Source: an uncultured Bacteroidota bacterium (GTDB lineage Bacteria > Bacteroidota > Bacteroidia > Flavobacteriales > Flavobacteriaceae). From it: a stretch of DNA of 64,000 nucleotides. Location of the stretch: positions 70,308 through 134,307 of the forward strand of contig CACEKG010000001.1 in assembly GCA_902560065.1 (NCBI GenBank), read 5' to 3'. The position numbers and the translations under genes were made by a program. The notes beneath the pieces are model-generated. The model saw nothing but the letters and a program-made list of their open reading frames with translations, was not told the DNA's origin and made no database searches. Below, one piece after another: positions 1 through 64,000 of this stretch; within the stretch, counting starts at the first letter, position 1; every line of letters starts with the position of its first letter.

Positions 1-91
1 AAAAGAAAAGTAACATAAAAACAATATCTGGCAATGAAGCTGTAGAAATTGCAGGTAAATCTCCTCCTTTTTTCTTTTTAAACTTAGACAT
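1..91 (-). CDS. ExbD/TolR-family biopolymer transport protein, N-terminal part only (gene runs off the left edge)
   Basis: The minus-strand ATG at 91-89 translates to MSKFKKKKGGDLPAISTASLPDIVFMLLFF, a typical ExbD N-terminus with membrane anchor. It sits immediately downstream of another ExbD gene. Confidence 0.6.
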   Translation of the reverse strand, partial: MSKFKKKKGGDLPAISTASLPDIVFMLLFF

Positions 92-100
92 ATTTATAAT

Positions 101-724
101 TTAACTTGTTTTACTAGGTTCTGCTTCGGATAATTTCATTGGAAACATTCCCTTAACTATCGAAAGTTTGGGTTTTAAATCTAATTTTCTATCAATCGAT
201 GTTCTAGGATCATCATAAATTTTTTGAGCTTCAATAAAATTCATTTGCATGCTTGGATACAATCTACTAAACTCTCTATTTCTTAATTCATTGTAAGCAG
301 CAACTAACTCATTTTGAACAGATATATATACTTTATAAGCAGTTTCACGATCATTCTTTAAAGAAATTATTGCTTTTTCAGGATTATCTGATGAAGAGGG
401 GCTTCTCTTGCCTCGACAAAAATCACAAGCATCTTCTCCTTTCCCTCCTCCATTATCCAGAAAATCCATAGCTACAGATCTTAGATCTTTCAACTCAACT
501 AATTCCTCTTCTACCAAAAGCTGATTGTTTTTATTTATCACGACAGGTAAAATATTTTTTTCTTTAATTATTGGAGGATCAACTACATCTTCAATTGGAG
601 GAAGCTTTCTGTTTAATCCACTATCAGTTTCTATTGTAGTCGTTACTAAAAAAAAGATTAGTAATAAAAAAGCTATATCGGCCATTGAACCAGCATTAAC
701 TTCAGGTGCAGATCTTCTAGCCAT
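101..724 (-). CDS. ExbD/TolR-family biopolymer transport protein
   Basis: 207-aa ORF. The N-terminus MARRSAPEVNAGSMADIAFLLLIFFLVTTT has the ExbD-type anchor. It lies in an ExbB - small membrane protein - ExbD - ExbD arrangement. Confidence 0.8.
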   Translation of the reverse strand: MARRSAPEVNAGSMADIAFLLLIFFLVTTTIETDSGLNRKLPPIEDVVDPPIIKEKNILPVVINKNNQLLVEEELVELKDLRSVAMDFLDNGGGKGEDACDFCRGKRSPSSSDNPEKAIISLKNDRETAYKVYISVQNELVAAYNELRNREFSRLYPSMQMNFIEAQKIYDDPRTSIDRKLDLKPKLSIVKGMFPMKLSEAEPSKTS

Positions 725-727
725 ATT

Positions 728-1177
728 TTACTTTTTTATAATATTTCTTGCTCCAAAAGCTATCATTGATAAAACTGCAACTGATGCTAGAATATAAAAA
801 ACTCTAATACCAGTACCAACCCATTTTGATCCAGATGCTGATAAAACTTGTCCATCTTTCATTGGTGTTTCAACACCTGAGGATGAAGCATAAGCAATTC
901 CTATAACAATTATCAAAAAACCAATAAAAATCATGGATTTTTTTAGTTTACCTGGATTGCTAGCAAGATTAATCAAAGAAAAAATAATTGTTACTGCTAC
1001 AGTTATAAAAAGAATAAACATTGATAGAGAAATAAGTGGTGAAATTAAACTGAAATCTCCCATAGAAGCAGCCATCTTTATATCATCATCACCAGTGGCT
1101 AAAATTCTAAATAGAAAAATAACCCCTAATAAACCTAATACTGCACAAACAATTTTAATAATATTTTCTAACTTCAT
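728..1177 (-). CDS. Small multi-pass membrane protein of unknown function, between ExbB and ExbD
   Basis: 149-aa ORF with four hydrophobic segments. Tightly packed with its neighbours (3-nt and 9-nt gaps). Confidence 0.6.
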   Translation of the reverse strand: MKLENIIKIVCAVLGLLGVIFLFRILATGDDDIKMAASMGDFSLISPLISLSMFILFITVAVTIIFSLINLASNPGKLKKSMIFIGFLIIVIGIAYASSSGVETPMKDGQVLSASGSKWVGTGIRVFYILASVAVLSMIAFGARNIIKK

Positions 1178-1186
1178 TTTTATAAA

Positions 1187-1972
1187 TTATTTTTTATGAG
1201 CAACAAGAATATCTACTAATGTTATAGATGCATCCTCCATATCATTAACAATACTGTCAATTTTTGCTACAATATAATTATAAAATACTTGCAAGATTAT
1301 AGCCACAATTAGTCCAAAAACTGTTGTTAAAAGAGCAATTTTAATACCTCCCGCAACTAATGATGGTTGCATATCTCCAGCAGCCTCGATTTTATCAAAA
1401 GCATTAATCATTCCTATTACGGTCCCCATAAATCCAAGCATTGGAGCTAATGCAATAAAAAGTGAAATCCAAGAAACATTTTTTTCTAACTGACCCATTT
1501 GAACACCTCCGTAGGCAATTACAGCTTTTTCAGCACTTTCTACACCCTCATTAGCTCTATCTAATCCTTGATAAAAAATAGATGCTACAGGACCTTTAGT
1601 ATTTCTACAAAGTTCTTTAGCAGCATCAACTCCACCTGAAGAAAGAGCTTCTTGAACACCATCAGTTAATTTTTTAGTGTTGGTAGTGGAAAGATTTAAA
1701 AATATAATTCTTTCAATTGAAATTGCTAAACCAAGAATAAGACAAATTAAAACAATTCCCATAAATCCTGGCCCACCCTCTATAAATCTTTTCTTTGCTT
1801 CCTGAGTAAATCCAATGGGCTCCTGAGCAGAATCATCTTGATCACCACCCTCATCCATTTCTTGAGTTATTATTTCATTTTCAATGACTTCTGAGTCAAT
1901 TGTTGTTAATGTGTTTGCTGAGACACTAGTCATAAGTCCAAAAAGGGCTAAGACAAGGAATAATTTTTTCAT
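1187..1972 (-). CDS. MotA/TolQ/ExbB proton-channel family protein
   Basis: 261-aa ORF with a signal peptide plus three TM segments. The C-terminal region APMLGFMGTVIGMINAF is typical of ExbB/TolQ. ExbD genes lie downstream. Confidence 0.85.
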   Translation of the reverse strand: MKKLFLVLALFGLMTSVSANTLTTIDSEVIENEIITQEMDEGGDQDDSAQEPIGFTQEAKKRFIEGGPGFMGIVLICLILGLAISIERIIFLNLSTTNTKKLTDGVQEALSSGGVDAAKELCRNTKGPVASIFYQGLDRANEGVESAEKAVIAYGGVQMGQLEKNVSWISLFIALAPMLGFMGTVIGMINAFDKIEAAGDMQPSLVAGGIKIALLTTVFGLIVAIILQVFYNYIVAKIDSIVNDMEDASITLVDILVAHKK

Positions 1973-2095
1973 TTTTTAATGTTTAAGTTCTTAAATTTTC
2001 GACGTTAAATATAAAAAAAAATAAATTAGATGCAACAATATAATTTAAGATCTAAAGATATTTATGAACTTAAATAAAATAAAAAGAATTTAGCT

Positions 2096-2308
2096 TTAAA
2101 GAAGTTTAAATAAATCCTCAACTTTACAATCTAGAGTATTTGCAATTTTAAGAGCTAAAACCGTTGATGGAATATATATACCATTTTCAATAGCATTAAT
2201 ACTCTTTCTAGAAACTTCTGCAGCAATTGATAATTCCTGCTGAGTTAAACCTTTAGATTTTCTAAATTCTTCTAAGTTATTTAGAAGCTTTTTATGATTT
2301 CTTCCCAA
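2096..2308 (-). CDS. Short XRE-family helix-turn-helix transcriptional regulator
   Basis: 70-aa ORF. GLTQQELSIAAEVSRKSINAIENG is a classic HTH_3 motif. Confidence 0.85.
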   Translation of the reverse strand: MGRNHKKLLNNLEEFRKSKGLTQQELSIAAEVSRKSINAIENGIYIPSTVLALKIANTLDCKVEDLFKLL

Positions 2309-2310
2309 TT

Positions 2311-2712
2311 TTACTTCTTTTCAAACTCTTCAACAGCATCAGTTAATTCTTTACCTGTATTTGGGTATAGGTATCCAGCAATCATAGTTCCAATACCAAT
2401 TAAACCAACTAAAGCTCCAAGACCTTCTAGTACTTTTCCTAATGCTAAAAAACCAAGCATGTATAAACCTATACCAACAAAGATTGTAATTACTCCTCCC
2501 CTACGATAATCTATGGGTTCTTTTTTTCTCTCATCAAAAATTTTTAATAACTCTTCCAATTTGGCAGGTTCATCCAAGTGTTTAGATATTTCTAGTATAG
2601 TCTCTCTTTTTCCTTTTGCATCTTTATACAGCCAAATAAATACCGCTAATGGTATAATGATTCCAGTTAATATTCCAAAAATCGGTATTAAAAGTGCAGT
2701 TTGATATTCCAT
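2311..2712 (-). CDS. Small membrane protein co-transcribed with the XRE regulator (function unknown)
   Basis: The ORF track extends to 2751. I prefer the internal ATG at 2712 (MEYQTALLIPIFG...), which starts directly at the first TM helix. There is a 2-nt gap to the XRE gene. The start is uncertain. Confidence 0.6.
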   Translation of the reverse strand: MEYQTALLIPIFGILTGIIIPLAVFIWLYKDAKGKRETILEISKHLDEPAKLEELLKIFDERKKEPIDYRRGGVITIFVGIGLYMLGFLALGKVLEGLGALVGLIGIGTMIAGYLYPNTGKELTDAVEEFEKK

Positions 2713-2731
2713 AGTTTTATATTTTTTGTTA

Positions 2732-2779
2732 ATGTAACGCAAACTTAACATTTTTTTATATGAGAAGCAAACGTTACAT
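2732..2779. promoter_or_regulatory. Candidate operator: 8-bp inverted repeat ATGTAACG / CGTTACAT in the divergent promoter region
   Basis: Perfect arms at 2732-2739 and 2772-2779, separated by 32 bp, upstream of the membrane-protein/XRE operon. GCAAAC occurs next to each arm. Confidence 0.3.
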
Positions 2780-2848
2780 AATTTTTTTAATAATTAATTT
2801 TCTTAATCTATATTGAAAGAAATTTTATAAATTTTTAGAAAATTAGAA

Positions 2849-3322
2849 ATGATAACAGAAAAGCAAATAATCGAAGTGCAAAAATTATGGGGAGAGGGAA
2901 TAATTAAAATTGGATCCCTAAAAGATAATCGTAGCGAATGTGAAAATTATACAAACAAGTTTATTGATGAACTTTATGCATTTAATTCTGGTGAAGTTTT
3001 ATTTAAACCCACCAAATGTCAAACTGAACAGTTTAGACAAACTAAACCAAAAGCTATATCATATTTCATTTCTGGAAAGAACAGAGCTTGTATAGAGGAT
3101 AAAGGTTTTGCTTTAAAACCATGGGCTAATGTAAGATTTGAAAATGCTGGACTTATACTTGAAAAAAGTCGCGCCTTTTGTATGGGTAACTATTTTTTTA
3201 CTGACACAAAAGGAAATGAAATAAAAGTAGAATTTACTTTTGGTTACATATTGATAGGAGAAAAACTAAAAATTGATCTTCACCACTCTTCTTTTCCATA
3301 TTCAAATTCAAATAATTATTAA
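2849..3322 (+). CDS. Conserved-looking hypothetical protein (157 aa), function unknown
   Basis: Clean ORF with non-repetitive composition. I cannot place it securely in a family. Confidence 0.5.
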   Translation: MITEKQIIEVQKLWGEGIIKIGSLKDNRSECENYTNKFIDELYAFNSGEVLFKPTKCQTEQFRQTKPKAISYFISGKNRACIEDKGFALKPWANVRFENAGLILEKSRAFCMGNYFFTDTKGNEIKVEFTFGYILIGEKLKIDLHHSSFPYSNSNNY

Positions 3323-3363
3323 AAAATTATTTTAATTATTTACTTTTTTATTTAGATATTAAA

Positions 3364-4077
3364 TTATTCAAGAACAACATTTCTTATAGAAGGATTGAAT
3401 GGACTATCAACAAGCTCTCCCTTAGAGTTTAATAATTCTAATTTTATTGATACATTTCCTTTTTTTAATCCCTCTATGTAATAAGGAGCCCACTCATCAA
3501 TAATAAATTCAGTATCCTGTATTGTTGCTCTTACTTTATTCCCACTAGGAGAAATAGAGGTATTAACTAAATAAAAATCTAAGAGTAGCTTCTTTGTATC
3601 TTTTCCTTTATAAACACCTTTTGGTCTACTGTAAAAAAGAAATGGACTAGTTAAATCAATTTTATCTCCATCACCAACTTGAGTTAAAACATAAGCATTA
3701 GGGTTCTTAACAGACTCATGATAAGATCTTGATAAAAAAGCTAAAATAACATTGTTACTTTTATCCAATTTTTTTTTGAAATTATCTGAATAATGAGCAG
3801 AATAAGGGCCATTATTTACAATAAAATGAATATGCTGACCTTTACTTGAATTTGCAAGTTCATTCTCTTTTGCATTTAATGTTTGAGTGCCAAGTTCATA
3901 TTGATCAATTTCAAATGAAAATGAATATTCATCTTCGTTATTAGTTGAATTTTGAATTTCAAGCTTAGCATTTTCATATTCTGGAGAACCTTCAAGCTTA
4001 TTAATAGATATTTTATTTGATTGTGAACAACCAAATAAAAGAATAGTTACGAATAAAAAGAATAATTTATTTTTCAT
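3364..4077 (-). CDS. Hypothetical lipoprotein (237 aa)
   Basis: Signal peptide with lipobox (LLFGCSQ). No recognisable catalytic motif. Confidence 0.6.
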   Translation of the reverse strand: MKNKLFFLFVTILLFGCSQSNKISINKLEGSPEYENAKLEIQNSTNNEDEYSFSFEIDQYELGTQTLNAKENELANSSKGQHIHFIVNNGPYSAHYSDNFKKKLDKSNNVILAFLSRSYHESVKNPNAYVLTQVGDGDKIDLTSPFLFYSRPKGVYKGKDTKKLLLDFYLVNTSISPSGNKVRATIQDTEFIIDEWAPYYIEGLKKGNVSIKLELLNSKGELVDSPFNPSIRNVVLE

Positions 4078-4122
4078 GATGTAAATCTATAAATTTTAGC
4101 CATAATCTCATATTATAAAATA

Positions 4123-6597
4123 TTAATTTCCATCACAACCTGGTTTAGCATCTATATCTGACTCCAAACGAACATCACTCAAACCTATATCAACTCCCTT
4201 TTGTCCTTTTATTAATAATGCAGAAGTAACTTTGGTCATGTCTACTCCTAATTTTTCAAAACAACTTAAGCTAATTCGATACTCTCTCCAGTCTCCACTT
4301 ATTTTAATCTCTATTGTATTATCACAATTTATACTATTATCACATTGACCAATCTTTACTATAGCATCAGAGTTATTAAATGATTTAGCGTTAAATGTTA
4401 ATTCCATAGCACCATTAGACTGTCGCGACATGTCATTTGAATTAGAGGATGAGATTCTAAAATAATCTCCATCTGATCTAGTCCAATTAATTCGTAGTGC
4501 ATCTTCTTGAGCCATATGATCCGTTTTGCTAAAAATCAACCCTCCAAAAGATGTTGGAAAACTTGCAATTTGCTTTGATAAATCATCAGAAATTAACCAT
4601 AGTCCCCATGGAGGAACTGCTGCTCCTTTGCTAAAAAATTGACCTGTTGAAGCTACATTATTATTTTCTAGTCCAGATTTTTCTGACAATAAATTTATGT
4701 TTTCACTCCTATCATAGCTAAGTCCATAACCAAGCTTAAATAGTGGTTCATCATTTTCTATAACTAAAGCACTAGCAGGCCATGAAAAAGATAATCTTCC
4801 AACAAAATCATAAGAAGGATCTCTTTGAAATAAAAGATCTGAAATACCACCTCCTTCACTTCCTGGTAACCATGCAGCAACAAAGGCATCGGAATTATTA
4901 ATTTCTGGATTAGTCCACATAGGACGTCCAGATAAGAAGACAGACACTACAGGAATTCCTTTGTTTTTATATATCCCCAATTTGTTAACATCAAATCCAT
5001 TAGAAACAAAATCTAAATTTTCCCTATCACCTTGAAATTCTGCATATGGATCTTCTCCATATACTGCAATCACAACATCAGCTTTTATTGAAGTATCCCC
5101 TTTTGGAGAATAGATTAATTTACCACCTCCTTGATTTACAGCTTCCTTAATTCCTTCTAGTATAGATGCTCCATTAGGGAATTCATCATTAGTATGACCA
5201 GTTCCTTGCCAAGAAAGAGTCCATCCACCACTAGCTTTTGAAATACTTTCAGCTCCATCTCCAACAACCAATATTGTTTTAGAATTATCAATTGGCAAAA
5301 CTTGATTATTGTTTTTAAGTAAAACCATAGATTCTCTTACTGCTTGTCTTGCAATTTCTCTATTTTTTGGTAAAGCCAATAAACTTTCGTTACCAGCATT
5401 TAGTCTGGTACTTGGTGCGCCTTTTTCAAAAATGCCAGATATAAGCTTTACTCTAAGAATACGACGAACAGCATCATTTAAACGTTCCATAGAAATCGTG
5501 CCATCTTTTACTTGCTTTAAAGTGTTTTTATATAAACCTTTCCAACTATCTGGCGCCATATACATATCCAATCCAGCATTTAAAGATTGTGCACAATCCG
5601 TATTGATGCATCCTGGTACTTGGCCATGTCCATTCCAATCTCCAACTACGAATCCATTAAAACCCATTTTTCCTTTCAATACGTTAGTTAACAATTCTTT
5701 ATCACCATGTAGTTTTCTACCTTGCCAACTAGAAAATGAAGCCATAACTGTTTGTACACCAGCAGGAATTGCACTATAATATCCAGCAGCATGAATTTTA
5801 CTTAATGCTTCTTCATTTATCAGAGCATCACCTTGATCTACTCCATTTTGAGTTGCGCCATCAGCTAAGAAATGTTTAGCACTAGATATGACTTTTCCCT
5901 TTCCCATAAAATCATCAGAATCAAATTGACCTTGTAAACCAACAACAATTCTATCTCCATAAGAATTAACAATATCAGGGTTTTCAGAAAAACCTTCATA
6001 AGTCCTTCCCCATCTCAAATCTTGTGGTACTGCAAGTGTAGGTGCGAAAGTCCAATCATGTCCAGATATGGTTAATTCATGAGCAGTTATTTTTGCAATT
6101 TTTTCAATTAAATCAGGATTATTCATTGCACCTAAACCAACATTATGAGGAAAAATTATAGCTCCCTTCAAATTCGCATGACCATGTACAGCATCAATTC
6201 CCCATATCATAGGAATTGCTATTTCAACTCCCTCACTATCAATTGAAGCATTGTAATATTTATCTGCCATTTCGAGCCATGCTTTTGCTTCAGCATATGG
6301 TAATGGACCAGGAGCAGAATTACCTCCACTCAAGACAGACCCTAATCGATACTCTCTAACTTCATCTGGAGTTACTGATCCACTATCGGCCTGAATTACC
6401 TGTCCAACTTTTTGTTCTAAAGTAAGTTTAGGAAGTATTTCATCAATTTTAGCTTCAATAACAGGGTCTAATGGCAATGGCGCCAAAGAAGCCCATGAAT
6501 CGGAGTTTGTTTTTTTTAATTGATTACAACTAAAAAAAAGTATAGATAAAACAATTAATGAGACTGTAAGATAATTAAAAGATTTCCTGTTTTGCAT
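4123..6597 (-). CDS. Glycoside hydrolase family 3 beta-glucosidase / exo-beta-glucanase with an extra C-terminal beta-sandwich-like domain
   Basis: 824-aa lipoprotein (FFSCNQ). GH3 motifs GIDAVHG, KHFLADG and GFVVGDWNG (nucleophile Asp region). Confidence 0.9.
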   Translation of the reverse strand: MQNRKSFNYLTVSLIVLSILFFSCNQLKKTNSDSWASLAPLPLDPVIEAKIDEILPKLTLEQKVGQVIQADSGSVTPDEVREYRLGSVLSGGNSAPGPLPYAEAKAWLEMADKYYNASIDSEGVEIAIPMIWGIDAVHGHANLKGAIIFPHNVGLGAMNNPDLIEKIAKITAHELTISGHDWTFAPTLAVPQDLRWGRTYEGFSENPDIVNSYGDRIVVGLQGQFDSDDFMGKGKVISSAKHFLADGATQNGVDQGDALINEEALSKIHAAGYYSAIPAGVQTVMASFSSWQGRKLHGDKELLTNVLKGKMGFNGFVVGDWNGHGQVPGCINTDCAQSLNAGLDMYMAPDSWKGLYKNTLKQVKDGTISMERLNDAVRRILRVKLISGIFEKGAPSTRLNAGNESLLALPKNREIARQAVRESMVLLKNNNQVLPIDNSKTILVVGDGAESISKASGGWTLSWQGTGHTNDEFPNGASILEGIKEAVNQGGGKLIYSPKGDTSIKADVVIAVYGEDPYAEFQGDRENLDFVSNGFDVNKLGIYKNKGIPVVSVFLSGRPMWTNPEINNSDAFVAAWLPGSEGGGISDLLFQRDPSYDFVGRLSFSWPASALVIENDEPLFKLGYGLSYDRSENINLLSEKSGLENNNVASTGQFFSKGAAVPPWGLWLISDDLSKQIASFPTSFGGLIFSKTDHMAQEDALRINWTRSDGDYFRISSSNSNDMSRQSNGAMELTFNAKSFNNSDAIVKIGQCDNSINCDNTIEIKISGDWREYRISLSCFEKLGVDMTKVTSALLIKGQKGVDIGLSDVRLESDIDAKPGCDGN

Positions 6598-6734
6598 TTT
6601 GTTTTTTTTATATAATTTAGATTTAATTTTTTGCAGAGGCTAAAGATAATAAGAAGAAATTATAAAAAGTGGATTTATAATAAATGGTTAAAATTTAATG
6701 GTCTTTCATATCTACCATATTAATTAAAATTTTG

Positions 6735-7655
6735 ATGAAAACTTATCTAAAAAAATTTTTGATTTTTTTGACCCTTGGAATTTTATTTCTCTTAATTTTT
6801 AGCATTTCTCCGGACAAAAGTTTTGAAGAATTAGCTCCCAAATACGCTGCCTCACCCTCTTCATTTATAGAGGTAAAAGGAATAAAAATACATTATCGTG
6901 ATCAAGGTCAAGGATATCCTATAGTTTTGATTCATGGTACAGGTGCATCACTTCATACTTGGGATGCATGGACCGAGGAATTAATTAAAACTTATAGAGT
7001 AATACGCCTAGATCTTCCAGCTTATGGTTTAACTGGAAAAGATCAACAAAAACGTTATTCCTCTTTAGATTATGTAAATTTTTTAGATGCCTTTTTAGAC
7101 AAACTTGGTATAGAAAAGTTTCATCTGGGAGGAAACTCATTGGGAGGATTGGTCTCATGGCTATACGCTTCTTATCATGATCAAAAAGTAAACAAGCTTT
7201 TATTGCTAAATCCAAGTGGCTTTCCTTTTGATTCTACTCCGATGGTTATCAAATTAGCTAAAACCCCTATTCTAAACATTTTTATTCGTTATATAACACC
7301 AAAAAGTTTTGTGAGAAAGAACCTAAAAGAAGTTTATTATAATGATGATTTAATTTCTAATGAGACCATTGATCGTTATTATGATTTAACATTATTTGAA
7401 GGAAATCGAGAAGCATTTATAGATCGATCATTTATAGAACGTGAAAATTACACAGACCGTTTATCTTTAATTCAATCACCTGCCCTTGTGCTTTGGGGAG
7501 AGAATGACGAATGGATTCCAGTAGAAGATTCTAAAAAATTTAAAGCTCATTTAAATAATATCAAAATAGTTATTATGCCTAAAACAGGTCATATTCCAAT
7601 GGAAGAAAGGCCAAAAGAAAGTGTTGCTATAGCTCTAGATTTTCTTTCTAATTAA
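6735..7655 (+). CDS. Alpha/beta-fold hydrolase
   Basis: HGTGAS oxyanion region, GNSLGG nucleophile elbow and C-terminal GHIPMEE. The track starts at a TTG at 6732; the ATG at 6735 is more likely. Confidence 0.85.
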   Translation: MKTYLKKFLIFLTLGILFLLIFSISPDKSFEELAPKYAASPSSFIEVKGIKIHYRDQGQGYPIVLIHGTGASLHTWDAWTEELIKTYRVIRLDLPAYGLTGKDQQKRYSSLDYVNFLDAFLDKLGIEKFHLGGNSLGGLVSWLYASYHDQKVNKLLLLNPSGFPFDSTPMVIKLAKTPILNIFIRYITPKSFVRKNLKEVYYNDDLISNETIDRYYDLTLFEGNREAFIDRSFIERENYTDRLSLIQSPALVLWGENDEWIPVEDSKKFKAHLNNIKIVIMPKTGHIPMEERPKESVAIALDFLSN

Positions 7656-7749
7656 GATTAATTTACTTTAGAATACACATCCATATAAATAGAAAAAAAT
7701 TGTATAAAATGTTTTTTTTCAATATGTTGCCAAAAAATTCTTTTAGCTT

Positions 7750-8838
7750 ATGAACAATAAGAGACGTAAATTTATCAAGAAGACTGGAATTGTTGCCGCC
7801 TCTTCTGTTTTTGCACCTAATATTTTATTGTCAACCAAAAATCCAAAAAAAGAAAAATTAGGAGTTGCATTAGTGGGACTAGGGTACTACAGTACTTATT
7901 TACTTGCTCCAGCCCTTGAATTGACTAAAAATTGTGAATTGAAGGGAATAGTAACTGGTAGTCCAGAAAAAATTCCGATATGGCAGAAAAAATACAATAT
8001 AAAGGATAAAAACATATACAACTATCAAAATTATAATGAAATAGCAAATAATTCCGAAATTGATGTAATCTATGTGGTATTACCACCCTCAATGCATGCT
8101 GAATATACTATAAGAGCTGCAAATGCAGGAAAGCATGTTTGGTGCGAAAAGCCTATGGCTCCATCAGTTGCTCAGTGCGAAGCCATGATTAAAGCATGCA
8201 AGGATAATAATGTTAAACTTGCAATAGGATATAGATGTCAGCATGACCCAAATATTCAAGCTTATATGAAAGTAGGTAAAGAAAAACCTTTTGGTCAAAT
8301 TAAGATGATTACTTCAGCAGCGGGTTACTTTGACGGAAGAACCGATCATTGGAAACAAAAGAAGAAAATGGGTGGCGGTTCTATGGCAGACATGGGAGTT
8401 TATGCCCTACAAGGTGCAAGATTAGCTACTGGTGAAGAACCTATTTCTGTTTTGGCTAAATCATTTACAACTCGACCTAAAATATATCATGAAGTAGAAG
8501 AAACTGTAATGTTTCAGCTTGAGTTTCCCAGTGGTGCTCGTGCGGCTTGTCAAACAAGTTTTGGCATTCAAATGAATCACCTACACGTTAGTTATGAAAA
8601 AGGATGGCTCAAAATGCAACCTCATTCTTCATACAGTGGTAATAATGGTAGCATGTCTAATGGTACTATAATTAATTTCCCATTAGACAATCAACAGGCT
8701 AAACAAATGGATGACGATGCAGACTCCATTTTGAACAATAAAACTATGATCGTACCTGGTGAAGAAGGACTAAGAGATATTCGGGTCGTGGAGGCTGTTT
8801 ATAAATCTGCTGCACAAAACTGTATGGTTAAATTGTAA
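7750..8838 (+). CDS. Gfo/Idh/MocA-family oxidoreductase with twin-arginine signal
   Basis: N-terminal RRKFIKKTGIVAASS (Tat motif), Rossmann GVALVGLGYYS and the family EKP motif (VWCEKPMA). Confidence 0.85.
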   Translation: MNNKRRKFIKKTGIVAASSVFAPNILLSTKNPKKEKLGVALVGLGYYSTYLLAPALELTKNCELKGIVTGSPEKIPIWQKKYNIKDKNIYNYQNYNEIANNSEIDVIYVVLPPSMHAEYTIRAANAGKHVWCEKPMAPSVAQCEAMIKACKDNNVKLAIGYRCQHDPNIQAYMKVGKEKPFGQIKMITSAAGYFDGRTDHWKQKKKMGGGSMADMGVYALQGARLATGEEPISVLAKSFTTRPKIYHEVEETVMFQLEFPSGARAACQTSFGIQMNHLHVSYEKGWLKMQPHSSYSGNNGSMSNGTIINFPLDNQQAKQMDDDADSILNNKTMIVPGEEGLRDIRVVEAVYKSAAQNCMVKL

Positions 8839-8909
8839 GATTTATTTTCAAATTATTATAGTTTTAAACTTATTTGTAATAATTAAACTTTTCTTAAAAA
8901 TTTAAATAG

Positions 8910-9107
8910 ATGATTTGTATAAAAACTGATATTCCAAAAAAAATCTGTGAAATTGATGATGAATTAAAAGCAATTTATCATAGTAAAAATTCTGTTTGTA
9001 TTTGGCTTTTTAAAAGTAGACTTGACAGAAACAAATTTATGGATGAAACAATTGGAATGCAAAAAAAAGAAAGAGAAGGTTACTATCTTTTAAATTACAA
9101 ATTTTGA
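8910..9107 (+). CDS. Possible small hypothetical protein (65 aa)
   Basis: The only ORF in the 274-bp gap between convergent genes. No recognisable motif, so it may be non-coding. Confidence 0.25.
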   Translation: MICIKTDIPKKICEIDDELKAIYHSKNSVCIWLFKSRLDRNKFMDETIGMQKKEREGYYLLNYKF

Positions 9108-9112
9108 ATTAT

Positions 9113-10687
9113 TTAATTAGATTTTTCTTCCTCCAACTGAATTAAAGGTGAAGGATAATAATTTATATTTTTACTTCGCCAGATTAATGAGTGCTTTGCC
9201 AAACGATACTTATATTCTGACCAGTCTCTTAGGCTAGTTTTAGTCCATCCTATTTCAGCATATCCTGGTAATCGAGGTAAAGTTAAAAACTCTAATTCAG
9301 ATGAATTACTTGTAGTTTCAGTCCAAAGCGGCGCCTCAACTCCAATAATTTTGTCACCAGGGATTTCTGGAAAAAGTTTTTCAATTGACCAATCATATCC
9401 TTTTTTTACATCTATAAAACCCGCCCAATTTAATCCAAGTTTTGTTAGACTGTCATATTTCATGTCTAAATACATTAATGCTGCAGGAGAAACCAAAACC
9501 TTAGGTTGTTTTTTTAGCCCATTTAAAATATTATCAAGTCCTTTATTACCAGGTTCATTTTGGGAATAGTTCCAAAACTGCAATACTGTATTTGGTGGAA
9601 TATCACCTAAATAAATATCATCCCAACCAATAACTGTTTTATTATATTTTTTTACTATTTCAGAAGTCCTAGAAATAAATTCTATGTAGTCCTTTTTTTT
9701 AGTCGCATATGATTCATCTCCCCCAATATGAAAATATGACCCAGGACTTATGCTTGATATCTCTCTTACAACATCATCAATAAATTGATATGAATATTCA
9801 GTATTACAAAGAGTGCTAAAACCTACTCCTATTCCAGTGTATAACTCTCTTAATTTTCCATCACAATTTAGTTTTGCATAAGAGGCTAATGCAGAATTAA
9901 TATGTCCTGGTATCTCAATTTCAGGCACTATTGTTATAAATTTTGAAGCAGCATAACTTACAATTTCCTTATACTGTTCCTGAGTAAAAAATCCACCTTT
10001 ACCTCCTCCAACTTCAGTTAAAGAGCCTATTTCAGTCAATTTTGGCCAAGATTTTATTTCAATTCTCCATCCTTGGTCATCACTCAAATGAAGATGTAAA
10101 TGATTTATTTTATAATATGAAACTAAATCTATGTGTCTTTTTACTTCATCTAAATTAAAAAAATGACGAGCAACATCAAGCATAGTTCCTCTATATCCAT
10201 ATTCTGGTTGGTCAATTATATTTCCTGTTGGAATATAATCTATATTATCACTATTTTGAGCTAATTCAATAATTTGAATTAAACTTTGCCAACCCCTATA
10301 TATTCCCTCTTTAGTAGATCCTTTTATTATTATGCGGTCATTTTTAATTTCTAAATCATAACCTTCATCTGATGAGACATTAATATTATTATCGATTTCT
10401 AAGAAAAGACTATTTCTTTTTGACAAATTTCCTTTTTTATAATCTATATTTTGTACTAAAACTCCCCATTCTTTATTTATTACTTTTAAAAGATCACTAA
10501 TTTTTTCATCACCAATAATTGAATTTATTGAAGAAATTTTCAAAGCTTGATTTGATGAAATAATCTGGTTGGGATAAGGAATTAAAGCTGAATCTTGGAT
10601 AGGATCAATAACTGGTGGTTGATTACATGAATAAAAAGCAATAATTAATAATGCAAATCTGTAAATTTTCATATTATAAACTTTCAA
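9113..10687 (-). CDS. Glycoside hydrolase family 20 beta-N-acetylhexosaminidase
   Basis: HLHLSDDQGWRIEI and HIGGDE motifs typical of GH20. Lipobox AFYSCNQ. The true start may be the second Met (at 10672). Confidence 0.9.
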   Translation of the reverse strand: MKVYNMKIYRFALLIIAFYSCNQPPVIDPIQDSALIPYPNQIISSNQALKISSINSIIGDEKISDLLKVINKEWGVLVQNIDYKKGNLSKRNSLFLEIDNNINVSSDEGYDLEIKNDRIIIKGSTKEGIYRGWQSLIQIIELAQNSDNIDYIPTGNIIDQPEYGYRGTMLDVARHFFNLDEVKRHIDLVSYYKINHLHLHLSDDQGWRIEIKSWPKLTEIGSLTEVGGGKGGFFTQEQYKEIVSYAASKFITIVPEIEIPGHINSALASYAKLNCDGKLRELYTGIGVGFSTLCNTEYSYQFIDDVVREISSISPGSYFHIGGDESYATKKKDYIEFISRTSEIVKKYNKTVIGWDDIYLGDIPPNTVLQFWNYSQNEPGNKGLDNILNGLKKQPKVLVSPAALMYLDMKYDSLTKLGLNWAGFIDVKKGYDWSIEKLFPEIPGDKIIGVEAPLWTETTSNSSELEFLTLPRLPGYAEIGWTKTSLRDWSEYKYRLAKHSLIWRSKNINYYPSPLIQLEEEKSN

Positions 10688-10733
10688 ACTTTATTAGTAT
10701 TAAACTAATCAATTTTTTCGTTAAATTAGATTT

Positions 10734-12875
10734 ATGAGACAAATTTTAATACTTTTTATAGCTTTTTTATTTATTGGATGTTCAAATAACATTGAAAATT
10801 TAGAAAAATTTAAATTATTACCCTCAGTTCAAGAGCTTGAGTTTAAAGACACTTTTTCAAACCTGAATTTTGAGAATATAAAATTTGCATATTCTGTTAA
10901 CAATACTGAGCTTCCAATCCGATATGATTTTACTAATCATATTGAAAATAATAGCCAAAGTGAATCTACAATTGATTACCATATTGATTCTAGCTTAGAT
11001 TTAAATCAAGAAGGATATAAATTAGATATTTTAAAAAATAAAATATCCATTATAGCAAAAGATGAAGCTGGATTATTTTATGCATTTACAACTTTAGATC
11101 AATTAATTGAAGACAGTAAAGATCAAAATATAAATCTCCCAATGATTAGTATTAAAGACTATCCTTTAATTAAATTTAGACCTATTCATATAGATGTAAA
11201 ACATCACCTAGAAAAAGAATCATATTATTATCAATTGATGGATCATTTAGCACAATTAAAAATTAATGGAGTTATTCTAGAAATTGAAGATAAACTTAAA
11301 TACAAAAGACGTCCAGAAGTAGGTTCTGAAGATGCTTTAAGTATTGAAAAATGGAAATCAATTAGTGAATATGCTAAAAAAAGAAACATTAAAATAAGTC
11401 CCTTAGTACAAGGTCTAGGTCATGCCTCATATATCCTTAAGCATGAGCAAAATAAAAAATTGAGAGATGACCCAAAAAGTGATTGGGCATTTAATCCTCT
11501 AGATCCAGAGACATACAAACTTCAATTCGATTTGTATCTTGATGCAATGGAAGCTACTCCATATGGTAAGTATCTTCATGTTGGTGGAGATGAAGTGCAA
11601 ACTACAGGAAGGAAAAGTGGCAAAAGTGCTTTAGAACTAAATTTAATATGGTTGAACAAAGTCAGTGCTTTTGCTGAAAAACATAACCGAATTCCTATTT
11701 TTTGGGATGATATGCTTCTAAAGCAAGGTGAAGTATACTACCCGATCTATGATTTAAATATAAGTAAACAAAAAGTTGATTCCATTTGGGAAGTTAACGA
11801 ACCTAAACTCAATAAATTTATTAAGCAATTCCCTGAAAACTGTATATATATGAGATGGAATTATCATGTAACAGAATCTTACGGTAATGCAAGAGCCATG
11901 GACTGGTTTACTAATAATGGATTAAAAGTTATGGGGGCTACTGCAGGTCAAACTAGATGGACTTTAATGCCTCAAAGAGAAAGTAACATTGATCAAATAC
12001 GCATTTTTGCTGATCAATCTATTAAAAGAAATTTCAATGGTCTTTTACTGACTCTCTGGGATGATGATTCTCCTCATTTTGAATTATATAAAAGAGGAAT
12101 TTCTGCTTTTGCCGAATATACTTGGGGAGGAATTAAAAGAACTAAATCTGAATTCAAATCCGTTTTTCGTCATAGAACCTTTGGGTCAGAGTTTCAATCA
12201 GAAGAATATGCATTTATAGACTCTTTAGATTCCCCAGTAAAAGAGTGGACTAATATTCTTTTAAAAAAAGATTTTGAAAAAATGATGATAACAATTACCG
12301 ATTCTCTTGAAGTTAGTAATAGTGAAGTTATTCACAGAAATTCTCTGATACATAGAAAAAAAACTTTAACTAATTATGTTATTGATTTACCAGATTTTAA
12401 CAATAAAGGATCCTGGAATAAAAAATATTCATCACGTTTAAAAAAAATCTCAAAACAAAAAAAATCATTAAATAAGATTAACAGTATTCTAAATAAGATT
12501 AAAGAAAAAGACCCTGAAAATAAATTTCTAATTGAGATATATGAGCAAGTGAGTGCATTAGCTGGATACAGTTTCTATGCTATGGAAGTTCTTAGCAGAT
12601 TTGATAATGCTAAAAATGAAAAGGAAGAGACTCTTTATTTAAAAGAAATATATGATCTTTCAAAAAAATTCAAAAACTTACGCGAAAAATTTGAATCTGT
12701 TTACAGTAAAACTCGTGTTTTAAATAAACCTGAAAGCTATATTCTTGATCAAGATCATCATTACCATCCTGCTAATCAAACCAAAACTTTTGACTGGCAA
12801 TTTATGGCAGAATTGATATTTCTAGAAAAAATAGAAAATTATTTAAAAGAGATGATGCTGGAGATTAAGGGTTAA
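10734..12875 (+). CDS. GH20-like glycoside hydrolase with a long Lys-rich helical C-terminal extension
   Basis: Lipobox (FIGCSNN), (beta/alpha)8-type region with HIDVKHH and HVGGDEV, then about 200 aa of K/E-rich sequence. Confidence 0.7.
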   Translation: MRQILILFIAFLFIGCSNNIENLEKFKLLPSVQELEFKDTFSNLNFENIKFAYSVNNTELPIRYDFTNHIENNSQSESTIDYHIDSSLDLNQEGYKLDILKNKISIIAKDEAGLFYAFTTLDQLIEDSKDQNINLPMISIKDYPLIKFRPIHIDVKHHLEKESYYYQLMDHLAQLKINGVILEIEDKLKYKRRPEVGSEDALSIEKWKSISEYAKKRNIKISPLVQGLGHASYILKHEQNKKLRDDPKSDWAFNPLDPETYKLQFDLYLDAMEATPYGKYLHVGGDEVQTTGRKSGKSALELNLIWLNKVSAFAEKHNRIPIFWDDMLLKQGEVYYPIYDLNISKQKVDSIWEVNEPKLNKFIKQFPENCIYMRWNYHVTESYGNARAMDWFTNNGLKVMGATAGQTRWTLMPQRESNIDQIRIFADQSIKRNFNGLLLTLWDDDSPHFELYKRGISAFAEYTWGGIKRTKSEFKSVFRHRTFGSEFQSEEYAFIDSLDSPVKEWTNILLKKDFEKMMITITDSLEVSNSEVIHRNSLIHRKKTLTNYVIDLPDFNNKGSWNKKYSSRLKKISKQKKSLNKINSILNKIKEKDPENKFLIEIYEQVSALAGYSFYAMEVLSRFDNAKNEKEETLYLKEIYDLSKKFKNLREKFESVYSKTRVLNKPESYILDQDHHYHPANQTKTFDWQFMAELIFLEKIENYLKEMMLEIKG

Positions 12876-12957
12876 TTAAGCAGGTTAGGAAATGGGAATC
12901 AATGTTGGTAGGAGTAAAAAAATTTAAAGTTTATAACTTTTATTTATTTTTAGTATA

Positions 12958-15900
12958 ATGAATTATTTGATTAGAAGCTCTGGTTTATCTCTTTGCTTGT
13001 CAATTTTTATTCTTCAGTCTTGTACACTTTCTATTCCTGATAAGGTCGAAACTGAATACTCAAATTTGACTGAAGATATAGATTTTAACTACCATATCAA
13101 ACCAATTTTATCTGATCGATGTTTTCAGTGTCATGGTCCAGACTCAAAGACTAGAAAGGCAGGACTTAGATTAGACATTGAAGAAATTGCCTTTTCTAAA
13201 TTGGCAAGTGGAAATAAAGCTTTTTCATCATCAAGTATTTATAAAAGTGAAGTCGCTCACAGAATATTAAGTGATGATCCTACTACTCAAATGCCTCCAC
13301 CTGAATCAAAACTTAGTCTGTCAGACAATGAAAAGGCTTTAATTTTGAGATGGATCGAACAAGGGGCAAAATGGAAAGAACATTGGTCGTTTATTAAACC
13401 AAACTCACCTAAAATTCCAAAAAACATAAATGTTAATTCGAAAATTAATAATGAAATTGATTACTTTATTAATCGAAAATTAAAAAATTTAAATTTAGAA
13501 TTTTCTGAAAAGACATCCAAGGAAAGATTATTAAGGAGAGTATCTATTGATCTTAGAGGCCTTCCTCCATCAATAGAGGAAATCGATGCCTTTGTAAATG
13601 ATAATAGCAGTAACGCCTATGAAAAAGTAGTTGATAAATTTTTAAATTCAGTTGCTCATGCAGAAATGTTAACTCTTGACTGGTTAGACCTTTCAAGGTA
13701 TGCAGATTCTCATGGATTACATGCTGACGGAGCTAGAACAATGTGGCCATGGAGAGATTGGGTTATAAACTCATTTAAAAAAAATATGCCATATGATCAA
13801 TTTGTTACTTGGCAAATTGCCGGTGACCTATTTCAAAATCCTACGCAAGAACAAAAATTAGCAACAGCCTTTAATAGAAATTCTCCTATGACTGCTGAGG
13901 GAGGTGCTATAGATGAGGAATGGAGACTTCACTATGTTTTTGACAGAACAGAAACCCTAAGTACTGCTTTTTTAGGATTAACTGTTGCTTGTGCAAAATG
14001 TCACGATCACAAATTTGACCCAATATCACAAAAGGATTATTATCAACTAGCTTCCTTTTTTAATAATATAAAAGAATTAGGAATGACAGGAGATGATGGA
14101 GATTTTGGCCCCCTTTTACCTATTCCAAATAAAGCAAAAGAGAATGAAATTAATCAAATCAAAGCCAAGATAAATGATAAAGAAAAAGAGATTAATATTC
14201 AAAAAGATAAATTAATAGAGTTCTACACTTATGCAGAAAATCTTAAAACCAAAAATTCTAGTGAAAAAGATATTTTAAATAATTTGAAATCAAATTATTT
14301 AATTGGATACTATCCCCTTAATAAAATTAAAAAATCTAAAAACTCAAATAACAAAAATATATTTATAATTGATAACAACTATTTTGCTAAATCAGAATCT
14401 AAAGCTGAAATTGTAGACGGAATAGAAGGTAAGGCTCTAAAATTTTCAACCGACATAGATTATTTAAAACTGGAAAAAGTTCCAAATTTTGAAACGAATG
14501 ATTCTTTTTCAGGTTCATTTTGGATAAATACTAATGATATGGATCCTGAAAAAACACAACATGTTCTTGGAACAACTGGGCAAAAAAATGATTTTTGGAG
14601 AGGTTGGGATATATACCTAGATAATGAAAACTTCATTAATATGAGGCTAATTAATGTGCAACCAACTAATTTAATTCATGTAAAAGCTGACCTTGTTATT
14701 GAAAAAGATACATGGAATAATATAATATTTTCATACAATGGCTCAGCTAAATCCAGTGGTCTCAGAATTTTTATCAATGGAAAAGAAGCTAATCTTGAGG
14801 TAAAAATGGATAATTTATATAAATCTATACACCCTGTTCCTGTAGGAAAAAAATCCCAAGCTGGATTTCCTTTTAACGTAAGAAAAAAAGATATTAGACC
14901 TTTAAGAGTTGGAAAATCGGGAATGGACCACTCTGGTGATAAGGGTTTGTTTTCAGGAAAAATAGATGATATTTATCTTTTTTCCAAAGACTTAACAACC
15001 TTTGAATCATTAAGTCTTTTTAACTCATATGATATTTCTAAAAAAAATGTAGATGAAAACATTATAAAAAATCATTGGATAGAGTCTGATTATAAAATAT
15101 TAAGAAATAAAGCGAAACTCTCTTCTTTAAGGGAGAATTGGCTTAAAATAATGGAGCCAGTAATTGAAGTAATGGTTATGGAGGAGATGAAAAACCCTAG
15201 AGATAATTATCTTTTAAATAGAGGAAGTTATTTAGAACCTTCCTATAAAGTTGGAATAGATGTTCCTGAAAATTTACCTAGAATGGATTCCTCTCTTCCT
15301 AAAAACAGACTTGGATTAGCAAAATGGTTGTTTTCAAATGAAAACCCTTTAACATCAAGAGTTACAGTAAATAGATATTGGCAAATGATTTTTGGTTATG
15401 GCCTTGTACGAACCCCTGAGGATTTTGGTGTACAAGGAATGCTGCCTAGTCACCCTGAACTTTTAGATTGGTTATCAGTTTATCTAATTAAAAATAATTG
15501 GGACATTAAAAAATTAATTAAACTGATGGTAATGTCTCATGCGTATCAACAAAAATCTACTAGTAATGATAAGCTTAATGAAATTGATCCAAATAATTTT
15601 TTTCTTGCTAGAAGCAATTCATATAAACTACCTGCAGAAATTATTAGGGATAACGCTCTTGCCTCCAGCGGCTTACTAGTCAAAAAAGTTGGTGGACCTA
15701 GTGTGAAACCATATCAACCAGAAGGATTATGGTTAGAAAAAAATAGTTTTTCAGCCGATTTATATAACTACAAAAAAAATTCTGGAGATAGTCTTTACAG
15801 AAGAGGAATGTATACATTTATAAAAAGAACTTCCCCTCCACCCTCTATGATTGCACTTGACGGAACATCTAGAGAGGTTTGTACTGTTAAACGAGAAAAA

Positions 15901-16254
15901 ACTAATACTCCACTTCAGGCTTTAGTGCTGATGAATGATCCTCAATTTTTTGAGGCATCAAGAATTTTGGCAGAAAGAATTCAAAAAGAAGGAGGAAAAA
16001 ATTACTCAGACCAAATTAAATATGGTTTTAGACTTGCAATTTCTAGGTATCCTAAGGATGAGGAATTAAAACTTTTAAATGAGCTTTATGAATCACAACT
16101 AAAATTCTACAAATCAAATCCAAAAATGACAAATCAAATCCTAAAAGTTGGAGACAAAAAATTTGATAGATCCCTTAATAAATATAAAACTGCAGCTTTA
16201 ACTATGGTCTCAAACTTAATTTTAAATCATGATGAAACCTATTTAAAAAGATAA
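12958..16254 (+). CDS. PSCyt1/PSCyt2(DUF1549)/LamG-like/PSD1(DUF1553) multidomain lipoprotein, function unknown (copy 1)
   Basis: 1098 aa. Lipobox LQSCT, heme-type motifs CFQCHG and CAKCHDHKFDP, a LamG-like middle section (FSGSFWINT...GKIDDIYLF) and a DUF1553-type C-terminus (NPLTSRVTVNRYWQMIFG). Confidence 0.85.
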   Translation: MNYLIRSSGLSLCLSIFILQSCTLSIPDKVETEYSNLTEDIDFNYHIKPILSDRCFQCHGPDSKTRKAGLRLDIEEIAFSKLASGNKAFSSSSIYKSEVAHRILSDDPTTQMPPPESKLSLSDNEKALILRWIEQGAKWKEHWSFIKPNSPKIPKNINVNSKINNEIDYFINRKLKNLNLEFSEKTSKERLLRRVSIDLRGLPPSIEEIDAFVNDNSSNAYEKVVDKFLNSVAHAEMLTLDWLDLSRYADSHGLHADGARTMWPWRDWVINSFKKNMPYDQFVTWQIAGDLFQNPTQEQKLATAFNRNSPMTAEGGAIDEEWRLHYVFDRTETLSTAFLGLTVACAKCHDHKFDPISQKDYYQLASFFNNIKELGMTGDDGDFGPLLPIPNKAKENEINQIKAKINDKEKEINIQKDKLIEFYTYAENLKTKNSSEKDILNNLKSNYLIGYYPLNKIKKSKNSNNKNIFIIDNNYFAKSESKAEIVDGIEGKALKFSTDIDYLKLEKVPNFETNDSFSGSFWINTNDMDPEKTQHVLGTTGQKNDFWRGWDIYLDNENFINMRLINVQPTNLIHVKADLVIEKDTWNNIIFSYNGSAKSSGLRIFINGKEANLEVKMDNLYKSIHPVPVGKKSQAGFPFNVRKKDIRPLRVGKSGMDHSGDKGLFSGKIDDIYLFSKDLTTFESLSLFNSYDISKKNVDENIIKNHWIESDYKILRNKAKLSSLRENWLKIMEPVIEVMVMEEMKNPRDNYLLNRGSYLEPSYKVGIDVPENLPRMDSSLPKNRLGLAKWLFSNENPLTSRVTVNRYWQMIFGYGLVRTPEDFGVQGMLPSHPELLDWLSVYLIKNNWDIKKLIKLMVMSHAYQQKSTSNDKLNEIDPNNFFLARSNSYKLPAEIIRDNALASSGLLVKKVGGPSVKPYQPEGLWLEKNSFSADLYNYKKNSGDSLYRRGMYTFIKRTSPPPSMIALDGTSREVCTVKREKTNTPLQALVLMNDPQFFEASRILAERIQKEGGKNYSDQIKYGFRLAISRYPKDEELKLLNELYESQLKFYKSNPKMTNQILKVGDKKFDRSLNKYKTAALTMVSNLILNHDETYLKR

Positions 16255-16255
16255 A

Positions 16256-17698
16256 ATGAATTGTAATAATCACAAACATAATTATAAATTTTCTAGAAGA
16301 GATTTTCTGACTAAAACCTCCTTAGGAATGGGTGCATTAACTCTTGGTTCATTAATTAGTCCTTCAAATTTATATTCTCAAAATAATTCGATCAATAATA
16401 GATTACCTCATTTCCCTCCTAAAGCAAAAAGAGTTATTTATCTTTTGCAAAGTGGAGCTCCGTCTCAACTAGATTTATTTGACTATAAGCCATTACTAAA
16501 TAAACTAAATGGAACGGAACTTCCTGATAGTGTTAGGGGTGGTCAGAGGCTTACTGGAATGAGTTCAGGTCAATCAAGTTTTCCCTTAGCTGGATCAATA
16601 TTTAAGTTTAAACAGTTTGGAAAAAGTGGTGCTTGGATGAGTGAGCTTATGCCTTATACATCTCAAATAGTTGATGATTTGTGTTTTATAAAATCAATGT
16701 ACACTGAGGCAATAAATCATGATCCTGCTGTTACTTTTCTTCAAACTGGATCTGAACTTCCTGGAAGACCTTCAATTGGTTCATGGATAAGTTATGGATT
16801 AGGAAGTGATAATAAAAACTTACCAGAATTTGTTGTCTTAGTAACAAAGGATAAATATGGTCAACCGCTATACTCTCGCTTATGGGGAAATGGTTTTTTA
16901 CCTTCAAAACACCAAGGTGTTCAGTTTAGGTCTGGTAAAAATCCTGTACTTTACTTAGATAATCCACCGGGTGTAACAGCAAATTTAAGAAAAGAACAAC
17001 TTGAATATTTAAAAAAAATAGAAAAAATAAATCATAGAGATGTTGGCGATCCAGAGATACTATCAAGAATGTCTCAATATGAAATGGCCTTTAGAATGCA
17101 ATCCTCTGTTCCCGAAGTTATGGATGTATCCAAAGAACCAGACTACATATATGATCTATACGGTAAAGAGAGTAGAAACCCTGGTACCTTTGCAGCAAAT
17201 TGTTTGCTAGCTAGAAAATTAATTGAAAAAGATGTAAAGTTTATTCAATTATATCATCAAGGTTGGGATCAACATGGAGACTTGCCCAATGCAATCAAAG
17301 TTCAATGTAAAGATACAGACCAACCTACAGCCGGTTTGATTAAAGATTTAAAACAAAGAGGTTTGTTGGATGAAACTCTAGTTATATGGGGAGGTGAGTT
17401 TGGAAGAGGATCGTACTCTCAAGGTACTTTGACTGAAACCAATTATGGAAGAGATCATCACCCTAAATGTTTTACAATATTTATGGCAGGGGCTGGAATT
17501 AAAAAGGGAATCACAATTGGTTCAACGGATGATTTTGGATATAATATTAAGGAACATCCTGTTCATGTTCATGACTTTCAAGCTACTTTAATGCATCTTT
17601 TAGGTATCGATCATGAAAGACTAACATTTAAACATCAAGGAAGACGTTACAGATTGACGGATGTACATGGTGAGATAGTTAAAGAAATACTATCTTAA
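16256..17698 (+). CDS. DUF1501-family protein (sulfatase/alkaline-phosphatase-like fold) with Tat signal (copy 1)
   Basis: 480 aa. SRRDFLTKTSLGMGAL twin-arginine signal and a GRDHHP motif. 1-nt gap to the preceding gene. Confidence 0.85.
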   Translation: MNCNNHKHNYKFSRRDFLTKTSLGMGALTLGSLISPSNLYSQNNSINNRLPHFPPKAKRVIYLLQSGAPSQLDLFDYKPLLNKLNGTELPDSVRGGQRLTGMSSGQSSFPLAGSIFKFKQFGKSGAWMSELMPYTSQIVDDLCFIKSMYTEAINHDPAVTFLQTGSELPGRPSIGSWISYGLGSDNKNLPEFVVLVTKDKYGQPLYSRLWGNGFLPSKHQGVQFRSGKNPVLYLDNPPGVTANLRKEQLEYLKKIEKINHRDVGDPEILSRMSQYEMAFRMQSSVPEVMDVSKEPDYIYDLYGKESRNPGTFAANCLLARKLIEKDVKFIQLYHQGWDQHGDLPNAIKVQCKDTDQPTAGLIKDLKQRGLLDETLVIWGGEFGRGSYSQGTLTETNYGRDHHPKCFTIFMAGAGIKKGITIGSTDDFGYNIKEHPVHVHDFQATLMHLLGIDHERLTFKHQGRRYRLTDVHGEIVKEILS

Positions 17699-17715
17699 AA
17701 AAAGTTTTCGGCCCT

Positions 17716-18486
17716 TTAGGGCTTAAGAAATACCCTTCTTATAAATATAAAAACTGCAATTAAAACTGAGTACCCTATAAAAAAAGGAATAACAAATGCT
17801 TGAAGTTTTAAAACAAGCATAAGTGCCATAATAAATAATTGAAAACCAAGCCCGTAAATTGATACCAGTGTCATAAACCATTTCGGGAAGGGTTTACTTT
17901 TAACAGCATTACGATCCATTAAATAAATTGTCTTATCAAAAGGAATATAAAGTAAGTAGTAAATCTTGTAAAAAATATTGACAGCTAATTGACTCTCTCC
18001 ATTTAATGCCTTAGGTGTATTATTTTCGAAAATACGACTAGTTGAATCACCTTTTACTGAATTTCGTAAAATTACATAGTAGTAATTGTAAAGTGTTCCT
18101 TGAAGTTGAAGTGCTAAAAAAGCAGTTATCATATAAATAATTGAAATGTCAGTGATGTACCAAAAAGTTAATAAAAAAAAGAAATTAAGTATTAGATCTG
18201 CAATTGAATCATAATAACGACCGACATAAGATGGTTTTTTTTTAAGACGTGCTAAATCACCATCTGCAGCATCTAAAACTGATTTTAATATTAAAAAAAA
18301 AGCTGACGTAATAAGATATCCTTTTAATAAAAATCCAATAGCTAATAATCCAGTTATTACAAATATCGTTGTCACATGAATAGACGTTAAGGAAGTGTTT
18401 TTGAGCTTGGTAGCTATCCAATGTCCCAAAGAACGACCGTAATCAGACAAGTCTAAAAATTGATGCTTCTTAGGTAATTTTGACAT
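17716..18486 (-). CDS. CDP-alcohol phosphatidyltransferase family membrane protein
   Basis: DAADGDLAR...DSIADLILN matches the D-x2-DG-x2-AR...D-x3-D signature. Multiple TM helices. Confidence 0.8.
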   Translation of the reverse strand: MSKLPKKHQFLDLSDYGRSLGHWIATKLKNTSLTSIHVTTIFVITGLLAIGFLLKGYLITSAFFLILKSVLDAADGDLARLKKKPSYVGRYYDSIADLILNFFFLLTFWYITDISIIYMITAFLALQLQGTLYNYYYVILRNSVKGDSTSRIFENNTPKALNGESQLAVNIFYKIYYLLYIPFDKTIYLMDRNAVKSKPFPKWFMTLVSIYGLGFQLFIMALMLVLKLQAFVIPFFIGYSVLIAVFIFIRRVFLKP

Positions 18487-18509
18487 CTTTAAAAAGGTAT
18501 TTAACTTTG

Positions 18510-18597
18510 CAGAGAGGAAGGGATTCGAACCCTCGATACGCTATTAACGTATACACGCTTTCCAAGCGTGCGCCTTAAGCCACTCGGCCACCTCTCT
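18510..18597 (-). tRNA. tRNA-Ser (anticodon GGA)
   Basis: Hand-folded cloverleaf: acceptor AGAGAGG/CCTCTCT, anticodon stem CACGC/GCGTG with loop TTGGAAA, long variable arm, T-arm GGGTTCGAATCCC. CCA is not encoded. Confidence 0.9.
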
Positions 18598-18603
18598 ATT
18601 TTA

Positions 18604-19374
18604 TTAATTATCATTAAAAATTTCTTTTGAATTTTGATAAATTAGTTCAGAAACTTCATCAATAGGTAATTCATAACATTCTGCTACTTTACTTAAAATT
18701 ATTTCTAAATAAGAACTTTCATTTCTTTTTCCTCTATATGGTGTTGGAGATAAATATGGAGAATCCGTCTCCAATACAATTTGATCTATCGGTATTTGTT
18801 TTAAAAATTTATCAATTTTACCATTTTTAAAAGTTATTACACCTCCAATACCTAATTTGAAATTTAAATCAATTGCTCTGAGAGCCTGAGCTTGAGTTCC
18901 AGTGAAGCAATGAAAAATTCCATATAATTTATCGTCTTTATGCGACTCTAAAACATCAAAAATCTCATCAAATGCGTCTCTGCAATGAATAACTATTGGC
19001 AAATTTTTCTCCTTAGCTAAAAGTATTTGATAATTAAAAGCTTCTTGCTGTTGTTTTAAATATTTTTTTTCCCAATACAAATCAATTCCTATTTCTCCTA
19101 CAGCATAAAAATTTCGATCATTTAAATGTTTTTTCACAATTTCTAATTCTTCCATATAATTTTCTTTAACATAATTCGGATGTAACCCCATCATAAGTCT
19201 AATTTGTTTAGGATATTTTTTTTCTAAATCAAACATGCTTTTAATATGCCCACTATTAATGGAAGGAATGTAAAATTTTTCAACACCGACATTAAATGCT
19301 CTTTTCATTACCTTATCAATATCATCTTTAAAATCTTCTAAATATAAATGAGTATGTGTATCAATAAGTTTCAT
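18604..19374 (-). CDS. TatD-family metal-dependent hydrolase (DNase)
   Basis: IDTHTHL, GEIGIDLYW, HCRDAF and ETDSPYL motifs. Confidence 0.9.
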   Translation of the reverse strand: MKLIDTHTHLYLEDFKDDIDKVMKRAFNVGVEKFYIPSINSGHIKSMFDLEKKYPKQIRLMMGLHPNYVKENYMEELEIVKKHLNDRNFYAVGEIGIDLYWEKKYLKQQQEAFNYQILLAKEKNLPIVIHCRDAFDEIFDVLESHKDDKLYGIFHCFTGTQAQALRAIDLNFKLGIGGVITFKNGKIDKFLKQIPIDQIVLETDSPYLSPTPYRGKRNESSYLEIILSKVAECYELPIDEVSELIYQNSKEIFNDN

Positions 19375-19422
19375 AATGTTTCAAATCAATGTTAATCGTT
19401 TATTAAATTTGTTAAAAAAATT

Positions 19423-19878
19423 TTGAGTAAAACAAACAATAATTTTTTAAAAGATCTTTTAAACAAACAACAATTTGTAAAAGTAAAACTTTATAAAATA
19501 AAGACTCAACATTTAATATGTTTTGGTAGTATAAATAATGTAAAAGCTACTTTTTTAATTGATACAGGTGCATCTAATAGCTGTATTTCTTTAGAAAATA
19601 TTGATGTTTATGATCTAAAAACTGAAGGTGAAAAATTTGAGGCTTCTGGAGCTAGTGATAAAAAAATGGAAGCAATTCTTTCTAAGGAGTGTGGATTTAA
19701 ATTAGGTAGGTTTTCAATGAAAAAACAAAAATTTGTTTTACTAGATTTAAATCATATAAACTCCCTTCTTGAATCTCAAAACGTAAAAAAAATCAATGGG
19801 ATTATAGGAGCTGAATTTTTAAAAGCTACTAAAGCTATTATAGATTATGATAATTTAGATCTATTCTTAAAGATCTAA
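19423..19878 (+). CDS. Retropepsin-like (clan AA) aspartic protease domain protein
   Basis: FLIDTGAS active-site motif. Only a TTG start is available. The 3' end overlaps the sucB 3' end by 12 nt (convergent). Confidence 0.65.
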
Positions 19879-21075
19879 AGCTTTTTCAATATTACCATCC
19901 ATAAGAATATTAATAGGATCTTCTAAGGCCTCTTTTATTGAAACTAAAAAGCCAACTGATTCTTTACCATCAATTATTCTATGATCATAAGAAAGAGCTA
20001 AATACATCATAGGACAGACAGCTACCTTTCCTTCAATAGCAACAGGGCGTTCAATAATATTATGCATACCTAAAATAGCTGATTGAGGTGGATTAATTAT
20101 CGGTGTAGATAACATCGATCCAAATACACCTCCGTTAGAAATTGTAAAAGTACCTCCAGTCATATCATCAACCGTAATTTGACCATCTCTTGCCCTAATT
20201 GCAAGTCTTTTGATTTCATTTTCAATTTCAGCAAAAGATAAAGCTTCAGCATTTCTAACTACAGGAACCATTAAACCTTTTGGTCCTGAAACCGCTACAC
20301 TTATATCACAGTAATCATAAGAAATTTTATGATCTCCATCAATCATAGAGTTTACATCAGGAAATTCCTTTAAAGACTTAACAACAGCCTTTGTAAAAAA
20401 ACTCATAAATCCAAGATTAACATCATGTTTTGAGGAAAATGCTTCTTTATGTTTTTTTCTAATTGCAAAAATTTCTGACATATTAACTTCATTAAAAGTA
20501 GTCAACATAGCCGTTTCATTTTTTACTGAAACAAGCCTTTCAGAAACTTTTCTTCTTAACATGGAAAGTTTTAAACTTGTAGAGCTTCTATTTCCTCCTT
20601 TTATAGGTGTTCCCATTGAAGCCTTTGCTTTTTGAGCATCTTCCTTGGTTATTCTTCCATCTCTTCCAGTACCCGAAATAGATGAAATATCAATATTTGC
20701 TTCTTCAATAATTTTTTTTGCGGAAGGAGCAGGACTGCCCGAAGCATAAGAAGAATTGGTTTCAACTTTTACTTCTTTTTCAGGTTCAGATTTTTTTGGA
20801 AGATCTGAAGTTACTTCTTTCTTTTCTTTATCTGGTTTTCCCTCGCTGTCAATTAAACAAACTATTGAACCAACATCTACAGCATCTCCCTCTTCAGCCT
20901 TTAGGGTAATAGTACCTGAAATTTCAGCTGGCAACTCCAATGTTGCTTTATCTGAATCTACCTCTGCAATGGCTTGATCTTTTTCTACATAATCTCCATC
21001 TTCAACTAACCACTGAGCAATTTCTACTTCAGTTATTGATTCCCCTGGTGAAGGGACTTTCATTTCTAAAACCAT
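19867..21075 (-). CDS. sucB: 2-oxoglutarate dehydrogenase E2, dihydrolipoyllysine-residue succinyltransferase
   Basis: N-terminal lipoyl domain ([13 protein letters not shown]), Pro/Lys/Glu linker and C-terminal catalytic DHRIIDG. Lies directly downstream of sucA. Confidence 0.9.
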
Positions 21076-21114
21076 ATCATGATTATTTTAAGTCAATTTT
21101 TTAAATCTAATTTA

Positions 21115-23862
21115 TCAATTCTTTTTGAAAACAGCTTCAATTACCTTTTTATGTCTTTTTTCAAATCTCTTAGAGCTTCCAGAAGCAGGAGAATCAGAAA
21201 AAGGCCTACTTACAATCCTAAAAGTTGATACTTTTTCAAAATGTAAAAGTAAATAACTCAAAGGGCCCATGTTTTTTGGCTCCTCTTGAGCCCATACAAC
21301 ATCTTTCGTTTCACTATATAATTTTAATTGATCATTTATCTTATCAATAGGTAGAGGAAAAAGTTGTTCAATTCTAATAATTGCTATGTCATTTCTGTTT
21401 TTTTCTTCTCTAGCTTTAATAAGGTCGTAATAAAATTTACCAGAACAAAAAACTAAAGATTTTGCTTTTTTTGGTGAAATTTCATTATCAGGAATTAATT
21501 TTTCAAATTTTCCATTTATAAAATCATCCTTTTTGGAAACCGCCAATGGATGTCTCAAAAGACTTTTAGGAGTAAATACAACCAAAGGTTTTCTGTAATT
21601 AGCTATAATTTGCCTTCTTAATAAATGAAACAAGTTTGATGGTGTTGTGCAATTTGCCATAATCATATTATCGTCTCCACAAAGTTGTAAAAACCTTTCC
21701 ATTCTTGCTGATGAATGCTCTGCACCCTGACCTTCATATCCATGAGGCAAAAAAAGTACAATTCCATTTTGTAGTTTCCATTTATCTTCAGCAGCAGAAA
21801 TATATTGATCAATAACAATCTGTGCTCCATTACTAAAATCTCCAAACTGAGCTTCCCATATTGTTAAGGTTTTTGGACTTGCCATAGCATACCCATAATC
21901 AAAACCTAGAACCCCATACTCAGAAAGAAGAGAGTTATATACTCTAAAAGTTCCTCTGGCTTCACTTTCTATATTATCCAATAAAACTACTTCCTCTTCT
22001 GACTCCTCAGATTTTAAAATAGCATGTCTATGAGAAAATGTACCTCTTTCAACATCCTGTCCAGAAATTCTAACATGATATCCTTCCATTAATATTGATC
22101 CATAGGCTAACATCTCTCCCATTGCCCAATCAATTTTATCTCTTTCAAAAAACATTGATTTTCTATCATCAATTAACCTTTCTATTTTTCTTAAAAACTT
22201 TTTGTCTTTGGGCAAAGTAGATACGGTTTTTGCAATACTTTCTAGATTTGACTTAGATACCTTTGTTTTTACTTCATTCTTTAAAACTTCTTTATTAGCT
22301 TTTACATATCCCTTCCATTTATCAGCCATAAAATCAGTTATCTCAGTTTCCTCTATTTTAGAGGATTCATCATAAGCTTTTTCAAGTTTTTCTTTATAAT
22401 CTATTTTAATTTTATCTATATAACCCTGATCTACTACTCCATCTTTTAATAAAGCTTCAGAATATATATCTCTAGGATTCTTCTGTTTTGCAATAGCTTT
22501 ATAGAGTTTAGGTTGCGTAAAACGTGGTTCGTCACCTTCATTATGACCGTACTTTCTGTAGCCTAACAAATCAATAAAAACATCTTGATTAAATCTCATT
22601 CGATACTCCAAAGCAAAAACAGAAGCATGAACTACAGCCTCAACATCATCTGAATTAACATGAAAAATAGGACACAAAGTTACTTTTCCTACATCTGTAC
22701 AATAAGTACTAGTTCTTGCATCAAGATAATTTGTTGTAAAACCAATTTGATTATTAACAACAATATGGACAGTTCCGCCAGTTTTATATCCCTTTAACCC
22801 TGCCATTTGGACAATTTCATATGGAAGGCCCTGGCCAGCAATTGCAGCATCTCCGTGAACTATTATAGGTAGGACTTTTGAAGAATCCCCTGAAAAATCA
22901 TCATTTTGTTTAGCTCTAGTAATTCCTTGCACAATCGCACCAACTGTTTCAAGATGGGATGGATTAGGAGCAATATTTAAATTAATTTTTTTTCCAGAAT
23001 CTGTTTTCCTTTCACAAGTCCATCCTAAATGATATTTTACATCACCATCAAATAACATTTCCTCACTATAATCTTTTCCCTCAAACTCATTAAACATGTC
23101 TCTTGCAGATTTACCAAAAATATTTATCAGTGTATTTAATCTTCCTCGATGAGCCATTCCCATAACAAACTCTTCCACACCCTTTTCTGCAGCTAAATCA
23201 ATAATTGCGTCAACAGCTGGAATTAATGATTCTCCTCCTTCCAATGAAAAACGCTTTTGACCAACAAACTTTGAATGTAAAAAGTTTTCGAAACTAACCG
23301 CTTCATTTAGTTTTGAAAGAATATGTTTTTTTTGATCAGATGTAAAACTTGGATGATTATTATTTATGTTAAGTCTTTTTTGAATCCATTCAACCTTTTC
23401 AGGTCTTCTTATATACATATATTCTATTCCAATTGAATCACAATAAATCTCTTTAAGATGAATAATTATTTTTTCTAAAGTACTTGGGCCTATTCCCATT
23501 ACTTCACCAGCATTAAAAACAGTGGCTAAATCTTTTTCTTCTAAACCAAAATTTTGAAAATTTAAATCTGGCTTATAAGTTCTTCTTTCTCTAACTGGAT
23601 TTGTTTTTGTAAATAAATGTCCTCTGCTTCTATATGCATCAATTAATTTTACAACTGCAAATTCTTTCTTTAAATGATCTGGCACTTCAATATCTGAAGT
23701 AGAACTTATTACAGTTCCATTTTCTAATCCAAAATCAAATCCTTGAAAAAAAGCTCTCCAACTTGGTTCTACAGTATCCGGATACTTTAAATACTTATCA
23801 TAAAGCTCCGTAAAATAATCCGTATGAGCTGCATTTAAAAAAGAATATTTATCCATATTCAA
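21115..23862 (-). CDS. sucA: 2-oxoglutarate dehydrogenase E1 component
   Basis: 915 aa. GMAHRGRLN and HGDAAIAGQG motifs. Size and synteny with sucB fit. Confidence 0.9.
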   Translation of the reverse strand: MNMDKYSFLNAAHTDYFTELYDKYLKYPDTVEPSWRAFFQGFDFGLENGTVISSTSDIEVPDHLKKEFAVVKLIDAYRSRGHLFTKTNPVRERRTYKPDLNFQNFGLEEKDLATVFNAGEVMGIGPSTLEKIIIHLKEIYCDSIGIEYMYIRRPEKVEWIQKRLNINNNHPSFTSDQKKHILSKLNEAVSFENFLHSKFVGQKRFSLEGGESLIPAVDAIIDLAAEKGVEEFVMGMAHRGRLNTLINIFGKSARDMFNEFEGKDYSEEMLFDGDVKYHLGWTCERKTDSGKKINLNIAPNPSHLETVGAIVQGITRAKQNDDFSGDSSKVLPIIVHGDAAIAGQGLPYEIVQMAGLKGYKTGGTVHIVVNNQIGFTTNYLDARTSTYCTDVGKVTLCPIFHVNSDDVEAVVHASVFALEYRMRFNQDVFIDLLGYRKYGHNEGDEPRFTQPKLYKAIAKQKNPRDIYSEALLKDGVVDQGYIDKIKIDYKEKLEKAYDESSKIEETEITDFMADKWKGYVKANKEVLKNEVKTKVSKSNLESIAKTVSTLPKDKKFLRKIERLIDDRKSMFFERDKIDWAMGEMLAYGSILMEGYHVRISGQDVERGTFSHRHAILKSEESEEEVVLLDNIESEARGTFRVYNSLLSEYGVLGFDYGYAMASPKTLTIWEAQFGDFSNGAQIVIDQYISAAEDKWKLQNGIVLFLPHGYEGQGAEHSSARMERFLQLCGDDNMIMANCTTPSNLFHLLRRQIIANYRKPLVVFTPKSLLRHPLAVSKKDDFINGKFEKLIPDNEISPKKAKSLVFCSGKFYYDLIKAREEKNRNDIAIIRIEQLFPLPIDKINDQLKLYSETKDVVWAQEEPKNMGPLSYLLLHFEKVSTFRIVSRPFSDSPASGSSKRFEKRHKKVIEAVFKKN

Positions 23863-23994
23863 TTATCTAAATCCAAACACTAAATTACAACTTTTAACAA
23901 AGACAACATCTATTTATTAACAAATAATACATCTTATTATTAAAAGAGTTATTTTTAATGAATTCAACTACTATTATTTCTAATAAAGTTTAAA

Positions 23995-25254
23995 ATGTTT
24001 GCACTAATTGATTGTAATAATTTTTATGCATCTTGTGAAAGGGTTTTTAATCCAATTCTCAATAAAAAACCTATAGTAATTTTATCAAATAATGATGGGT
24101 GTGTCATATCAAGAAGTAACGAAGCTAAAGTTTTAGGAATCCCTATGGGAGCTCCTGCTTTTAAATACCAATCTGTTTTTAAAAAAAATAATGTTTATGT
24201 ATTTTCTTCTAATTTTCCTCTTTATGGAGATATAAGTAGTAGAATAATGAATATTCTTTCATCTTTTACTCCGAACATTGAAATTTATAGTATTGACGAA
24301 GCCTTTTTAAAATTTGAAGGTTTTAATAATTATGATTTAGAAAAATATTGTGAAAAAATAAAAAAAAAGGTGTTAAAATGGACAGGAATCCCCATAAGTA
24401 TTGGCGTAGGATCTTCAAAATCTTTAGCAAAAGTTGCAAATAAAATTTGTAAAAAATTTCCTGAAAAAACTCGTGGAGTTTATATAATAGACTCAAATAA
24501 AAAAAGAATTAAGGCTCTTAAATGGCTAGAAATAGAAAATGTTTGGGGAATAGGGTTTAGAAATTCAAAAAAACTCAAAGAAATTAAGGTGACAAATGCT
24601 TATAATTTTACATCCCTCAATGATAGTTGGATAAGAAAAAAAATGACTGTAGTAGGTCTAAAATTAAAAAAAGAATTAGAAGGCAAATCTATTTTAGATT
24701 TAGAAGAAATTAGACCTAAAAAAAAAGCTATTGCAACAACTAGAAGTTTTGAAAACACAATAAGTAAATTTAAAGAAATTGAAGAAAGAATATCAACATT
24801 TGCTGTTTGCTGTGCTGAAAAATTAAGAGCTCAAAACAGTAACTGTAATTCTATTTATGTTTTTATAAAAAGTAATAAGTTTAAAAAATTCGAATATCAA
24901 TATAGAAAAGGAATAATCGTGACAATTCCTTTTTCAACAAACTCAAATATTGTAATAAGCAAATATGCTTTTATAGGTCTTAAAAAAATATTTAAATCAG
25001 GTATTAAATATAAAAAAGCAGGAGTAATTGTCATGGGAATAACCTCAGATAAAAATTATCAAATGACATTATTTGAAAATGAAAAAACAAAACACAAAAA
25101 ATTAATGAAAACCATTGATTTTATTCAAAAAAAAGAAGGACAAAATAAAATTAAACTAGCTAACCAAGATCTAAAAAAGAGATGGAAAATGAAACAAGAA
25201 AAACTAAGTTTCAACTACACAACTAAACTAGATGAAATTATAATGGTAAAATGA
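23995..25254 (+). CDS. umuC: Y-family translesion DNA polymerase (UmuC-like)
   Basis: N-terminus FALIDCNNFYASCERVF and SIDEAFL are typical of UmuC/DinB-type polymerases. Overlaps the downstream UmuD-like gene by 4 nt. Confidence 0.85.
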   Translation: MFALIDCNNFYASCERVFNPILNKKPIVILSNNDGCVISRSNEAKVLGIPMGAPAFKYQSVFKKNNVYVFSSNFPLYGDISSRIMNILSSFTPNIEIYSIDEAFLKFEGFNNYDLEKYCEKIKKKVLKWTGIPISIGVGSSKSLAKVANKICKKFPEKTRGVYIIDSNKKRIKALKWLEIENVWGIGFRNSKKLKEIKVTNAYNFTSLNDSWIRKKMTVVGLKLKKELEGKSILDLEEIRPKKKAIATTRSFENTISKFKEIEERISTFAVCCAEKLRAQNSNCNSIYVFIKSNKFKKFEYQYRKGIIVTIPFSTNSNIVISKYAFIGLKKIFKSGIKYKKAGVIVMGITSDKNYQMTLFENEKTKHKKLMKTIDFIQKKEGQNKIKLANQDLKKRWKMKQEKLSFNYTTKLDEIIMVK

Positions 25255-25682
25255 AAAAAGAAAAGCTTACTTTTTTAATTCCAAAAAAAGAAAACAACCT
25301 AGGTCAATGGCTCATAGATCAAGGTATATCTGCAGGCTTTCCCTCTCCCGCAGATGACTTTAAAGAAATTAGAATTAGTTTAGATAAAGAGTTAGTCAAA
25401 AATGAGGAAGCCACTTTTTATGCAAGAGTTTCTGGAGATTCCATGCAAGGAGCTGGTTTAGAAAATGGAGATTTGCTAATAATTGATCGAAGCATCGAAC
25501 CTTCAAATAACAAAATAGCCGTTTGTTTTGTAGATGGAGAATTTACAGTTAAAAGGATTAAAATTGAATCAAAGAAAGTTTATTTAATCCCTGAAAATAA
25601 AAAATATTCACCAATTGAAATAAATGAAGAAAATGAACTTATAATTTGGGGAATAGTTACATATGTAATAAAAAAATTATAA
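25251..25682 (+). CDS. umuD: UmuD-like S24 peptidase (LexA-type self-cleaving domain, no HTH)
   Basis: 143 aa. SAGFPSPADD cleavage region, SGDSM (Ser nucleophile) and FTVKRIK (Lys). Confidence 0.85.
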   Translation: MKKEKLTFLIPKKENNLGQWLIDQGISAGFPSPADDFKEIRISLDKELVKNEEATFYARVSGDSMQGAGLENGDLLIIDRSIEPSNNKIAVCFVDGEFTVKRIKIESKKVYLIPENKKYSPIEINEENELIIWGIVTYVIKKL

Positions 25683-25724
25683 TAAATAGTATTGTTTTAA
25701 CTACATTTGAGAAAACGATTAAAC

Positions 25725-26021
25725 ATGAGTATAGAAAATATAGTTTCCCAGTTTGAAAAACGTGCATCAAGTGCTTCTCCGATTGGTGGAAAACTTAAAT
25801 TTGAAGTTGACGGAATGGGTATAATTATTGATGGAACAGGAGACTCCAACATTGTAAGTGCTGGAGATGGAGATGCAGATTGCACAATTAGCTTAACAGC
25901 AGAAGTATTAGAAAAACTGCGTGATGGAGAGATTAACCCAATGATGGCAGTTATGGGAGGTCAAATAAAAATTTCTGGAGACATGGGTCTTGCAATGAAA
26001 GTGCAATCCCTAATGGGTTAA
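25725..26021 (+). CDS. SCP2 sterol-carrier-like domain protein
   Basis: C-terminal MGGQIKISGDMGLAMKVQSL is typical of SCP2. I prefer the ATG at 25725 over the TTG at 25707. Confidence 0.75.
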   Translation: MSIENIVSQFEKRASSASPIGGKLKFEVDGMGIIIDGTGDSNIVSAGDGDADCTISLTAEVLEKLRDGEINPMMAVMGGQIKISGDMGLAMKVQSLMG

Positions 26022-26046
26022 AATCCAAAACTTATTTAACATCTTT

Positions 26047-26238
26047 CTAATTTGAACAAGTCATATCCTCACCACAACACTGAGGTGACTTTATCTTACC
26101 CTGACATTCTGGACATTTAGAAATTTGTACTTTCAAACCATCATCAAGAATTAATACATCATCTTGAAGAGGCTGATCACACTTTGCGCAAGTTGCATTA
26201 ACTGCCATTTCGCATTGTGGACATTCATATGTAGCCAT
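26047..26238 (-). CDS. Small Cys-rich zinc-ribbon-like protein (63 aa)
   Basis: CxxC pairs at CPQC, CAKC and CPEC, plus CC and a C-terminal C. 10-nt gap downstream of the GH29 gene. Confidence 0.5.
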   Translation of the reverse strand: MATYECPQCEMAVNATCAKCDQPLQDDVLILDDGLKVQISKCPECQGKIKSPQCCGEDMTCSN

Positions 26239-26248
26239 AATATTTAAT

Positions 26249-27991
26249 TTATTTAGTTTTTATAACAATTACTCCATTAGCTCCTCTGGAGCCGTATATA
26301 GTAGCAGAAGTTCCTTTAAGAACGCTTATTTTCTCAATATCTTTTGGATTAATATTTCTTAATGTATTTGGATCTTCAGTTTGAACACCATCAATAACAT
26401 ATAAAGGATTATTATTGTTTGTTGTTCCATAACCTCTAACAGTTATAACAGGTGACGAGCCAGGCAATCCACTACCAACAACATTTACCCCTGAAACTCT
26501 TCCTTGAAGAACTTCTATAGTATTAGTTATTGGTGTTTTTATAGCTTCATCAACATCAACAGTGGCAATTGATTCAACAATATTTCTTTTATTTTGATTT
26601 AAATACCCATTAGTGATTTTTTTTAGGTTATTAGCTGTTTTATTATTTTTGAGATTTATTTGGATGATATTATCAATTTTATTCATTTTTAATTTTGATA
26701 AATCAATAGTTAAGCCATATCTACTCTTTTTAAAACCTAAAACTTTTTTATTTTCAAAACCAACGATATTTTTTATTTGAAATGGAAAATCTTCAATATG
26801 TAAAAATTTAGTTTTGTCATCAAAAAGATGGATAAATACCTTGCTACCTTTCTGAGTTGAAACAAATCTGTTGTTAGGATAAATTGGTCCTTTTTTAGTT
26901 CCATAAATGGTTTCTCCATATTTTTTTAGCCAAGATCCAATCTCTTTTAAAGATTTTTGATGGTTTTCCTGTATTTTTCCATTAGGCATTGGTCCTACAT
27001 TTAGTAAAAAATTACTTCCATACCCTGCAGCATTTACTAAATATTGAATAAGCTTTTCTTTCGACTTGTGTTTTCTGTCTTGAAGATTAAAACCCCAAGA
27101 ACCATTAATAGTCTCACATACCTCAAGAGGTAATTTACCTATTTGATCTGCTGGTGTTCCCCATCCTGTAGTATTTTTACCAGGCAAATCTTTTTCAAAC
27201 ATCTGAAAATCTTCCCCATCAATTACTCCTAAATGATGGTTATTACCAATTAATGCCTGAGGTTGTAATTCATGAATCATACCATATATTTCATCATAAT
27301 GCCAATCAACTAGAGACTTTCCAGAAAAACTTTTCCCATCCCAAGCTTTTTGATCCCAATGTCCATCAAACCAAATACCTCCAATTGGACCATAATTAGT
27401 TAATAATTCACGAAGCTGAAATTTCATAAAAGCTATATAATTTTCCCATTTTCCCTCTTTTCTGCCCTCTATACCCTTACCGGTCCTTCCCCTTGGAAAA
27501 TAATCATCTCTATTCCAATCAAGTAAAGAATAATAAAAAAAGAGTTTTATTCCTTGCTTATGACATTCTTCAGCTAATAATTTTAAAACATCCTTTTTAT
27601 AAGGTGTACTATCAACAATATCATAATCAGTAGCTTTAGAGTCGAACATTGAAAAGCCATCATGATGTCTACTAGTTATGGTTATATAATTCATACCCGC
27701 AGACTTTGCTAGAGAAACCCACTGCTTAGCATCAAAATCAATAGGGTTAAAAAAAGAGGGTAATTTTTCATATTCACTAATCGAAATATTTTGGTTGTTC
27801 ATTACCCACTCACCGTCACCTAAAACACTATATACTCCCCAATGAATAAACATTCCAAACTTTGCATTTTCAAACCATTCTCTTGCTTTTAAATTTTCAA
27901 TAGTTGGCTTATATGACTGAGCATAAAAAACACTATCATGTAAAAACAAAAAAACTAAAACAAAAATTAAATTTCTAAATTTTAAAATCAT
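26249..27991 (-). CDS. GH29 alpha-L-fucosidase with an in-frame C-terminal TonB-dependent-receptor plug-like domain
   Basis: The signal peptide, FGMFIHWGVYS and TSRHHDGFSMFDS are typical GH29. The last ~108 aa (EVLQGRVSGVNV...PLYVIDGVQTEDPN...) align without gaps to the SusC plug in this window. Confidence 0.85.
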   Translation of the reverse strand: MILKFRNLIFVLVFLFLHDSVFYAQSYKPTIENLKAREWFENAKFGMFIHWGVYSVLGDGEWVMNNQNISISEYEKLPSFFNPIDFDAKQWVSLAKSAGMNYITITSRHHDGFSMFDSKATDYDIVDSTPYKKDVLKLLAEECHKQGIKLFFYYSLLDWNRDDYFPRGRTGKGIEGRKEGKWENYIAFMKFQLRELLTNYGPIGGIWFDGHWDQKAWDGKSFSGKSLVDWHYDEIYGMIHELQPQALIGNNHHLGVIDGEDFQMFEKDLPGKNTTGWGTPADQIGKLPLEVCETINGSWGFNLQDRKHKSKEKLIQYLVNAAGYGSNFLLNVGPMPNGKIQENHQKSLKEIGSWLKKYGETIYGTKKGPIYPNNRFVSTQKGSKVFIHLFDDKTKFLHIEDFPFQIKNIVGFENKKVLGFKKSRYGLTIDLSKLKMNKIDNIIQINLKNNKTANNLKKITNGYLNQNKRNIVESIATVDVDEAIKTPITNTIEVLQGRVSGVNVVGSGLPGSSPVITVRGYGTTNNNNPLYVIDGVQTEDPNTLRNINPKDIEKISVLKGTSATIYGSRGANGVIVIKTK

Positions 27992-27997
27992 TAAAAA

Positions 27998-28525
27998 TTA
28001 ATTTTCGAAAGGAATAGCTACTCTAATATCTTCCCATCCTATATGAAGATTTGCTCCATCATCTAAAGCTTCAAAAGCCATTGAAAGAGCTTCAAGCGAT
28101 TTTTTAGATTTAGTTACTGGAACTATTACTCTCATGATATCATCTGACTCTTTATAATTATATGAACCCCATGTATGAGTAGCGCTATTAATAATTATAG
28201 TCCATTCCTTAGCTCCTGGAATAGTATAAAGTGTATATGAACCAGGTGATATTTTTTTTCCTCCAAAATTCATAGACTTATAAAAAGTAATCTCTGTTGA
28301 TTCATTAGCTCCTGTTCTCCATAATTTTCCATTTGAGACTATCTTATTAAATTCTCTTCCCCTTAATTGAGGTCTGCTATAAATTACTCTCATAACTTTA
28401 TCCTTACCTCTTTGAGCAGGATATTCAATCATATCTAAAGGACTTTTATCTAGTGCCTTAAATTCTTGACCATAAGATGAGTAACTAAAGGTAACTGCAA
28501 TAATAAAAAGTAACATTTTTTTCAT
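27998..28525 (-). CDS. DUF2911-family secreted protein
   Basis: 175 aa with a signal peptide. The WRTGANESTEITF and GSYTLYTIP pattern is characteristic of DUF2911. Confidence 0.75.
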   Translation of the reverse strand: MKKMLLFIIAVTFSYSSYGQEFKALDKSPLDMIEYPAQRGKDKVMRVIYSRPQLRGREFNKIVSNGKLWRTGANESTEITFYKSMNFGGKKISPGSYTLYTIPGAKEWTIIINSATHTWGSYNYKESDDIMRVIVPVTKSKKSLEALSMAFEALDDGANLHIGWEDIRVAIPFEN

Positions 28526-28562
28526 AATTCTATTTTTTAAATAAGTTTTGAATTAAAGATAA

Positions 28563-29384
28563 TTAAAAATTAAATAAAACTTTTACTGGATGATGATCTG
28601 AAGCCCATCCTCCATATAAGGTTTTAACTGGAACATGTTCAAAGCTTTTCAAATCTAATCCTTTAGAAAAAATGTAATCAATTCTCATATTGTTATCATA
28701 TGATTTTTTAAAACCATTATATGTACCTATTAAATTATTAGAATTAACTGAAAATGAATCCAAAAACTCTTTACTTAAAATTTTAATTGGATCAGAAATT
28801 GGAATAAGATTAAAATCTCCCATTAAAACAACTGGATCTTTTTCTTTATTAAGCTCATATATTTTAAATATTATAAGATCCGTTGACTTTTTTCTTGCAA
28901 TTTCTCCCAAATGATCAAAATGCGTATTAAAAACCCAAAATCTTCTTTTTGTTTTTTTGGACTCAAAATAACCATAAGTACATATCCTTTCAAGAGCTGC
29001 ATCCCAACCTACAGATACTTTTTCAGGAGTCTTTGATAACCAAAAAGTACTTGTTTTAATCAAGTTATAAGAATCTTTTAAATAAAATATTGGACTAAAT
29101 TCTCCTCTATTCTTTCCATCCTCTCTTCCTATACCTATGAAACTATAATCATTTAAATTAATTAATAACTCATCTAATTGATTTTCTAAAACCTCTTGCA
29201 TGCCAATAAAATCAGGATATTCATTATTTAGAAAATTAAATACGGTTTCTTTTCGATTATCCCACTTATTAATTCCATCATTTAGGTTATTATACCTAAT
29301 ATTATATGAAATAACTTTTAGATCATTATCTTTTTGATAATTTGAAAAACTAAAGAGCATTAACATGATTAAAATATTTTTCAT
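28563..29384 (-). CDS. Endonuclease/exonuclease/phosphatase (EEP) family protein
   Basis: VISYNIRYNN, GMQEV and the C-terminal SDHHPV motif. Confidence 0.8.
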   Translation of the reverse strand: MKNILIMLMLFSFSNYQKDNDLKVISYNIRYNNLNDGINKWDNRKETVFNFLNNEYPDFIGMQEVLENQLDELLINLNDYSFIGIGREDGKNRGEFSPIFYLKDSYNLIKTSTFWLSKTPEKVSVGWDAALERICTYGYFESKKTKRRFWVFNTHFDHLGEIARKKSTDLIIFKIYELNKEKDPVVLMGDFNLIPISDPIKILSKEFLDSFSVNSNNLIGTYNGFKKSYDNNMRIDYIFSKGLDLKSFEHVPVKTLYGGWASDHHPVKVLFNF

Positions 29385-29412
29385 TGTTATATTTGTTTGC
29401 TAAAAATAATTA

Positions 29413-30759
29413 ATGAAATTTAAAAAATTCTTTTTTTTAACTTTCTTTCTGTTCTTGTTGAATTGTGAAAAAGAGTCAACAGATATAAATAATACTTCAG
29501 AGGAATTAAATTTGGATGACACAAATCTTTTACCTCAATTTAAAATTGATACTTCTAATAAAACAATAGTAGATGAACCAAAAATTCCAGCATCAATGGA
29601 TTTATATATTGATGGGGAATTAAATAAATCCTATAATATTGGAATTGAAATAAGAGGATCTAGCTCACAATTTTTTGAAAAAAAATCATATGGAGTTGAA
29701 ACTTGGAATGGTAACAATGAGGATATTGATACTGACTTAGGAGGATTTCCTGAAGAAGAAGATTGGATTTTATATGGGCCTTTCAGTGACAAAAGTTTAA
29801 TAAGAAATGTACTGATTTTTCAACTATCAAATGCCATAGGCATGTACGGAAGTCGAACAGATTTCTATGAACTTACAATAAATGATAAATTCTTAGGGAC
29901 CTATGTTCTCATGGAAAAAATTAAAAGAGATAAAAATCGTGTAAACATAAGTAAAAATTTAGATGACGATATTTCTGGTGGTTATATTATTAAAATTGAT
30001 AAACCGCCAGATGAAGGATACACATCTGCTAACTCTTTTTCATCTAAATTTGATACAAGAGGATCTTATGTTGGTGCGTCTGACATAAAGTTTCTCTACA
30101 CATACCCAAAATCATCTGAAATCTCAAATGATCAAAAAAATTACATTAAAAATTATATAAATGACTTTGAAGAGGCTTTATTATCCTCAAATTTTCAAGA
30201 TCCTGAAATAGGTTATCAAAAATACATTGACATTGATAGTTTTGTAGATTTTTTAATATTAAACGAAATTTCAAAAAATATTGATGCCTATAGAATAAGT
30301 ACATTTATGCATAAGGATAAAAACCAAAAACTAAAAATGGGTCCCATTTGGGATTTTAATCTAGGGTTTGGCAACGTTAATTATTGTGATGCCGAACTAG
30401 AATCTGGATGGTCCTATAAATTTAATGATGTATGTGGAGGTGATAATTGGAAAGTTCCTTTTTGGTGGAATAGATTGTTTGAAGATCCTGCATTTGTTTC
30501 TAAATTAAAAAATAGATGGTCTGATTTAAGAACAAATATACTATCTGATCAAAATTTACAAGATAGAATTGATGAAATCACAAATTTTCTAATTGAACAT
30601 AATGCTCCTCGAAGAAATTTTGATAAATGGACGATCATAGGTAAATATGTTTGGCCAAATAATTATATAGGAAATAATTATGGTGAAGAAATCTCATACT
30701 TAAAAAACTGGTTGGAAAAAAGAGTTAAATGGATGGATGAGGAAATTAATTCAATTTAA
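29413..30759 (+). CDS. CotH-family protein (atypical kinase fold), lipoprotein
   Basis: Lipobox LLNCEKE. Central and C-terminal regions (YVLMEKIKRDKNRV, GPIWDFNLGFGN) match the CotH family as I remember it. Confidence 0.8.
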   Translation: MKFKKFFFLTFFLFLLNCEKESTDINNTSEELNLDDTNLLPQFKIDTSNKTIVDEPKIPASMDLYIDGELNKSYNIGIEIRGSSSQFFEKKSYGVETWNGNNEDIDTDLGGFPEEEDWILYGPFSDKSLIRNVLIFQLSNAIGMYGSRTDFYELTINDKFLGTYVLMEKIKRDKNRVNISKNLDDDISGGYIIKIDKPPDEGYTSANSFSSKFDTRGSYVGASDIKFLYTYPKSSEISNDQKNYIKNYINDFEEALLSSNFQDPEIGYQKYIDIDSFVDFLILNEISKNIDAYRISTFMHKDKNQKLKMGPIWDFNLGFGNVNYCDAELESGWSYKFNDVCGGDNWKVPFWWNRLFEDPAFVSKLKNRWSDLRTNILSDQNLQDRIDEITNFLIEHNAPRRNFDKWTIIGKYVWPNNYIGNNYGEEISYLKNWLEKRVKWMDEEINSI

Positions 30760-32053
30760 TTTTATCAATTGTCAAAACACTATTTAATAAAACATTTGCT
30801 CCTTTAATAATTGATTCAGGAGTGGAATATTCTTCAGGTGAATGACTAATGCCATCTATACTGGGAATAAATATCATTCCTGTTGGAGTAATTACAGCCA
30901 TATCTTGAGCATCATGTCCAGCTCCACTAGGCATAAATTTTGTAGAATATCCCAGATTAATTGAAACCTCATCAATCACTTTTTGAATTCTTGAATCAGT
31001 TAATGCAGGTTCGGCAGTAGCATCTAATGGTTTAAATTCAAACTTTGTATTTGTTTGAGTGGCTATAATATTAGATTCCTCTTTAATATTTTTAAATAAA
31101 AGTTGAATTTTTTCTTTACTTAAATCTCTCAATTCTAAACTTAATACAACTTTTCCTGGAATAACATTTGGAGCTCCCGGGTATGCTGAAATTCTTCCAA
31201 CTGTTCCAACTTGAGAACCTTCTATAGAGTTTACAACTTGATTAACTTTAAGGACAAATTTTGCAGCAGCAATCATTGCATCTTGTCTAGAATTCATAGG
31301 TGTTGTTCCAGCATGGTTTGCAAAACCAGAGATAATAACATCCCACCATTTTAAACCAACAATTCCTTCTACCACTCCAATATCTGTTTTACTAGAATTT
31401 AATATATTTCCTTGTTCAATATGCAATTCTAAAAAAGCATGTACCTCATTTTTTTTTCTTGCTAATTCAAGTACCTTTTCTGGATTTCCCCCAATTCTTT
31501 TTAAGCCCTCACGAATAGTATATCCAGATGATGTTTTAACATCAAGTGTTTTATTTTCAATTTTTCCAGCAATAGCTCGACTTCCAAAAATTGCTCCCTC
31601 TTCATTTGAAAAAATGATTAATTCCAAAGGATGATCGGTATATATTTTATTTTCATTAAATACCTCTAAAATCTCAATTGAACTTATAACCCCTACATTT
31701 CCATCATAATGCCCTCCATTGGGAACTGCATCTATATGAGAGCCAAACGAAATAGGTTTTAAATTTTTTTTTAAACCTTTCCTTAAAGCTATTATATTTC
31801 CTGCATAATCAATATTGACTTGAGTTCCAATTTTTTCAAGGTAATTTATTAAATATTTTCTAGCTGAAATATCATAATCACTATAAGCAACTCTATCATT
31901 TCCTCTATTTGAATTTATTCCAAACTCTGTAAGTTTAATTAAATTTTTATGGAGTCTTTCATTATTTACCTTTATTAATTTTTCTTGAGAAAATAAATTA
32001 TTTAAAAAAAATAGAAGAAAAATAAATATCTTGAGGAAAGATTTATTGACCAT
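30746..32053 (-). CDS. M20-family Zn-dependent amidohydrolase (allantoate amidohydrolase / N-carbamoyl-amino-acid hydrolase type) with N-terminal signal peptide
   Basis: GSHIDAVPNGGHYDGNVGV and SGAGHDAQ motifs. The hydrophobic N-terminus is MVNKSFLKIFIFLLFFLNNLFSQ. Confidence 0.85.
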   Translation of the reverse strand: MVNKSFLKIFIFLLFFLNNLFSQEKLIKVNNERLHKNLIKLTEFGINSNRGNDRVAYSDYDISARKYLINYLEKIGTQVNIDYAGNIIALRKGLKKNLKPISFGSHIDAVPNGGHYDGNVGVISSIEILEVFNENKIYTDHPLELIIFSNEEGAIFGSRAIAGKIENKTLDVKTSSGYTIREGLKRIGGNPEKVLELARKKNEVHAFLELHIEQGNILNSSKTDIGVVEGIVGLKWWDVIISGFANHAGTTPMNSRQDAMIAAAKFVLKVNQVVNSIEGSQVGTVGRISAYPGAPNVIPGKVVLSLELRDLSKEKIQLLFKNIKEESNIIATQTNTKFEFKPLDATAEPALTDSRIQKVIDEVSINLGYSTKFMPSGAGHDAQDMAVITPTGMIFIPSIDGISHSPEEYSTPESIIKGANVLLNSVLTIDKIKLN

Positions 32054-32173
32054 AAAAATTAATTTAGAATGATTCTTATACTAAATTAGAAATTTAATTT
32101 TATTTTTTTTTATATATTGTCTTAGCATTTAATAAATGAATGCTTTTTAAAACTAACTAAAAACATAATAATT

Positions 32174-35100
32174 ATGATAAAAAACCTAACTGGTATTTTG
32201 TTTTTTTTTCTAGCTAGCTTTTTTACTTATTCTCAAATTGATGTAAGTGGAACTGTTACAGATGAAGCTGGTGGAGCAATTCCCGGCATTACTGTAATTA
32301 TAGCTGGAACTAATCAAGGTACTACAACAGATTTTGATGGAAATTATTCTATCACTGCATCCGCAGATCAAGAACTGGAGTTTTCAAGTCTTGGTTTTGT
32401 TACTCAAAGAATAGCTATTAATAATCAAGATAATATTGACGTAATTATGATTGAGTCAATAGAAGTTCTTGATGAAATTGTTGTTTCTGGATATTCTACT
32501 CAATCTAGAAGAACTCTTTCTGGAGCTATTGGAAGTGTTGATGTAGCAGATGCGATTAAAACCCCAACAACTAACGCTGCAGAGGCTCTTCAAGGAAGAG
32601 TAGCTGGTGTTAATGTTGTTAACAGTGGGCAACCTGGTGCAGCACCTGTCGTTACAGTTAGAGGTTATGCTACTACAAATAGTAATAATCCTTTGTATGT
32701 AATTGACGGTGTTCAAACAGAAGATCCTAATGTTTTAAGAGATATCAACCCAAAAGATATTGATAAAATTAGTGTTCTTAAGGATGGAGCTGCAGCAATT
32801 TATGGTGCAAGAGCTTCAAATGGAATTATTGTTGTTACTACAAAAGGCGGAACTTACAATACTAAAAACACAATTGAGGTTGAGGCCGTTTATGGAACAA
32901 ATGATTTGACTAATAGAATGGAGCTTTTAAATTCTCAACAATGGGCCGACATGATTTGGCAAAGTAAAATCAATGATGGTATTGCCCCTAGTCACCCTCA
33001 GCTTGGTTCAGGAGCTTCTCCTGTTCTTCCAACAGTTTTAAATATTCAAATGCCTAATTTACCTCAGTATGAGGGAGCAAGTGCTGTTGTCGAACCAGGA
33101 GGTACAAGATGGATGGATGAACTATTTAAAAAATCTAACACCTTAAATACTTCTATAGTTGCAAGAGGGGGTTCAGAGACTGGAAGATACTCTCTTTCTG
33201 TAAATTATTTAGATCAAGAGGGTGTTAAAATATTCACTGGTTATGAAAGACTTACAACTAGGCTAAATTCTGAGTTTAAAATTGGTGACAAAGTAACAAT
33301 TGGGGAACACTTAAATGTAACTTATGATAAAGAACAAACTGGAGCTGGAGATTTTAGATCTGCTTCAGGACTTGCTCCTATAGTACCTATAAGAGATGAT
33401 AAAGGTAATTTTGCTGGTTCATATAATAATTCTTATGGTCTAGGTATTGCTGACAGTCCAGTTGCTCAATCTTATAGAGCTCAAGATAATTACAATAAAA
33501 ACTTAAGAGTTATAGGAGATATTTTTCTAAAATATGATATCACAGACTTTTTAACATTTAAGTCTTCTGCAGGTATTCAAATGCGTCAATTAAACGGTAG
33601 GTCATTTGCAAAATTAAATCCTGAACATGGTGAAGCGATTTCAACGCAGACTTTAAGAGAAAATTCATTCTTAAATAGTGAATGGGTAATTTCCAATACT
33701 TTAACTTACTCAGATTCTTTTGGAGATCATGCCATTGATGCTTTAATTGGAACTGAGGCTGTTAAATGGAGTCAAAAAGGTAGCGGTGTATTAAGAACTG
33801 GTTATTTATTTGAAACACCAGAATTTTACTTACTAAGTAATGGTTCTGGAACACCAGTTGTTTTTGATGGTTATGATACTTCATATTCTTTGTTTTCTCT
33901 TTTTGCTACAGCTAACTATGCATTCAAAGAAAAATACTTTTTTACAGCTACTGTTAGACAAGACGAAACCTCTAGGTTTGCAAAAGCAAATGCTGACTCG
34001 ATATTTCCCTCAGCTAGTGCTGGATGGTTAATAAGTGATGAAAGTTTTTTTCCAAGTGGTTTGGTCTCAACAATGAAACTTAGAGCTTCTTATGGAATAC
34101 TTGGAAACCAATCTTTAACAGTTTCGAATCCTGATACAAATATTTCATTATTAAGTGAAAATGCTGCATTCTATGTCTTTACTGGATCTGGAGCTGCTAC
34201 AACAGGAGCTGCTTTAAATTCAAAAGGTAATCCAGCTCTGACATGGGAGAAAACAACATCTCAAAATTTTGCTGTTGATTTTGGATTCTTTGATAATAAA
34301 TTAACTGCTACAATTGATATGTTTTCTAATGAAACTCAAGACTTAATATCTCAGGATAACAACCTTATTAGTAGTACTGCAATTGATGCTGCAGCGCCTT
34401 ATGTTAATATTGGATCAATGGAAACAAAAGGTTTTGATCTATCTCTTGCATATCAAAATGAAACAAATGGTTTACAGTATGGTTTAACTGCTAATGTAAC
34501 TAAAGCAGAAAATGAGGTAACATCTCTTATAGCAGAGTACTATTCTGGTGGAACATCTAGAATGGGTGCTTTAACAAGAACTGCTCCAGGTTATCCAATT
34601 TCTTCATATTATGGAAGAATCGTTGATGGAATTTTTCAAAATGATGGAGAAGTAGCTGCTCACGCATCACAAGACGGAGCTGCTCCAGGTAGATTAAGAT
34701 ACAAAGATGTTGATGGAAATGGAGTAATAAATGATCTAGATAGAACCTGGATGGGTAGTTATCATCCTGATTTTACTTATGGTATTAATATAAATATGGC
34801 TTATCAAAATTTTGATCTTTCTGCATTCTTTTATGGTGTTCAAGGAGCTGATTTATTCCATTATACAAGGCTTTACAATAGTTTCCCATTATTCTTTAAT
34901 GGAAATAGAACTACTGACGTTTTAGATTCATGGACTCCATCAAATCCTGATGCTGCTATGCCTGCGCTTAGTGAAGCCATTAGAAACAACGAAGCAACTG
35001 CATCGAATTCGTTCTTTGTAGAGGATGCATCTTATTTAAGACTTAGATCTCTTCAAGTTGGATATACATTCCCTGAAGCTATTAATAACTTAATTGGTGC

Positions 35101-35266
35101 CTCAAGTATGAGATTATTTTACAGTGGTTATAATATTTTTACAATCACTGATTACACTGGAATGGACCCAGAGGTTCCATTTGGAGGAACAACTGATCTT
35201 GGAGTTGTATTTGCTCAATATCCAACTTCAAAATCTCACTCAATTGGTGTTAACATTAAATTTTAA
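32174..35266 (+). CDS. susC: SusC/RagA-family TonB-dependent outer-membrane transporter
   Basis: 1030 aa. CarboxypepD_reg-like N-domain (VSGTVTDEAGGAIPGITV...DFDGNYSI), plug (ALQGRVAGVNV), long barrel and terminal Phe. SusD follows immediately. Confidence 0.92.
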   Translation: MIKNLTGILFFFLASFFTYSQIDVSGTVTDEAGGAIPGITVIIAGTNQGTTTDFDGNYSITASADQELEFSSLGFVTQRIAINNQDNIDVIMIESIEVLDEIVVSGYSTQSRRTLSGAIGSVDVADAIKTPTTNAAEALQGRVAGVNVVNSGQPGAAPVVTVRGYATTNSNNPLYVIDGVQTEDPNVLRDINPKDIDKISVLKDGAAAIYGARASNGIIVVTTKGGTYNTKNTIEVEAVYGTNDLTNRMELLNSQQWADMIWQSKINDGIAPSHPQLGSGASPVLPTVLNIQMPNLPQYEGASAVVEPGGTRWMDELFKKSNTLNTSIVARGGSETGRYSLSVNYLDQEGVKIFTGYERLTTRLNSEFKIGDKVTIGEHLNVTYDKEQTGAGDFRSASGLAPIVPIRDDKGNFAGSYNNSYGLGIADSPVAQSYRAQDNYNKNLRVIGDIFLKYDITDFLTFKSSAGIQMRQLNGRSFAKLNPEHGEAISTQTLRENSFLNSEWVISNTLTYSDSFGDHAIDALIGTEAVKWSQKGSGVLRTGYLFETPEFYLLSNGSGTPVVFDGYDTSYSLFSLFATANYAFKEKYFFTATVRQDETSRFAKANADSIFPSASAGWLISDESFFPSGLVSTMKLRASYGILGNQSLTVSNPDTNISLLSENAAFYVFTGSGAATTGAALNSKGNPALTWEKTTSQNFAVDFGFFDNKLTATIDMFSNETQDLISQDNNLISSTAIDAAAPYVNIGSMETKGFDLSLAYQNETNGLQYGLTANVTKAENEVTSLIAEYYSGGTSRMGALTRTAPGYPISSYYGRIVDGIFQNDGEVAAHASQDGAAPGRLRYKDVDGNGVINDLDRTWMGSYHPDFTYGININMAYQNFDLSAFFYGVQGADLFHYTRLYNSFPLFFNGNRTTDVLDSWTPSNPDAAMPALSEAIRNNEATASNSFFVEDASYLRLRSLQVGYTFPEAINNLIGASSMRLFYSGYNIFTITDYTGMDPEVPFGGTTDLGVVFAQYPTSKSHSIGVNIKF

Positions 35267-35314
35267 AAAAACGATGCGAACAATATCAATAACTAATAAA
35301 ATAAATTATTAAAT

Positions 35315-37009
35315 ATGAAAACTAAATTATATACATTACTAATTTCAATTTTTATTTTAGCCTCTTGTGCAGATGACTTTACTGAAATAAATCCAGTTGG
35401 AGCACTCAGTGATGAAGCATTAAATAATGCAAAGGGAGTTGATTTATTATTGACAGGAACATATTCTGTTTTAGACGGAATGCGAAACGGTGGTCCTGGA
35501 GCTCCTTGGGCTAAAGAAGGAAATAATTGGTGGTTAGACGTAATCGCTGATGACGCTCATAAAGGAAGTACTGATGGTGACCAAGCAGATTTATACGCTG
35601 CTGAAATCTATCAGTGGGATACTTCAAACCCATATTTTGGGGGAAGGTGGAGTGCTGTATTTGCAGGAGTCAATCGTGCAAATGGGGTTATTTCTCTTAT
35701 TAATTCGGCAGATGATCCATCTGTGTTTAACGTTCAATTGGCTCAAGCTAGATTCTTAAGAGGTCACTATAATTTTGAGTTACAAAGAATGTGGGTTAAT
35801 GTCCCTTATATTTCAGATCAAAATTATGCTGATACTGAGTTTAATCAGCCTAATCCTGGTCCTATTTGGGATAAGATTGAAGAAGACTTTGCTTTTGCTG
35901 TTGCTAATCTTCCTACAGCTAGAAGCGGAAGCTACAGTGAACCTGGAAGACCACTAGCAAGTGCTGCTAAAGCATACCTAGGAAGAGCTCAACTATATCA
36001 AGGAAAATGGGGTGATGCTCTTGGTAATCTAGAAGCAGTAATTAACAGTGGTGATTATGCGCTTCTTCCCGAATTTGTCGAAAATTGGAAATCTACTGGA
36101 GAAAATGGATCTGAAGCAATTTTTGGTATACAATATGCTACAGATACTGGTCAATCACCTCAAGGAAATCAAGGTGGAGTTTTAAATTTTCCAGCGCCTA
36201 TTGGATGTTGTGGTTTTTACCAACCTACACAAGATCTCTTCAACAGTTTTGAAACTGATGCTAATGGATTACCACTTTTAGATACTTATAATCAAGCTGA
36301 TTTGGCAAGTGATTACGGAATTTATTCTGATGAACCATTTACTCCCACAACTGCAAATCTTGATCCTCGTGTTGATTATACAGTTGGTAGAAGAGGAATT
36401 GATTATCAAGGTTATGGAGTGAATCCTGGTAAAGATTGGGTTCGTGCAACTTTTGGTGACATTTCAGGACCTTACGTCTCAAAGAAAAATGTCTATTATA
36501 AAGATGATGAAGGAGCTAACAAAGGTACTGGTGGATGGGGAGAAATACGAACAGGTATTAATCACCATATCATAAGATATGCTGATGTTCTGCTAATGGC
36601 TGCAGAAGCTGCTGTTGAGACTAATGCACTTGAAAAAGGACGTGGTTATGTTAATCAAGTTAGAGAAAGAGCAAAAAGCATGTCCAGAATTCAAGCTCCT
36701 GGAGGTGGTGATGCTGCTAACTATGTAATTGATACGTATAATACAGCATGGACAAGTCAAGCTACAGCTAGAAAAGCTGTTCGAATGGAAAGAAGACTAG
36801 AAATGGCGATGGAAGGAAGTAGACTATTTGACCTTAGAAGATGGGGAATAATGGTTCAAACTTTAAACACATACATAGCTAATGAAACAAGATCTATTCC
36901 GACTTTTTCAAAAGCTCAACCTGTTAGTGATAAGCATAATGCACTTCCAATTCCATCTTATGCAATTGACCAATCACAAGGTGCTTTATCACAAAATTCT
37001 GGTCATTAA
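35315..37009 (+). CDS. susD: SusD/RagB-family glycan-binding lipoprotein
   Basis: Lipobox ILASCADD. The C-terminal RLEMAMEGSRLFDLRRWG motif is typical of SusD-like proteins. Confidence 0.9.
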   Translation: MKTKLYTLLISIFILASCADDFTEINPVGALSDEALNNAKGVDLLLTGTYSVLDGMRNGGPGAPWAKEGNNWWLDVIADDAHKGSTDGDQADLYAAEIYQWDTSNPYFGGRWSAVFAGVNRANGVISLINSADDPSVFNVQLAQARFLRGHYNFELQRMWVNVPYISDQNYADTEFNQPNPGPIWDKIEEDFAFAVANLPTARSGSYSEPGRPLASAAKAYLGRAQLYQGKWGDALGNLEAVINSGDYALLPEFVENWKSTGENGSEAIFGIQYATDTGQSPQGNQGGVLNFPAPIGCCGFYQPTQDLFNSFETDANGLPLLDTYNQADLASDYGIYSDEPFTPTTANLDPRVDYTVGRRGIDYQGYGVNPGKDWVRATFGDISGPYVSKKNVYYKDDEGANKGTGGWGEIRTGINHHIIRYADVLLMAAEAAVETNALEKGRGYVNQVRERAKSMSRIQAPGGGDAANYVIDTYNTAWTSQATARKAVRMERRLEMAMEGSRLFDLRRWGIMVQTLNTYIANETRSIPTFSKAQPVSDKHNALPIPSYAIDQSQGALSQNSGH

Positions 37010-37027
37010 TTTTATATAAATACAATT

Positions 37028-37062
37028 AAAAAAGGGTAAAATTTTATTTTACCCTTTTTTTT
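37028..37062. terminator. Bidirectional intrinsic terminator between susD and the convergent lipoprotein gene
   Basis: Hairpin AAGGGTAAAAT / ATTTTACCCTT, flanked by an A-run on the left and a T-run on the right. Confidence 0.6.
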
Positions 37063-37082
37063 ATGCCTAATAAAAATAAAAG

Positions 37083-37520
37083 CTAATTACAATATTCATT
37101 TTCATTAATCAATTTATCTAATTCACTTTTATCTTTTTTAAAAAAATAATTTGTGTTTCCTCCTGTTAATCTGACTTTTTCAATAACCGTATCATTAACA
37201 ATTGTATACATCCATTCTCTGTCATCATAACTTTCTACAAAAGAATTTTTACTAATACTAACTAAACTGGCTCCCACAGTTTGAGGTGTCTCATATAATA
37301 TACAGCCATTATTAATTAGATGTACATCCATATAAATACCATTAGGATCATTAAATATAGTCCAATAAGACTCCCTGCCTTGAGGGCTCCAAACAGTTCC
37401 ATCTAAACACTCTAAAATATTTTGACAGGATTTTTTTTCAACTTCACAGCTAAATAAAAAAATTAATGAGATAATTACAATAAATGTTTTATTCAAAGCT
37501 TTGTTTTTATTTTGAATCAT
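37083..37520 (-). CDS. Hypothetical lipoprotein (145 aa)
   Basis: Signal peptide with lipobox (LFSCEVE). No recognisable domain. Confidence 0.55.
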   Translation of the reverse strand: MIQNKNKALNKTFIVIISLIFLFSCEVEKKSCQNILECLDGTVWSPQGRESYWTIFNDPNGIYMDVHLINNGCILYETPQTVGASLVSISKNSFVESYDDREWMYTIVNDTVIEKVRLTGGNTNYFFKKDKSELDKLINENEYCN

Positions 37521-37656
37521 AATATAAATTTAAATAGAAATTAAAAATATTTTAAAAAATTCTTCATTTTAATAACATAATTATTTAGTCATAATATGAA
37601 ATTTTATTTTAATAAAACCATATTTTTGCATTACTTTTTTAATATTTAAAAAAATA

Positions 37657-40600
37657 ATGGTCTCCAAAAGTTTCAAAAATTTTAAATTTTCTTTTTTACT
37701 TTTTGTCCTAATAAGTTTAATTAATTGTACAAACAATAATAAGCTTTTCAATAAACTTTCAAGTAAGCAAACAAATATTTCATTTAATAATACAATAGTT
37801 GAGAATGACACATTAAATATTTTAAATGAAGAATATGTGTTTAATGGAGGTGGAGTTATATCTGCGGACTTTGATAATGATGGGTTAATTGATTTATTTT
37901 TCTCTGGAAATCAAAAACCCAATAAACTTTATTTAAATAAAGGAAAATTTAATTTTAAAGATATAAGTTCTATTTCTAATATAGAGGCTTTAGACAAGTG
38001 GTCTACAGGTTTAACATATGCTGATATAAATAATGATGGATTAATAGATATATATGTTTGTGCTGCAATGAAAAAAGAAAATAGAAATAATATGTTGTTT
38101 ATTAATAAAGGTTTAGATGAAAATACTGGTGAAATTTTATTTAAGGAAATGGCTAAAGAATATGGAATTGACGATTCAGGAAATAGTATGGGGGCTATTT
38201 TTTTTGATTATAATAAAGATGGACATATGGACTTATATGTCTTAAATAATGAACAAAATAAATCAATTCCTACCAATTATAGAAAAAAAATAATTGATGG
38301 CTCTGCAGTTAGTAATGACAAATTATATAAAAATAATGGCAATGGAACTTTTACAGATGTCTCTCTTGAAGCAGGAATTACTATTGAAGGTTTTGGTTTA
38401 GGTGTTGCCGTTGCAGACATTAATTATGACGGATGGCCAGATATTTTTATTGGAAACGATTATACAACTAATGACTTACTTTATATTAACAATAGAGATG
38501 GTACTTTTTCTAATCAAATTTCAAAATTTATTAAACACCAAAGTATGTTTTCAATGGGTGTTGATATTTCAGACTTTAATAATGATGGATATCAAGATAT
38601 TATATCTTTAGATATGCTAGGTGAATCCAATTACAGAAAAAAAACTACTATTTCTTTTAGCACATATGAAAAAGTAATTCTTAATAAAAGATATGGATAC
38701 GAAACACAGCATATTAGAAATATGTTACACCTAGGAAATGGAGCAGAAGTTCCATTTAGTGAAATAGGTCTACTTTCTAATATTTATCAAACGGATTGGA
38801 GTTGGTCTCCTCTATTCTTTGATGCTAATAATGATGGCTTAAGAGATTTATTTATAACTAATGGTTTTCCAAGAGATATTACTGATAAAGATTTTTCTGA
38901 CTTTAGGTTGCAAGTCCAAAGATTTGTAAATCCTAAAGTTCTTCTCGATTCAATTCCCATTATTAAACAATCAAATTATTCATTTATTAATAATGGTGAC
39001 TTAACGTTTTCTGACTCAAGTGTTTCATGGGGAATTGATAAACCTTCTTTTTCAAATGGTGCTGTTTTTTCAGATTTAGATAATGATGGGGATCTTGATT
39101 ATATAGTAAACAATATTAACGATGAAGCCTTTATTTTCGAAAATAAAACACAAGAATTAAATAAAAATAATTTTGTTCAAATAAAACTCATAGGTCCAAA
39201 AAATAATTATACTGGAATTGGAGCTAAAATTGTATTAAGAGATACCAATGATGAAATCCAATTTCATGAAAACTATCATACAAGGGGTTACATGTCTTCG
39301 GTTGATAATACAATACATTTCGGATTAGGCAATAAAAATAAAGTTAAGTTTATTGAAATCCTATGGCCTGACGGAAAATATGAAAAAATATTAAATCCTA
39401 ATATTAACGAAAAATTAAAAGTTTTTTATAAAAATTCATCAATTGTTGAAAAAAACTCACTTAAGTTCCCTCTTGTAAAGAATAAATCAAAAACCCTGTT
39501 AAATGAAGTTTCTGATAAAAAAGAATTAACGTACAATCATAAACAAATAGATAAAGCGGATTTTAATATTCAAAGATTAATTCCCAGAAAAATTTCTGAA
39601 AGTAGTCCAAAAATTAAAAAAGGAGATTTGAATAATGATGGAATTGAAGATATTCTAATAATTGATGAAATAGATCTGCCAAAAATTTTTCTGTATTCTA
39701 AAAATGGAAAATTTAAAGAAAAAACTATTGAAATTAAAAAAATAAACAAAAACACTGAGATTTCAGATATTGCAATTATTGATATTGACAAAGATAAAAA
39801 CCTAGATCTTGTTATTTTGTCAAATTTTAGTGATTTTAGAAGAGATAAATATGAAGGAAGACTTCAATTTTATTTAAACGATGGACAAGCTAATTTTAAA
39901 TTAGCTGAAAATTTTACAAATAAAAATAAAATCGAACAAGGAAAATTGTTAAGATTTAATGATTTTGACAAAGACGGTGATGACGATTTATTCATATTAG
40001 GTAAGACTCATTTATCAAAATATCCAAAATCTTCTAAAAATCAATTTCTTGAAAACAAAAATGGAATTTTTATAGATGTTAGCAATAAATATCTAAATGA
40101 AAATGAAAGCATAGGTATTCCAAAAGATGCTGCATGGGCTGATATTAATGATGATCAAATTGATGATTTAATTATAATAAATGAGTTTAGTCCAATTCAA
40201 ATTTTAATAAATAAAAATAAATCATTTAGTAAATTAGAAAATACTGGATTAGAAAATTACATCGGCTGGTGGGAATCTCTTAAAATTATAGATAATGACA
40301 ATGATGGTGATTTAGATTTTTTTGTAGGAAACTTGGGGTCAAATAACCACTTTAATATATCAAAAGAAACTCCTGTTTCTTTACTTATAAAAGATTTTGA
40401 TAATAATGGATCCATAGACCCAATTTTATTTTCATACTCAAAAGACACAAATGGTGAGTTCAAACAATTTCCTGTAACCTTTTGGAATAACATGAAAACT
40501 CAAAGTCCTCTTTTTAGACAAAAATTTAATTATTATAAGCAATATGCACGAGCTGATATAAGTAAAATTTTTACTAAAACAGAAATTAAAGGTGCTGAAA

Positions 40601-40977
40601 ATTGGATTGTAAATTATGATAAATCATCATATGTAGAAAATCTTGGAAATGGCAAATTTTTAATCCATAGTCTTCCTATTGAAGCTCAATTTGCACCAGT
40701 ATATGATTTTGAAATATCAGATCTTAATAATGATAGTATAAATGATCTGTTAATAATTGGTAATGATTATGGAAATGAACCCTTTATAGGCCCTTATGAT
40801 GCTCTTTGTGGTTTAGTTCTTCTAGGTATAGATAAAAATAAATTTAAGCCCATCTCTCAAGATCAGTCTGGTTTTTGTGTGCCTGGAAACGCAAGAAGCA
40901 TTGAAACAATTAATAATAATGGTAATAATATTTTTTTAATCTCTCAAAACTCTGGAAAACTTTTAATCTTTGAATAA
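37657..40977 (+). CDS. FG-GAP/VCBS-repeat protein with ASPIC/UnbV domain (CRTAC1-like), lipoprotein
   Basis: 1106 aa. Lipobox LINCTNN, many DxDxDG-type repeats (DFDNDGLIDLF, DINNDGLIDIYV, DINYDGWPDIFIGND...) and a central UnbV_ASPIC-like block (GIGAKIVLRD...RGYMSSVDNTIHFGLG). Confidence 0.85.
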   Translation: MVSKSFKNFKFSFLLFVLISLINCTNNNKLFNKLSSKQTNISFNNTIVENDTLNILNEEYVFNGGGVISADFDNDGLIDLFFSGNQKPNKLYLNKGKFNFKDISSISNIEALDKWSTGLTYADINNDGLIDIYVCAAMKKENRNNMLFINKGLDENTGEILFKEMAKEYGIDDSGNSMGAIFFDYNKDGHMDLYVLNNEQNKSIPTNYRKKIIDGSAVSNDKLYKNNGNGTFTDVSLEAGITIEGFGLGVAVADINYDGWPDIFIGNDYTTNDLLYINNRDGTFSNQISKFIKHQSMFSMGVDISDFNNDGYQDIISLDMLGESNYRKKTTISFSTYEKVILNKRYGYETQHIRNMLHLGNGAEVPFSEIGLLSNIYQTDWSWSPLFFDANNDGLRDLFITNGFPRDITDKDFSDFRLQVQRFVNPKVLLDSIPIIKQSNYSFINNGDLTFSDSSVSWGIDKPSFSNGAVFSDLDNDGDLDYIVNNINDEAFIFENKTQELNKNNFVQIKLIGPKNNYTGIGAKIVLRDTNDEIQFHENYHTRGYMSSVDNTIHFGLGNKNKVKFIEILWPDGKYEKILNPNINEKLKVFYKNSSIVEKNSLKFPLVKNKSKTLLNEVSDKKELTYNHKQIDKADFNIQRLIPRKISESSPKIKKGDLNNDGIEDILIIDEIDLPKIFLYSKNGKFKEKTIEIKKINKNTEISDIAIIDIDKDKNLDLVILSNFSDFRRDKYEGRLQFYLNDGQANFKLAENFTNKNKIEQGKLLRFNDFDKDGDDDLFILGKTHLSKYPKSSKNQFLENKNGIFIDVSNKYLNENESIGIPKDAAWADINDDQIDDLIIINEFSPIQILINKNKSFSKLENTGLENYIGWWESLKIIDNDNDGDLDFFVGNLGSNNHFNISKETPVSLLIKDFDNNGSIDPILFSYSKDTNGEFKQFPVTFWNNMKTQSPLFRQKFNYYKQYARADISKIFTKTEIKGAENWIVNYDKSSYVENLGNGKFLIHSLPIEAQFAPVYDFEISDLNNDSINDLLIIGNDYGNEPFIGPYDALCGLVLLGIDKNKFKPISQDQSGFCVPGNARSIETINNNGNNIFLISQNSGKLLIFE

Positions 40978-40979
40978 TT

Positions 40980-41879
40980 ATGAATACATTTATAAAAAAT
41001 CTTTTTTTGTTTAAAATAACTCCTTTGCTATTTATTTTTTTAGTTATTACCTGCTCTTCCGATGATAAAGAAAGTGAGGAAAAACAAACATTAAATCAAA
41101 TTGAAATTCCAACAAAAGAACCTTATCTAATAGGAGAAGAACTAACTCTAATTTGGAGTGATGAATTTGATTATGAAGGATCCCCGAATATAGATAAATG
41201 GCATCACCAAACTATTCCTCCAAATAATGGAAGTTGGTGGAACGATGAATTACAACATTATACCGATAGACTAGAAAACTCTTATGTTGATAATGGTACA
41301 CTGAAAATTAAAGCTCTAAAAGAGCAATATGAAATTGATGGTTCATCAAAATCTTATACTTCTGCTAGACTTAACTCCAAATTTTCTTTCAGATATGGAA
41401 GAATTGATGTAAGAGCTAAGCTTCCAAAAGGTGCTGGAACATGGCCTGCTATTTGGACACTTGGAGCAAATATTAATGAGGTTGGAAATTATTTTGGCAA
41501 CCAATTTGGAAATGTTGGTTGGCCTGCTTGTGGAGAAATTGATATAATGGAACAAACTGGATGGGATAAAAATAGTATTGGAGGACATTTTCATTGGGCT
41601 GATAATTCTGGTAATTATCAAAACAAAGGAGAAAAAACAGATATTGAGAATTCGTCTGATGAGTTTCATACTTACTCATTGATTTGGGACAGTGCAAAAA
41701 TTTCTATTCTTTTAGATGATCAAACTTTCTTTAGCATATCAAATACATCTAACAATCCTTATGATAATGATCATTATTTATTAATTAACATTGCTATAGG
41801 TGGAAATCTTGGAGGAGATGTTCCTTCTAATTTTTCTGAAGAAATTATGGAAATAGATTATATTAGAATTTATCAATAA
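40980..41879 (+). CDS. Glycoside hydrolase family 16 beta-glucanase (laminarinase-type), lipoprotein
   Basis: The GH16 catalytic motif ExDxxE is present as GEIDIME. Lipobox VITCSSDD. Confidence 0.9.
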   Translation: MNTFIKNLFLFKITPLLFIFLVITCSSDDKESEEKQTLNQIEIPTKEPYLIGEELTLIWSDEFDYEGSPNIDKWHHQTIPPNNGSWWNDELQHYTDRLENSYVDNGTLKIKALKEQYEIDGSSKSYTSARLNSKFSFRYGRIDVRAKLPKGAGTWPAIWTLGANINEVGNYFGNQFGNVGWPACGEIDIMEQTGWDKNSIGGHFHWADNSGNYQNKGEKTDIENSSDEFHTYSLIWDSAKISILLDDQTFFSISNTSNNPYDNDHYLLINIAIGGNLGGDVPSNFSEEIMEIDYIRIYQ

Positions 41880-41949
41880 TTCTTTTTATAAAATCTCTAT
41901 TTCATAAATATTAAACAAATTCCTATTTTTATAACTACATCACGAAAAA

Positions 41950-44900
41950 ATGAGAATTATATCTAAATTTTTATTCTACTTGTCAATCTCACTGATGATA
42001 TCATCCTGTTCAATCAATGTACCATCAGAAGTTGAGATGGAATTTTCAAATTTACCAGAAACTATTGATTATAATTATGATGTTAAGCCTATTTTATCCG
42101 ACAGATGTTATCAGTGTCATGGCCCAGATGAAAAAACAAGAAAGGCTGGTCTAAGACTTGATATTGAAGAAATTGCATTTTCTAAATTACAAAGTGGAAA
42201 TCAAGCTTTTTCATCAGGAAGCACTTATGGAAGTGAAGCTGCTCACAGAATTTTATCTTCTGACCCTGATGAGATGATGCCAACTCCAGAATCTAAACTA
42301 TCATTATCAAATAAAGAAAAGGCAATTATTCTAAAATGGATTGAACAAGGTGCCATTTGGAAAGAACATTGGTCTTTCCTCCCTGTGAAAAAGCCAAAAT
42401 TGCCAATTTTTGAAAAGGATAATAAAAAAATAAAAAATCCAATTGATAATTTTATTTATAATAAACTAATTAGAAATGATTTAAGTTTTTCCGAATTATC
42501 AACTAAAGAAAAACTTATTAGAAGAGTTTATTTTGACCTTACTGGTCTTCCCCCATCAATTCAAGAAGTAAATGACTTTGTTTCTGATGATGATCCAAAT
42601 GCTTATTCAAAAATTGTCGACAAACTGTTAAATAGTGATGAAAATGCAGAAAGATTAACAATGGAGTGGCTTGATCTTTCAAGATATGCAGATTCCCATG
42701 GATTACATGCTGACGGTTTAAGAATAATGTGGCCTTGGAGAGATTGGGTTATTAAGGCTTTTAAAAACAATATGCCTTACGATGAATTTGTTTCGGTTCA
42801 ATTAAGTGGAGATTTAAGAGAAAATGCATCAAGAGAAGAAAAAATAGCTACTGCATTTAGCAGGAATTCTCCTATGACTGCTGAAGGAGGAGTAATTGAT
42901 GAAGAATGGAGGTTAAATTATGTTTTCGATAGAACTGAAACAGTTGGGACAGCTTTTCTTGGTCTTACAATGATGTGTGCAAAATGTCATGATCATAAAT
43001 TTGATCCCATCTCACAGAAAGATTATTATCAACTATCTGGTTTTTTCAATCAAATTAGAGAACTTGGAATGACAGGTGATGATGGTGATTATGGTCCTTT
43101 AATGCTCTTGCCTGAAGTCTCTCAAGAAAAAAAGATACTTGCTTTAGATAAGAAAATTGATCAAAAAAAAACTAAACTAAAACTCACTGAAAAAGAGCTT
43201 TCCGAGTTTTATAATTATAGCAATGCTCTTTCTAAATCAAAAATTTCCAGATCAATTAAAAAATCAATTATTCAAAGAGCTAAACTTGAAAATATTAAAC
43301 CTTTTAAAAAGAAGCTTGCCTCATTTACAATTGTACAAGGGACTTTTGATAGAAGTTCAAATTTCATAATAGATAATGATTATAATATTTTATGTAATGT
43401 TGCCCCTAAAATAGAAAAAGGGATTGATGGAAATGCCTTTAAATTAGGAACTGGAAGTGATGCAATTTTTCTAGATGCTGTTCCTAATTTTGAATGGACA
43501 GATCCTTTTTCAGCCAGTGTTTGGATTAATACTGAAAAAAGAAAGAAAGGTTTTGGACAAACAATAATGGGTACCACAGGAGGTAAAAACAATTTTTGGA
43601 GAGGCTGGGATCTTTATTTAGATGATCAAAATTTTATTAATCTAAGATTAGTTAGTGCTCTTCCTGGAAATTTAATTCATATTAAATCAAAAGACTCTAT
43701 TTTAAAAAACAATTGGACTCATTTATCTTTTTCATATGATGGATTAGGAAAAGCAGATGGAACAAATTTATTTGTAAATGGTTCAAAAATTAAAAATCAA
43801 GTATTAGTAGATAATTTGTATAAAACCATAAAACCTGTATCAAGTAGTGGTATAAAATTAGAAAAAAGAGAACTTAAAATAGGTGTCTCAAATGATGGGT
43901 CTAGTGGAGATAACAAAATATTTAAAGGCTTAGTTGATGATATAGTTGTTTATAATAGAGCCTTAACTGATTATGAAATTGGTCATATTTATAATCAATA
44001 CAATGTTAGCCAAAAATTGAACTTTAATGATTCTCAAATAAAAAATCATATAATAAACAGTGATTATAAAATAACCCAATTGAAAAATCAAATTCAAAAT
44101 CTAAAGCAAAAAAAACTCAATGAAGTTTCTGATGTAATTGAATTAATGATTATGGAAGACATGGATACAAAAAGAAAAACTTTTCTTTATGATAGAGGTT
44201 TATACTCTATGCCTAGCTATGAAGTTAGCACAGACGTTCCATCTAAACTACCAAGAATGTCTGAAGATTTACCTAAAAATCGTATTGGGCTTTCAAAATG
44301 GTTATTTGATAAAAAAAACCCTTTAACTTCTAGAGTTGCTGTTAATAGATATTGGCAAATGATTTTTGGCAGGGGTATTGTTAATACACCTGGAGATTTT
44401 GGCGTTCAAGGTTCATTACCTTCTCATCCTGAATTACTTGACTTTCTGTCAAATTATTTTATTGAGAACAACTGGGATATTAAAAATCTAATAAGATTAA
44501 TGGTTAATTCACACACTTATATGCAAAGTTCAATACCAAATAAAAAATACACTGAAATTGATCCAGATAATATTTTTCTTTCTAGAAGCAATAGTTATAG
44601 GTTACCCGCTGAAATGATTAGGGATAATGCACTTGTTGCAAGTGGTTTAATGGTTAAAAATGTGGGAGGTGAAAGTGTCAAACCCTACCAACCAAAAGGT
44701 TTATGGAGAGAAAAATCAAATTTCTCTATAAAGCTAATGAACTATAAAGAATCCTCAGGTGACAGTCTCTATAGAAGAAGCATGTATACATTTATAAGAA
44801 GAACATCTCCTCCTCCATCAATGTCTGTTTTTGATGCTCCAAATAGGGAGGTATGTACAATAAAAAGAGAAATTACAAATACTCCATTACAAGCTCTTGT

Positions 44901-45228
44901 GCTTTTAAATGATCCACAATTTTTTGAAGCTTCGAGAATTTTAGCTGAAAGAATGCAAAAGGAAGCTCCAAACTCAATTGATGAATCTATATCTTATGGA
45001 TTTAAACTTTGTACATCTAGAAATCCTAAAGAAAAAGAATTGACTATACTTAAAGAACTTTATTTTCAACAACTTGATAAGTTCAAAAAAAATCCTAAAC
45101 TTGCGTATGATATTTTTAAAAGTGGAGAAAAACCAAGAGACAGGAGTTTAAATAGATATAAAACAGCAGCCTTATCAATGGTTGCTAATACTTTATTAAA
45201 CCATGACGAAACATATATGAAAAGATAA
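41950..45228 (+). CDS. PSCyt1/PSCyt2(DUF1549)/LamG-like/PSD1(DUF1553) multidomain lipoprotein, function unknown (copy 2)
   Basis: 1092 aa, collinear with the 12958-16254 product. Contains CYQCHG, CAKCHDHKFDP, a LamG-like middle section and NPLTSRVAVNRYWQMIFG. Confidence 0.85.
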   Translation: MRIISKFLFYLSISLMISSCSINVPSEVEMEFSNLPETIDYNYDVKPILSDRCYQCHGPDEKTRKAGLRLDIEEIAFSKLQSGNQAFSSGSTYGSEAAHRILSSDPDEMMPTPESKLSLSNKEKAIILKWIEQGAIWKEHWSFLPVKKPKLPIFEKDNKKIKNPIDNFIYNKLIRNDLSFSELSTKEKLIRRVYFDLTGLPPSIQEVNDFVSDDDPNAYSKIVDKLLNSDENAERLTMEWLDLSRYADSHGLHADGLRIMWPWRDWVIKAFKNNMPYDEFVSVQLSGDLRENASREEKIATAFSRNSPMTAEGGVIDEEWRLNYVFDRTETVGTAFLGLTMMCAKCHDHKFDPISQKDYYQLSGFFNQIRELGMTGDDGDYGPLMLLPEVSQEKKILALDKKIDQKKTKLKLTEKELSEFYNYSNALSKSKISRSIKKSIIQRAKLENIKPFKKKLASFTIVQGTFDRSSNFIIDNDYNILCNVAPKIEKGIDGNAFKLGTGSDAIFLDAVPNFEWTDPFSASVWINTEKRKKGFGQTIMGTTGGKNNFWRGWDLYLDDQNFINLRLVSALPGNLIHIKSKDSILKNNWTHLSFSYDGLGKADGTNLFVNGSKIKNQVLVDNLYKTIKPVSSSGIKLEKRELKIGVSNDGSSGDNKIFKGLVDDIVVYNRALTDYEIGHIYNQYNVSQKLNFNDSQIKNHIINSDYKITQLKNQIQNLKQKKLNEVSDVIELMIMEDMDTKRKTFLYDRGLYSMPSYEVSTDVPSKLPRMSEDLPKNRIGLSKWLFDKKNPLTSRVAVNRYWQMIFGRGIVNTPGDFGVQGSLPSHPELLDFLSNYFIENNWDIKNLIRLMVNSHTYMQSSIPNKKYTEIDPDNIFLSRSNSYRLPAEMIRDNALVASGLMVKNVGGESVKPYQPKGLWREKSNFSIKLMNYKESSGDSLYRRSMYTFIRRTSPPPSMSVFDAPNREVCTIKREITNTPLQALVLLNDPQFFEASRILAERMQKEAPNSIDESISYGFKLCTSRNPKEKELTILKELYFQQLDKFKKNPKLAYDIFKSGEKPRDRSLNRYKTAALSMVANTLLNHDETYMKR

Positions 45229-45233
45229 ATATT

Positions 45234-46688
45234 ATGAATTGTAACGATCATCATCATAACGAAAAATTTACAAGAAGAGATTTTCTAACAAAAACTTCTT
45301 TAGGCCTTGGAGCTCTTACTCTTGGATCTCTTATTAATCCTACTCCAGCTTTAGGTAATATTAATAGTAACAACTTAAGAGAAAATTTAAATCTTCCTCA
45401 TTTTCCTGCTAAAGCAAAAAGGATTATATATCTGTTTCAAAGCGGAGCACCTTCTCACCTTGATATATTTGATTACAAACCTTTATTAAAAAAAATGCAT
45501 GGTAAAGAAATCCCCGATAGTGTTAGAGGTGAACAAAGACTCACTGGAATGACTGCGGGACAAGCAAGTTTTCCTTTAGTTTCATCAATATTTAATTTCA
45601 AACAACATGGAAAAAGTGGGATATGGATGAGTGACCTTATGCCTCATACATCAAAAATAGTTGATGAATTGTGTTTTATTAAATCAATGTATACTGAGGA
45701 GATAAATCATGATCCTGCAGTAACCTTTCTTCAAACTGGATCAAATCTACCAGGAAGACCCTCAATGGGTTCTTGGGTTAGCTATGGATTAGGATCAGAT
45801 AATAAAAATCTTCCTGAATTTGTTGTTTTAGTTACAAAGAACAAAAGCGGTCAACCTCTATATGCAAGATCTTGGGGAAATGGATTTCTTCCTTCAAAAT
45901 ACCAAGGGGTTCAATTTAGATCTGGAAAAGATGCTGTTCTATATTTGGAAAATCCTCCTGGGGTAACTGGAGATATAAGAAAAGAGCAGCTTGATTATTT
46001 AAAAAAACTTGAAGATGAAAATTATAATGACATAGGAGATCCTGAAATTTTATCCAGAATGTCACAATATGAGATGGCATACAGAATGCAAACATCTGTG
46101 CCAGAAGTGATGGATGTTTCAAATGAGCCTGATTATATTTTTGATATGTATGGAGAGGACAGCAAAAATCCAGGAACTTTTGCAGCAAATTGTCTCTTAG
46201 CAAGAAAATTAGTTGAAAAGGATGTTAAATTTATTCAACTTTATCACCAAGGTTGGGATCAACATGGAAACCTTAATAATGATATTAAAATTCAATGTAA
46301 AGAAACTGATCAAGCCTCGGCTGCTTTGATCAAGGATTTAAAGCAAAGAGGGCTTCTAGAGGATACATTAGTTATTTGGGGAGGAGAGTTTGGAAGAACA
46401 AGTTATACTCAAGGATCAATAGATAGTCCCAGTTATGGAAGAGATCATCACCCTAGATGCTTTACAATTTTTATGGCTGGTGCTGGAGTTAAAAAAGGAA
46501 TAACATATGGTGCTACTGATGAATTTGGATACAATTTAACTGAAGATCCTGTTCATGTTCATGATTTTCAAGCAACAATTATGCATTTATTAGGAATTGA
46601 TCATGAAAGACTTACATTCAAGCATCAAGGTAGAAGATACAGATTAACAGATGTCCATGGGCATGTAGTAAAAAATATTTTATCATGA
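45234..46688 (+). CDS. DUF1501-family protein with Tat signal (copy 2)
   Basis: 484 aa. TRRDFLTKTSLGLGAL and GRDHHP. Very similar along its whole length to the 16256-17698 product. Confidence 0.85.
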   Translation: MNCNDHHHNEKFTRRDFLTKTSLGLGALTLGSLINPTPALGNINSNNLRENLNLPHFPAKAKRIIYLFQSGAPSHLDIFDYKPLLKKMHGKEIPDSVRGEQRLTGMTAGQASFPLVSSIFNFKQHGKSGIWMSDLMPHTSKIVDELCFIKSMYTEEINHDPAVTFLQTGSNLPGRPSMGSWVSYGLGSDNKNLPEFVVLVTKNKSGQPLYARSWGNGFLPSKYQGVQFRSGKDAVLYLENPPGVTGDIRKEQLDYLKKLEDENYNDIGDPEILSRMSQYEMAYRMQTSVPEVMDVSNEPDYIFDMYGEDSKNPGTFAANCLLARKLVEKDVKFIQLYHQGWDQHGNLNNDIKIQCKETDQASAALIKDLKQRGLLEDTLVIWGGEFGRTSYTQGSIDSPSYGRDHHPRCFTIFMAGAGVKKGITYGATDEFGYNLTEDPVHVHDFQATIMHLLGIDHERLTFKHQGRRYRLTDVHGHVVKNILS

Positions 46689-47743
46689 AAAAATCAAATT
46701 TAAATTCAAGGCGAAGTTTTATAAAAAAATCTGCTTTAGTTGGTGTTGGAATTAGTTCTCCAATTAACACCTTTGCAATAGGAAAAAATTTAAAAGAAAA
46801 TAGTGGAATTGTAGGGCACGGAGATTTCAAATATAAAGTTGATAAAAAATGGGGAATTCAAAATCCAAATAATTTTCCAGTTAATCATTGTCATGAAATG
46901 GTAATGGATAAAAGAAATAGAATTCTAATGACTACAACTCATCCAAAAAATAATGTTTTAATTTATAATAAATCTGGTAAAATTCTTGACTCTTGGAGTA
47001 TAGGTTACTCTGGAGCGCATGGTTTGACTTTAGTTGATGAGGGGGGTGAAGAATTTTTATATATAACTGATCCGGATGCGCATAAGGTTTGTAAAACTGA
47101 TTTAAAAGGAAGAAAAATTTTAGAGTTCGATTACCCTAAAGAAATTAAAGAATATAACTCAAGAGAGGATTTTAAACCTACTGAAACAACTGTATCACCC
47201 AATGGAGATATCTTTATTGCTGATGGTTATGGAAAAGATTTTATAATTAAATATGATTCTAAAGGAAATTATATAAAGCATTTTGGAGGTAGAGGAGATA
47301 AAAATGATCAATTTGAATCTTGTCATGGAATAGCTATTGATACAAGAAAAAATAATAGTTCCTCACTATTAATTACTTCCAGATCTAAAAATGAGTTTAA
47401 AAGATTTGATTTCGAGGGTAATCACCTTGAAACTATTTCATTACCTGGATGTTGGATTTGCCGTCCTGTTGTTAAAGGAAATAATCTGTTTTTTGCTGTA
47501 ATTATTACTGAAAGTTGGTGGAATTATGATGGTATGATAGCTGTTTTAGATAATAATAACAAAGTTGTTTCAATGCCAGGGGGAAGTGATCCAAAATACG
47601 CAGGTAATAAATTGGAAAAACCTCTTTATGACGACAAAACATTTTTAAACCCTCATGATGTTTGTGTAGATAACGATGACAATTTATATGTTCCTCAATG
47701 GAATTCAGGTAAAACGTATCCTGTCAAATTAATTAGAACTTAA
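46685..47743 (+). CDS. Tat-signal six-bladed beta-propeller protein (NHL / peptidyl-alpha-hydroxyglycine-lyase-like)
   Basis: SRRSFIKKSALVGVG signal. Repeated blade-like units (LYITDPDAHKV, IFIADGYGKDFIIKYD, HGIAIDT, PHDVCVDNDDNLYV). The start overlaps the DUF1501 stop (ATGA). Confidence 0.7.
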   Translation: MKKSNLNSRRSFIKKSALVGVGISSPINTFAIGKNLKENSGIVGHGDFKYKVDKKWGIQNPNNFPVNHCHEMVMDKRNRILMTTTHPKNNVLIYNKSGKILDSWSIGYSGAHGLTLVDEGGEEFLYITDPDAHKVCKTDLKGRKILEFDYPKEIKEYNSREDFKPTETTVSPNGDIFIADGYGKDFIIKYDSKGNYIKHFGGRGDKNDQFESCHGIAIDTRKNNSSSLLITSRSKNEFKRFDFEGNHLETISLPGCWICRPVVKGNNLFFAVIITESWWNYDGMIAVLDNNNKVVSMPGGSDPKYAGNKLEKPLYDDKTFLNPHDVCVDNDDNLYVPQWNSGKTYPVKLIRT

Positions 47744-47753
47744 TTTATTTTTA

Positions 47754-49124
47754 ATGATAGTATTTGATATCTCTTCTTTTTTTGGAAGGTTTCATCCCAT
47801 AGTGGTTCATTTACCTATTGGTTTTATTTTTTTAGCAATTTTTTTAGAGATTTATGTTGCCTATAAAAAGTTAAACTTTAGTAGAAGAATTATAAGTTTT
47901 TGTTGGTTTTTAGGATTTATAAGTTCTTTTTTTGCTGCATTATTTGGTTGGCTATTAGCTTCTAATGGTTATTATATAGAAGAAAACATATATATTCATA
48001 GATGGTCAGGTATTTTAATTGTTTTTCTAAGTTTTATTGGTTGGGGAATTAAAGCTAGAATAATTAATCTATTTAAATCCCAAGATTCATTTATAAATTA
48101 TACAGTATTAATTTTTCTTTTAATTGTTGGTCATCAAGGTGGAAATATTACTCATGGTGAAAATTATCTTTTTGAATATGCACCAGACTTTGTGAAAAAA
48201 TATTTTTATAAAGAAAAAAATCAACTCATTTCATATAAAGAAAAAGAAATTGATTCTATTGAAGTTTTTTCAGAATTAATTCTTCCAGTTTTTGAAAATA
48301 AATGTATAGCCTGTCACAATAATGATATTTCAAGTGGTGGCTTAAATATGATCAGTTTGGAAAAAATTTTAGTAGGAGGAGCAGCAGGAAGTTCAATTAT
48401 TGATGGAAATTCTTTAAGTAGTCCTATTTTCAAAAGGATAACACTTCCTCAAAGTCATTCAAAATTTATGCCTCCATCGGGAGAGCCACTGACTTATGAT
48501 GAAATTAATTTAATTGAATGGTGGATTAATAATGGTGTAAAAAATGATATAAGATTAATTGATATTGAATTATCAAATGAAGAAGAATTACTACTAGCAA
48601 GGCTTTTTGAAATTGATACAAAACCAAAACCTTGGTATGAAAAGCTTAAAAACTTGGAAGAATTAAATTCAGAGGAATTAAAAAAATTAGAAGTCAAAAA
48701 CCTCTCTTGGAAACAACTTGCTAATAATTATCCAGTAATTGAAATTAAATTTAATGGGAATGATATAAGTGATGATGTTCTAAATGAAATATTAAAATTT
48801 AATAAACATGTAATTTCACTTACTATTAAAAAAAGTGGTTTAAATGATTCTCAAATAAACATCATATCTAAATTAGAAAATCTCATGATTTTAAATATTC
48901 AAAATAATCCTATAACAGATGATGGCATAAAAGGTATAAATTCATTAAATCATCTTGAAAGATTAAACCTTTATGGAACCAATGTCACTGACAAATCTCT
49001 TGAAACCTTTGCGTCGATAAAATCATTAAAGAAAATATACCTTTGGAACACTAAAGTTTCAAAAGAAAAGGTTAGTGAATTTAACCGAGAAAATAAATCA
49101 AAAGAAGCACTTCTCGACTTTTAG
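47754..49124 (+). CDS. Membrane protein: DUF2231-like N-terminal TM domain + PSCyt1-type cytochrome-c module + C-terminal leucine-rich repeats
   Basis: FHPIVVHLPIGFIF plus three further TM helices, a CIACHN heme motif with downstream FMPP, and LRR units (LENLMILNIQNNPITDDG, LERLNLYGTNVTD, LKKIYLWNTKVS). Confidence 0.75.
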   Translation: MIVFDISSFFGRFHPIVVHLPIGFIFLAIFLEIYVAYKKLNFSRRIISFCWFLGFISSFFAALFGWLLASNGYYIEENIYIHRWSGILIVFLSFIGWGIKARIINLFKSQDSFINYTVLIFLLIVGHQGGNITHGENYLFEYAPDFVKKYFYKEKNQLISYKEKEIDSIEVFSELILPVFENKCIACHNNDISSGGLNMISLEKILVGGAAGSSIIDGNSLSSPIFKRITLPQSHSKFMPPSGEPLTYDEINLIEWWINNGVKNDIRLIDIELSNEEELLLARLFEIDTKPKPWYEKLKNLEELNSEELKKLEVKNLSWKQLANNYPVIEIKFNGNDISDDVLNEILKFNKHVISLTIKKSGLNDSQINIISKLENLMILNIQNNPITDDGIKGINSLNHLERLNLYGTNVTDKSLETFASIKSLKKIYLWNTKVSKEKVSEFNRENKSKEALLDF

Positions 49125-49135
49125 TTCAAGAAAAC

Positions 49136-49228
49136 TTAACAATAACAATCCTGGCAAGAGCAATCCTCACAATTACAATTACTGCAATTTATAGTCTCAC
49201 AACCATCACATGAGCAACTACAAGTCAT
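49136..49228 (-). CDS. Candidate 30-aa cysteine-rich (metallothionein-like) peptide; below the ORF-track length cut-off
   Basis: My own translation is MTCSCSCDGCETINCSNCNCEDCSCQDCYC*, with 11 Cys out of 30 residues in CxC/CxxC spacing. ATG start with an A-rich upstream context. Confidence 0.4.
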   Translation of the reverse strand: MTCSCSCDGCETINCSNCNCEDCSCQDCYC

Positions 49229-49343
49229 ATTCTTTTTTTTAAATAAAGTTACAACATAATTTTAAGTAAAAAACTTTTAAAATTTTAGTTTAGAACTAAT
49301 TTATAAAACAAAAAATTCTTTATGACTTTAACTATATTTATAT

Positions 49344-49562
49344 ATGAAAAAAATTTTTCTTATACTCTTTCTTTTATTTTCTTGTTATAAAGACAAAGCC
49401 ATTGACCAGCCATGCAAAAAAGATACTCCTATTAACTCGGATATCTTGTGTATTGAAGTTTATGAACCTGTTTGTGGCTGTGATAATGTCACATATAGTA
49501 ATAGTTGTTATGCCACAAATTATGGAAACATAAACTCTTTTGAAATGGGAGCTTGTAAATAA
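49344..49562 (+). CDS. Small lipoprotein with a Kazal-type protease-inhibitor-like domain
   Basis: Lipobox LFSCYKD. YEPVCGCDNVTYSNSC matches the Kazal core P-V-C-G-x-D-x-x-T-Y-x-N-x-C. There are six Cys after the lipobox. Confidence 0.65.
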   Translation: MKKIFLILFLLFSCYKDKAIDQPCKKDTPINSDILCIEVYEPVCGCDNVTYSNSCYATNYGNINSFEMGACK

Positions 49563-49578
49563 TAAAATAAATTATTTA

Positions 49579-49610
49579 AAAAGGAGATGAAATTTTATTC
49601 ATCTCCTTTT
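49579..49610. terminator. Bidirectional intrinsic terminator (13-bp stem)
   Basis: AAAAGGAGATGAA / TTCATCTCCTTTT with a 6-nt loop. Lies downstream of both the Kazal-like gene (+) and the 47-aa ORF (-). Confidence 0.6.
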
Positions 49611-49641
49611 AACAAAACTCAATCATCACCAAAATATCTTA

Positions 49642-49785
49642 TTATTGAACTAAAACAGATCGTCTAATTTTTTTTGTCTTTATATGAGTCTTTTTTTCAA
49701 AAAATAAACTTTTATTTTTTTCTTTAAGCATGGCCATTGCATGACTTTGGTTTTGCTCAAGTGCTACCATAAAATTATCGCTCAT
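49642..49785 (-). CDS. Possible 47-aa basic protein of unknown function
   Basis: My own translation is MSDNFMVALEQNQSHAMAMLKEKNKSLFFEKKTHIKTKKIRRSVLVQ*. It is preceded by a structured GC-rich leader and followed by a terminator. No family recognised. Confidence 0.25.
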   Translation of the reverse strand: MSDNFMVALEQNQSHAMAMLKEKNKSLFFEKKTHIKTKKIRRSVLVQ

Positions 49786-49944
49786 GATTTCTAATCTTTA
49801 TTGCTTTAAACTTATTGTAACGATTGATCCGGATGCGTTCTCTCCACCCGCGACTATATTATAAAACCCAGTCCACACGGGTCATATATTATTGTGAAAT
49901 AAGAACTTTCACAACATAAAGTTATAAATTTTTTTTAAATAAAA

Positions 49945-49974
49945 AAAGGAGATGATCTGTCGAACATCTCCTTT
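49945..49974 (-). terminator. Intrinsic terminator of the tRNA-Gly/tRNA-Leu transcription unit
   Basis: 10-bp stem AAAGGAGATG / CATCTCCTTT immediately after the tRNA-Leu 3' end, followed by a T-run on the minus strand. Confidence 0.6.
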
Positions 49975-49975
49975 G

Positions 49976-50060
49976 TACTCGGAGCGGGACTTGAACCCGC
50001 ACGACCGCAATGGTCATTGGATTTTAAGTCCAACGTGTCTACCAATTCCACCATCCGAGC
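49976..50060 (-). tRNA. tRNA-Leu (anticodon TAA)
   Basis: Hand-folded: acceptor GCTCGGA/TCCGAGT, anticodon stem TTGGA/TCCAA with loop CTTAAAA, long variable arm, T-arm GCGGGTTCAAGTCCCGC. Confidence 0.9.
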
Positions 50061-50072
50061 AAAAAATCAATG

Positions 50073-50144
50073 AGCGAAAGACGGGATTTGAACCCGCGAC
50101 CCTCACCTTGGCAAGGTGATGCTCTACCCCTGAGCTACTTTCGC
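50073..50144 (-). tRNA. tRNA-Gly (anticodon GCC)
   Basis: Hand-folded: acceptor GCGAAAG/CTTTCGC, D-arm GCTC/GAGC, anticodon stem TCACC/GGTGA with loop TTGCCAA, T-arm GCGGGTTCAAATCCCGT. Confidence 0.9.
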
Positions 50145-50203
50145 TTAGGCGATTGCAAATGTAAAAATAAATTTAATAACTAAGTTGAATTTTATCTTAG
50201 GTT

Positions 50204-52801
50204 TTAATTCCGTTTTTTCAATTTTCTCTTTATTTCATTTAATTGAAGTAATGCTTCAACCGGTGTTAATGTATCAATATCAAGAGAATTAATCTCATCT
50301 CTTAATTCCTCTAACACTGGATCATCCAACTTAAAAAAACTTAATTGTAATTTTTCATCTTTTTTTGAGGTATCAATCTTCTCATTCGATGAACCATGAA
50401 TATTTTCTAGATTTTTTAATTTATTATTTGCTGATTGAATTACATGCCTGGGAATACCAGCCATTTTAGCAACTTGAATTCCAAAACTATGAGCACTTCC
50501 TCCAGGTATTAATTTTCTTAAAAAAAGAATTTTATTTTTTAACTCCTTTACTGAAACATTATAATTTTTTACTCTTTCAAAAAACTCCTTCATTTCATTT
50601 AATTCATGATAATGAGTAGCAAAAAGAACTTTTGGTCGATATGGGTGTTCATGTAAATATTCAGTTATTGCCCATGCTATTGATATTCCATCATAAGTAC
50701 TTGTTCCTCTTCCTATTTCATCCAATAAGACTAAACTTTTTTCACTAATATTATTTAAAATACTTGCTGTTTCATTCATCTCAACCATAAAAGTAGAAGC
50801 TCCCATAGAAATATTATCTGAAGCTCCTACTCTAGTAAAAATTTTATCAAAAACTCCAAGAGATGCAGTCGTTGCCGGCACAAAAGATCCTATCTGGTTT
50901 AATAGACAAATAAGCGCTGTTTGTCTCAAAATTGCAGACTTTCCTGACATATTTGGACCTGTAATCATTATAATTTGATTATTTTCTCTATCTAATGATA
51001 AATCATTTGATATGTATGGGTTTCCAGGGTCTAGCTGCATTTCGATGACAGGATGTCTTCCTCCCTTTATTTCAATTGAGCTTTTATCAATAATTTTTGG
51101 ACAACAATAATTATTTTTCTTTGCAATTAAAGCAAAGCAAGCTAAACAATCTAATGATGCTAAAATTTTTGCATTAATTTTTAATATATTAAGTTCATTC
51201 TGTAATTTTTTAATTAAATCAATAAAAATCTCTGATTCAAGTTGTTGAATTTGTTCTTCAGAGTTTAAAATTTTTACTTCGAACTCTTTTAATTCATCAT
51301 TTATATACCTTTCAGCACTAACTAGAGTCTGTTTTCTTATCCAATCTTCAGGAACTTTATCTTTATGAGTGTTTCTAACTTCAAAATAATATCCAAAAAC
51401 ATTATTAAACGCAATTTTTAATGAAGGTATTTTTGTTTTTTGAGTTTCTCTTAACAACATTTTATCTAAATAATCTTTAGATGATTTTTTTAATTCTCTA
51501 AGGCTATCTAATTCTGAAGAAAAACCATCAGCAATAACGTTTCCTTTATTCAAAAGAACTGGTGCTTCTGGATTTAAGGTTTTAGTTAAAATATTTACAA
51601 TTTTATCAGCATTTATAAATTTTTCGCTTAATAATTGTAGTGGTTTTAATTTAGTTGATTTTAATTCATTTTTTAAAGGTTTTATTAAATTCAAGGACTT
51701 ATTTAATTGGACTAATGACCTTGGATTAATTTTTTCTGTTGCTATTTTTGCCATTATTCTTTCCAAGTCAACAATCTGAGTTAGAATATTATTTACTTTT
51801 TCCAAACAGTTTTCATCTTTAATGAATGCTTTTACAGAATTATGACGATTTTGAATTTCAGATTTTTTATTTAACGGAAAAGCGATCCACCTTTTTAATA
51901 ATCTACCACCCATAGCTGTTTTCGTTCTATCAATCACATCAATTAAAGAAACCCCTTCAAAATGAGTTGGCCTAAAAAGTTCTAGATTTCTTATTGTAAA
52001 TTTATCTAGCCAAACATATGATTCATTAATTATTGGATTAATAGTTGTTATATGTCCAAGTTTATTATGATGAGTATCAGACAGATAATTAAGAATTGCA
52101 CCCGAACATTTAATAGCTTCATCCATTTTTTCAATTCCAAATCCCTGCAAACTATTTGTTTGGAAGTGTTTAGTTAATTTTTCATATGCTGTACTATGCT
52201 CAAAAGCCCAATCCTCTAAATAAAAAGAATTATAATTAGTTCCTAATAATTCGTTAAAGAGTTTTTTCTGAGGCTTAGATACCAATATTTCACTTGGAGA
52301 AAAACTTTGAATCAATTGCAGAATTTCTTCATTATCTCCTTGAGCACATAAAAATTGACCTGTAGAAATATCTAAAAATGAAACCCCATTTATTTTTCCT
52401 AAGATTAATCCACAAAGAAAATTATTCTTTTTTGTTTCAAGAACATTATCGTTTAAAGATACTCCTGGAGTTATTAACTCTGTTACTCCTCTTTTGACTA
52501 ATTTTTTAGTCATTTTCGGATCTTCTAATTGATCACAAATAGCAACTCTACATCCTGCTTTAACTAGTTTAGGTAAATAATTATTTAATGAATGATGAGG
52601 AAATCCAGCTAATTCAATTTCACTTGAACTCCCAGCACCTCTTTTTGTAAGAATTATATCTAGAATTGATGCGGCTTTTACTGCATCTGAACCAAAAGTT
52701 TCATAAAAATCTCCAACGCGAAACAATAACAATGCATCAGGGTACTTTGCCTTGATTTGATTGTATTGTTTCATTAATGGGGTCTCAACTTTTTTTGCCA
52801 A
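50204..52801 (-). CDS. mutS: DNA mismatch repair protein MutS
   Basis: 865 aa. N-terminus TPLMKQYNQIKAKYPDALLLFRVGDFYE, Walker A GPNMSGKS and DEIGRGTSTYDG. Confidence 0.95.
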   Translation of the reverse strand: MAKKVETPLMKQYNQIKAKYPDALLLFRVGDFYETFGSDAVKAASILDIILTKRGAGSSSEIELAGFPHHSLNNYLPKLVKAGCRVAICDQLEDPKMTKKLVKRGVTELITPGVSLNDNVLETKKNNFLCGLILGKINGVSFLDISTGQFLCAQGDNEEILQLIQSFSPSEILVSKPQKKLFNELLGTNYNSFYLEDWAFEHSTAYEKLTKHFQTNSLQGFGIEKMDEAIKCSGAILNYLSDTHHNKLGHITTINPIINESYVWLDKFTIRNLELFRPTHFEGVSLIDVIDRTKTAMGGRLLKRWIAFPLNKKSEIQNRHNSVKAFIKDENCLEKVNNILTQIVDLERIMAKIATEKINPRSLVQLNKSLNLIKPLKNELKSTKLKPLQLLSEKFINADKIVNILTKTLNPEAPVLLNKGNVIADGFSSELDSLRELKKSSKDYLDKMLLRETQKTKIPSLKIAFNNVFGYYFEVRNTHKDKVPEDWIRKQTLVSAERYINDELKEFEVKILNSEEQIQQLESEIFIDLIKKLQNELNILKINAKILASLDCLACFALIAKKNNYCCPKIIDKSSIEIKGGRHPVIEMQLDPGNPYISNDLSLDRENNQIIMITGPNMSGKSAILRQTALICLLNQIGSFVPATTASLGVFDKIFTRVGASDNISMGASTFMVEMNETASILNNISEKSLVLLDEIGRGTSTYDGISIAWAITEYLHEHPYRPKVLFATHYHELNEMKEFFERVKNYNVSVKELKNKILFLRKLIPGGSAHSFGIQVAKMAGIPRHVIQSANNKLKNLENIHGSSNEKIDTSKKDEKLQLSFFKLDDPVLEELRDEINSLDIDTLTPVEALLQLNEIKRKLKKRN

Positions 52802-52923
52802 AATATTGTCGATTTGTACTAATGTAATTAATATTTAAGATTTATATGATTTAAAAGAAAAAAAGAAAAAAAATCCCTCATATGGTACCAATTGATTGTA
52901 AATTAGCTTAGATTTTATTGGTA

Positions 52924-53457
52924 ATGCGCAAATTAAAAAACAGTGAATTAATAAGAAAGTCAAATATAGAGTTTAAATTATCAAAAAAAACTCCACTAAT
53001 AATAATACTTGATAATATAAGGAGTTTAAATAATATTGGATCTGTTTTTCGTGCGGCCGATGCTTTTTTAATTGAAAAAATATTTCTATGCGGAATTACT
53101 GCTAAACCACCTAATAAAGATATTCACAAGACAGCCCTTGGTTCAACTGAAAGTGTAGAATGGGAATATCAAAAAAATTGTTCAGATGTAATTAAAAAAC
53201 TAAAAAAAAATAATGTTCAAATATATGCAATAGAACAAACTACAAATTCAACATTTTTAGAAGATTTTTATCCAAATCCAAACTTGAAATATGCTTTTGT
53301 TTTAGGGAATGAAATTAATGGTGTATCTCAAGAATTAATTTCTCTGATAAATAAATCAATTGAAATTCCACAATTTGGAACAAAACATTCATTAAATATA
53401 AGTGTAGCTTCTGGAATCGTAATGTGGGATTTTGTAAGTAAAGTTCAAAGGTTATAA
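52924..53457 (+). CDS. TrmH/SpoU-family RNA 2'-O-methyltransferase
   Basis: SpoU motifs NIGSVFRAADAF, LGNEINGVS and IPQFGTKHSLNISVASGI. I prefer the ATG at 52924 over the TTG at 52918. Confidence 0.85.
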   Translation: MRKLKNSELIRKSNIEFKLSKKTPLIIILDNIRSLNNIGSVFRAADAFLIEKIFLCGITAKPPNKDIHKTALGSTESVEWEYQKNCSDVIKKLKKNNVQIYAIEQTTNSTFLEDFYPNPNLKYAFVLGNEINGVSQELISLINKSIEIPQFGTKHSLNISVASGIVMWDFVSKVQRL

Positions 53458-54080
53458 ACTTTTTTTAATAAATGATTCAAATCAAAATCATTTTTGATAA
53501 AATCTTTATCTATAATGTCATAAAAAAGAACTTTGAAAGAATTTTTTTTATTAAAAAACCCTTTATATCCTTTTTCTATAGTTTTTAAATACCCTTCTGA
53601 AATATTCCTTTCAAATACTCTTCCTCTTTTTTTAATTCTATCTAATAAAAACCATGTTGGGGCATTAAGGTAAATTATCAAATTTGGTTGTTTTATTAAT
53701 GATAGTCCTTTTTCATATTCTAAATTATATTTTTTAAAGTCTGAAGAATTCAAATTTTGTTTAGAAAAAATTAAAGATTTATATAATGAATAATCTGCAA
53801 CTATAGCTTGATTTTTATCTAACATGGAATCTTGCAATGATTTTATTCTTTCATTTAAAAAATATGTTTCAACATCATAAGAATACTTTTTTGGATTTTT
53901 ATAAAAACTTTTTAAATATGGATTGTCAATATAATTTTCAAAAAGACCTTTGATATTATATTTCTTTGAAATTATTTTAGTAAGAGATGTTTTTCCTGCT
54001 CCTATATTGCCCTCAACAGAAACATACTTAAACTTGTCAAAAATATTATACCTCATAAACGCAAAGTTCAGTTTTTTCAA
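53445..54080 (-). CDS. Deoxynucleoside kinase
   Basis: P-loop EGNIGAGKTS and RIKKRGRVFE, typical of the dNK family. The start may be the internal Met (MRYNIF...). Confidence 0.85.
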   Translation of the reverse strand: MKKLNFAFMRYNIFDKFKYVSVEGNIGAGKTSLTKIISKKYNIKGLFENYIDNPYLKSFYKNPKKYSYDVETYFLNERIKSLQDSMLDKNQAIVADYSLYKSLIFSKQNLNSSDFKKYNLEYEKGLSLIKQPNLIIYLNAPTWFLLDRIKKRGRVFERNISEGYLKTIEKGYKGFFNKKNSFKVLFYDIIDKDFIKNDFDLNHLLKKVYNL

Positions 54081-54555
54081 CCAATAGTTTATCTTTTTTT
54101 AAATCAATAATTTCCTCTATAGTTCTTCCTGAGATTGGATGAACTAAATTTTTTGAAATTTCTCTTAATGGAAATAATACAAAGTTTCTTAATTCAACTC
54201 TTGGATGGGGAATGGTTATTTTTTTTTTATCAACTACTAAATTATCATAAAATAATATATCTAAATCAATAGTTCTAGAATTATAACTATTTTGATTTTT
54301 GACATCTTTTCTTCCAAGTTTAATTTCAATTTTTTTTATTTTTTTTAATAATTGATCAGGATCATAATCAGTTTTAATTTTGATGCAAATATTAAAAAAA
54401 TTATCTCCAACAAATCCCCAAGATTGGCATTCATATACTGATGAAACTTTATCAATTTTTAATTTTTCGTCTTTTAAAAATTCTAGTGATTTTTTGATAA
54501 AATTCAATCTATCTCCAATATTACTTCCTATTGATATATAACAAAAGTGTTTCAT
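54046..54555 (-). CDS. folK: 2-amino-4-hydroxy-6-hydroxymethyldihydropteridine diphosphokinase
   Basis: IGSNIGDR and RTIDLDILFY motifs. The size fits (169 aa). Confidence 0.85.
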   Translation of the reverse strand: MKHFCYISIGSNIGDRLNFIKKSLEFLKDEKLKIDKVSSVYECQSWGFVGDNFFNICIKIKTDYDPDQLLKKIKKIEIKLGRKDVKNQNSYNSRTIDLDILFYDNLVVDKKKITIPHPRVELRNFVLFPLREISKNLVHPISGRTIEEIIDLKKDKLLVEKTELCVYEV

Positions 54556-54618
54556 TAAACTTTATATTCATAATTGACAAATCTACAAAACCCTATATTT
54601 GCATAAAATTTTTAAAGC

Positions 54619-56379
54619 ATGAACTTTGGTCGATCATTTTTAGCTGCTTTACTTGGTAGTTTAACATCTTTTCTAATATTTTTTATTTTTCTTATGATAA
54701 TTATTTCTGGAGTAGCTTCAATTGCTAGTCTTGAAAATCAAATTAGTTTCATAAAAGATGATAGTATCCTCAAACTTGATTTAAACAAGCCTGTAAATGA
54801 AAGAAACTCTATGTATCAAGAATTTGAATCTGTTTTGGGTTTAGATGAAGAAATTCTTGGATTAAACAACATTATAAAATCTATTAAAATTGCTAAAGAA
54901 AATGAAAAAATAAAAGGAATTGAATTAAAATGTGATTTTCCTCTTACTGGATGGGCGCAAACAAGAACAATCAGAGAAGCTCTTAAAGATTTTAAAAATA
55001 GTGGGAAATTTATATATGCCTACTCAGATGTTTATACTCAAAAAGGATATTATTTAGCATCTATTGCTGATACAATTGGTATTAATCCTGAGGGAACAAT
55101 AGAATTTAAAGGACTCTACTCAGAGGTTTTATATTATAAAGATTTCCAGGATGAATATGGAATTAAAATGGAAGTAATTAGGCATGGTAAATATAAAAGT
55201 GCAGTCGAACCATATCTTCAAAATAAAATGAGTTCAGAAAATCGAGAACAAATAAAAGAACTTTTAGGATCAATCTGGGAAACAATAAGTAATGAAATAA
55301 GTGAATCAAGAGGAATAAATGACCTAAAAATTAATCAGATTGCAGAAAATCTTGAAGCCAATACCCCTAATAAAGCTCTTAGTTCAAATTTAATTGATTT
55401 AATAATTTATGAAGATCAAATGGATTCAATTATTAAAAAATCTATTAATCTTGAATATGAAAAAGACTTAAATAAAGTAAGTATTAAAAAATTAATTGCA
55501 TCACAAAATAACTATAACAATCAAATAAAAGATAGGATAGCTGTTGTCTATGCAACTGGAACAATTTTATATGGAGAAGGAAGTGAAAATATAATCGGGC
55601 AGAACGTATTTGTCAATACTTTTAAAAAGATCTCTAACGACGACTGGATAAAGGCTATTGTTTTAAGAATTGACTCTCCAGGAGGTGTTGCTTTAACTTC
55701 TGATATTATTCTTAGATCATTACAATTAGCAAAATCAAAAAAACCAGTTATTGTATCAATGGGAAATATTGCTGCTTCGGGAGGATATTATATTGCTAGT
55801 GGAGCAGATAAAATTTATGCAGACCCTCTTTCAATAACAGGATCTATTGGGGTCTTTGCAAGCCTTCCAAATATAAGCGGTTTTGCTAAAAATATTGGAT
55901 TAAACTCAGAGCAAGTTTCTACTCATAAAAATTCAATAGGTTATAGTATATATGAACCTCTTCAGCCTGGATTTATAAAATCTACTAGAGAAAATATTGA
56001 AAAAGTTTATGAATCATTCAAATCAAAAGTATCAGAGGGAAGAAATTTAAGTTTAGATGAAGTTGAATCAATTGCTCAAGGCAGAGTTTGGTCTGGAAAA
56101 CAAGCATTAAAAATTGGATTAATTGATAGCTTAGGAGATTTAAATACTGCTATAAAGGGTGCAGCAAAAATTGTCGAAATTGAAGAATTTAATATAGTAG
56201 AGTATCCTAAAAGAAAAGCCTCTTTTGAAAGTTTCATACAAGATTTTTCTATTTTATTAAGAGAAAATCAAATAGAAAGTCAAGTTCCTGAATTCATCAA
56301 GATATTAACTAATAAAAGAAAAAATATATCAAATCAAAATATTCAGGCTTTACTTCCCTTTGAAATAAAAATTTATTAA
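54619..56379 (+). CDS. sppA: Signal peptide peptidase SppA (67K type, duplicated S49 domain)
   Basis: 586 aa with an N-terminal TM segment, two S49-like halves and SMGNIAASGGYYIA around the catalytic Ser. Confidence 0.85.
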   Translation: MNFGRSFLAALLGSLTSFLIFFIFLMIIISGVASIASLENQISFIKDDSILKLDLNKPVNERNSMYQEFESVLGLDEEILGLNNIIKSIKIAKENEKIKGIELKCDFPLTGWAQTRTIREALKDFKNSGKFIYAYSDVYTQKGYYLASIADTIGINPEGTIEFKGLYSEVLYYKDFQDEYGIKMEVIRHGKYKSAVEPYLQNKMSSENREQIKELLGSIWETISNEISESRGINDLKINQIAENLEANTPNKALSSNLIDLIIYEDQMDSIIKKSINLEYEKDLNKVSIKKLIASQNNYNNQIKDRIAVVYATGTILYGEGSENIIGQNVFVNTFKKISNDDWIKAIVLRIDSPGGVALTSDIILRSLQLAKSKKPVIVSMGNIAASGGYYIASGADKIYADPLSITGSIGVFASLPNISGFAKNIGLNSEQVSTHKNSIGYSIYEPLQPGFIKSTRENIEKVYESFKSKVSEGRNLSLDEVESIAQGRVWSGKQALKIGLIDSLGDLNTAIKGAAKIVEIEEFNIVEYPKRKASFESFIQDFSILLRENQIESQVPEFIKILTNKRKNISNQNIQALLPFEIKIY

Positions 56380-57081
56380 ATGGATAATAAGAAAAAGAAA
56401 CTTGCTAGAAAAATTTATTTATACTTGGCAGGTCTTTTTATTACATCACTTGTTGTGTCAAATTTAATTTTCCAAAAATTTTTTTATTGGTATCCTGTAG
56501 ATATTGAGATTTTTGATAATAAACTATTTGAATTGTCTGTTGGAATACTTCCTTATCCTATAACATTTTTAATAACTGATTTAATTTCTGAAATTTATGG
56601 AAAGAAAAAAGCTAATGATGTAGTAATTACTGGAATCTTTGCTTCATTTTTTTCAATTACAATTCTTTTAATTTCAGAAGCTGTTCCTGCAATAGAAAAT
56701 TCTCCTATTAATGATGAAGAGTTTAAAAAAGTATTTTCTGTATCTTCAATTGCTGTGTTTGCATCTATGTTAGCTTATTTAATTGCTCAACTGGTTGATA
56801 TTAGAATTTATCACTTTTGGAAAAAATTAACCAAAGGCAAATTACTTTGGCTAAGAAACAATTTTTCAACTTTTTCATCTCAATTTATAGATAGTAGCTT
56901 GGTTATTGGTTTACTTTGTTTTTTCGATATACTTTCATGGGATTTATTCTGGGGACTGGTTCTTTCAGCTTTTATTTTTAAAGTTTTAGTTGCATTATTT
57001 GACACTCCTTTTCTTTATTTTTTTGTTTGGTTATTTAGAAAAAAATTTAATCTTAAAATAAATGAAGAAATTAAATATTGA
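56380..57081 (+). CDS. YhhQ/DUF165-family queuosine-precursor transporter
   Basis: Multi-pass membrane protein. YPITFLITDLISEIYGKKKANDVV is typical of the family. Confidence 0.8.
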   Translation: MDNKKKKLARKIYLYLAGLFITSLVVSNLIFQKFFYWYPVDIEIFDNKLFELSVGILPYPITFLITDLISEIYGKKKANDVVITGIFASFFSITILLISEAVPAIENSPINDEEFKKVFSVSSIAVFASMLAYLIAQLVDIRIYHFWKKLTKGKLLWLRNNFSTFSSQFIDSSLVIGLLCFFDILSWDLFWGLVLSAFIFKVLVALFDTPFLYFFVWLFRKKFNLKINEEIKY

Positions 57082-57811
57082 TGATTCTGAAAAAAAAGTA
57101 AGAATTAATAAATTTTTAAGTGAAATTGGATATTGCTCTAGAAGAGAAGCCGATAAATTAATTGATGAAAAGAAAATTTCTGTTAATGGTAAAATTATTT
57201 CTATGGGAACTAAAGTAATTCCTAGTGACAAAATTGAAATAAATGGAATTGAAATAGAAAAAAAAAATGAAGAAAAAATTTATATAGCATTTAACAAACC
57301 TAAAGGGATAGTATGTACAACTAATACAAAAGTTGAAAAAAATAATATTATTGATTATATAAATTATCCAAAAAGAATATTTCCAATTGGAAGGCTTGAT
57401 AAATTAAGTGAAGGATTAATTCTGCTAACTAATGATGGTGACATAATAAATAAAATTTTAAGATCAAGAAATAATCATGATAAGGAATATATCGTTACTT
57501 TAAATAAACCCATAAAAGAGGAATTCATTAAAAAGATGTCAAATGGTATACCAATTTTAGGAAGAACAACAAAAAAATGTTTCGTCAAAAAAATTGATAA
57601 TAAAAAGTTTAAAATAATCCTAACAGAAGGTTTGAATAGGCAAATCAGAAGGATGTGTGAATATTTAAATTATAAAGTAATCAAACTTAAGAGAATTAGA
57701 ATAATGAATATTAATTTAGATCTAGATGTTGGAAAATATCGATTTCTTTCAAATAATGAGTTAAAAAAACTCAATGAGCTAACTAAAAACTCTTCTAAGG
57801 AATTTAATTAA
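57062..57811 (+). CDS. rRNA pseudouridine synthase (RsuA/RluB/RluF family) with S4 domain
   Basis: S4 region RINKFLSEIGYCSRREADKLI. Catalytic GRLDKLSEGLILLTNDG. Confidence 0.85.
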   Translation: MKKLNIDDSEKKVRINKFLSEIGYCSRREADKLIDEKKISVNGKIISMGTKVIPSDKIEINGIEIEKKNEEKIYIAFNKPKGIVCTTNTKVEKNNIIDYINYPKRIFPIGRLDKLSEGLILLTNDGDIINKILRSRNNHDKEYIVTLNKPIKEEFIKKMSNGIPILGRTTKKCFVKKIDNKKFKIILTEGLNRQIRRMCEYLNYKVIKLKRIRIMNINLDLDVGKYRFLSNNELKKLNELTKNSSKEFN

Positions 57812-58598
57812 TTTCTATTTCAACTACTTTACCCTCATTAGACCTAACATTAAAAACGGATTGGTCCTCAAAAATTAAATATTGACCTTTTATACCAGTC
57901 AATTTTCCTTTATATCTTACTTCTTTTTCCAATTTTAAAGAATTTACTTTTTCAGGATATTTATTTACTGGATATTTCAAATTTATAATTTCTGGTTTTT
58001 CTAATCTTACATAGTCTTTTAAATCTGAGGGTAGATTTTCAATCCCTATTTTATAAGCTTCTTTCAAGTCAACCGGGTCATTTTCATTAGTTAACATCTT
58101 TCTCCAATTTGTTTTATCAGAAAAAATTTTTTTTAATTTAAGCTCACCAATACCTGCTAAGTATCTATTAGAAACCTCCAATAAAATTATTATTTGATTA
58201 GCCCCTTGATCAATCCATCTATATGGAACTTGTGTTTTTCTAGTCACTCCTACTTTTAAATGGCTTGTGTCTGCAAGATATATATAATGAGGTTGTAACT
58301 GTATTTTTTTTTCATATTCTAGATCTCTGTATTCTATATTGAGATGTGCTTGACTTAATTCGGGTTTCATTACCCAATCTGCAGTTTGAGGAAGTTCAAA
58401 AAAACATGATTTACAGTATCCTTGACGAAAGAGTTCTTTTTCATATTTACAATTTAAACAGATTGAACTAGTCCATTTGATTGATACATTTTTTTCTAGA
58501 CATTGATTTAAATTTATAAAACCATTTTCTAATTGAATATAATATCCTATTGGGTTTAAATTTTCAGTTAACATTTTTTTTAAAACTCCAGAATACAT
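57804..58598 (-). CDS. DUF2797-family protein with a Cys4 cluster
   Basis: CLNC...CKSCF zinc-ribbon-like cluster. Overall pattern as I recall for DUF2797. No known function. Confidence 0.7.
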   Translation of the reverse strand: MYSGVLKKMLTENLNPIGYYIQLENGFINLNQCLEKNVSIKWTSSICLNCKYEKELFRQGYCKSCFFELPQTADWVMKPELSQAHLNIEYRDLEYEKKIQLQPHYIYLADTSHLKVGVTRKTQVPYRWIDQGANQIIILLEVSNRYLAGIGELKLKKIFSDKTNWRKMLTNENDPVDLKEAYKIGIENLPSDLKDYVRLEKPEIINLKYPVNKYPEKVNSLKLEKEVRYKGKLTGIKGQYLIFEDQSVFNVRSNEGKVVEIEIN

Positions 58599-58650
58599 AT
58601 AATTTCAATTTATAATTTACTTATTTTTGATTTCCAAATATAAAAAACTA

Positions 58651-60168
58651 ATGCCAGTTCCATTATTTAATTCAATAGCCTCATGGTTTTTAAAAAAAAG
58701 AATCCATCAAATGGAGCTATTTATTAAATACCCAATTGAAGTTCAAAAAGAACTTTTGGATACATTAATTAAAAATGCTAGAGAAACAGAAATAGGAAAA
58801 CTATATGATTTTAATTCAATTAAAAATTATGAATCTTTTAAAAATAGAGTTCCAATAGTCGACTATGATAAAATTGAAAATTTAATTAATAGATCAAGAA
58901 AAGGAGAACAAAATATATTTTGGCCTTCACAAATTAAATGGTTTGCAAAATCAAGTGGAACTACAAACTCAAAAAGTAAATTTATACCTGTTAGTAATGA
59001 ATCTCTTGAAGATTGTCACTATAAAGCTGGTAAAGATATGCTTTCAATTTATTTTAATAATAATGAAGATTCTCAACTACTTAGTGGTAAAAGTCTTAGA
59101 TTAGGTGGAAGTAGAGAACTTTACAATGATAATAACACATATTTTGGTGATCTTTCCGCAATAATTATTGATAATCTTCCTTTCTGGGCAGAATTAAGTA
59201 GTACCCCTAGTCATAAAGTTTCATTAATGTCTGAATGGGAATCTAAAATGAAGGCAATTATAAAAGAATCAATCCCTGAAAATGTAACTAGTCTAGCTGG
59301 TGTTCCTTCATGGATGCTTGTTTTATTAAATAATTTAATTAAAAAAACTAATAAAAATAATATACTGGAAATATGGCCTAATCTTGAAGTTTACTTCCAT
59401 GGAGGTATAAATTTTAACCCCTATAAAAGTGAGTATCAAAAATTATTTCCTAATAAAAATTTTAAATATTATGAAATTTATAACGCCTCTGAAGGTTTTT
59501 TCGGAATTCAAGATCAAAATAATTCAGATGAACTTTTACTAATGCTTGATTATGGAATTTTTTATGAATTTATTCCTTTAAATTCTAAAAACGAATATGA
59601 TGAAGAAAATATAGTTAGCCTTGAAGAAATTGAACTATATATTAACTATGCAATAGTAATTTCAACAAACGCAGGATTATGGAGATACAAAATTGGTGAT
59701 ACTATTGAGTTTACATGTAAAAATCCATATAGAATAAAAGTTACTGGAAGAATTAAACATCATATTAATACTTTTGGTGAAGAACTCATAATTGATAACG
59801 CTGAAAATGCTTTGTCAAAAGTTTTATATATAACCAATTCTGAAATTGTTGATTATACAGCAGCGCCAATTTTCATGAAAAATAAGAACGAAGGTGCACA
59901 TGAATGGATGATTGAATTCAAAAAAAATCCAAAAAATATTGAAGAATTTACTTTTTTATTAGATAAAGAGTTGAAAAAACAAAATTCTGATTATGAAGCT
60001 AAAAGATATAAAAATTTAACTCTAAATATTCCAAAAATAAATATTGCCAAAAAAGGTCTTTTTTATAATTGGCTAAAAAAAAATAATAAATTAGGAGGTC
60101 AGCACAAAATCCCTAGGTTGTCAAATAAAAGAACTTTTATAGAAGAATTAAAAAAAATGAATAATTAA
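58651..60168 (+). CDS. GH3 auxin-responsive-promoter family protein (JAR1-like acyl-adenylate-forming enzyme fold)
   Basis: [14 protein letters not shown] adenylation-type motif and [20 protein letters not shown] prefer the ATG at 58651 ([20 protein letters not shown]) over the TTG at 58627. Confidence 0.8.
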
Positions 60169-61391
60169 GAAACCACTCTTAATTTTGGCATTTGAATTTT
60201 TGAAAGTTTTTGATCGACATAAGCTTTTGTAATTGTAAGTTTACTTTCATCTGAGTCAGGGCTTTCAAACATTGCATCGGTTAATATCGATTCACACAAA
60301 GATCTTAAACCTCTTGCTCCTAATTTATATTCCATTGCTTTTTTAACAATAGAATCCAAAGCTGAAGAAGTAAATTTAAGATCGATAGAATCCATTTCAA
60401 ACAATTTTTCGTATTGTTTTATTAATGAATTTCTTGGCTTAGTTAAAATTTGTTTGAGGGCAAAATGATCTAATGGGTTTAAATATGTAAGAACTGGAAG
60501 TCTTCCAATAATTTCGGGAATTAAACCAAAAGACCTAATATCTTTAGGAGTTATATGTTGTAATATATTACTATGATTTATATTTTCTTTTTCAATTTCA
60601 GTTTTATAACCTATAGATTTAAGGTTTAAACGCTTATTTATTTTTGTTTCAATACCATTAAAAGCCCCTCCGGCTATGAAAAGAATATTTGATGTATCTA
60701 ATTCAATAAATTTTTGATCTGGGTGTTTTCTTCCCCCTTTTGGCGGAACATTAACTATAGTTCCTTCAAGAAGCTTTAAAAGAGCTTGTTGAACACCTTC
60801 TCCAGAAACATCTCTAGTTATTGAGGGATTATCACTTTTTCTAGCTATTTTATCAATTTCATCTATAAAAACTATTCCATACTGAGCTTTTTCTATATTA
60901 TAATCAGCCGCTTGAAGAAGTCTTGTTAATATACTTTCTACGTCTTCTCCAACATAACCAGCTTCAGTAAGTACAGTAGCATCAACAATTGCCAATGGAA
61001 CATTTAATAATCTTGATATAGTTTGTGCTAAAAGAGTTTTTCCTGTACCAGTTTCACCAACTAAAAGTAAATTACTCTTTTGAATTTCTAAATCATTTTT
61101 TGAATCAAGGTGAATTATCCTCTTATAATGATTATACACAGCAACAGATAAAACTTTTTTTGCATTTTCTTGTCCAATTACATATTCATCTAGAAACTCC
61201 TTAATCTTTTTTGGTTTTTTTAAATCAAAACTAAAATTACTCTCAACTTTTTCCTTAGAATCTTCCTCAATAATTCCATTTGCTTGAACAATGCACCGAT
61301 CACATATATGAGCATCTAAACCTGCAATTAAAAGATTTGTGTCAGATTTAGATCTGCCACAAAAAGAACAATTTAATTCAGATTTACTCAT
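60165..61391 (-). CDS. clpX: ATP-dependent Clp protease ATP-binding subunit ClpX
   Basis: N-terminal zinc finger CSFCGR...CDRC and Walker A GETGTGKT. Lies directly downstream of clpP. Confidence 0.95.
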
Positions 61392-61403
61392 TATATTATT
61401 AAT

Positions 61404-62066
61404 TTATGATGATTTTTTCAAAACTTCATCAACCATTCCGTAAGATTTTGCTTCAGATGCTTTCATCCAATAATCTCTATCACTGTCATTAGTTACTTTT
61501 TCTATGTCTTGACCTGAATGTTTAGAGATAATTTGATACAACTCATCTTTTAATTTAAGTATTTGTCTAGCAGTAATTTCAATATCAGATGCTTGACCTT
61601 GTGCACCTCCTATAGGTTGATGAATCATAACTCTTGCATGAGGAAGAGCTGATCGTTTTCCTGATTTTCCTGCACAAAGCAGAACAGCTCCCATTGAAGC
61701 AGCAATTCCAGTGCAAATTGTGGCAACATCAGGTGAAACAAATTGCATCGTATCATATATCCCCAAACCAGCGTAAACACTACCTCCAGGTGAGTTTATA
61801 TACATTTGAATATCTCGAGAAGAGTCCGTACTTTGCAGAAATAGAAGTTGAGCCTGAATAATATTTGCTACTGCATCATCTATTGCAGTTCCTAAAAACA
61901 TTATACGATCCATCATAAGTCTTGAAAAAACATCCATTTGTGCAACGTTTAATTGCCTCTCCTCTATAATGTAGGGTGTCATACTACTAACTATTTTATC
62001 ATAGTACATTGAATTGATACCCTGATCTTTAACAGCAAATTTTTTAAACTCTTTTCCGTAGTCCAT
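61404..62066 (-). CDS. clpP: ATP-dependent Clp protease proteolytic subunit ClpP
   Basis: GIAASMGA (catalytic Ser) and MIHQP (His) motifs. Confidence 0.95.
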   Translation of the reverse strand: MDYGKEFKKFAVKDQGINSMYYDKIVSSMTPYIIEERQLNVAQMDVFSRLMMDRIMFLGTAIDDAVANIIQAQLLFLQSTDSSRDIQMYINSPGGSVYAGLGIYDTMQFVSPDVATICTGIAASMGAVLLCAGKSGKRSALPHARVMIHQPIGGAQGQASDIEITARQILKLKDELYQIISKHSGQDIEKVTNDSDRDYWMKASEAKSYGMVDEVLKKSS

Positions 62067-62098
62067 CTTTTTTAATTTAGTTCAAAATTATATAAAAT

Positions 62099-63430
62099 TT
62101 ATTTAGATTTACCATAAGCCTCTTCAATGAACTTATCAAAGCTTATTTTTTTTACTTTTAAAGGTGCTTTTTCTTTATAAAAATTTAACAATTTCTGACT
62201 CATTAATTGATCAGAAATTCTTTTCATTTCATCCTTTTTGGAAAGTATATTAGAAACTATTCCTTCAACTTGTTTTTCTTCAGGAACCTGTCCATACTGA
62301 AACATTTGATTTTTAACCATATTTGAGGCGAATTTTTTTAATTCGTCTGAATTTAACTCTAATTTATTTTCATTTATTATTTTAGATTCAATAATCTGAT
62401 ACCGAATTCCTTTTTCTGATCTTTTAAATTCTTCCTCTGAATCATTTTCATTGATATCTTTTTTATTTGAAAATTGCATCCACTTTTTCAAGAACGCTTC
62501 TGGTAATTTAAATTTTATTTTATCTATTAAAGTCTCTGAAATATCATTCAATAATTTTTGATCTGACTGAGGTTTAAACTGATTTTTTAATCCATCCCTA
62601 ATTTTATTTTTAAAATCATTTTCACTTTTTACAGAACCTGGCTCATATAGTTTATTAAAAAAAATTTCATCCAATTCGGCTGGAACTCTTTCATTTATTT
62701 CTTTAATGTCTATGGATATGTTTCCATTTATTTGATCTATTTTATCTTCATCTAATTTCAGAATTTGTTTAGCTAAAGATTTATCCTTAAAAAACCCATT
62801 GAATTCAAACTCATAAACTTTTCCTTTTGAATAATTTTCTAATTTTTTTATGTTTTTGGTGTCCTTTAAATCATTTAGCTTAAAAGTTGCAAGAGTATTT
62901 AAGTTTAATTCTTCATTTTTAAAATTTGCAGTAATTTCATAATCTTTTTTTGGTCTTTTTTGAGATACCAACTTACCATATTGATTTCTTAATTGTAACA
63001 TTTGTTCTAAAACCATTTTTTTATCTGGATCTATATCATATCTAATAACATTTTTTAAATTTGAAAGGTTTACTTTAAAGATAGGTTTTAACCCAATCTC
63101 AAACTCAAAATTATTTGATTCTAGTTTCCAATTTATTTGGTTATTTGAATCTTTAGGTATAGGGTTTCCTAAAATATCAATTTTTTCTTTTTTTAAATAA
63201 TTCTCGAGTTTTGAAGAAATTAGTTTATTTACTTCATCAGCTATAATGATAGATTCATATTTTTTTTTAATTAATCCCAATGGAACATGCCCTTTTCTAA
63301 AACCAGGAATATTGGCTTTTTTTCTATAGTCCTTTAAAATTTTCAAAACATTTTCTTGATAATCAGTTTCTTTAACAGTAATATTTATTACTCCATTTAA
63401 ATCATCAATTTTTTTATGATTAATTTCCAC
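62099..63430 (-). CDS. tig: Trigger factor
   Basis: 443 aa. N-terminal ribosome-binding signature IPGFRKGHVP. Classic tig-clpP-clpX order. Confidence 0.85.
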   Translation of the reverse strand: MEINHKKIDDLNGVINITVKETDYQENVLKILKDYRKKANIPGFRKGHVPLGLIKKKYESIIIADEVNKLISSKLENYLKKEKIDILGNPIPKDSNNQINWKLESNNFEFEIGLKPIFKVNLSNLKNVIRYDIDPDKKMVLEQMLQLRNQYGKLVSQKRPKKDYEITANFKNEELNLNTLATFKLNDLKDTKNIKKLENYSKGKVYEFEFNGFFKDKSLAKQILKLDEDKIDQINGNISIDIKEINERVPAELDEIFFNKLYEPGSVKSENDFKNKIRDGLKNQFKPQSDQKLLNDISETLIDKIKFKLPEAFLKKWMQFSNKKDINENDSEEEFKRSEKGIRYQIIESKIINENKLELNSDELKKFASNMVKNQMFQYGQVPEEKQVEGIVSNILSKKDEMKRISDQLMSQKLLNFYKEKAPLKVKKISFDKFIEEAYGKSK

Positions 63431-63627
63431 AATAATAGATTTAATTAGGTGCGCAAAAATACAATGATTTTATTACTGCACCAAAGTTTAAAAAAGTTAC
63501 TTTTTTAATTTAAACATAATAAAAAAATCAATAAATCAAATATTTAAAATTTATAAAAAAATAAATAATATATTTGCATTCTGAATTAATAATTGTGGGT
63601 CGTGAACCCTCTTAAAATTAATATGAT

Positions 63628-64000
63628 ATGCCTGTAAAAATTAGACTTCAAAGACATGGTAAAAAAGGAAAGCCCTTTTATTGGATTGTAGCAGCTGATT
63701 CAAGATCAAAAAGAGATGGTCGTTACTTGGAAAAAATTGGAACATATAATCCTAATACCAACCCTGCAAATGTTGAAATTAATCAAGAAAGTGCAATAAA
63801 CTGGTTAGAAAAAGGAGCCCAACCAACTGATACTGCTCGAACACTCCTTTCTTATAAAGGAATACTATTAAAACATCATTTAAATAAAGGAGTAAAAAAA
63901 GGAGCTTTAACAGAAGATGAAGCTGATAAGAAATTTGAATTATGGCTCAAAGAAAAAGATAAAAAGATTAAAGCCAAAATAGATCGCTTAGCAAAAGAAA
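63628..64000 (+). CDS. rpsP: 30S ribosomal protein S16 (3' end beyond the window)
   Basis: My own translation is [42 protein letters not shown]... The frame stays open to the window edge, consistent with the long Bacteroidota-type S16. Confidence 0.85.

Follow-up and report, generated by a model that had tools for sequence, protein, structure and literature searches.

A predicted alpha-L-fucosidase carrying a captured, barrel-less SusC plug domain in uncultured marine Flavobacteriaceae

Plug domains are usually seen as components that TonB-dependent barrels always include and that do not occur apart from them. In the 64,000-nucleotide stretch of DNA analysed here (the window), a GH29 alpha-L-fucosidase reading frame nevertheless continues into a plug resembling that of a SusC-type transporter encoded nearby, and the protein ends where a barrel would begin. 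This raises the question of whether the fusion is real, where its tail came from and whether that tail has been kept for a purpose.

The fused gene occupies 26249–27991 on the minus strand as a single open reading frame of 580 residues plus the stop codon (26249–26251), and its orthologues (P0001–P0010) are full length. It opens with a type-I signal peptide read from the sequence (residues 1–24; 27920–27991, minus strand), with a putative cleavage site after MILKFRNLIFVLVFLFLHDSVFYA and before Q. The catalytic domain follows (residues 23–360; 26912–27925, minus strand), matching the Alpha_L_fucos profile PF01120 over positions 10–345 of 345 in a Pfam search (1.1e-98, 331 bits against a cut-off of 25.2). 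In an alignment of 40 sequences D209, within WFDG, is nearly invariant and E266 is invariant; these are candidates for the catalytic Asp nucleophile and Glu acid/base, respectively, of GH29 enzymes. A C-terminal beta-sandwich domain (residues 361–448; 26648–26911, minus strand) is delimited by the end point of unfused relatives and by the AlphaFold2 (AF2) strands. The added segment starts after residue 448 (window position 26648), where more than 100 unfused relatives end with ..IDxIIxIxLK and a stop codon, so the interval 26249–26650 singled out by the original prediction is almost exactly the added segment. It consists of a linker (residues 449–467; 26591–26647, minus strand), holding a TonB-box remnant, LKKITNG (residues 456–462; 26606–26626, minus strand), and an A8 homopolymer (26617–26624, minus strand; T8 on the plus strand), and of the Plug domain itself (residues 468–580; 26252–26590, minus strand). 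The PF07715 match spans residues 468–574 and profile positions 2–107 of 107 (7.9e-20, 71.8 bits against a cut-off of 23.9); the in-frame joining of GH29 and Plug is thus borne out, with a plug that is both significant and complete.

Nothing else of a transporter accompanies it. The reading frame stops at ..NGVIVIKTK, where SusC runs on through ..TTKGG into its barrel; Pfam gives no match in the fusion to the barrel family PF00593 or to the N-terminal extension (CarboxypepD_reg-like) families PF13715 and PF13620, both of which match the neighbouring SusC. No SusC homology was found past the fusion stop, and an unrelated 63-residue gene begins 10 nt downstream. On the upstream side, a DUF2911 gene identified by Pfam (27998–28525, minus strand) lies on the same strand across a 6-nt gap and occupies the same place in fused and unfused loci. 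The signal peptide contains no Cys, hence no lipobox, which predicts a periplasmic location, and the fusion has no Pfam match to the T9SS sorting domain Por_Secre_tail, a model that does detect P0122 and P0146. The enzyme, previously described as secreted, is on these grounds probably periplasmic. We conclude that this is a genuine gene and that its predicted product is a GH29 exo-alpha-L-fucosidase with a type-I signal peptide. GenBank names the fused proteins simply 'alpha-L-fucosidase', and present-day databases therefore do not reveal the architecture.

The same in-frame combination of PF01120 and PF07715 is found in 10 protein clusters of 71–99% identity from independent assemblies, and the junction recurs unchanged in at least 14 contigs (JGI, ENA, Tara, Logan and NCBI). 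An exact-sequence look-up of the window protein gave no match; the window is a 99% relative of, and not identical to, the MAG PBHD01000014.1 (L008). Gene order is syntenic: DUF2911, fusion, (63-residue gene), SCP2, UmuD, UmuC, 2-oxoglutarate dehydrogenase. A tree restricted to the GH29 domain groups the fused proteins as a single clade in 200 of 200 bootstraps. Across lineages the 3' junction is identical (..AAA ACx AAA TAA ATT), and all tails have in common two derived residues relative to SusC, including the terminal ..KTK before the stop. The fusion evidently has a single origin, basal to a clade of marine Flavobacteriaceae that are uncultured, and the data fit the origin by recombination that had been offered as one explanation. 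Unfused GH29 enzymes of marine Flavobacteriaceae (444–450 residues; P0011, P0014 and P0018, for example) are 70–76% identical to the fusion over residues 1–448 and share its type of signal peptide and its locus (CotH, EEP, DUF2911, GH29 ... SCP2, UmuD, UmuC), but they stop at the ancestral motif without the 132-residue linker and plug and without the orthologous SusCD pair within 10 kb. That pair lies 4–6 kb from the fusion in fused loci and was seen in 0 of 26 unfused loci examined; none is present on the 14-kb contig of the deepest fused lineage, L006. Five unfused contigs (L026, L027, L031, L032, L035) with a match span of 2.4 kb were considered as a pre-fusion GH29–SusC arrangement and rejected, the second match being a tandem GH29 paralogue.

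Within the window, the neighbouring SusC (32174–35266, plus strand) is a complete transporter by Pfam and BLASTP, with N-terminal extension domain, TonB box, Plug and barrel, and is followed by its SusD partner (35315–37009, plus strand; Pfam). In a pairwise alignment the segment homologous to the tail covers SusC residues 103–224 (32480–32845, plus strand), forming with 26252–26617 an inverted repeat whose arms are 5.9 kb apart. BLASTP aligns the fusion to this SusC with 58% identity over 148 residues (E=3e-51), and over the whole homologous stretch of 122 codons identity is 66% in amino acids and 72% in nucleotides (dN 0.21, dS 1.05, dN/dS 0.20). The hand counts of the original prediction were reproduced on recounting: 77 of 108 residues identical in an ungapped alignment (fusion 473–580 against SusC 117–224, an interval that had been placed one residue too far on, at 118–225), and 78 of 93 nucleotides identical, with 10 of the 13 differing codons synonymous. 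The tail has its closest paralogue, and likely donor, in the neighbouring SusC, at 66% identity; the best non-orthologous plugs listed in the top 150 of 30,416 tail matches, from 1.84 billion representative proteins, reach at most 57%. A further BLASTP similarity upstream (fusion residues 433–448 against SusC 79–94) was considered as part of a SusC N-terminal extension domain and rejected; it is the last beta-strand of GH29 and, being found also in unfused relatives, is coincidental. On a single occasion, at the base of the clade, the GH29 gene captured a copied piece of about 400 bp from the 5' part of a SusC gene, running from inside the TonB box to the last plug strand and replacing the GH29 stop codon.

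Compared with SusC/RagA-type transporters, including the window SusC and BT1763 (PDB 5T3R/6ZLT), the tail is a bona fide plug homologue that starts within the TonB box, ends at the last plug strand, has no 22-strand barrel, N-terminal extension domain or SusD of its own, and sits at the C-terminus of a soluble enzyme. DEIVVSG in SusC corresponds to LKKITNG in the window and to SKLAVSG or IKRTVSG in the deepest lineages; relative to the consensus (D/E)EVVVxGY, the fused tails have lost the acidic residue and the hydrophobic run, and the TonB box of the tail has evidently decayed. In BT1763, alanine changes in or deletion of the TonB box DEVVVTG abolish function, making it essential for transport (PMC7782687). 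With no barrel, no N-terminal extension domain and a decayed TonB box, the captured plug cannot act as a transporter.

As the tail is still homologous to resident SusC plugs (inverted repeat about 6 kb away), gene conversion by these has repeatedly replaced portions of its sequence. In L001 a 101-nt perfect run is common to the tail and the SusC of the same contig; this tract is SusC-like and its flanks are only 60–65% identical. The L092 tail is 92–97% identical to the SusC of L001 over about 210 nt, with a dS of 0.26 where orthologues give at least 0.8. In L004 the tail is a mosaic relative to that of the window (85–90%, then 47–65%, then 82–97% nucleotide identity), and its interior is 61–71% identical to a plug of another SusC class, which was the donor in that lineage. 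The similarity of tail to SusC, originally put down to selection, is therefore owed to selection in part, and in sister lineages partly to recent gene conversion; within converted tracts the constraint looks stronger than it is, since the donor is itself under selection.

Constraint is nonetheless visible elsewhere. Not one stop was seen in the tail against about 43 expected under neutrality (about 17 stop-gain paths per unit divergence multiplied by a tree length of 2.58 dS; P ~2e-19). For pairs without visible conversion, tail dN/dS is 0.26–0.31 (window versus L090) and 0.13 (L001 versus L006), and in columns 1–55 of L001 and L006, which have only 60–65% nucleotide identity to SusC, it is 0.17. 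By comparison, the GH29 catalytic domain gives 0.04–0.06, orthologous SusC plugs give 0.05, and the GH29 C-terminal domain gives 0.13–0.19, within an overall range of 0.08–0.24 for that domain. The tail has been kept at full length, with the same stop position, over about 2.6 synonymous substitutions per site, under purifying selection about as strong as that on the enzyme's own C-terminal accessory domain. The claim that the tail is constrained rather than decaying stands on the missing stops and on dN/dS values of 0.13–0.31; the 93-nt stretch from which it was drawn is, however, the most conserved core of any plug, and across the tail selection is about 3–6 times weaker than on the SusC plug, with a non-synonymous rate 3–6 times that of the true plug.

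The best explanation overall, to which we give about an even chance, is that of a selected GH29 gene with a captured and gene-converted SusC plug, the tail acting as a periplasmic docking module. Alternatively, the plug copy may be a tolerated passenger without specific function, retained because a truncated or misfolding tail would harm the enzyme and because SusC conversion keeps repairing it. Tail dN is 4–8 times the catalytic-domain value, a plug of only about 50% identity can take the place of the interior, L001 and L092 carry conversion tracts, and AF2 confidence is low for the tail, all as a passenger would predict. Possible loss variants (L173–L176) point the same way: an A7 in the linker run of contig L173 leads to a 463-residue GH29 and an orphan plug frame, and three short contigs carry the tail without GH29, with short-word BLAST and six-frame translation giving nothing significant for the DNA that precedes the tail in L175 and L176. 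If real, these variants indicate that the fusion can be lost without harm, at least for a short time. However, a stop at or near the junction would restore the ancestral 448-residue enzyme and should be neutral, and none has become fixed in the 10 clusters; segments without signs of conversion are still constrained, as in columns 1–55, and the stop position and the two derived residues are kept in all lineages. We consider a passenger unlikely, though well short of negligible.

The full-length AF2 model gives the tail a pLDDT of 28–55, against about 90 for the GH29 C-terminal strands, and nothing usable on inter-domain contacts. Modelled alone, the tail reaches a pLDDT of 65.5 and matches SusC plugs with a TM-score of 0.77 and an rmsd of 2.6–2.8 Å; its best PDB sequence match is BT1763 SusC residues 110–230 (3.7e-27), and all core plug motifs are conserved. 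The plug fold is thus predicted to be retained. Plugs without a barrel have been made in the laboratory, whereas the tail is natural and enzyme-fused: the isolated FepA plug (N-domain) behaves as a largely unfolded protein that still binds ligand weakly, at 5 µM (PMC11658791), and the HasR plug made alone is soluble and folded (bioRxiv 2026.08.12.744447). The low pLDDT of the tail and the unfolded state of the isolated FepA plug suggest that the tail may not fold stably alone, which counts against docking.

We propose, with low confidence, that the tail is not a gate but a soluble module for docking in the periplasm. In its topology, GH29 would take the very position of the SusC N-terminal extension domain on the periplasmic side, so the plug-shaped tail could bind the periplasmic mouth of SusC-type barrels, from which the native plug can exit in vitro, or the TonB machinery, and a docked tail would keep the fucosidase at the point of arrival of imported fucosylated oligosaccharides. 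Closed SusCD states without plug density have been observed in vitro (PMC7782687); together with the soluble HasR plug, the barrel-less modules of Bacteroidota and the SusCD pair 4–6 kb away in fused loci, these make docking tentatively plausible. Counting against it, no plug-less barrel is encoded in the 64 kb, the window SusC has its own intact plug, and the L006 contig lacks a SusCD pair, as do the possible loss variants count against it if real; that the tail interior is replaceable by a plug only about 50% identical also argues against a highly specific interface. The more specific mechanism, in which the tail inserts into or caps the periplasmic SusC barrel mouth when its own plug is displaced, or engages the TonB complex, coupling glycan import to the first periplasmic hydrolysis while recurrent conversion keeps or re-targets the match of enzyme and transporter, is doubtful at present.

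It is improbable that the tail is instead a substrate-binding module, reusing the apical plug loops, which face the glycan cavity in SusC, to hold an imported oligosaccharide for the fucosidase. C-terminal binding modules are common on GH29 enzymes. The ligand binding retained by isolated FepA plug would fit such a role, as would the sulfatases directly downstream in one fused lineage, which suggest a sulfated fucan substrate. In BT1763, however, 15 Å separate the bound glycan from the plug, and it is chiefly the barrel and SusD that hold it (PMC7782687); variability within the tail is highest in the plug loop regions, and an interior swap from another SusC class would alter any such specificity.

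Very improbable is a recombination switch, in which crossing-over at the inverted plug repeats (26252–26617 and 32480–32845) would invert the 5.9-kb segment between them, alternating between GH29-plug with a normal SusC and a GH29-plug-barrel chimera with a truncated protein of N-terminal extension domain and plug. The repeats are indeed inverted, and non-reciprocal exchange is demonstrable from the 101-nt tract of L001, but gene order is the same in 7 of 7 assemblies with both genes, no GH29 protein longer than 586 residues appears among the top matches, the longest identical run in the window is only 15 nt, and no invertase gene or recombination site was seen. That the fusion is an artefact of assembly or annotation, through contig chimerism or an overlooked stop or frameshift, is practically out of the question: although repeated plug sequences can mislead assemblers and a few low-coverage contigs have odd joins, the assembly chimera once entertained is ruled out by the identical in-frame junction in those contigs and independent assemblies from many samples across 71–99% identity, and tail and SusC of the window have no identical run above 15 nt in common.

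Returning to the fusion as a selected gene with a docking tail, its nearest natural parallels are barrel-less plug-repeat proteins of Bacteroidota (P0122–P0125, P0128, P0134, P0146, P0168), in which Pfam Plug occurs outside any beta-barrel in periplasmic or secreted contexts. These carry 3–6 tandem copies of the C-terminal plug half only (about 65–70 residues), on BlaR1/M56-like membrane domains, bare signal peptides or T9SS tails, whereas the plug of the fusion is complete and occurs once. Unlike the fusion tail, they are old, divergent sequences and not recent copies of a resident SusC plug. We found no description of their function, yet they show that a soluble, separate form of the plug core is possible. 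No description of a GH29-plug or any enzyme-plug protein was found in the literature searched, in keeping with the original remark that the architecture is undescribed; the broader novelty of a barrel-less plug is qualified by these other Bacteroidota proteins. Among the best 150 of 30,416 tail matches, outside which distant examples could lie, there were no other enzyme-plug fusions save fragments of the same family and truncated SusC gene calls.

The locus provides a clean natural case of domain capture followed by concerted evolution of a gene fragment and its parent. A selected plug on a soluble enzyme means that this domain can live outside a barrel, and the plug-repeat proteins point the same way. 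If the docking proposal is true, it would link enzyme and TonB-dependent transporter in a manner that is new, and would imply that the plug exits SusC barrels in vivo; a tail that docks on SusC or TonB would be a natural probe of the debated plug exit during transport, and the fusion would exemplify the coupling of an enzyme to a transporter in the degradation of marine polysaccharides.

The 580-aa ORF at 26249–27991 (reverse strand) is, judged from its sequence, a GH29 family member extended by a SusC-type plug. Both domains of the original prediction are significant in this single reading frame, with Alpha_L_fucos (Pfam PF01120, 1.1e-98) at aa 23–360 and a complete Plug (PF07715, 7.9e-20; profile positions 2–107 of 107) at aa 468–574; the Pfam search found no barrel, CarboxypepD_reg-like domain or T9SS tail. 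Close unfused GH29 relatives (>100 proteins; 63–76% identity) are 440–450 aa long and end in '..IDxIIxIxLK*', a position equivalent to aa 448 in the window protein, and the added segment of linker and plug occupies aa 449–580 (26252–26647, reverse strand). Recognisable SusC homology begins inside the TonB box (DEIVVSGY in SusC, LKKITNGY in the window tail), where the acidic residue and hydrophobic run are gone, and ends with the last plug strand, where SusC passes through ..TTKGG into the barrel and the tail reads ..KTK and stops; no SusC homology was found downstream of this stop codon. The TonB box of BT1763 (82-DEVVVTG-88) is essential for function (PMC7782687). Classification as a TonB-dependent transporter was rejected because tests for a barrel, a TonB box and an N-terminal extension domain were each negative, and the fused protein cannot transport anything. 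The protein starts with a type-I signal peptide that has no lipobox cysteine, which suggests a periplasmic location.

The neighbouring SusC at 32174–35266 has all its parts, from the N-terminal extension domain through Plug to barrel, is followed by a SusD gene and is the sole SusC in the 64-kb window, where no plug-less barrel was found either. It matches the fusion at 58% identity over 148 aa (BLASTP, E=3e-51), and the counts first made by hand against it (77/108 aa, 78/93 nt and 10 of 13 differing codons synonymous) were reproduced exactly; over all 122 homologous codons, identity is 66% (aa) and 72% (nt), with dN 0.21, dS 1.05 and dN/dS 0.20. The two plugs form inverted repeats 5.9 kb apart. 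SusC proteins are also the nearest solved sequences to the tail (BT1763 residues 110–230, 3.7e-27). Modelled alone with AF2, the tail (pLDDT 65.5) fits SusC plugs at TM 0.77 and rmsd 2.6–2.8 Å; in the full-length model it is of low confidence (pLDDT 28–55). The core plug motifs LQGR.xG, (I/V)RG, NNPLY(V/I)(V/I)DG, I.P.DI..I.VLK and IYG.R..NGVI.(V/I)KTK are kept in every lineage.

The same length and PF01120+PF07715 content recur in 10 protein clusters (P0001–P0010; 71–99% identity) from JGI, ENA, Tara, Logan and NCBI, including GenBank MBK79200.1 and MFQ3341313.1, named solely as 'alpha-L-fucosidase'. The fused contigs are syntenic (DUF2911, fusion, a 63-aa gene in some, SCP2, UmuD, UmuC, 2-oxoglutarate dehydrogenase), and unfused relatives occupy the same locus. 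An assembly chimera, one option originally considered, is excluded by the 10 clusters, the synteny and the shortness of the longest identical run between window tail and window SusC (≤15 nt). A tree of 121 sequences built on GH29 alone (aa 25–449) places the fused proteins in a single clade in 200/200 bootstraps, with the branching order (P0010,(P0009,window-type)), and all tails have in common the 3' junction and two residues derived relative to SusC. The gene is thus a domain capture of single origin.

Purifying selection on the tail, proposed at the outset, is upheld by comparison of orthologous fused genes in six lineages (Nei-Gojobori, without a recombination-aware model). dN/dS is 0.04–0.09 for the GH29 catalytic domain, 0.08–0.24 for the GH29 C-terminal domain and 0.13–0.36 for the tail in all lineages except L004, the contig of the P0008 lineage, whose mosaic tail gives 0.5–0.8; orthologous true SusC plugs give 0.05. 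The two cleanest pairs yield 0.26–0.31 (window and L090) and 0.13 (L001 and L006), and the first 55 columns of the latter pair, which carry no sign of conversion, yield 0.17. Under neutrality, ~40 pre-stop codons on a tree of 2.58 dS units should have gained ~43 stops; none was observed (P ~2e-19). Since a stop near the junction would do no more than restore the ancestral enzyme, the lack of any such stop speaks for the tail being kept for its own sake. The fused gene is maintained by selection.

Tails and SusC plugs also exchange sequence, which the original prediction had not noticed. In the P0009 lineage (L001), tail and same-contig SusC share 101 nt of perfect identity between flanks only 60–65% identical, the two copies being in inverted orientation ∼5.5 kb apart (within L001:5575–5940 and L001:11366–11737). 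This arrangement, found in three assemblies, is a recent intragenomic gene conversion, directed from SusC to tail since the tract has SusC-type sequence. The L092 tail is 92–97% identical to the L001 SusC over ∼210 nt (dS 0.26), compared with dS 0.8–1.0 for orthologous genes of these lineages. The L004 tail matches the window at 85–90% nt identity to aa 465, 47–65% at aa 470–559 and 82–97% at aa 560–580; its interior, indel pattern included, fits another SusC plug class (61–71% identity) and is only 51–52% identical to the window tail or its own neighbouring SusC. The window tail shows no sign of recent conversion.

In the window, L001, L004, L008, L088 and L089, the fusion has an orthologous SusCD pair 4–6 kb away; no such pair occurs within 10 kb in 26 unfused loci or on the 14-kb contig of L006, the deepest fused lineage. 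Between CotH and SusC, an M20 peptidase gene (30746–32053, reverse strand) is also present in L088 and L001 and missing from L008 and L089 (both 99% identical) and from L004, so that its presence is polymorphic among strains that are very closely related. A 63-aa cysteine-rich ORF (26047–26238, reverse strand; four CxxC-like pairs, no signal peptide or Pfam match) starts 10 nt past the fusion stop codon in the window and occurs in L001, L004, L005, L006, L091 and L092; in L008 and L089 (both 99% identical) and in L090 it is absent and the convergent SCP2 gene directly adjoins the fusion, their stops 3 nt apart. The linker contains an A8 run (26617–26624); the deepest lineages, L001 and L006, lack a long A stretch there. 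TARA scaffold L173 (∼2030–2050), otherwise 98.6% identical and collinear, has A7 and encodes a 463-aa GH29 and an orphan 72-aa plug ORF, for which sequencing error, a naturally occurring loss allele or slippage could account. On three short contigs from different samples (L174:1568–1926, L175:105–483, L176:160–586), a tail 96–97% identical to that of the window precedes SCP2-UmuD and unrelated DNA replaces GH29 (in L174, PseudoU_synth and Metallophos_2 genes), with three distinct breakpoints, each in AT-rich sequence; these may be errors, chimeric assemblies or real loss variants.

Two sulfatase genes inserted immediately downstream of the fusion in the P0009 lineage (L001:11751–14808) hint at a sulfated fucan substrate. 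Other glycosidase genes in the window encode GH3 and two GH20. The window also holds two copies (12958–17698 and 41950–46688) of a planctomycete-type PSCyt1/PSCyt2/PSD1 pair (DUF1549/DUF1553, Laminin_G_3 insert) with DUF1501, the second adjoining an FG-GAP/ASPIC protein and GH16.

The novelty originally claimed for a plug lacking its barrel stands in part. Among the listed matches to the tail, barrel-less Plug proteins occur elsewhere in Bacteroidota (P0122–P0125, P0128, P0134, P0146, P0168). These proteins carry 3–6 tandem C-terminal half-plug units of ∼65–70 aa (consensus 'PLYVIDG ... I.SI.VLKD.SA.ALYG..G.NGVI.ITTK'), in contrast to the one complete plug of the fusion, attached to BlaR1/M56-like membrane domains, bare signal peptides or T9SS sorting tails; no account of what they do was found. 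M56 domains of Bacteroides have otherwise been reported in fusion with TonB C-terminal domains (PMC10350073). The literature searched yielded no glycosidase bearing a whole plug recently copied from a resident SusC.

The topology of the fusion would be that of a barrel-less SusC whose signal peptide and N-terminal extension domain are exchanged for GH29. Nothing suggests that the inverted plug repeats form a recombination switch, in which crossover would yield a GH29-plug-barrel chimera: gene order is identical in 7/7 assemblies with both genes, and no long GH29 protein is among the matches listed. The tail may also be a tolerated passenger or a glycan-binding module. In vitro, closed SusCD complexes show no density for the plug, and a crystal form without the plug has been obtained (PMC7782687). 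The HasR plug made alone is folded and soluble (bioRxiv 2026.08.12.744447), and that of FepA, unfolded in isolation, still binds ligand weakly (PMC11658791). On account of these observations we tentatively favour a role for the tail as a periplasmic docking module, which might bring the fucosidase to SusC or the TonB machinery.

Follow-up and report, generated by a model that had tools for sequence, protein, structure and literature searches.

A conserved four-gene module of Bacteroidota that combines a PSCyt/DUF1501 pair with a PAL-like propeller and a DUF2231/heme-c membrane protein

Related modules and layout of the locus

Modules in which DUF1501 genes accompany PSCyt1/PSCyt2/PSD1 genes have been described in Planctomycetes, Verrucomicrobia, and Lentisphaerae (Kamneva et al. 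2012, PMC3542564; He et al. 2017, PMC5615132). Oxic water layers are enriched in PSCyt genes, and CBMs are a frequent addition to these genes (PMC5615132); inserts reported for PSCyt proteins include Big_2 and F5/8-type-C domains. The "most complex" four-gene cluster of the PVC group consists of DUF1501, PPC-like, PSCyt1/Big_2/PSCyt2/PSD1, and PSCyt1/WD40 proteins (PMC3542564). In agreement with the first-pass annotation of this DNA, we found no published function for the PSCyt/PSD1 and DUF1501 pair in the searchable literature. A second point of reference is the PAL lyase, whose partner is an oxygenase, the PHM monooxygenase, and whose role is to cleave what PHM forms (PMC6529398).

Here we describe four genes (g1 to g4) from a 64,000-nucleotide stretch of a Bacteroidota genome (hereafter, the window). 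As in the PVC modules, a DUF1501 protein with a Tat signal lies beside a PSCyt1/PSCyt2/PSD1 protein, which may hold Laminin_G_3, links to electron transport and carbohydrates have been proposed, and, as in the PVC four-gene cluster, there is an extra PSCyt1 protein with protein-interaction repeats. Unlike that cluster, the present one is hosted by Bacteroidota and includes a PAL-like putative zinc lyase and a PSCyt1 protein that is anchored by a DUF2231 four-TM domain and carries LRR rather than WD40 repeats. The locus had been put forward as a candidate for an undescribed system; this holds for the four-gene Bacteroidota version, which is not described in searchable papers, but not for the core pair, which is known, and another PVC four-gene cluster was already described in 2012 (PMC3542564). 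The features are as follows:

12958-17698, + strand: second PSCyt/PSD1 (1098 aa) and DUF1501 (480 aa) pair, g1b/g2b, without its own g3/g4
32174-41879, + strand: SusC, SusD, FG-GAP/UnbV_ASPIC, and GH16 genes, upstream of and on the same strand as g1-g4
41950-45228, + strand: g1, PSCyt/PSD1 lipoprotein, 1092 aa (ORF and Pfam)
42106-42288, + strand: g1 PSCyt1 heme-c domain, residues 53-113 (C53-x-x-C56-H57 ... M110-P111)
42976-43005, + strand: g1 second heme motif, PSCyt2 end (C343-A-K-C346-H347-D-H349-K-F-D352; conservation)
43453-43980, + strand: g1 LamG/ConA-like insert, residues 502-677 (Pfam Laminin_G_3)
44278-45060, + strand: g1 PSD1 (DUF1553) domain, residues 777-1037 (Pfam)
45234-46688, + strand: g2, DUF1501 protein with Tat signal, 484 aa (Pfam DUF1501, TIGR01409)
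46685-47743, + strand: g3, PAL-like propeller with Tat signal, 352 aa (profile matches)
47754-49124, + strand: g4, DUF2231 (4 TM)-PSCyt1 heme-c-LRR inner-membrane protein, 456 aa (Pfam, AF2)
47790-48155, + strand: g4 DUF2231 four-helix membrane domain (invariant H14, H19, H82, H127, H134)
48303-48482, + strand: g4 PSCyt1 heme-c domain (C184-x-x-C187-H188 ... M239-P240-P241)
48702-49112, + strand: g4 LRR domain, ribonuclease-inhibitor/NLR-like (Pfam; fold confirmed by structure comparison)

The ATG of g1 (41950) lies 70 nt beyond the GH16 stop (41879). Read from the sequence, the g1/g2 gap is 5 nt, g2 and g3 share an ATGA overlap (-4 nt), and the g3/g4 gap is 10 nt, and these junctions are consistent with co-transcription of g1-g4. 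The ORFs, junction sizes, CxxCH counts (two in g1, one in g4), and Tat motifs given by the first-pass annotation were all borne out. Chance can be excluded for the four ORFs because they are long, give very strong profile matches, and have hundreds to thousands of homologues.

Conservation and genomic setting

A survey seeded with g4 yielded 572 confirmed relatives in reference genomes and 80 g4 loci from 79 assemblies, 55 of them with enough flanking sequence. All four genes were present in 34 of these 55 loci, and the order P-D-N-4 (i.e., PSCyt/PSD1 or g1, DUF1501 or g2, g3, and g4) was found in 31; g4 adjoined a P-D pair in 49. The g4 loci come from Flavobacteriaceae, Cyclobacteriaceae, Saprospiraceae, Microscillaceae, and Cytophagales, and the genes remain adjacent and in the same order from one family to another, down to 22-32% g4 identity. 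Unbiased clustering of flanking ORFs returned only these four families as recurrent (80, 68, 61, and 49 loci), the next one reaching 21. In the reciprocal survey seeded with g3, P, D, and 4 accompanied g3 in 16 of 30 loci, and this set includes distant versions in which g1 has no LamG insert and g4 carries CHB_HEX_C, with discoidin in one of three checked. The P-D adjacency was strictly one-to-one in all loci. The propeller gene is missing from about a quarter of the g4-linked clusters (11 PD4/PPD4 and 3 rearranged P-D, of 55), and most PSCyt/DUF1501 pairs elsewhere are without it. Collectively, g1-g4 form one conserved, co-inherited module of Bacteroidota, and its members probably function together. 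The heme protein and propeller that the pair was thought to gain here are indeed present, but they are no local gain, the four-gene order being the commonest g4 context in Bacteroidota.

Of the upstream genes, FG-GAP/ASPIC alone stays linked to the cluster, and only in the closest subclade. Many Flavobacteriaceae have the cluster at a housekeeping site rather than in a PUL, with gldJ-like/murF genes on one side and folC-like genes on the other. The first-pass annotation had taken the position 70 nt behind the GH16 gene of the SusC/SusD locus to suggest a glycan-linked role. The position is correct, but the GH16/laminarin link is genome-specific, GH16 adjacency being found only in the window and in one near-identical MAG (L001, 87-97% identical). 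A generic glycan link is plausible, given the LamG insert of g1, discoidin and CHB_HEX_C in distant g4 relatives, sulfatases near 21 of the 80 g4 loci, and CAZymes around both P-D pairs of the window.

Sequence features of the four proteins

Profile-HMM searches of the four proteins recovered all the Pfam domains previously claimed. For g1, which has more than 8000 homologues, these are PSCyt1 (E = 1.5e-12), PSCyt2 (DUF1549; 1.1e-77), Laminin_G_3 (2e-16), and PSD1 (DUF1553; 7.7e-97). In the homologue alignment, Cys20 of its lipobox (ISSC) is conserved in at least 90%, and CxxCH motifs at residues 53 (CYQCH) and 343 (CAKCH) are invariant. The sequence marks g1 as a lipoprotein exported by Sec, with two c-type heme motifs and an insert that is lectin-like and variable. 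Within PSCyt1, C53, C56, H57, M110, and P111 are invariant (n = 34 sequences), a pattern that fits His/Met heme ligation. In the second heme motif every position but K345 (at least 90% conserved) is invariant; the AF2 model is of low confidence around it (residues 307-354), as expected where a cofactor site is modelled without its cofactor. A structure search with the PSCyt2/PSD1 core gave no solved relative, and the modelling of this core is poor at precisely the invariant positions. Model confidence is also low at the invariant PSD1 stretches 913-933 and 944-984, which may form a partner interface. The LamG insert, a putative substrate-binding module, is the only g1 region with solved structural relatives, and distant g1 orthologues (about 740-760 aa) are without it.

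The second protein matches DUF1501 (E = 3.1e-162) and carries a Tat motif (TRRDFL; TIGR01409 above cut-off); a search against the PDB gave no significant match. Alignment with true sulfatases by hhalign (probability 91.8%) covers g2 residues 355-469 only, where the conserved D359, a TLVIWGG strand, and an HDFQAT helix motif match sulfatase elements. The resemblance to S1 (type I) formylglycine sulfatases and the alkaline-phosphatase superfamily is one of a homologous C-terminal half of the catalytic domain; the N-terminal half of g2 gave no alignment to sulfatases, so that catalytic residues could not be mapped. In contrast to the S1 enzymes, which have C/S-x-P-x-R and a D-N metal-ligand pair, g2 is Tat-exported, is devoid of the formylglycine motif (C/S-x-P/A-x-R), and has E385-F386 in place of D-N. 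Judged from its sequence, g2 is a Tat-exported protein of sulfatase/alkaline-phosphatase fold without these two elements. The superfamily assignment of the first-pass annotation stands; its hydrolase label is weak because the formylglycine motif is absent, D-N is replaced by E-F, and only the C-terminal half aligns. Genuine sulfatases often neighbour the g4 clusters.

For g3, the proposal of a second Tat substrate built as an NHL/PAL-like propeller gained support. Its Tat motif (SRRSFIKK) has R9, R10, and F12 invariant (n = 24 homologues), and Pfam returns NHL and DUF5128, weak but over cut-off, which together with the PAL match suggest a six-bladed propeller. The g3 profile matches rat PAL (PDB 3fvz, E = 5.7e-13), and H112, Y182, H214, R233, H324, and D325 align with PAL H585, Y654, H690, R706, H786, and D787, the residue spacing in the 3fvz sequence being consistent with the PAL numbering used. 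By this alignment g3 keeps the tested PAL active-site residues (three zinc His, the catalytic Tyr, the Arg, and the calcium Asp), and these six, all of them invariant, are candidate catalytic residues. Among its 2043 homologues, some are named peptidylamidoglycolate lyase by JGI. The recognisable active site among the accessory enzymes appears to be of lyase rather than hydrolase type, and it resembles the enzyme that finishes peptide amidation in animals. The likeness to PHM and PAL (peptidylglycine alpha-amidating monooxygenase; PDB 3FVZ core) extends beyond the core to the arrangement, in which a lyase encoded beside a redox partner recalls a hydroxylate-then-cleave logic. The differences are that g3 is bacterial, Tat-exported, and stand-alone and that its redox partner would be heme-c based; Pfam searches of all four proteins returned no copper monooxygenase domain of the PHM type, and the substrate is probably not a peptide hormone.

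The fourth protein matches DUF2231 (5.5e-09), PSCyt1 (1.7e-09), and LRR_8 (2.1e-07), and its AF2 model (pLDDT 85) has TM helices at 19-38, 44-69, 76-100, and 110-134, in line with the inner-membrane protein first described. H14, H19, H82, H127, and H134 are invariant (n = 74 sequences), and the positive-inside rule, applied to the sequence and the AF2 model, would place all five on the periplasmic face. The same alignment keeps the CxxCH motif at residue 184 (CIACH) and the distal Met-Pro without exception, and the CxxCH-to-MP spacing is alike in g4 (C184...M239) and g1 (C53...M110), which suggests a His/Met-type heme-c domain. That DUF2231 binds heme b, a metal, or quinol would be conjecture, since the g4 fold search gave LRR matches only, with no solved relative for this domain. 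In one protein (P0445), DUF2231 is fused to two PSCyt1, Cytochrome_CBB3, PSD3/5/4, PSCyt3, and PSD2 domains. This direct fusion to the other PSCyt class indicates that DUF2231 is the membrane module of PSCyt cytochrome systems. Periplasmic dehydrogenase-cytochrome c systems and membrane quinol-cytochrome c modules, among them flavocytochrome and quinohemoprotein dehydrogenases, NapC/NrfH/CymA, and YhjA, follow a similar logic, a periplasmic catalytic unit being wired by c-type hemes to a membrane heme protein. We found no sequence or fold relationship between these systems and the four-gene module, and unlike them g4 is anchored by a DUF2231 four-helix domain with five His predicted on the periplasmic face.

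A possible oxidative cleavage pathway and its alternatives

We tentatively propose (probability roughly 0.4) that the module performs a two-step periplasmic oxidative bond cleavage, i.e., oxidation followed by a lyase step, linked to the respiratory chain. A g1-g2 complex would bind a glycan-derived substrate via the LamG insert and oxidise a C-H beside a heteroatom to a carbinol intermediate of hemiaminal or hemiacetal type, which g3 would then split, as PAL does with the PHM monooxygenase product. Electrons would pass between heme c of g1 and heme c of g4, with the g4 LRR domain docking onto g1/g2. Outward flow, in which a dehydrogenase feeds the respiratory chain through g4 like periplasmic cytochrome-c-linked dehydrogenases, is slightly favoured (about 55:45) over inward flow driving oxygen activation. 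The first-pass phrase "fed from the membrane" presumes a direction, the one less favoured here.

That phrase describes a rather unlikely version of the same module with opposite flow, in which DUF2231 of g4 oxidises menaquinol and electrons run through heme c of g4 and heme c of g1 to the second g1 heme. There, O2 or H2O2 would be activated to hydroxylate the substrate (a quinol-driven peroxygenase/monooxygenase), and g3 would cleave the product in direct analogy to PHM and PAL. MauG, a diheme enzyme, and YhjA, a quinol peroxidase, offer comparisons. His/Met c-hemes usually have too high a potential to reduce menaquinone, which together with the invariant Met-Pro of g1 and g4 fits this direction, as do the men operons adjoining g3 homologues. 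Heme-c oxygenases, however, are rare next to the cytochrome-c-linked dehydrogenases of the periplasm, the quinol site in DUF2231 is conjectural (only the LRR found fold matches), and the AF2 model gives no distal pocket for the second g1 heme. Further points in its favour are the PAL precedent of coupling a lyase to an oxygenase (PMC6529398) and the oxic-layer enrichment of PSCyt genes (PMC5615132).

It is doubtful that g3 and g4 stand outside the substrate chemistry and adjoin one P-D pair while serving general accessory or housekeeping tasks, in which case g4 would be an all-purpose membrane cytochrome c and g3 would handle a cofactor (quinone or heme). In Zobellia, g4 stands alone at the gldJ/murF...folC site, and with 80 g4 loci in 79 assemblies it looks single-copy, whereas the window alone has two P-D pairs. 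Moreover, g3 has none of P, D, and 4 in its vicinity in 9 of its 30 loci. In one locus (L092) g3 ends a men operon (MenF, D, B, A, C, E), and in three (L084, L086, and L092) a SOUL heme-binding protein comes after it; such company could point to a cofactor- rather than substrate-related role. Against this, adjacency and order are kept across families at 22-32% g4 identity, the carbohydrate-binding domains acquired by g4 relatives point to substrate proximity, and the LRR domain implies a specific protein partner.

We consider it improbable that g1 is a dedicated diheme maturase of the neighbouring DUF1501, the real catalyst being a post-translationally modified g2. Precedents are MauG, which matures methylamine dehydrogenase, and the formylglycine-generating enzymes, which mature sulfatases; the one-to-one P-D adjacency, the frequent classical sulfatase neighbours (21 of 80 loci), and a sulfatase fold without the normal nucleophile motif, which makes an unusual modified residue conceivable, agree with it. 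A maturase, however, needs no variable lectin/CBM insert such as the LamG of g1 or the published Big_2 or F5/8-type-C domains and need not equal its client in abundance, and Tat-exported g2 is folded before it meets g1, which is Sec-exported and hemylated in the periplasm. Least likely of all is the first-pass version, a laminarin/beta-glucan PUL accessory with DUF1501 as a sulfatase-like hydrolase and auxiliary hemes, which draws on the same-strand GH16 of the SusC/SusD locus and the LamG insert but meets a GH16 adjacency confined to the window and L001, a conserved subclade neighbour that is FG-GAP/ASPIC rather than GH16, and a g2 that fails the sulfatase active-site tests.

Returning to the two-step oxidative cleavage, several g1-g2 pairs probably make use of the same g3 and g4 in trans, since the window has two pairs but one g3-g4 and g4 is alone in Zobellia. 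The second pair of the window (g1b/g2b) may share its single g3/g4, and in most other genomes it is the g1b/g2b type that g3-g4 follow.

Layout and conservation of the four-gene unit

The four open reading frames (ORFs) g1 to g4, whose proteins are 1092, 484, 352, and 456 aa long, were re-located at the coordinates and on the strand given by the first-pass annotation. Direct reading of the sequence also confirmed the tight packing that it had described: the GH16 stop codon lies 70 nt ahead of g1, a 5-nt gap follows g1, an ATGA start/stop overlap joins g2 to g3, and 10 nt separate g3 from g4. The cluster and the genes behind it are as follows.

41950-45228, plus strand: ORF g1 (PSCyt/PSD1 protein)
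45234-46688, plus strand: ORF g2 (DUF1501 protein)
46685-47743, plus strand: ORF g3 (propeller protein)
47754-49124, plus strand: ORF g4 (membrane protein)
49976-50060 and 50073-50144, minus strand: two tRNA genes located between g4 and mutS, scoring 61 and 71 bits against Rfam RF00005
50204-52801, minus strand: mutS

Genes for SusC, SusD, an FG-GAP/UnbV_ASPIC protein, and GH16 lie upstream of g1. Since g4 is followed by two small ORFs, the minus-strand tRNAs, and mutS, we regard it as the end of the unit.

To survey the conservation of g4, which has hundreds of full-length homologues (~456 aa) in Flavobacteriaceae (Zobellia, Maribacter, Eudoraea, and Ulvibacterium), one genome per species was scanned. 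This survey yielded 572 confirmed relatives, and 80 loci were kept from Flavobacteriaceae, Cyclobacteriaceae, Saprospiraceae, Microscillaceae, and Cytophagales. The loci were compared by tblastn with the proteins of the window, and counts were limited to the 55 loci whose flanks reach at least 6 kb upstream and 3 kb downstream. The exact order PSCyt/PSD1, DUF1501, g3, g4 was found in 31 of these 55, and all four genes in a variant order in a further 3; 11 loci carry a PSCyt/PSD1 and a DUF1501 gene (hereafter, a P-D pair) with g4 and without g3, and 5 carry g4 alone. Only four families recurred when the flanking ORFs were clustered without using annotation (80, 68, 61, and 49 loci); next came a family of classical CxPSR sulfatases, in 21 loci. 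Cultured Flavobacteriia that carry the cluster include Maribacter, Eudoraea, and Ulvibacterium.

A reciprocal survey of metagenome contigs, starting from g3, gave 495 relatives, and 80 loci were retained. Both genes of a P-D pair and a g4-like gene were near g3 in 16 of the 30 loci with enough flanking sequence, and this co-occurrence holds at 43-50% (g3) and 22-32% (g4) identity to the proteins of the window. In the distant versions, g1 is without the LamG insert (~740-760 aa) and g4 has an extra C-terminal CHB_HEX_C/Fn3_assoc region, with an F5/8-type-C (discoidin) domain in 1 of the 3 scanned. The first-pass annotation had made its case hinge on co-conservation of the four genes, and it withstood this test because the surveys from g4 (34 of 55 loci) and from g3 (16 of 30) both recover them. 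The four genes thus form a conserved envelope module.

In ten loci from related marine MAGs (L012, L013, L025, L028, L035, L036, L037, L045, L046, and L050), g4 is followed by an LmbE/PIG-L-type deacetylase, a secreted Gfo/Idh/MocA oxidoreductase, a gluconokinase, and a 6-phosphogluconate dehydrogenase, as identified by sequence motifs. This set may hint at a sugar-acid product, or it may simply be lineage synteny.

Genomic setting and a second P-D pair

The first-pass annotation had suggested a glycan-linked role from the adjacent GH16 gene. Our comparison does not support this GH16/laminarin link: GH16 adjoins the cluster in the window and, among the 80 g4 loci, in a single other one, L001, which comes from a MAG 87-97% identical to the window. 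In the closest subclade (L015, L016, L053, L063, and L078), FG-GAP/ASPIC genes stand directly upstream of g1. SusC/SusD genes are present in the window; of the 80 loci, only a minority have them within 10 kb, and across the 80 as a whole we found no conserved PUL linkage (a SusC/SusD pair with CAZymes). The commonest Flavobacteriaceae setting places the cluster between a gldJ-like/murF region and a folC-like gene, which resembles a site in the core genome more than a PUL. Zobellia has g4 alone in this housekeeping neighbourhood, with gldJ-like/murF genes on one side and folC-like/exbBD genes on the other (L161, Zobellia roscoffensis, 10001-11371; and L027).

CAZymes do surround both P-D pairs of the window, the second of which has no g3 or g4 of its own.

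12958-17698: second P-D pair, PSCyt1/PSCyt2/LamG/PSD1 protein (g1b, 1098 aa) and DUF1501 protein (g2b, 480 aa), 59% and 79% identical to g1 and g2

This pair is preceded (4123-12875) by genes for GH3, an alpha/beta hydrolase, a Gfo/Idh/MocA oxidoreductase, GH20, and a GH20-like protein. In most genomes, the P-D pair joined to g3-g4 is closer to the second pair than to g1-g2. Given that the window holds two P-D pairs and one g3-g4, and that the 80 g4 loci come from 79 assemblies, our data suggest that g3 and g4 may serve several P-D pairs in trans.

Scans of the surrounding DNA added little. Apart from the two downstream tRNAs, the Rfam scan found no RNA family. Neither the search for sigma-70 promoters, from which Bacteroidota promoters differ (48 found, 52 expected), nor the terminator scan (6 found, 3.6 expected) was informative on an internal promoter or on read-through from GH16. 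Horizontal transfer was rejected as an explanation, the GC content of the cluster (~0.30) being like that of the rest of the window. We also recorded several minor ORFs in the window. A 30-codon, extremely cysteine-rich ORF (49136-49228, minus strand; MTCSCSCDGCETINCSNCNCEDCSCQDCYC) may be a chance ORF, and a 72-aa lipoprotein-like ORF (49344-49562, plus strand; VCGCDNVTYSNSCYA) has a Kazal-type motif. A 145-aa ORF without a Pfam match (37083-37520, minus strand) lies inside the 647-nt gap between the SusD and FG-GAP/ASPIC genes. Finally, a 580-aa ORF (26249-27991, minus strand) matches both Alpha_L_fucos (residues 23-360) and the Plug domain of TonB-dependent receptors (residues 468-574); such a pairing is odd and may stem from gene fusion or a frameshift.

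Predicted properties of the four proteins

Pfam bore out the earlier domain calls for all four proteins; NCBIfam gave no family assignment, and its matches to TafC, ScyF, XopL, and EmrE were far under the cut-offs. Judged from its sequence, the most informative gene is g3, a predicted zinc lyase of the peptidyl-alpha-hydroxyglycine lyase (PAL) type with the tested active-site residues intact. It matches NHL and DUF5128 (six-bladed propeller) and has a Tat motif, SRRSFIKK, in which RR and F are invariant among 24 homologues; some g3 homologues are labelled 'peptidylamidoglycolate lyase' by JGI. A profile of the 24 homologues matches the rat PAL catalytic core (3fvz) with an E value of 5.7e-13 over chain residues 70-227 and 288-317. 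TRIM-NHL matches, which score above PAL, were set aside as repeat-level similarity only.

In the alignment to 3fvz, g3 residues H112, Y182 (in DGYG), H214, and R233 fall on the PAL motifs LP-H-GLS, SDG-Y-C, VP-H-SLAL, and AD-R-ENG, respectively. The H324-D325 pair meets PAL MP-HD-IV in a separate, sub-threshold HMMER domain (3.9 bits, independent E value 1.9e2), and we accept this placement because the order is collinear and the invariant PHD motif is shared with PAL. All six residues are invariant in the 24 homologues. We take H112, H214, and H324 to be the counterparts of the PAL zinc ligands His585, His690, and His786, and Y182, R233, and D325 presumably correspond to the catalytic Tyr654, the substrate-binding Arg706, and the calcium ligand Asp787; these PAL numbers agree exactly with the spacings counted along the 3fvz sequence. 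No counterpart of PAL Arg533 was mapped in this alignment. PAL itself is a six-bladed propeller with one zinc, and it cuts the C-alpha-N bond of the hydroxyglycine made by its monooxygenase partner, PHM (PMC6529398). A Pfam search for the Cu2_monooxygen domain of this copper enzyme found none in g1-g4.

Stand-alone homologues of g3 (L084, L086, L090, and L092) are 59-65% identical to it. In L092 (668-9568), g3 ends a complete same-strand menaquinone operon (MenF, D, B, A, C, and E) plus HlyIII. A Pfam-confirmed SOUL heme-binding protein follows g3 by a few nucleotides in L084, L086, and L092, and L090 has an ORF of similar size there. Other stand-alone copies adjoin a glucuronyl esterase and a GMC oxidoreductase, or a sulfatase.

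The g4 protein combines DUF2231 (PF09990, 36.7 bits; cut-off, 26.4), PSCyt1, and LRR domains, and its AF2 model (pLDDT 85) has four long membrane helices. Its heme motif, CIACH at residue 184, is invariant among homologues, and the membrane heme link proposed earlier appears real. The positive-inside rule would place the N-terminus and the heme-c and LRR domains in the periplasm, with all five invariant histidines (H14, H19, H82, H127, and H134) at the periplasmic helix ends, which suggests a candidate metal or heme site facing the cytochrome domain. A PDB fold search with the model returned only LRR proteins (NLRP1 and ribonuclease inhibitor), leaving DUF2231 and PSCyt1 unmatched. When the membrane domain (residues 1-150) was searched exhaustively on its own, 3200 clusters were found, and most of the best 150 have the same ~450-aa architecture. 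Among the representatives, P0445 (1137 aa) unites in one protein DUF2231, two PSCyt1 domains, Cytochrome_CBB3, and PSD3, PSD5, PSD4, PSCyt3, and PSD2, the last five being the whole set that belongs to the other class of 'planctomycete-specific' cytochrome proteins. In addition, P0469 and P0471 are relatives with added CHB_HEX_C and discoidin domains. In the light of these fusions, DUF2231-PSCyt1 looks like the dedicated membrane module of PSCyt systems.

Along g1, Pfam places PSCyt1, PSCyt2 (DUF1549), and PSD1 (DUF1553) in this order (PF07635, PF07583, and PF07587; 48.3, 261.1, and 323.9 bits against cut-offs of 22, 29.8, and 28.5), together with Laminin_G_3. The lipobox Cys20 is conserved among homologues. 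Two heme-c motifs, CYQCH at residue 53 and CAKCH at residue 343, are invariant in their key positions (C53/C56/H57 and C343/C346/H347; 34 aligned sequences), and the second extends to C-A-K-C-H-D-H-K-F-D, invariant except for K345 (at least 90% conserved). The conserved CxxCH motifs of g1 and g4 are thus predicted heme-c attachment sites. The first g1 motif lies within a PSCyt1 domain ending in an invariant Met-Pro (C53...M110-P111), the same layout as in g4 (C184...M239-P240-P241), which is the pattern expected of a His/Met electron-transfer cytochrome.

In the AlphaFold model of g1 (pLDDT 71, pTM 0.70), the heme regions and two invariant stretches of PSD1 are exactly the parts that are modelled poorly. 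Its PDB fold search found only ConA/LamG jelly rolls (such as neurotoxin Hc, pentraxin, and a GH43 CBM) and left the PSCyt2/PSD1 core unmatched; the sequence profile likewise found solved relatives in the PDB for the LamG insert alone. A local similarity between g1 residues 35-137 and the C-terminal heme-c domain of anammox hydrazine synthase alpha (5c2v_A) is sub-threshold (E value 0.41, not significant) and is kept as a lead, not as evidence.

The g2 protein, which adjoins the PSCyt/PSD1 gene here and across the loci of relatives, is a full-length DUF1501 protein (PF07394, 540.6 bits, E value 3e-162, profile positions 1-390 of 390) with a Tat signal, TRRDFL (TIGR01409, 17.6 bits; cut-off, 16.7). 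Profile-profile comparison (hhalign) with 18 true sulfatases from neighbouring loci aligned only residues 355-469 (probability 91.8%, E value 7e-7), through which g2 probably belongs to the sulfatase/alkaline-phosphatase superfamily. Here G384-E385-F386-G387 falls on the sulfatase S-D280-N-G, with which weak PDB alignments agree, and E385-F386 thus takes the place of the D-N metal-ligand pair. A regex search found no C/S-x-P-x-R formylglycine motif in g2 or g2b, and the co-located true sulfatases keep this motif with C75 and R79 invariant. With motif and D-N pair both missing, g2 is predicted not to be a sulfatase, and the 'hydrolase' role earlier given to the DUF1501 protein is not supported. 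Sequence and profile searches with g2 against the PDB gave no significant match, and a 'sorbose dehydrogenase' match (E value 0.04-0.08) was rejected as short local similarity.

A possible oxidative cleavage route and its precedents

At the sequence level, the module offers three conserved c-heme motifs, two Tat substrates, and a PAL-type active site, along with a putative sulfatase-fold protein without the tested sulfatase motifs and a membrane anchor in which a cluster of histidines is conserved. The first-pass annotation had pictured an envelope redox-plus-hydrolase machine, glycan-linked through GH16 and fed from the membrane; of this picture, the unit and the membrane heme link stand, and the hydrolase role and the GH16/laminarin link are not supported. 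We propose that g1 and g2 could form a substrate-specific catalytic head, with LamG as a putative binding module, that would be docked by the LRR domain of g4 and wired to the inner membrane by the hemes of g1 and g4. The head would oxidise a C-H beside a heteroatom to a carbinol (hemiaminal or hemiacetal-type) intermediate, which the PAL-like g3 would then cut, so that the module would perform a two-step oxidative cleavage.

The direction of electron flow can be read in two ways. Outward flow, in which the head would be a dehydrogenase feeding the respiratory chain, is slightly favoured on grounds of frequency, periplasmic dehydrogenases linked to cytochrome c being common and heme-c oxygenases rare. 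A serious rival is inward flow, in which quinol would drive oxygen activation and the module would be a true PHM/PAL analogue.

We give about one chance in four to the full proposal, namely that P-D pairs are the substrate-specific heads of an unrecognised, respiratory-chain-coupled, non-hydrolytic cleavage of glycan or decoration bonds, with DUF2231-PSCyt1-LRR as a new shared module for membrane redox transfer (quinol or oxidase to cytochrome c) and a PAL homologue of bacteria finishing the carbinol cleavage. If true, prokaryotes would have a counterpart of the two-step PHM/PAL reaction that is based on heme, and the annotation of marine carbon turnover by these bacteria would change if the module is an oxidative glycan-processing route. 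Few uncharacterised gene families of marine Bacteroidota and PVC bacteria are as abundant as the P-D pairs. Within Bacteroidota, the pair is part of a fixed unit of four genes with informative accessories, a predicted PAL-type zinc lyase and a membrane 4-helix/heme-c/LRR protein, which turn an open-ended 'DUF' problem into concrete, testable hypotheses: that electrons are wired to the membrane and that a second step cleaves a carbinol.

From the earliest planctomycete genomes onwards, the pair of DUF1501 and PSCyt/PSD1 genes has been noted as very abundant, conserved, and of unknown function (PMC3542564, PMC5615132). Its DUF1501 and PSCyt1/PSCyt2/PSD1 architecture, Tat signals, and optional Laminin_G_3 were described in PVC bacteria in 2012, again without a known function (PMC3542564), and the pair was taken up again for freshwater Verrucomicrobia in 2017 (PMC5615132). 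Our full-text literature search found no functional study of DUF1501, DUF1549, DUF1553, PSCyt, or DUF2231, and no description of PAL-like or DUF2231 partners of the pair. The locus is therefore of a known, uncharacterised kind in a new Bacteroidota configuration, and what is new is this widely conserved four-gene arrangement, whose accessory genes give mechanistic leads. The PVC four-gene cluster of Kamneva (2012) consists of DUF1501, a PPC-like protein, PSCyt1/Big_2/PSCyt2/PSD1, and PSCyt1/WD40 (PMC3542564); only its DUF1501 and PSCyt/PSD1 parts correspond to g1-g4, which are without PPC, Big_2, and WD40.
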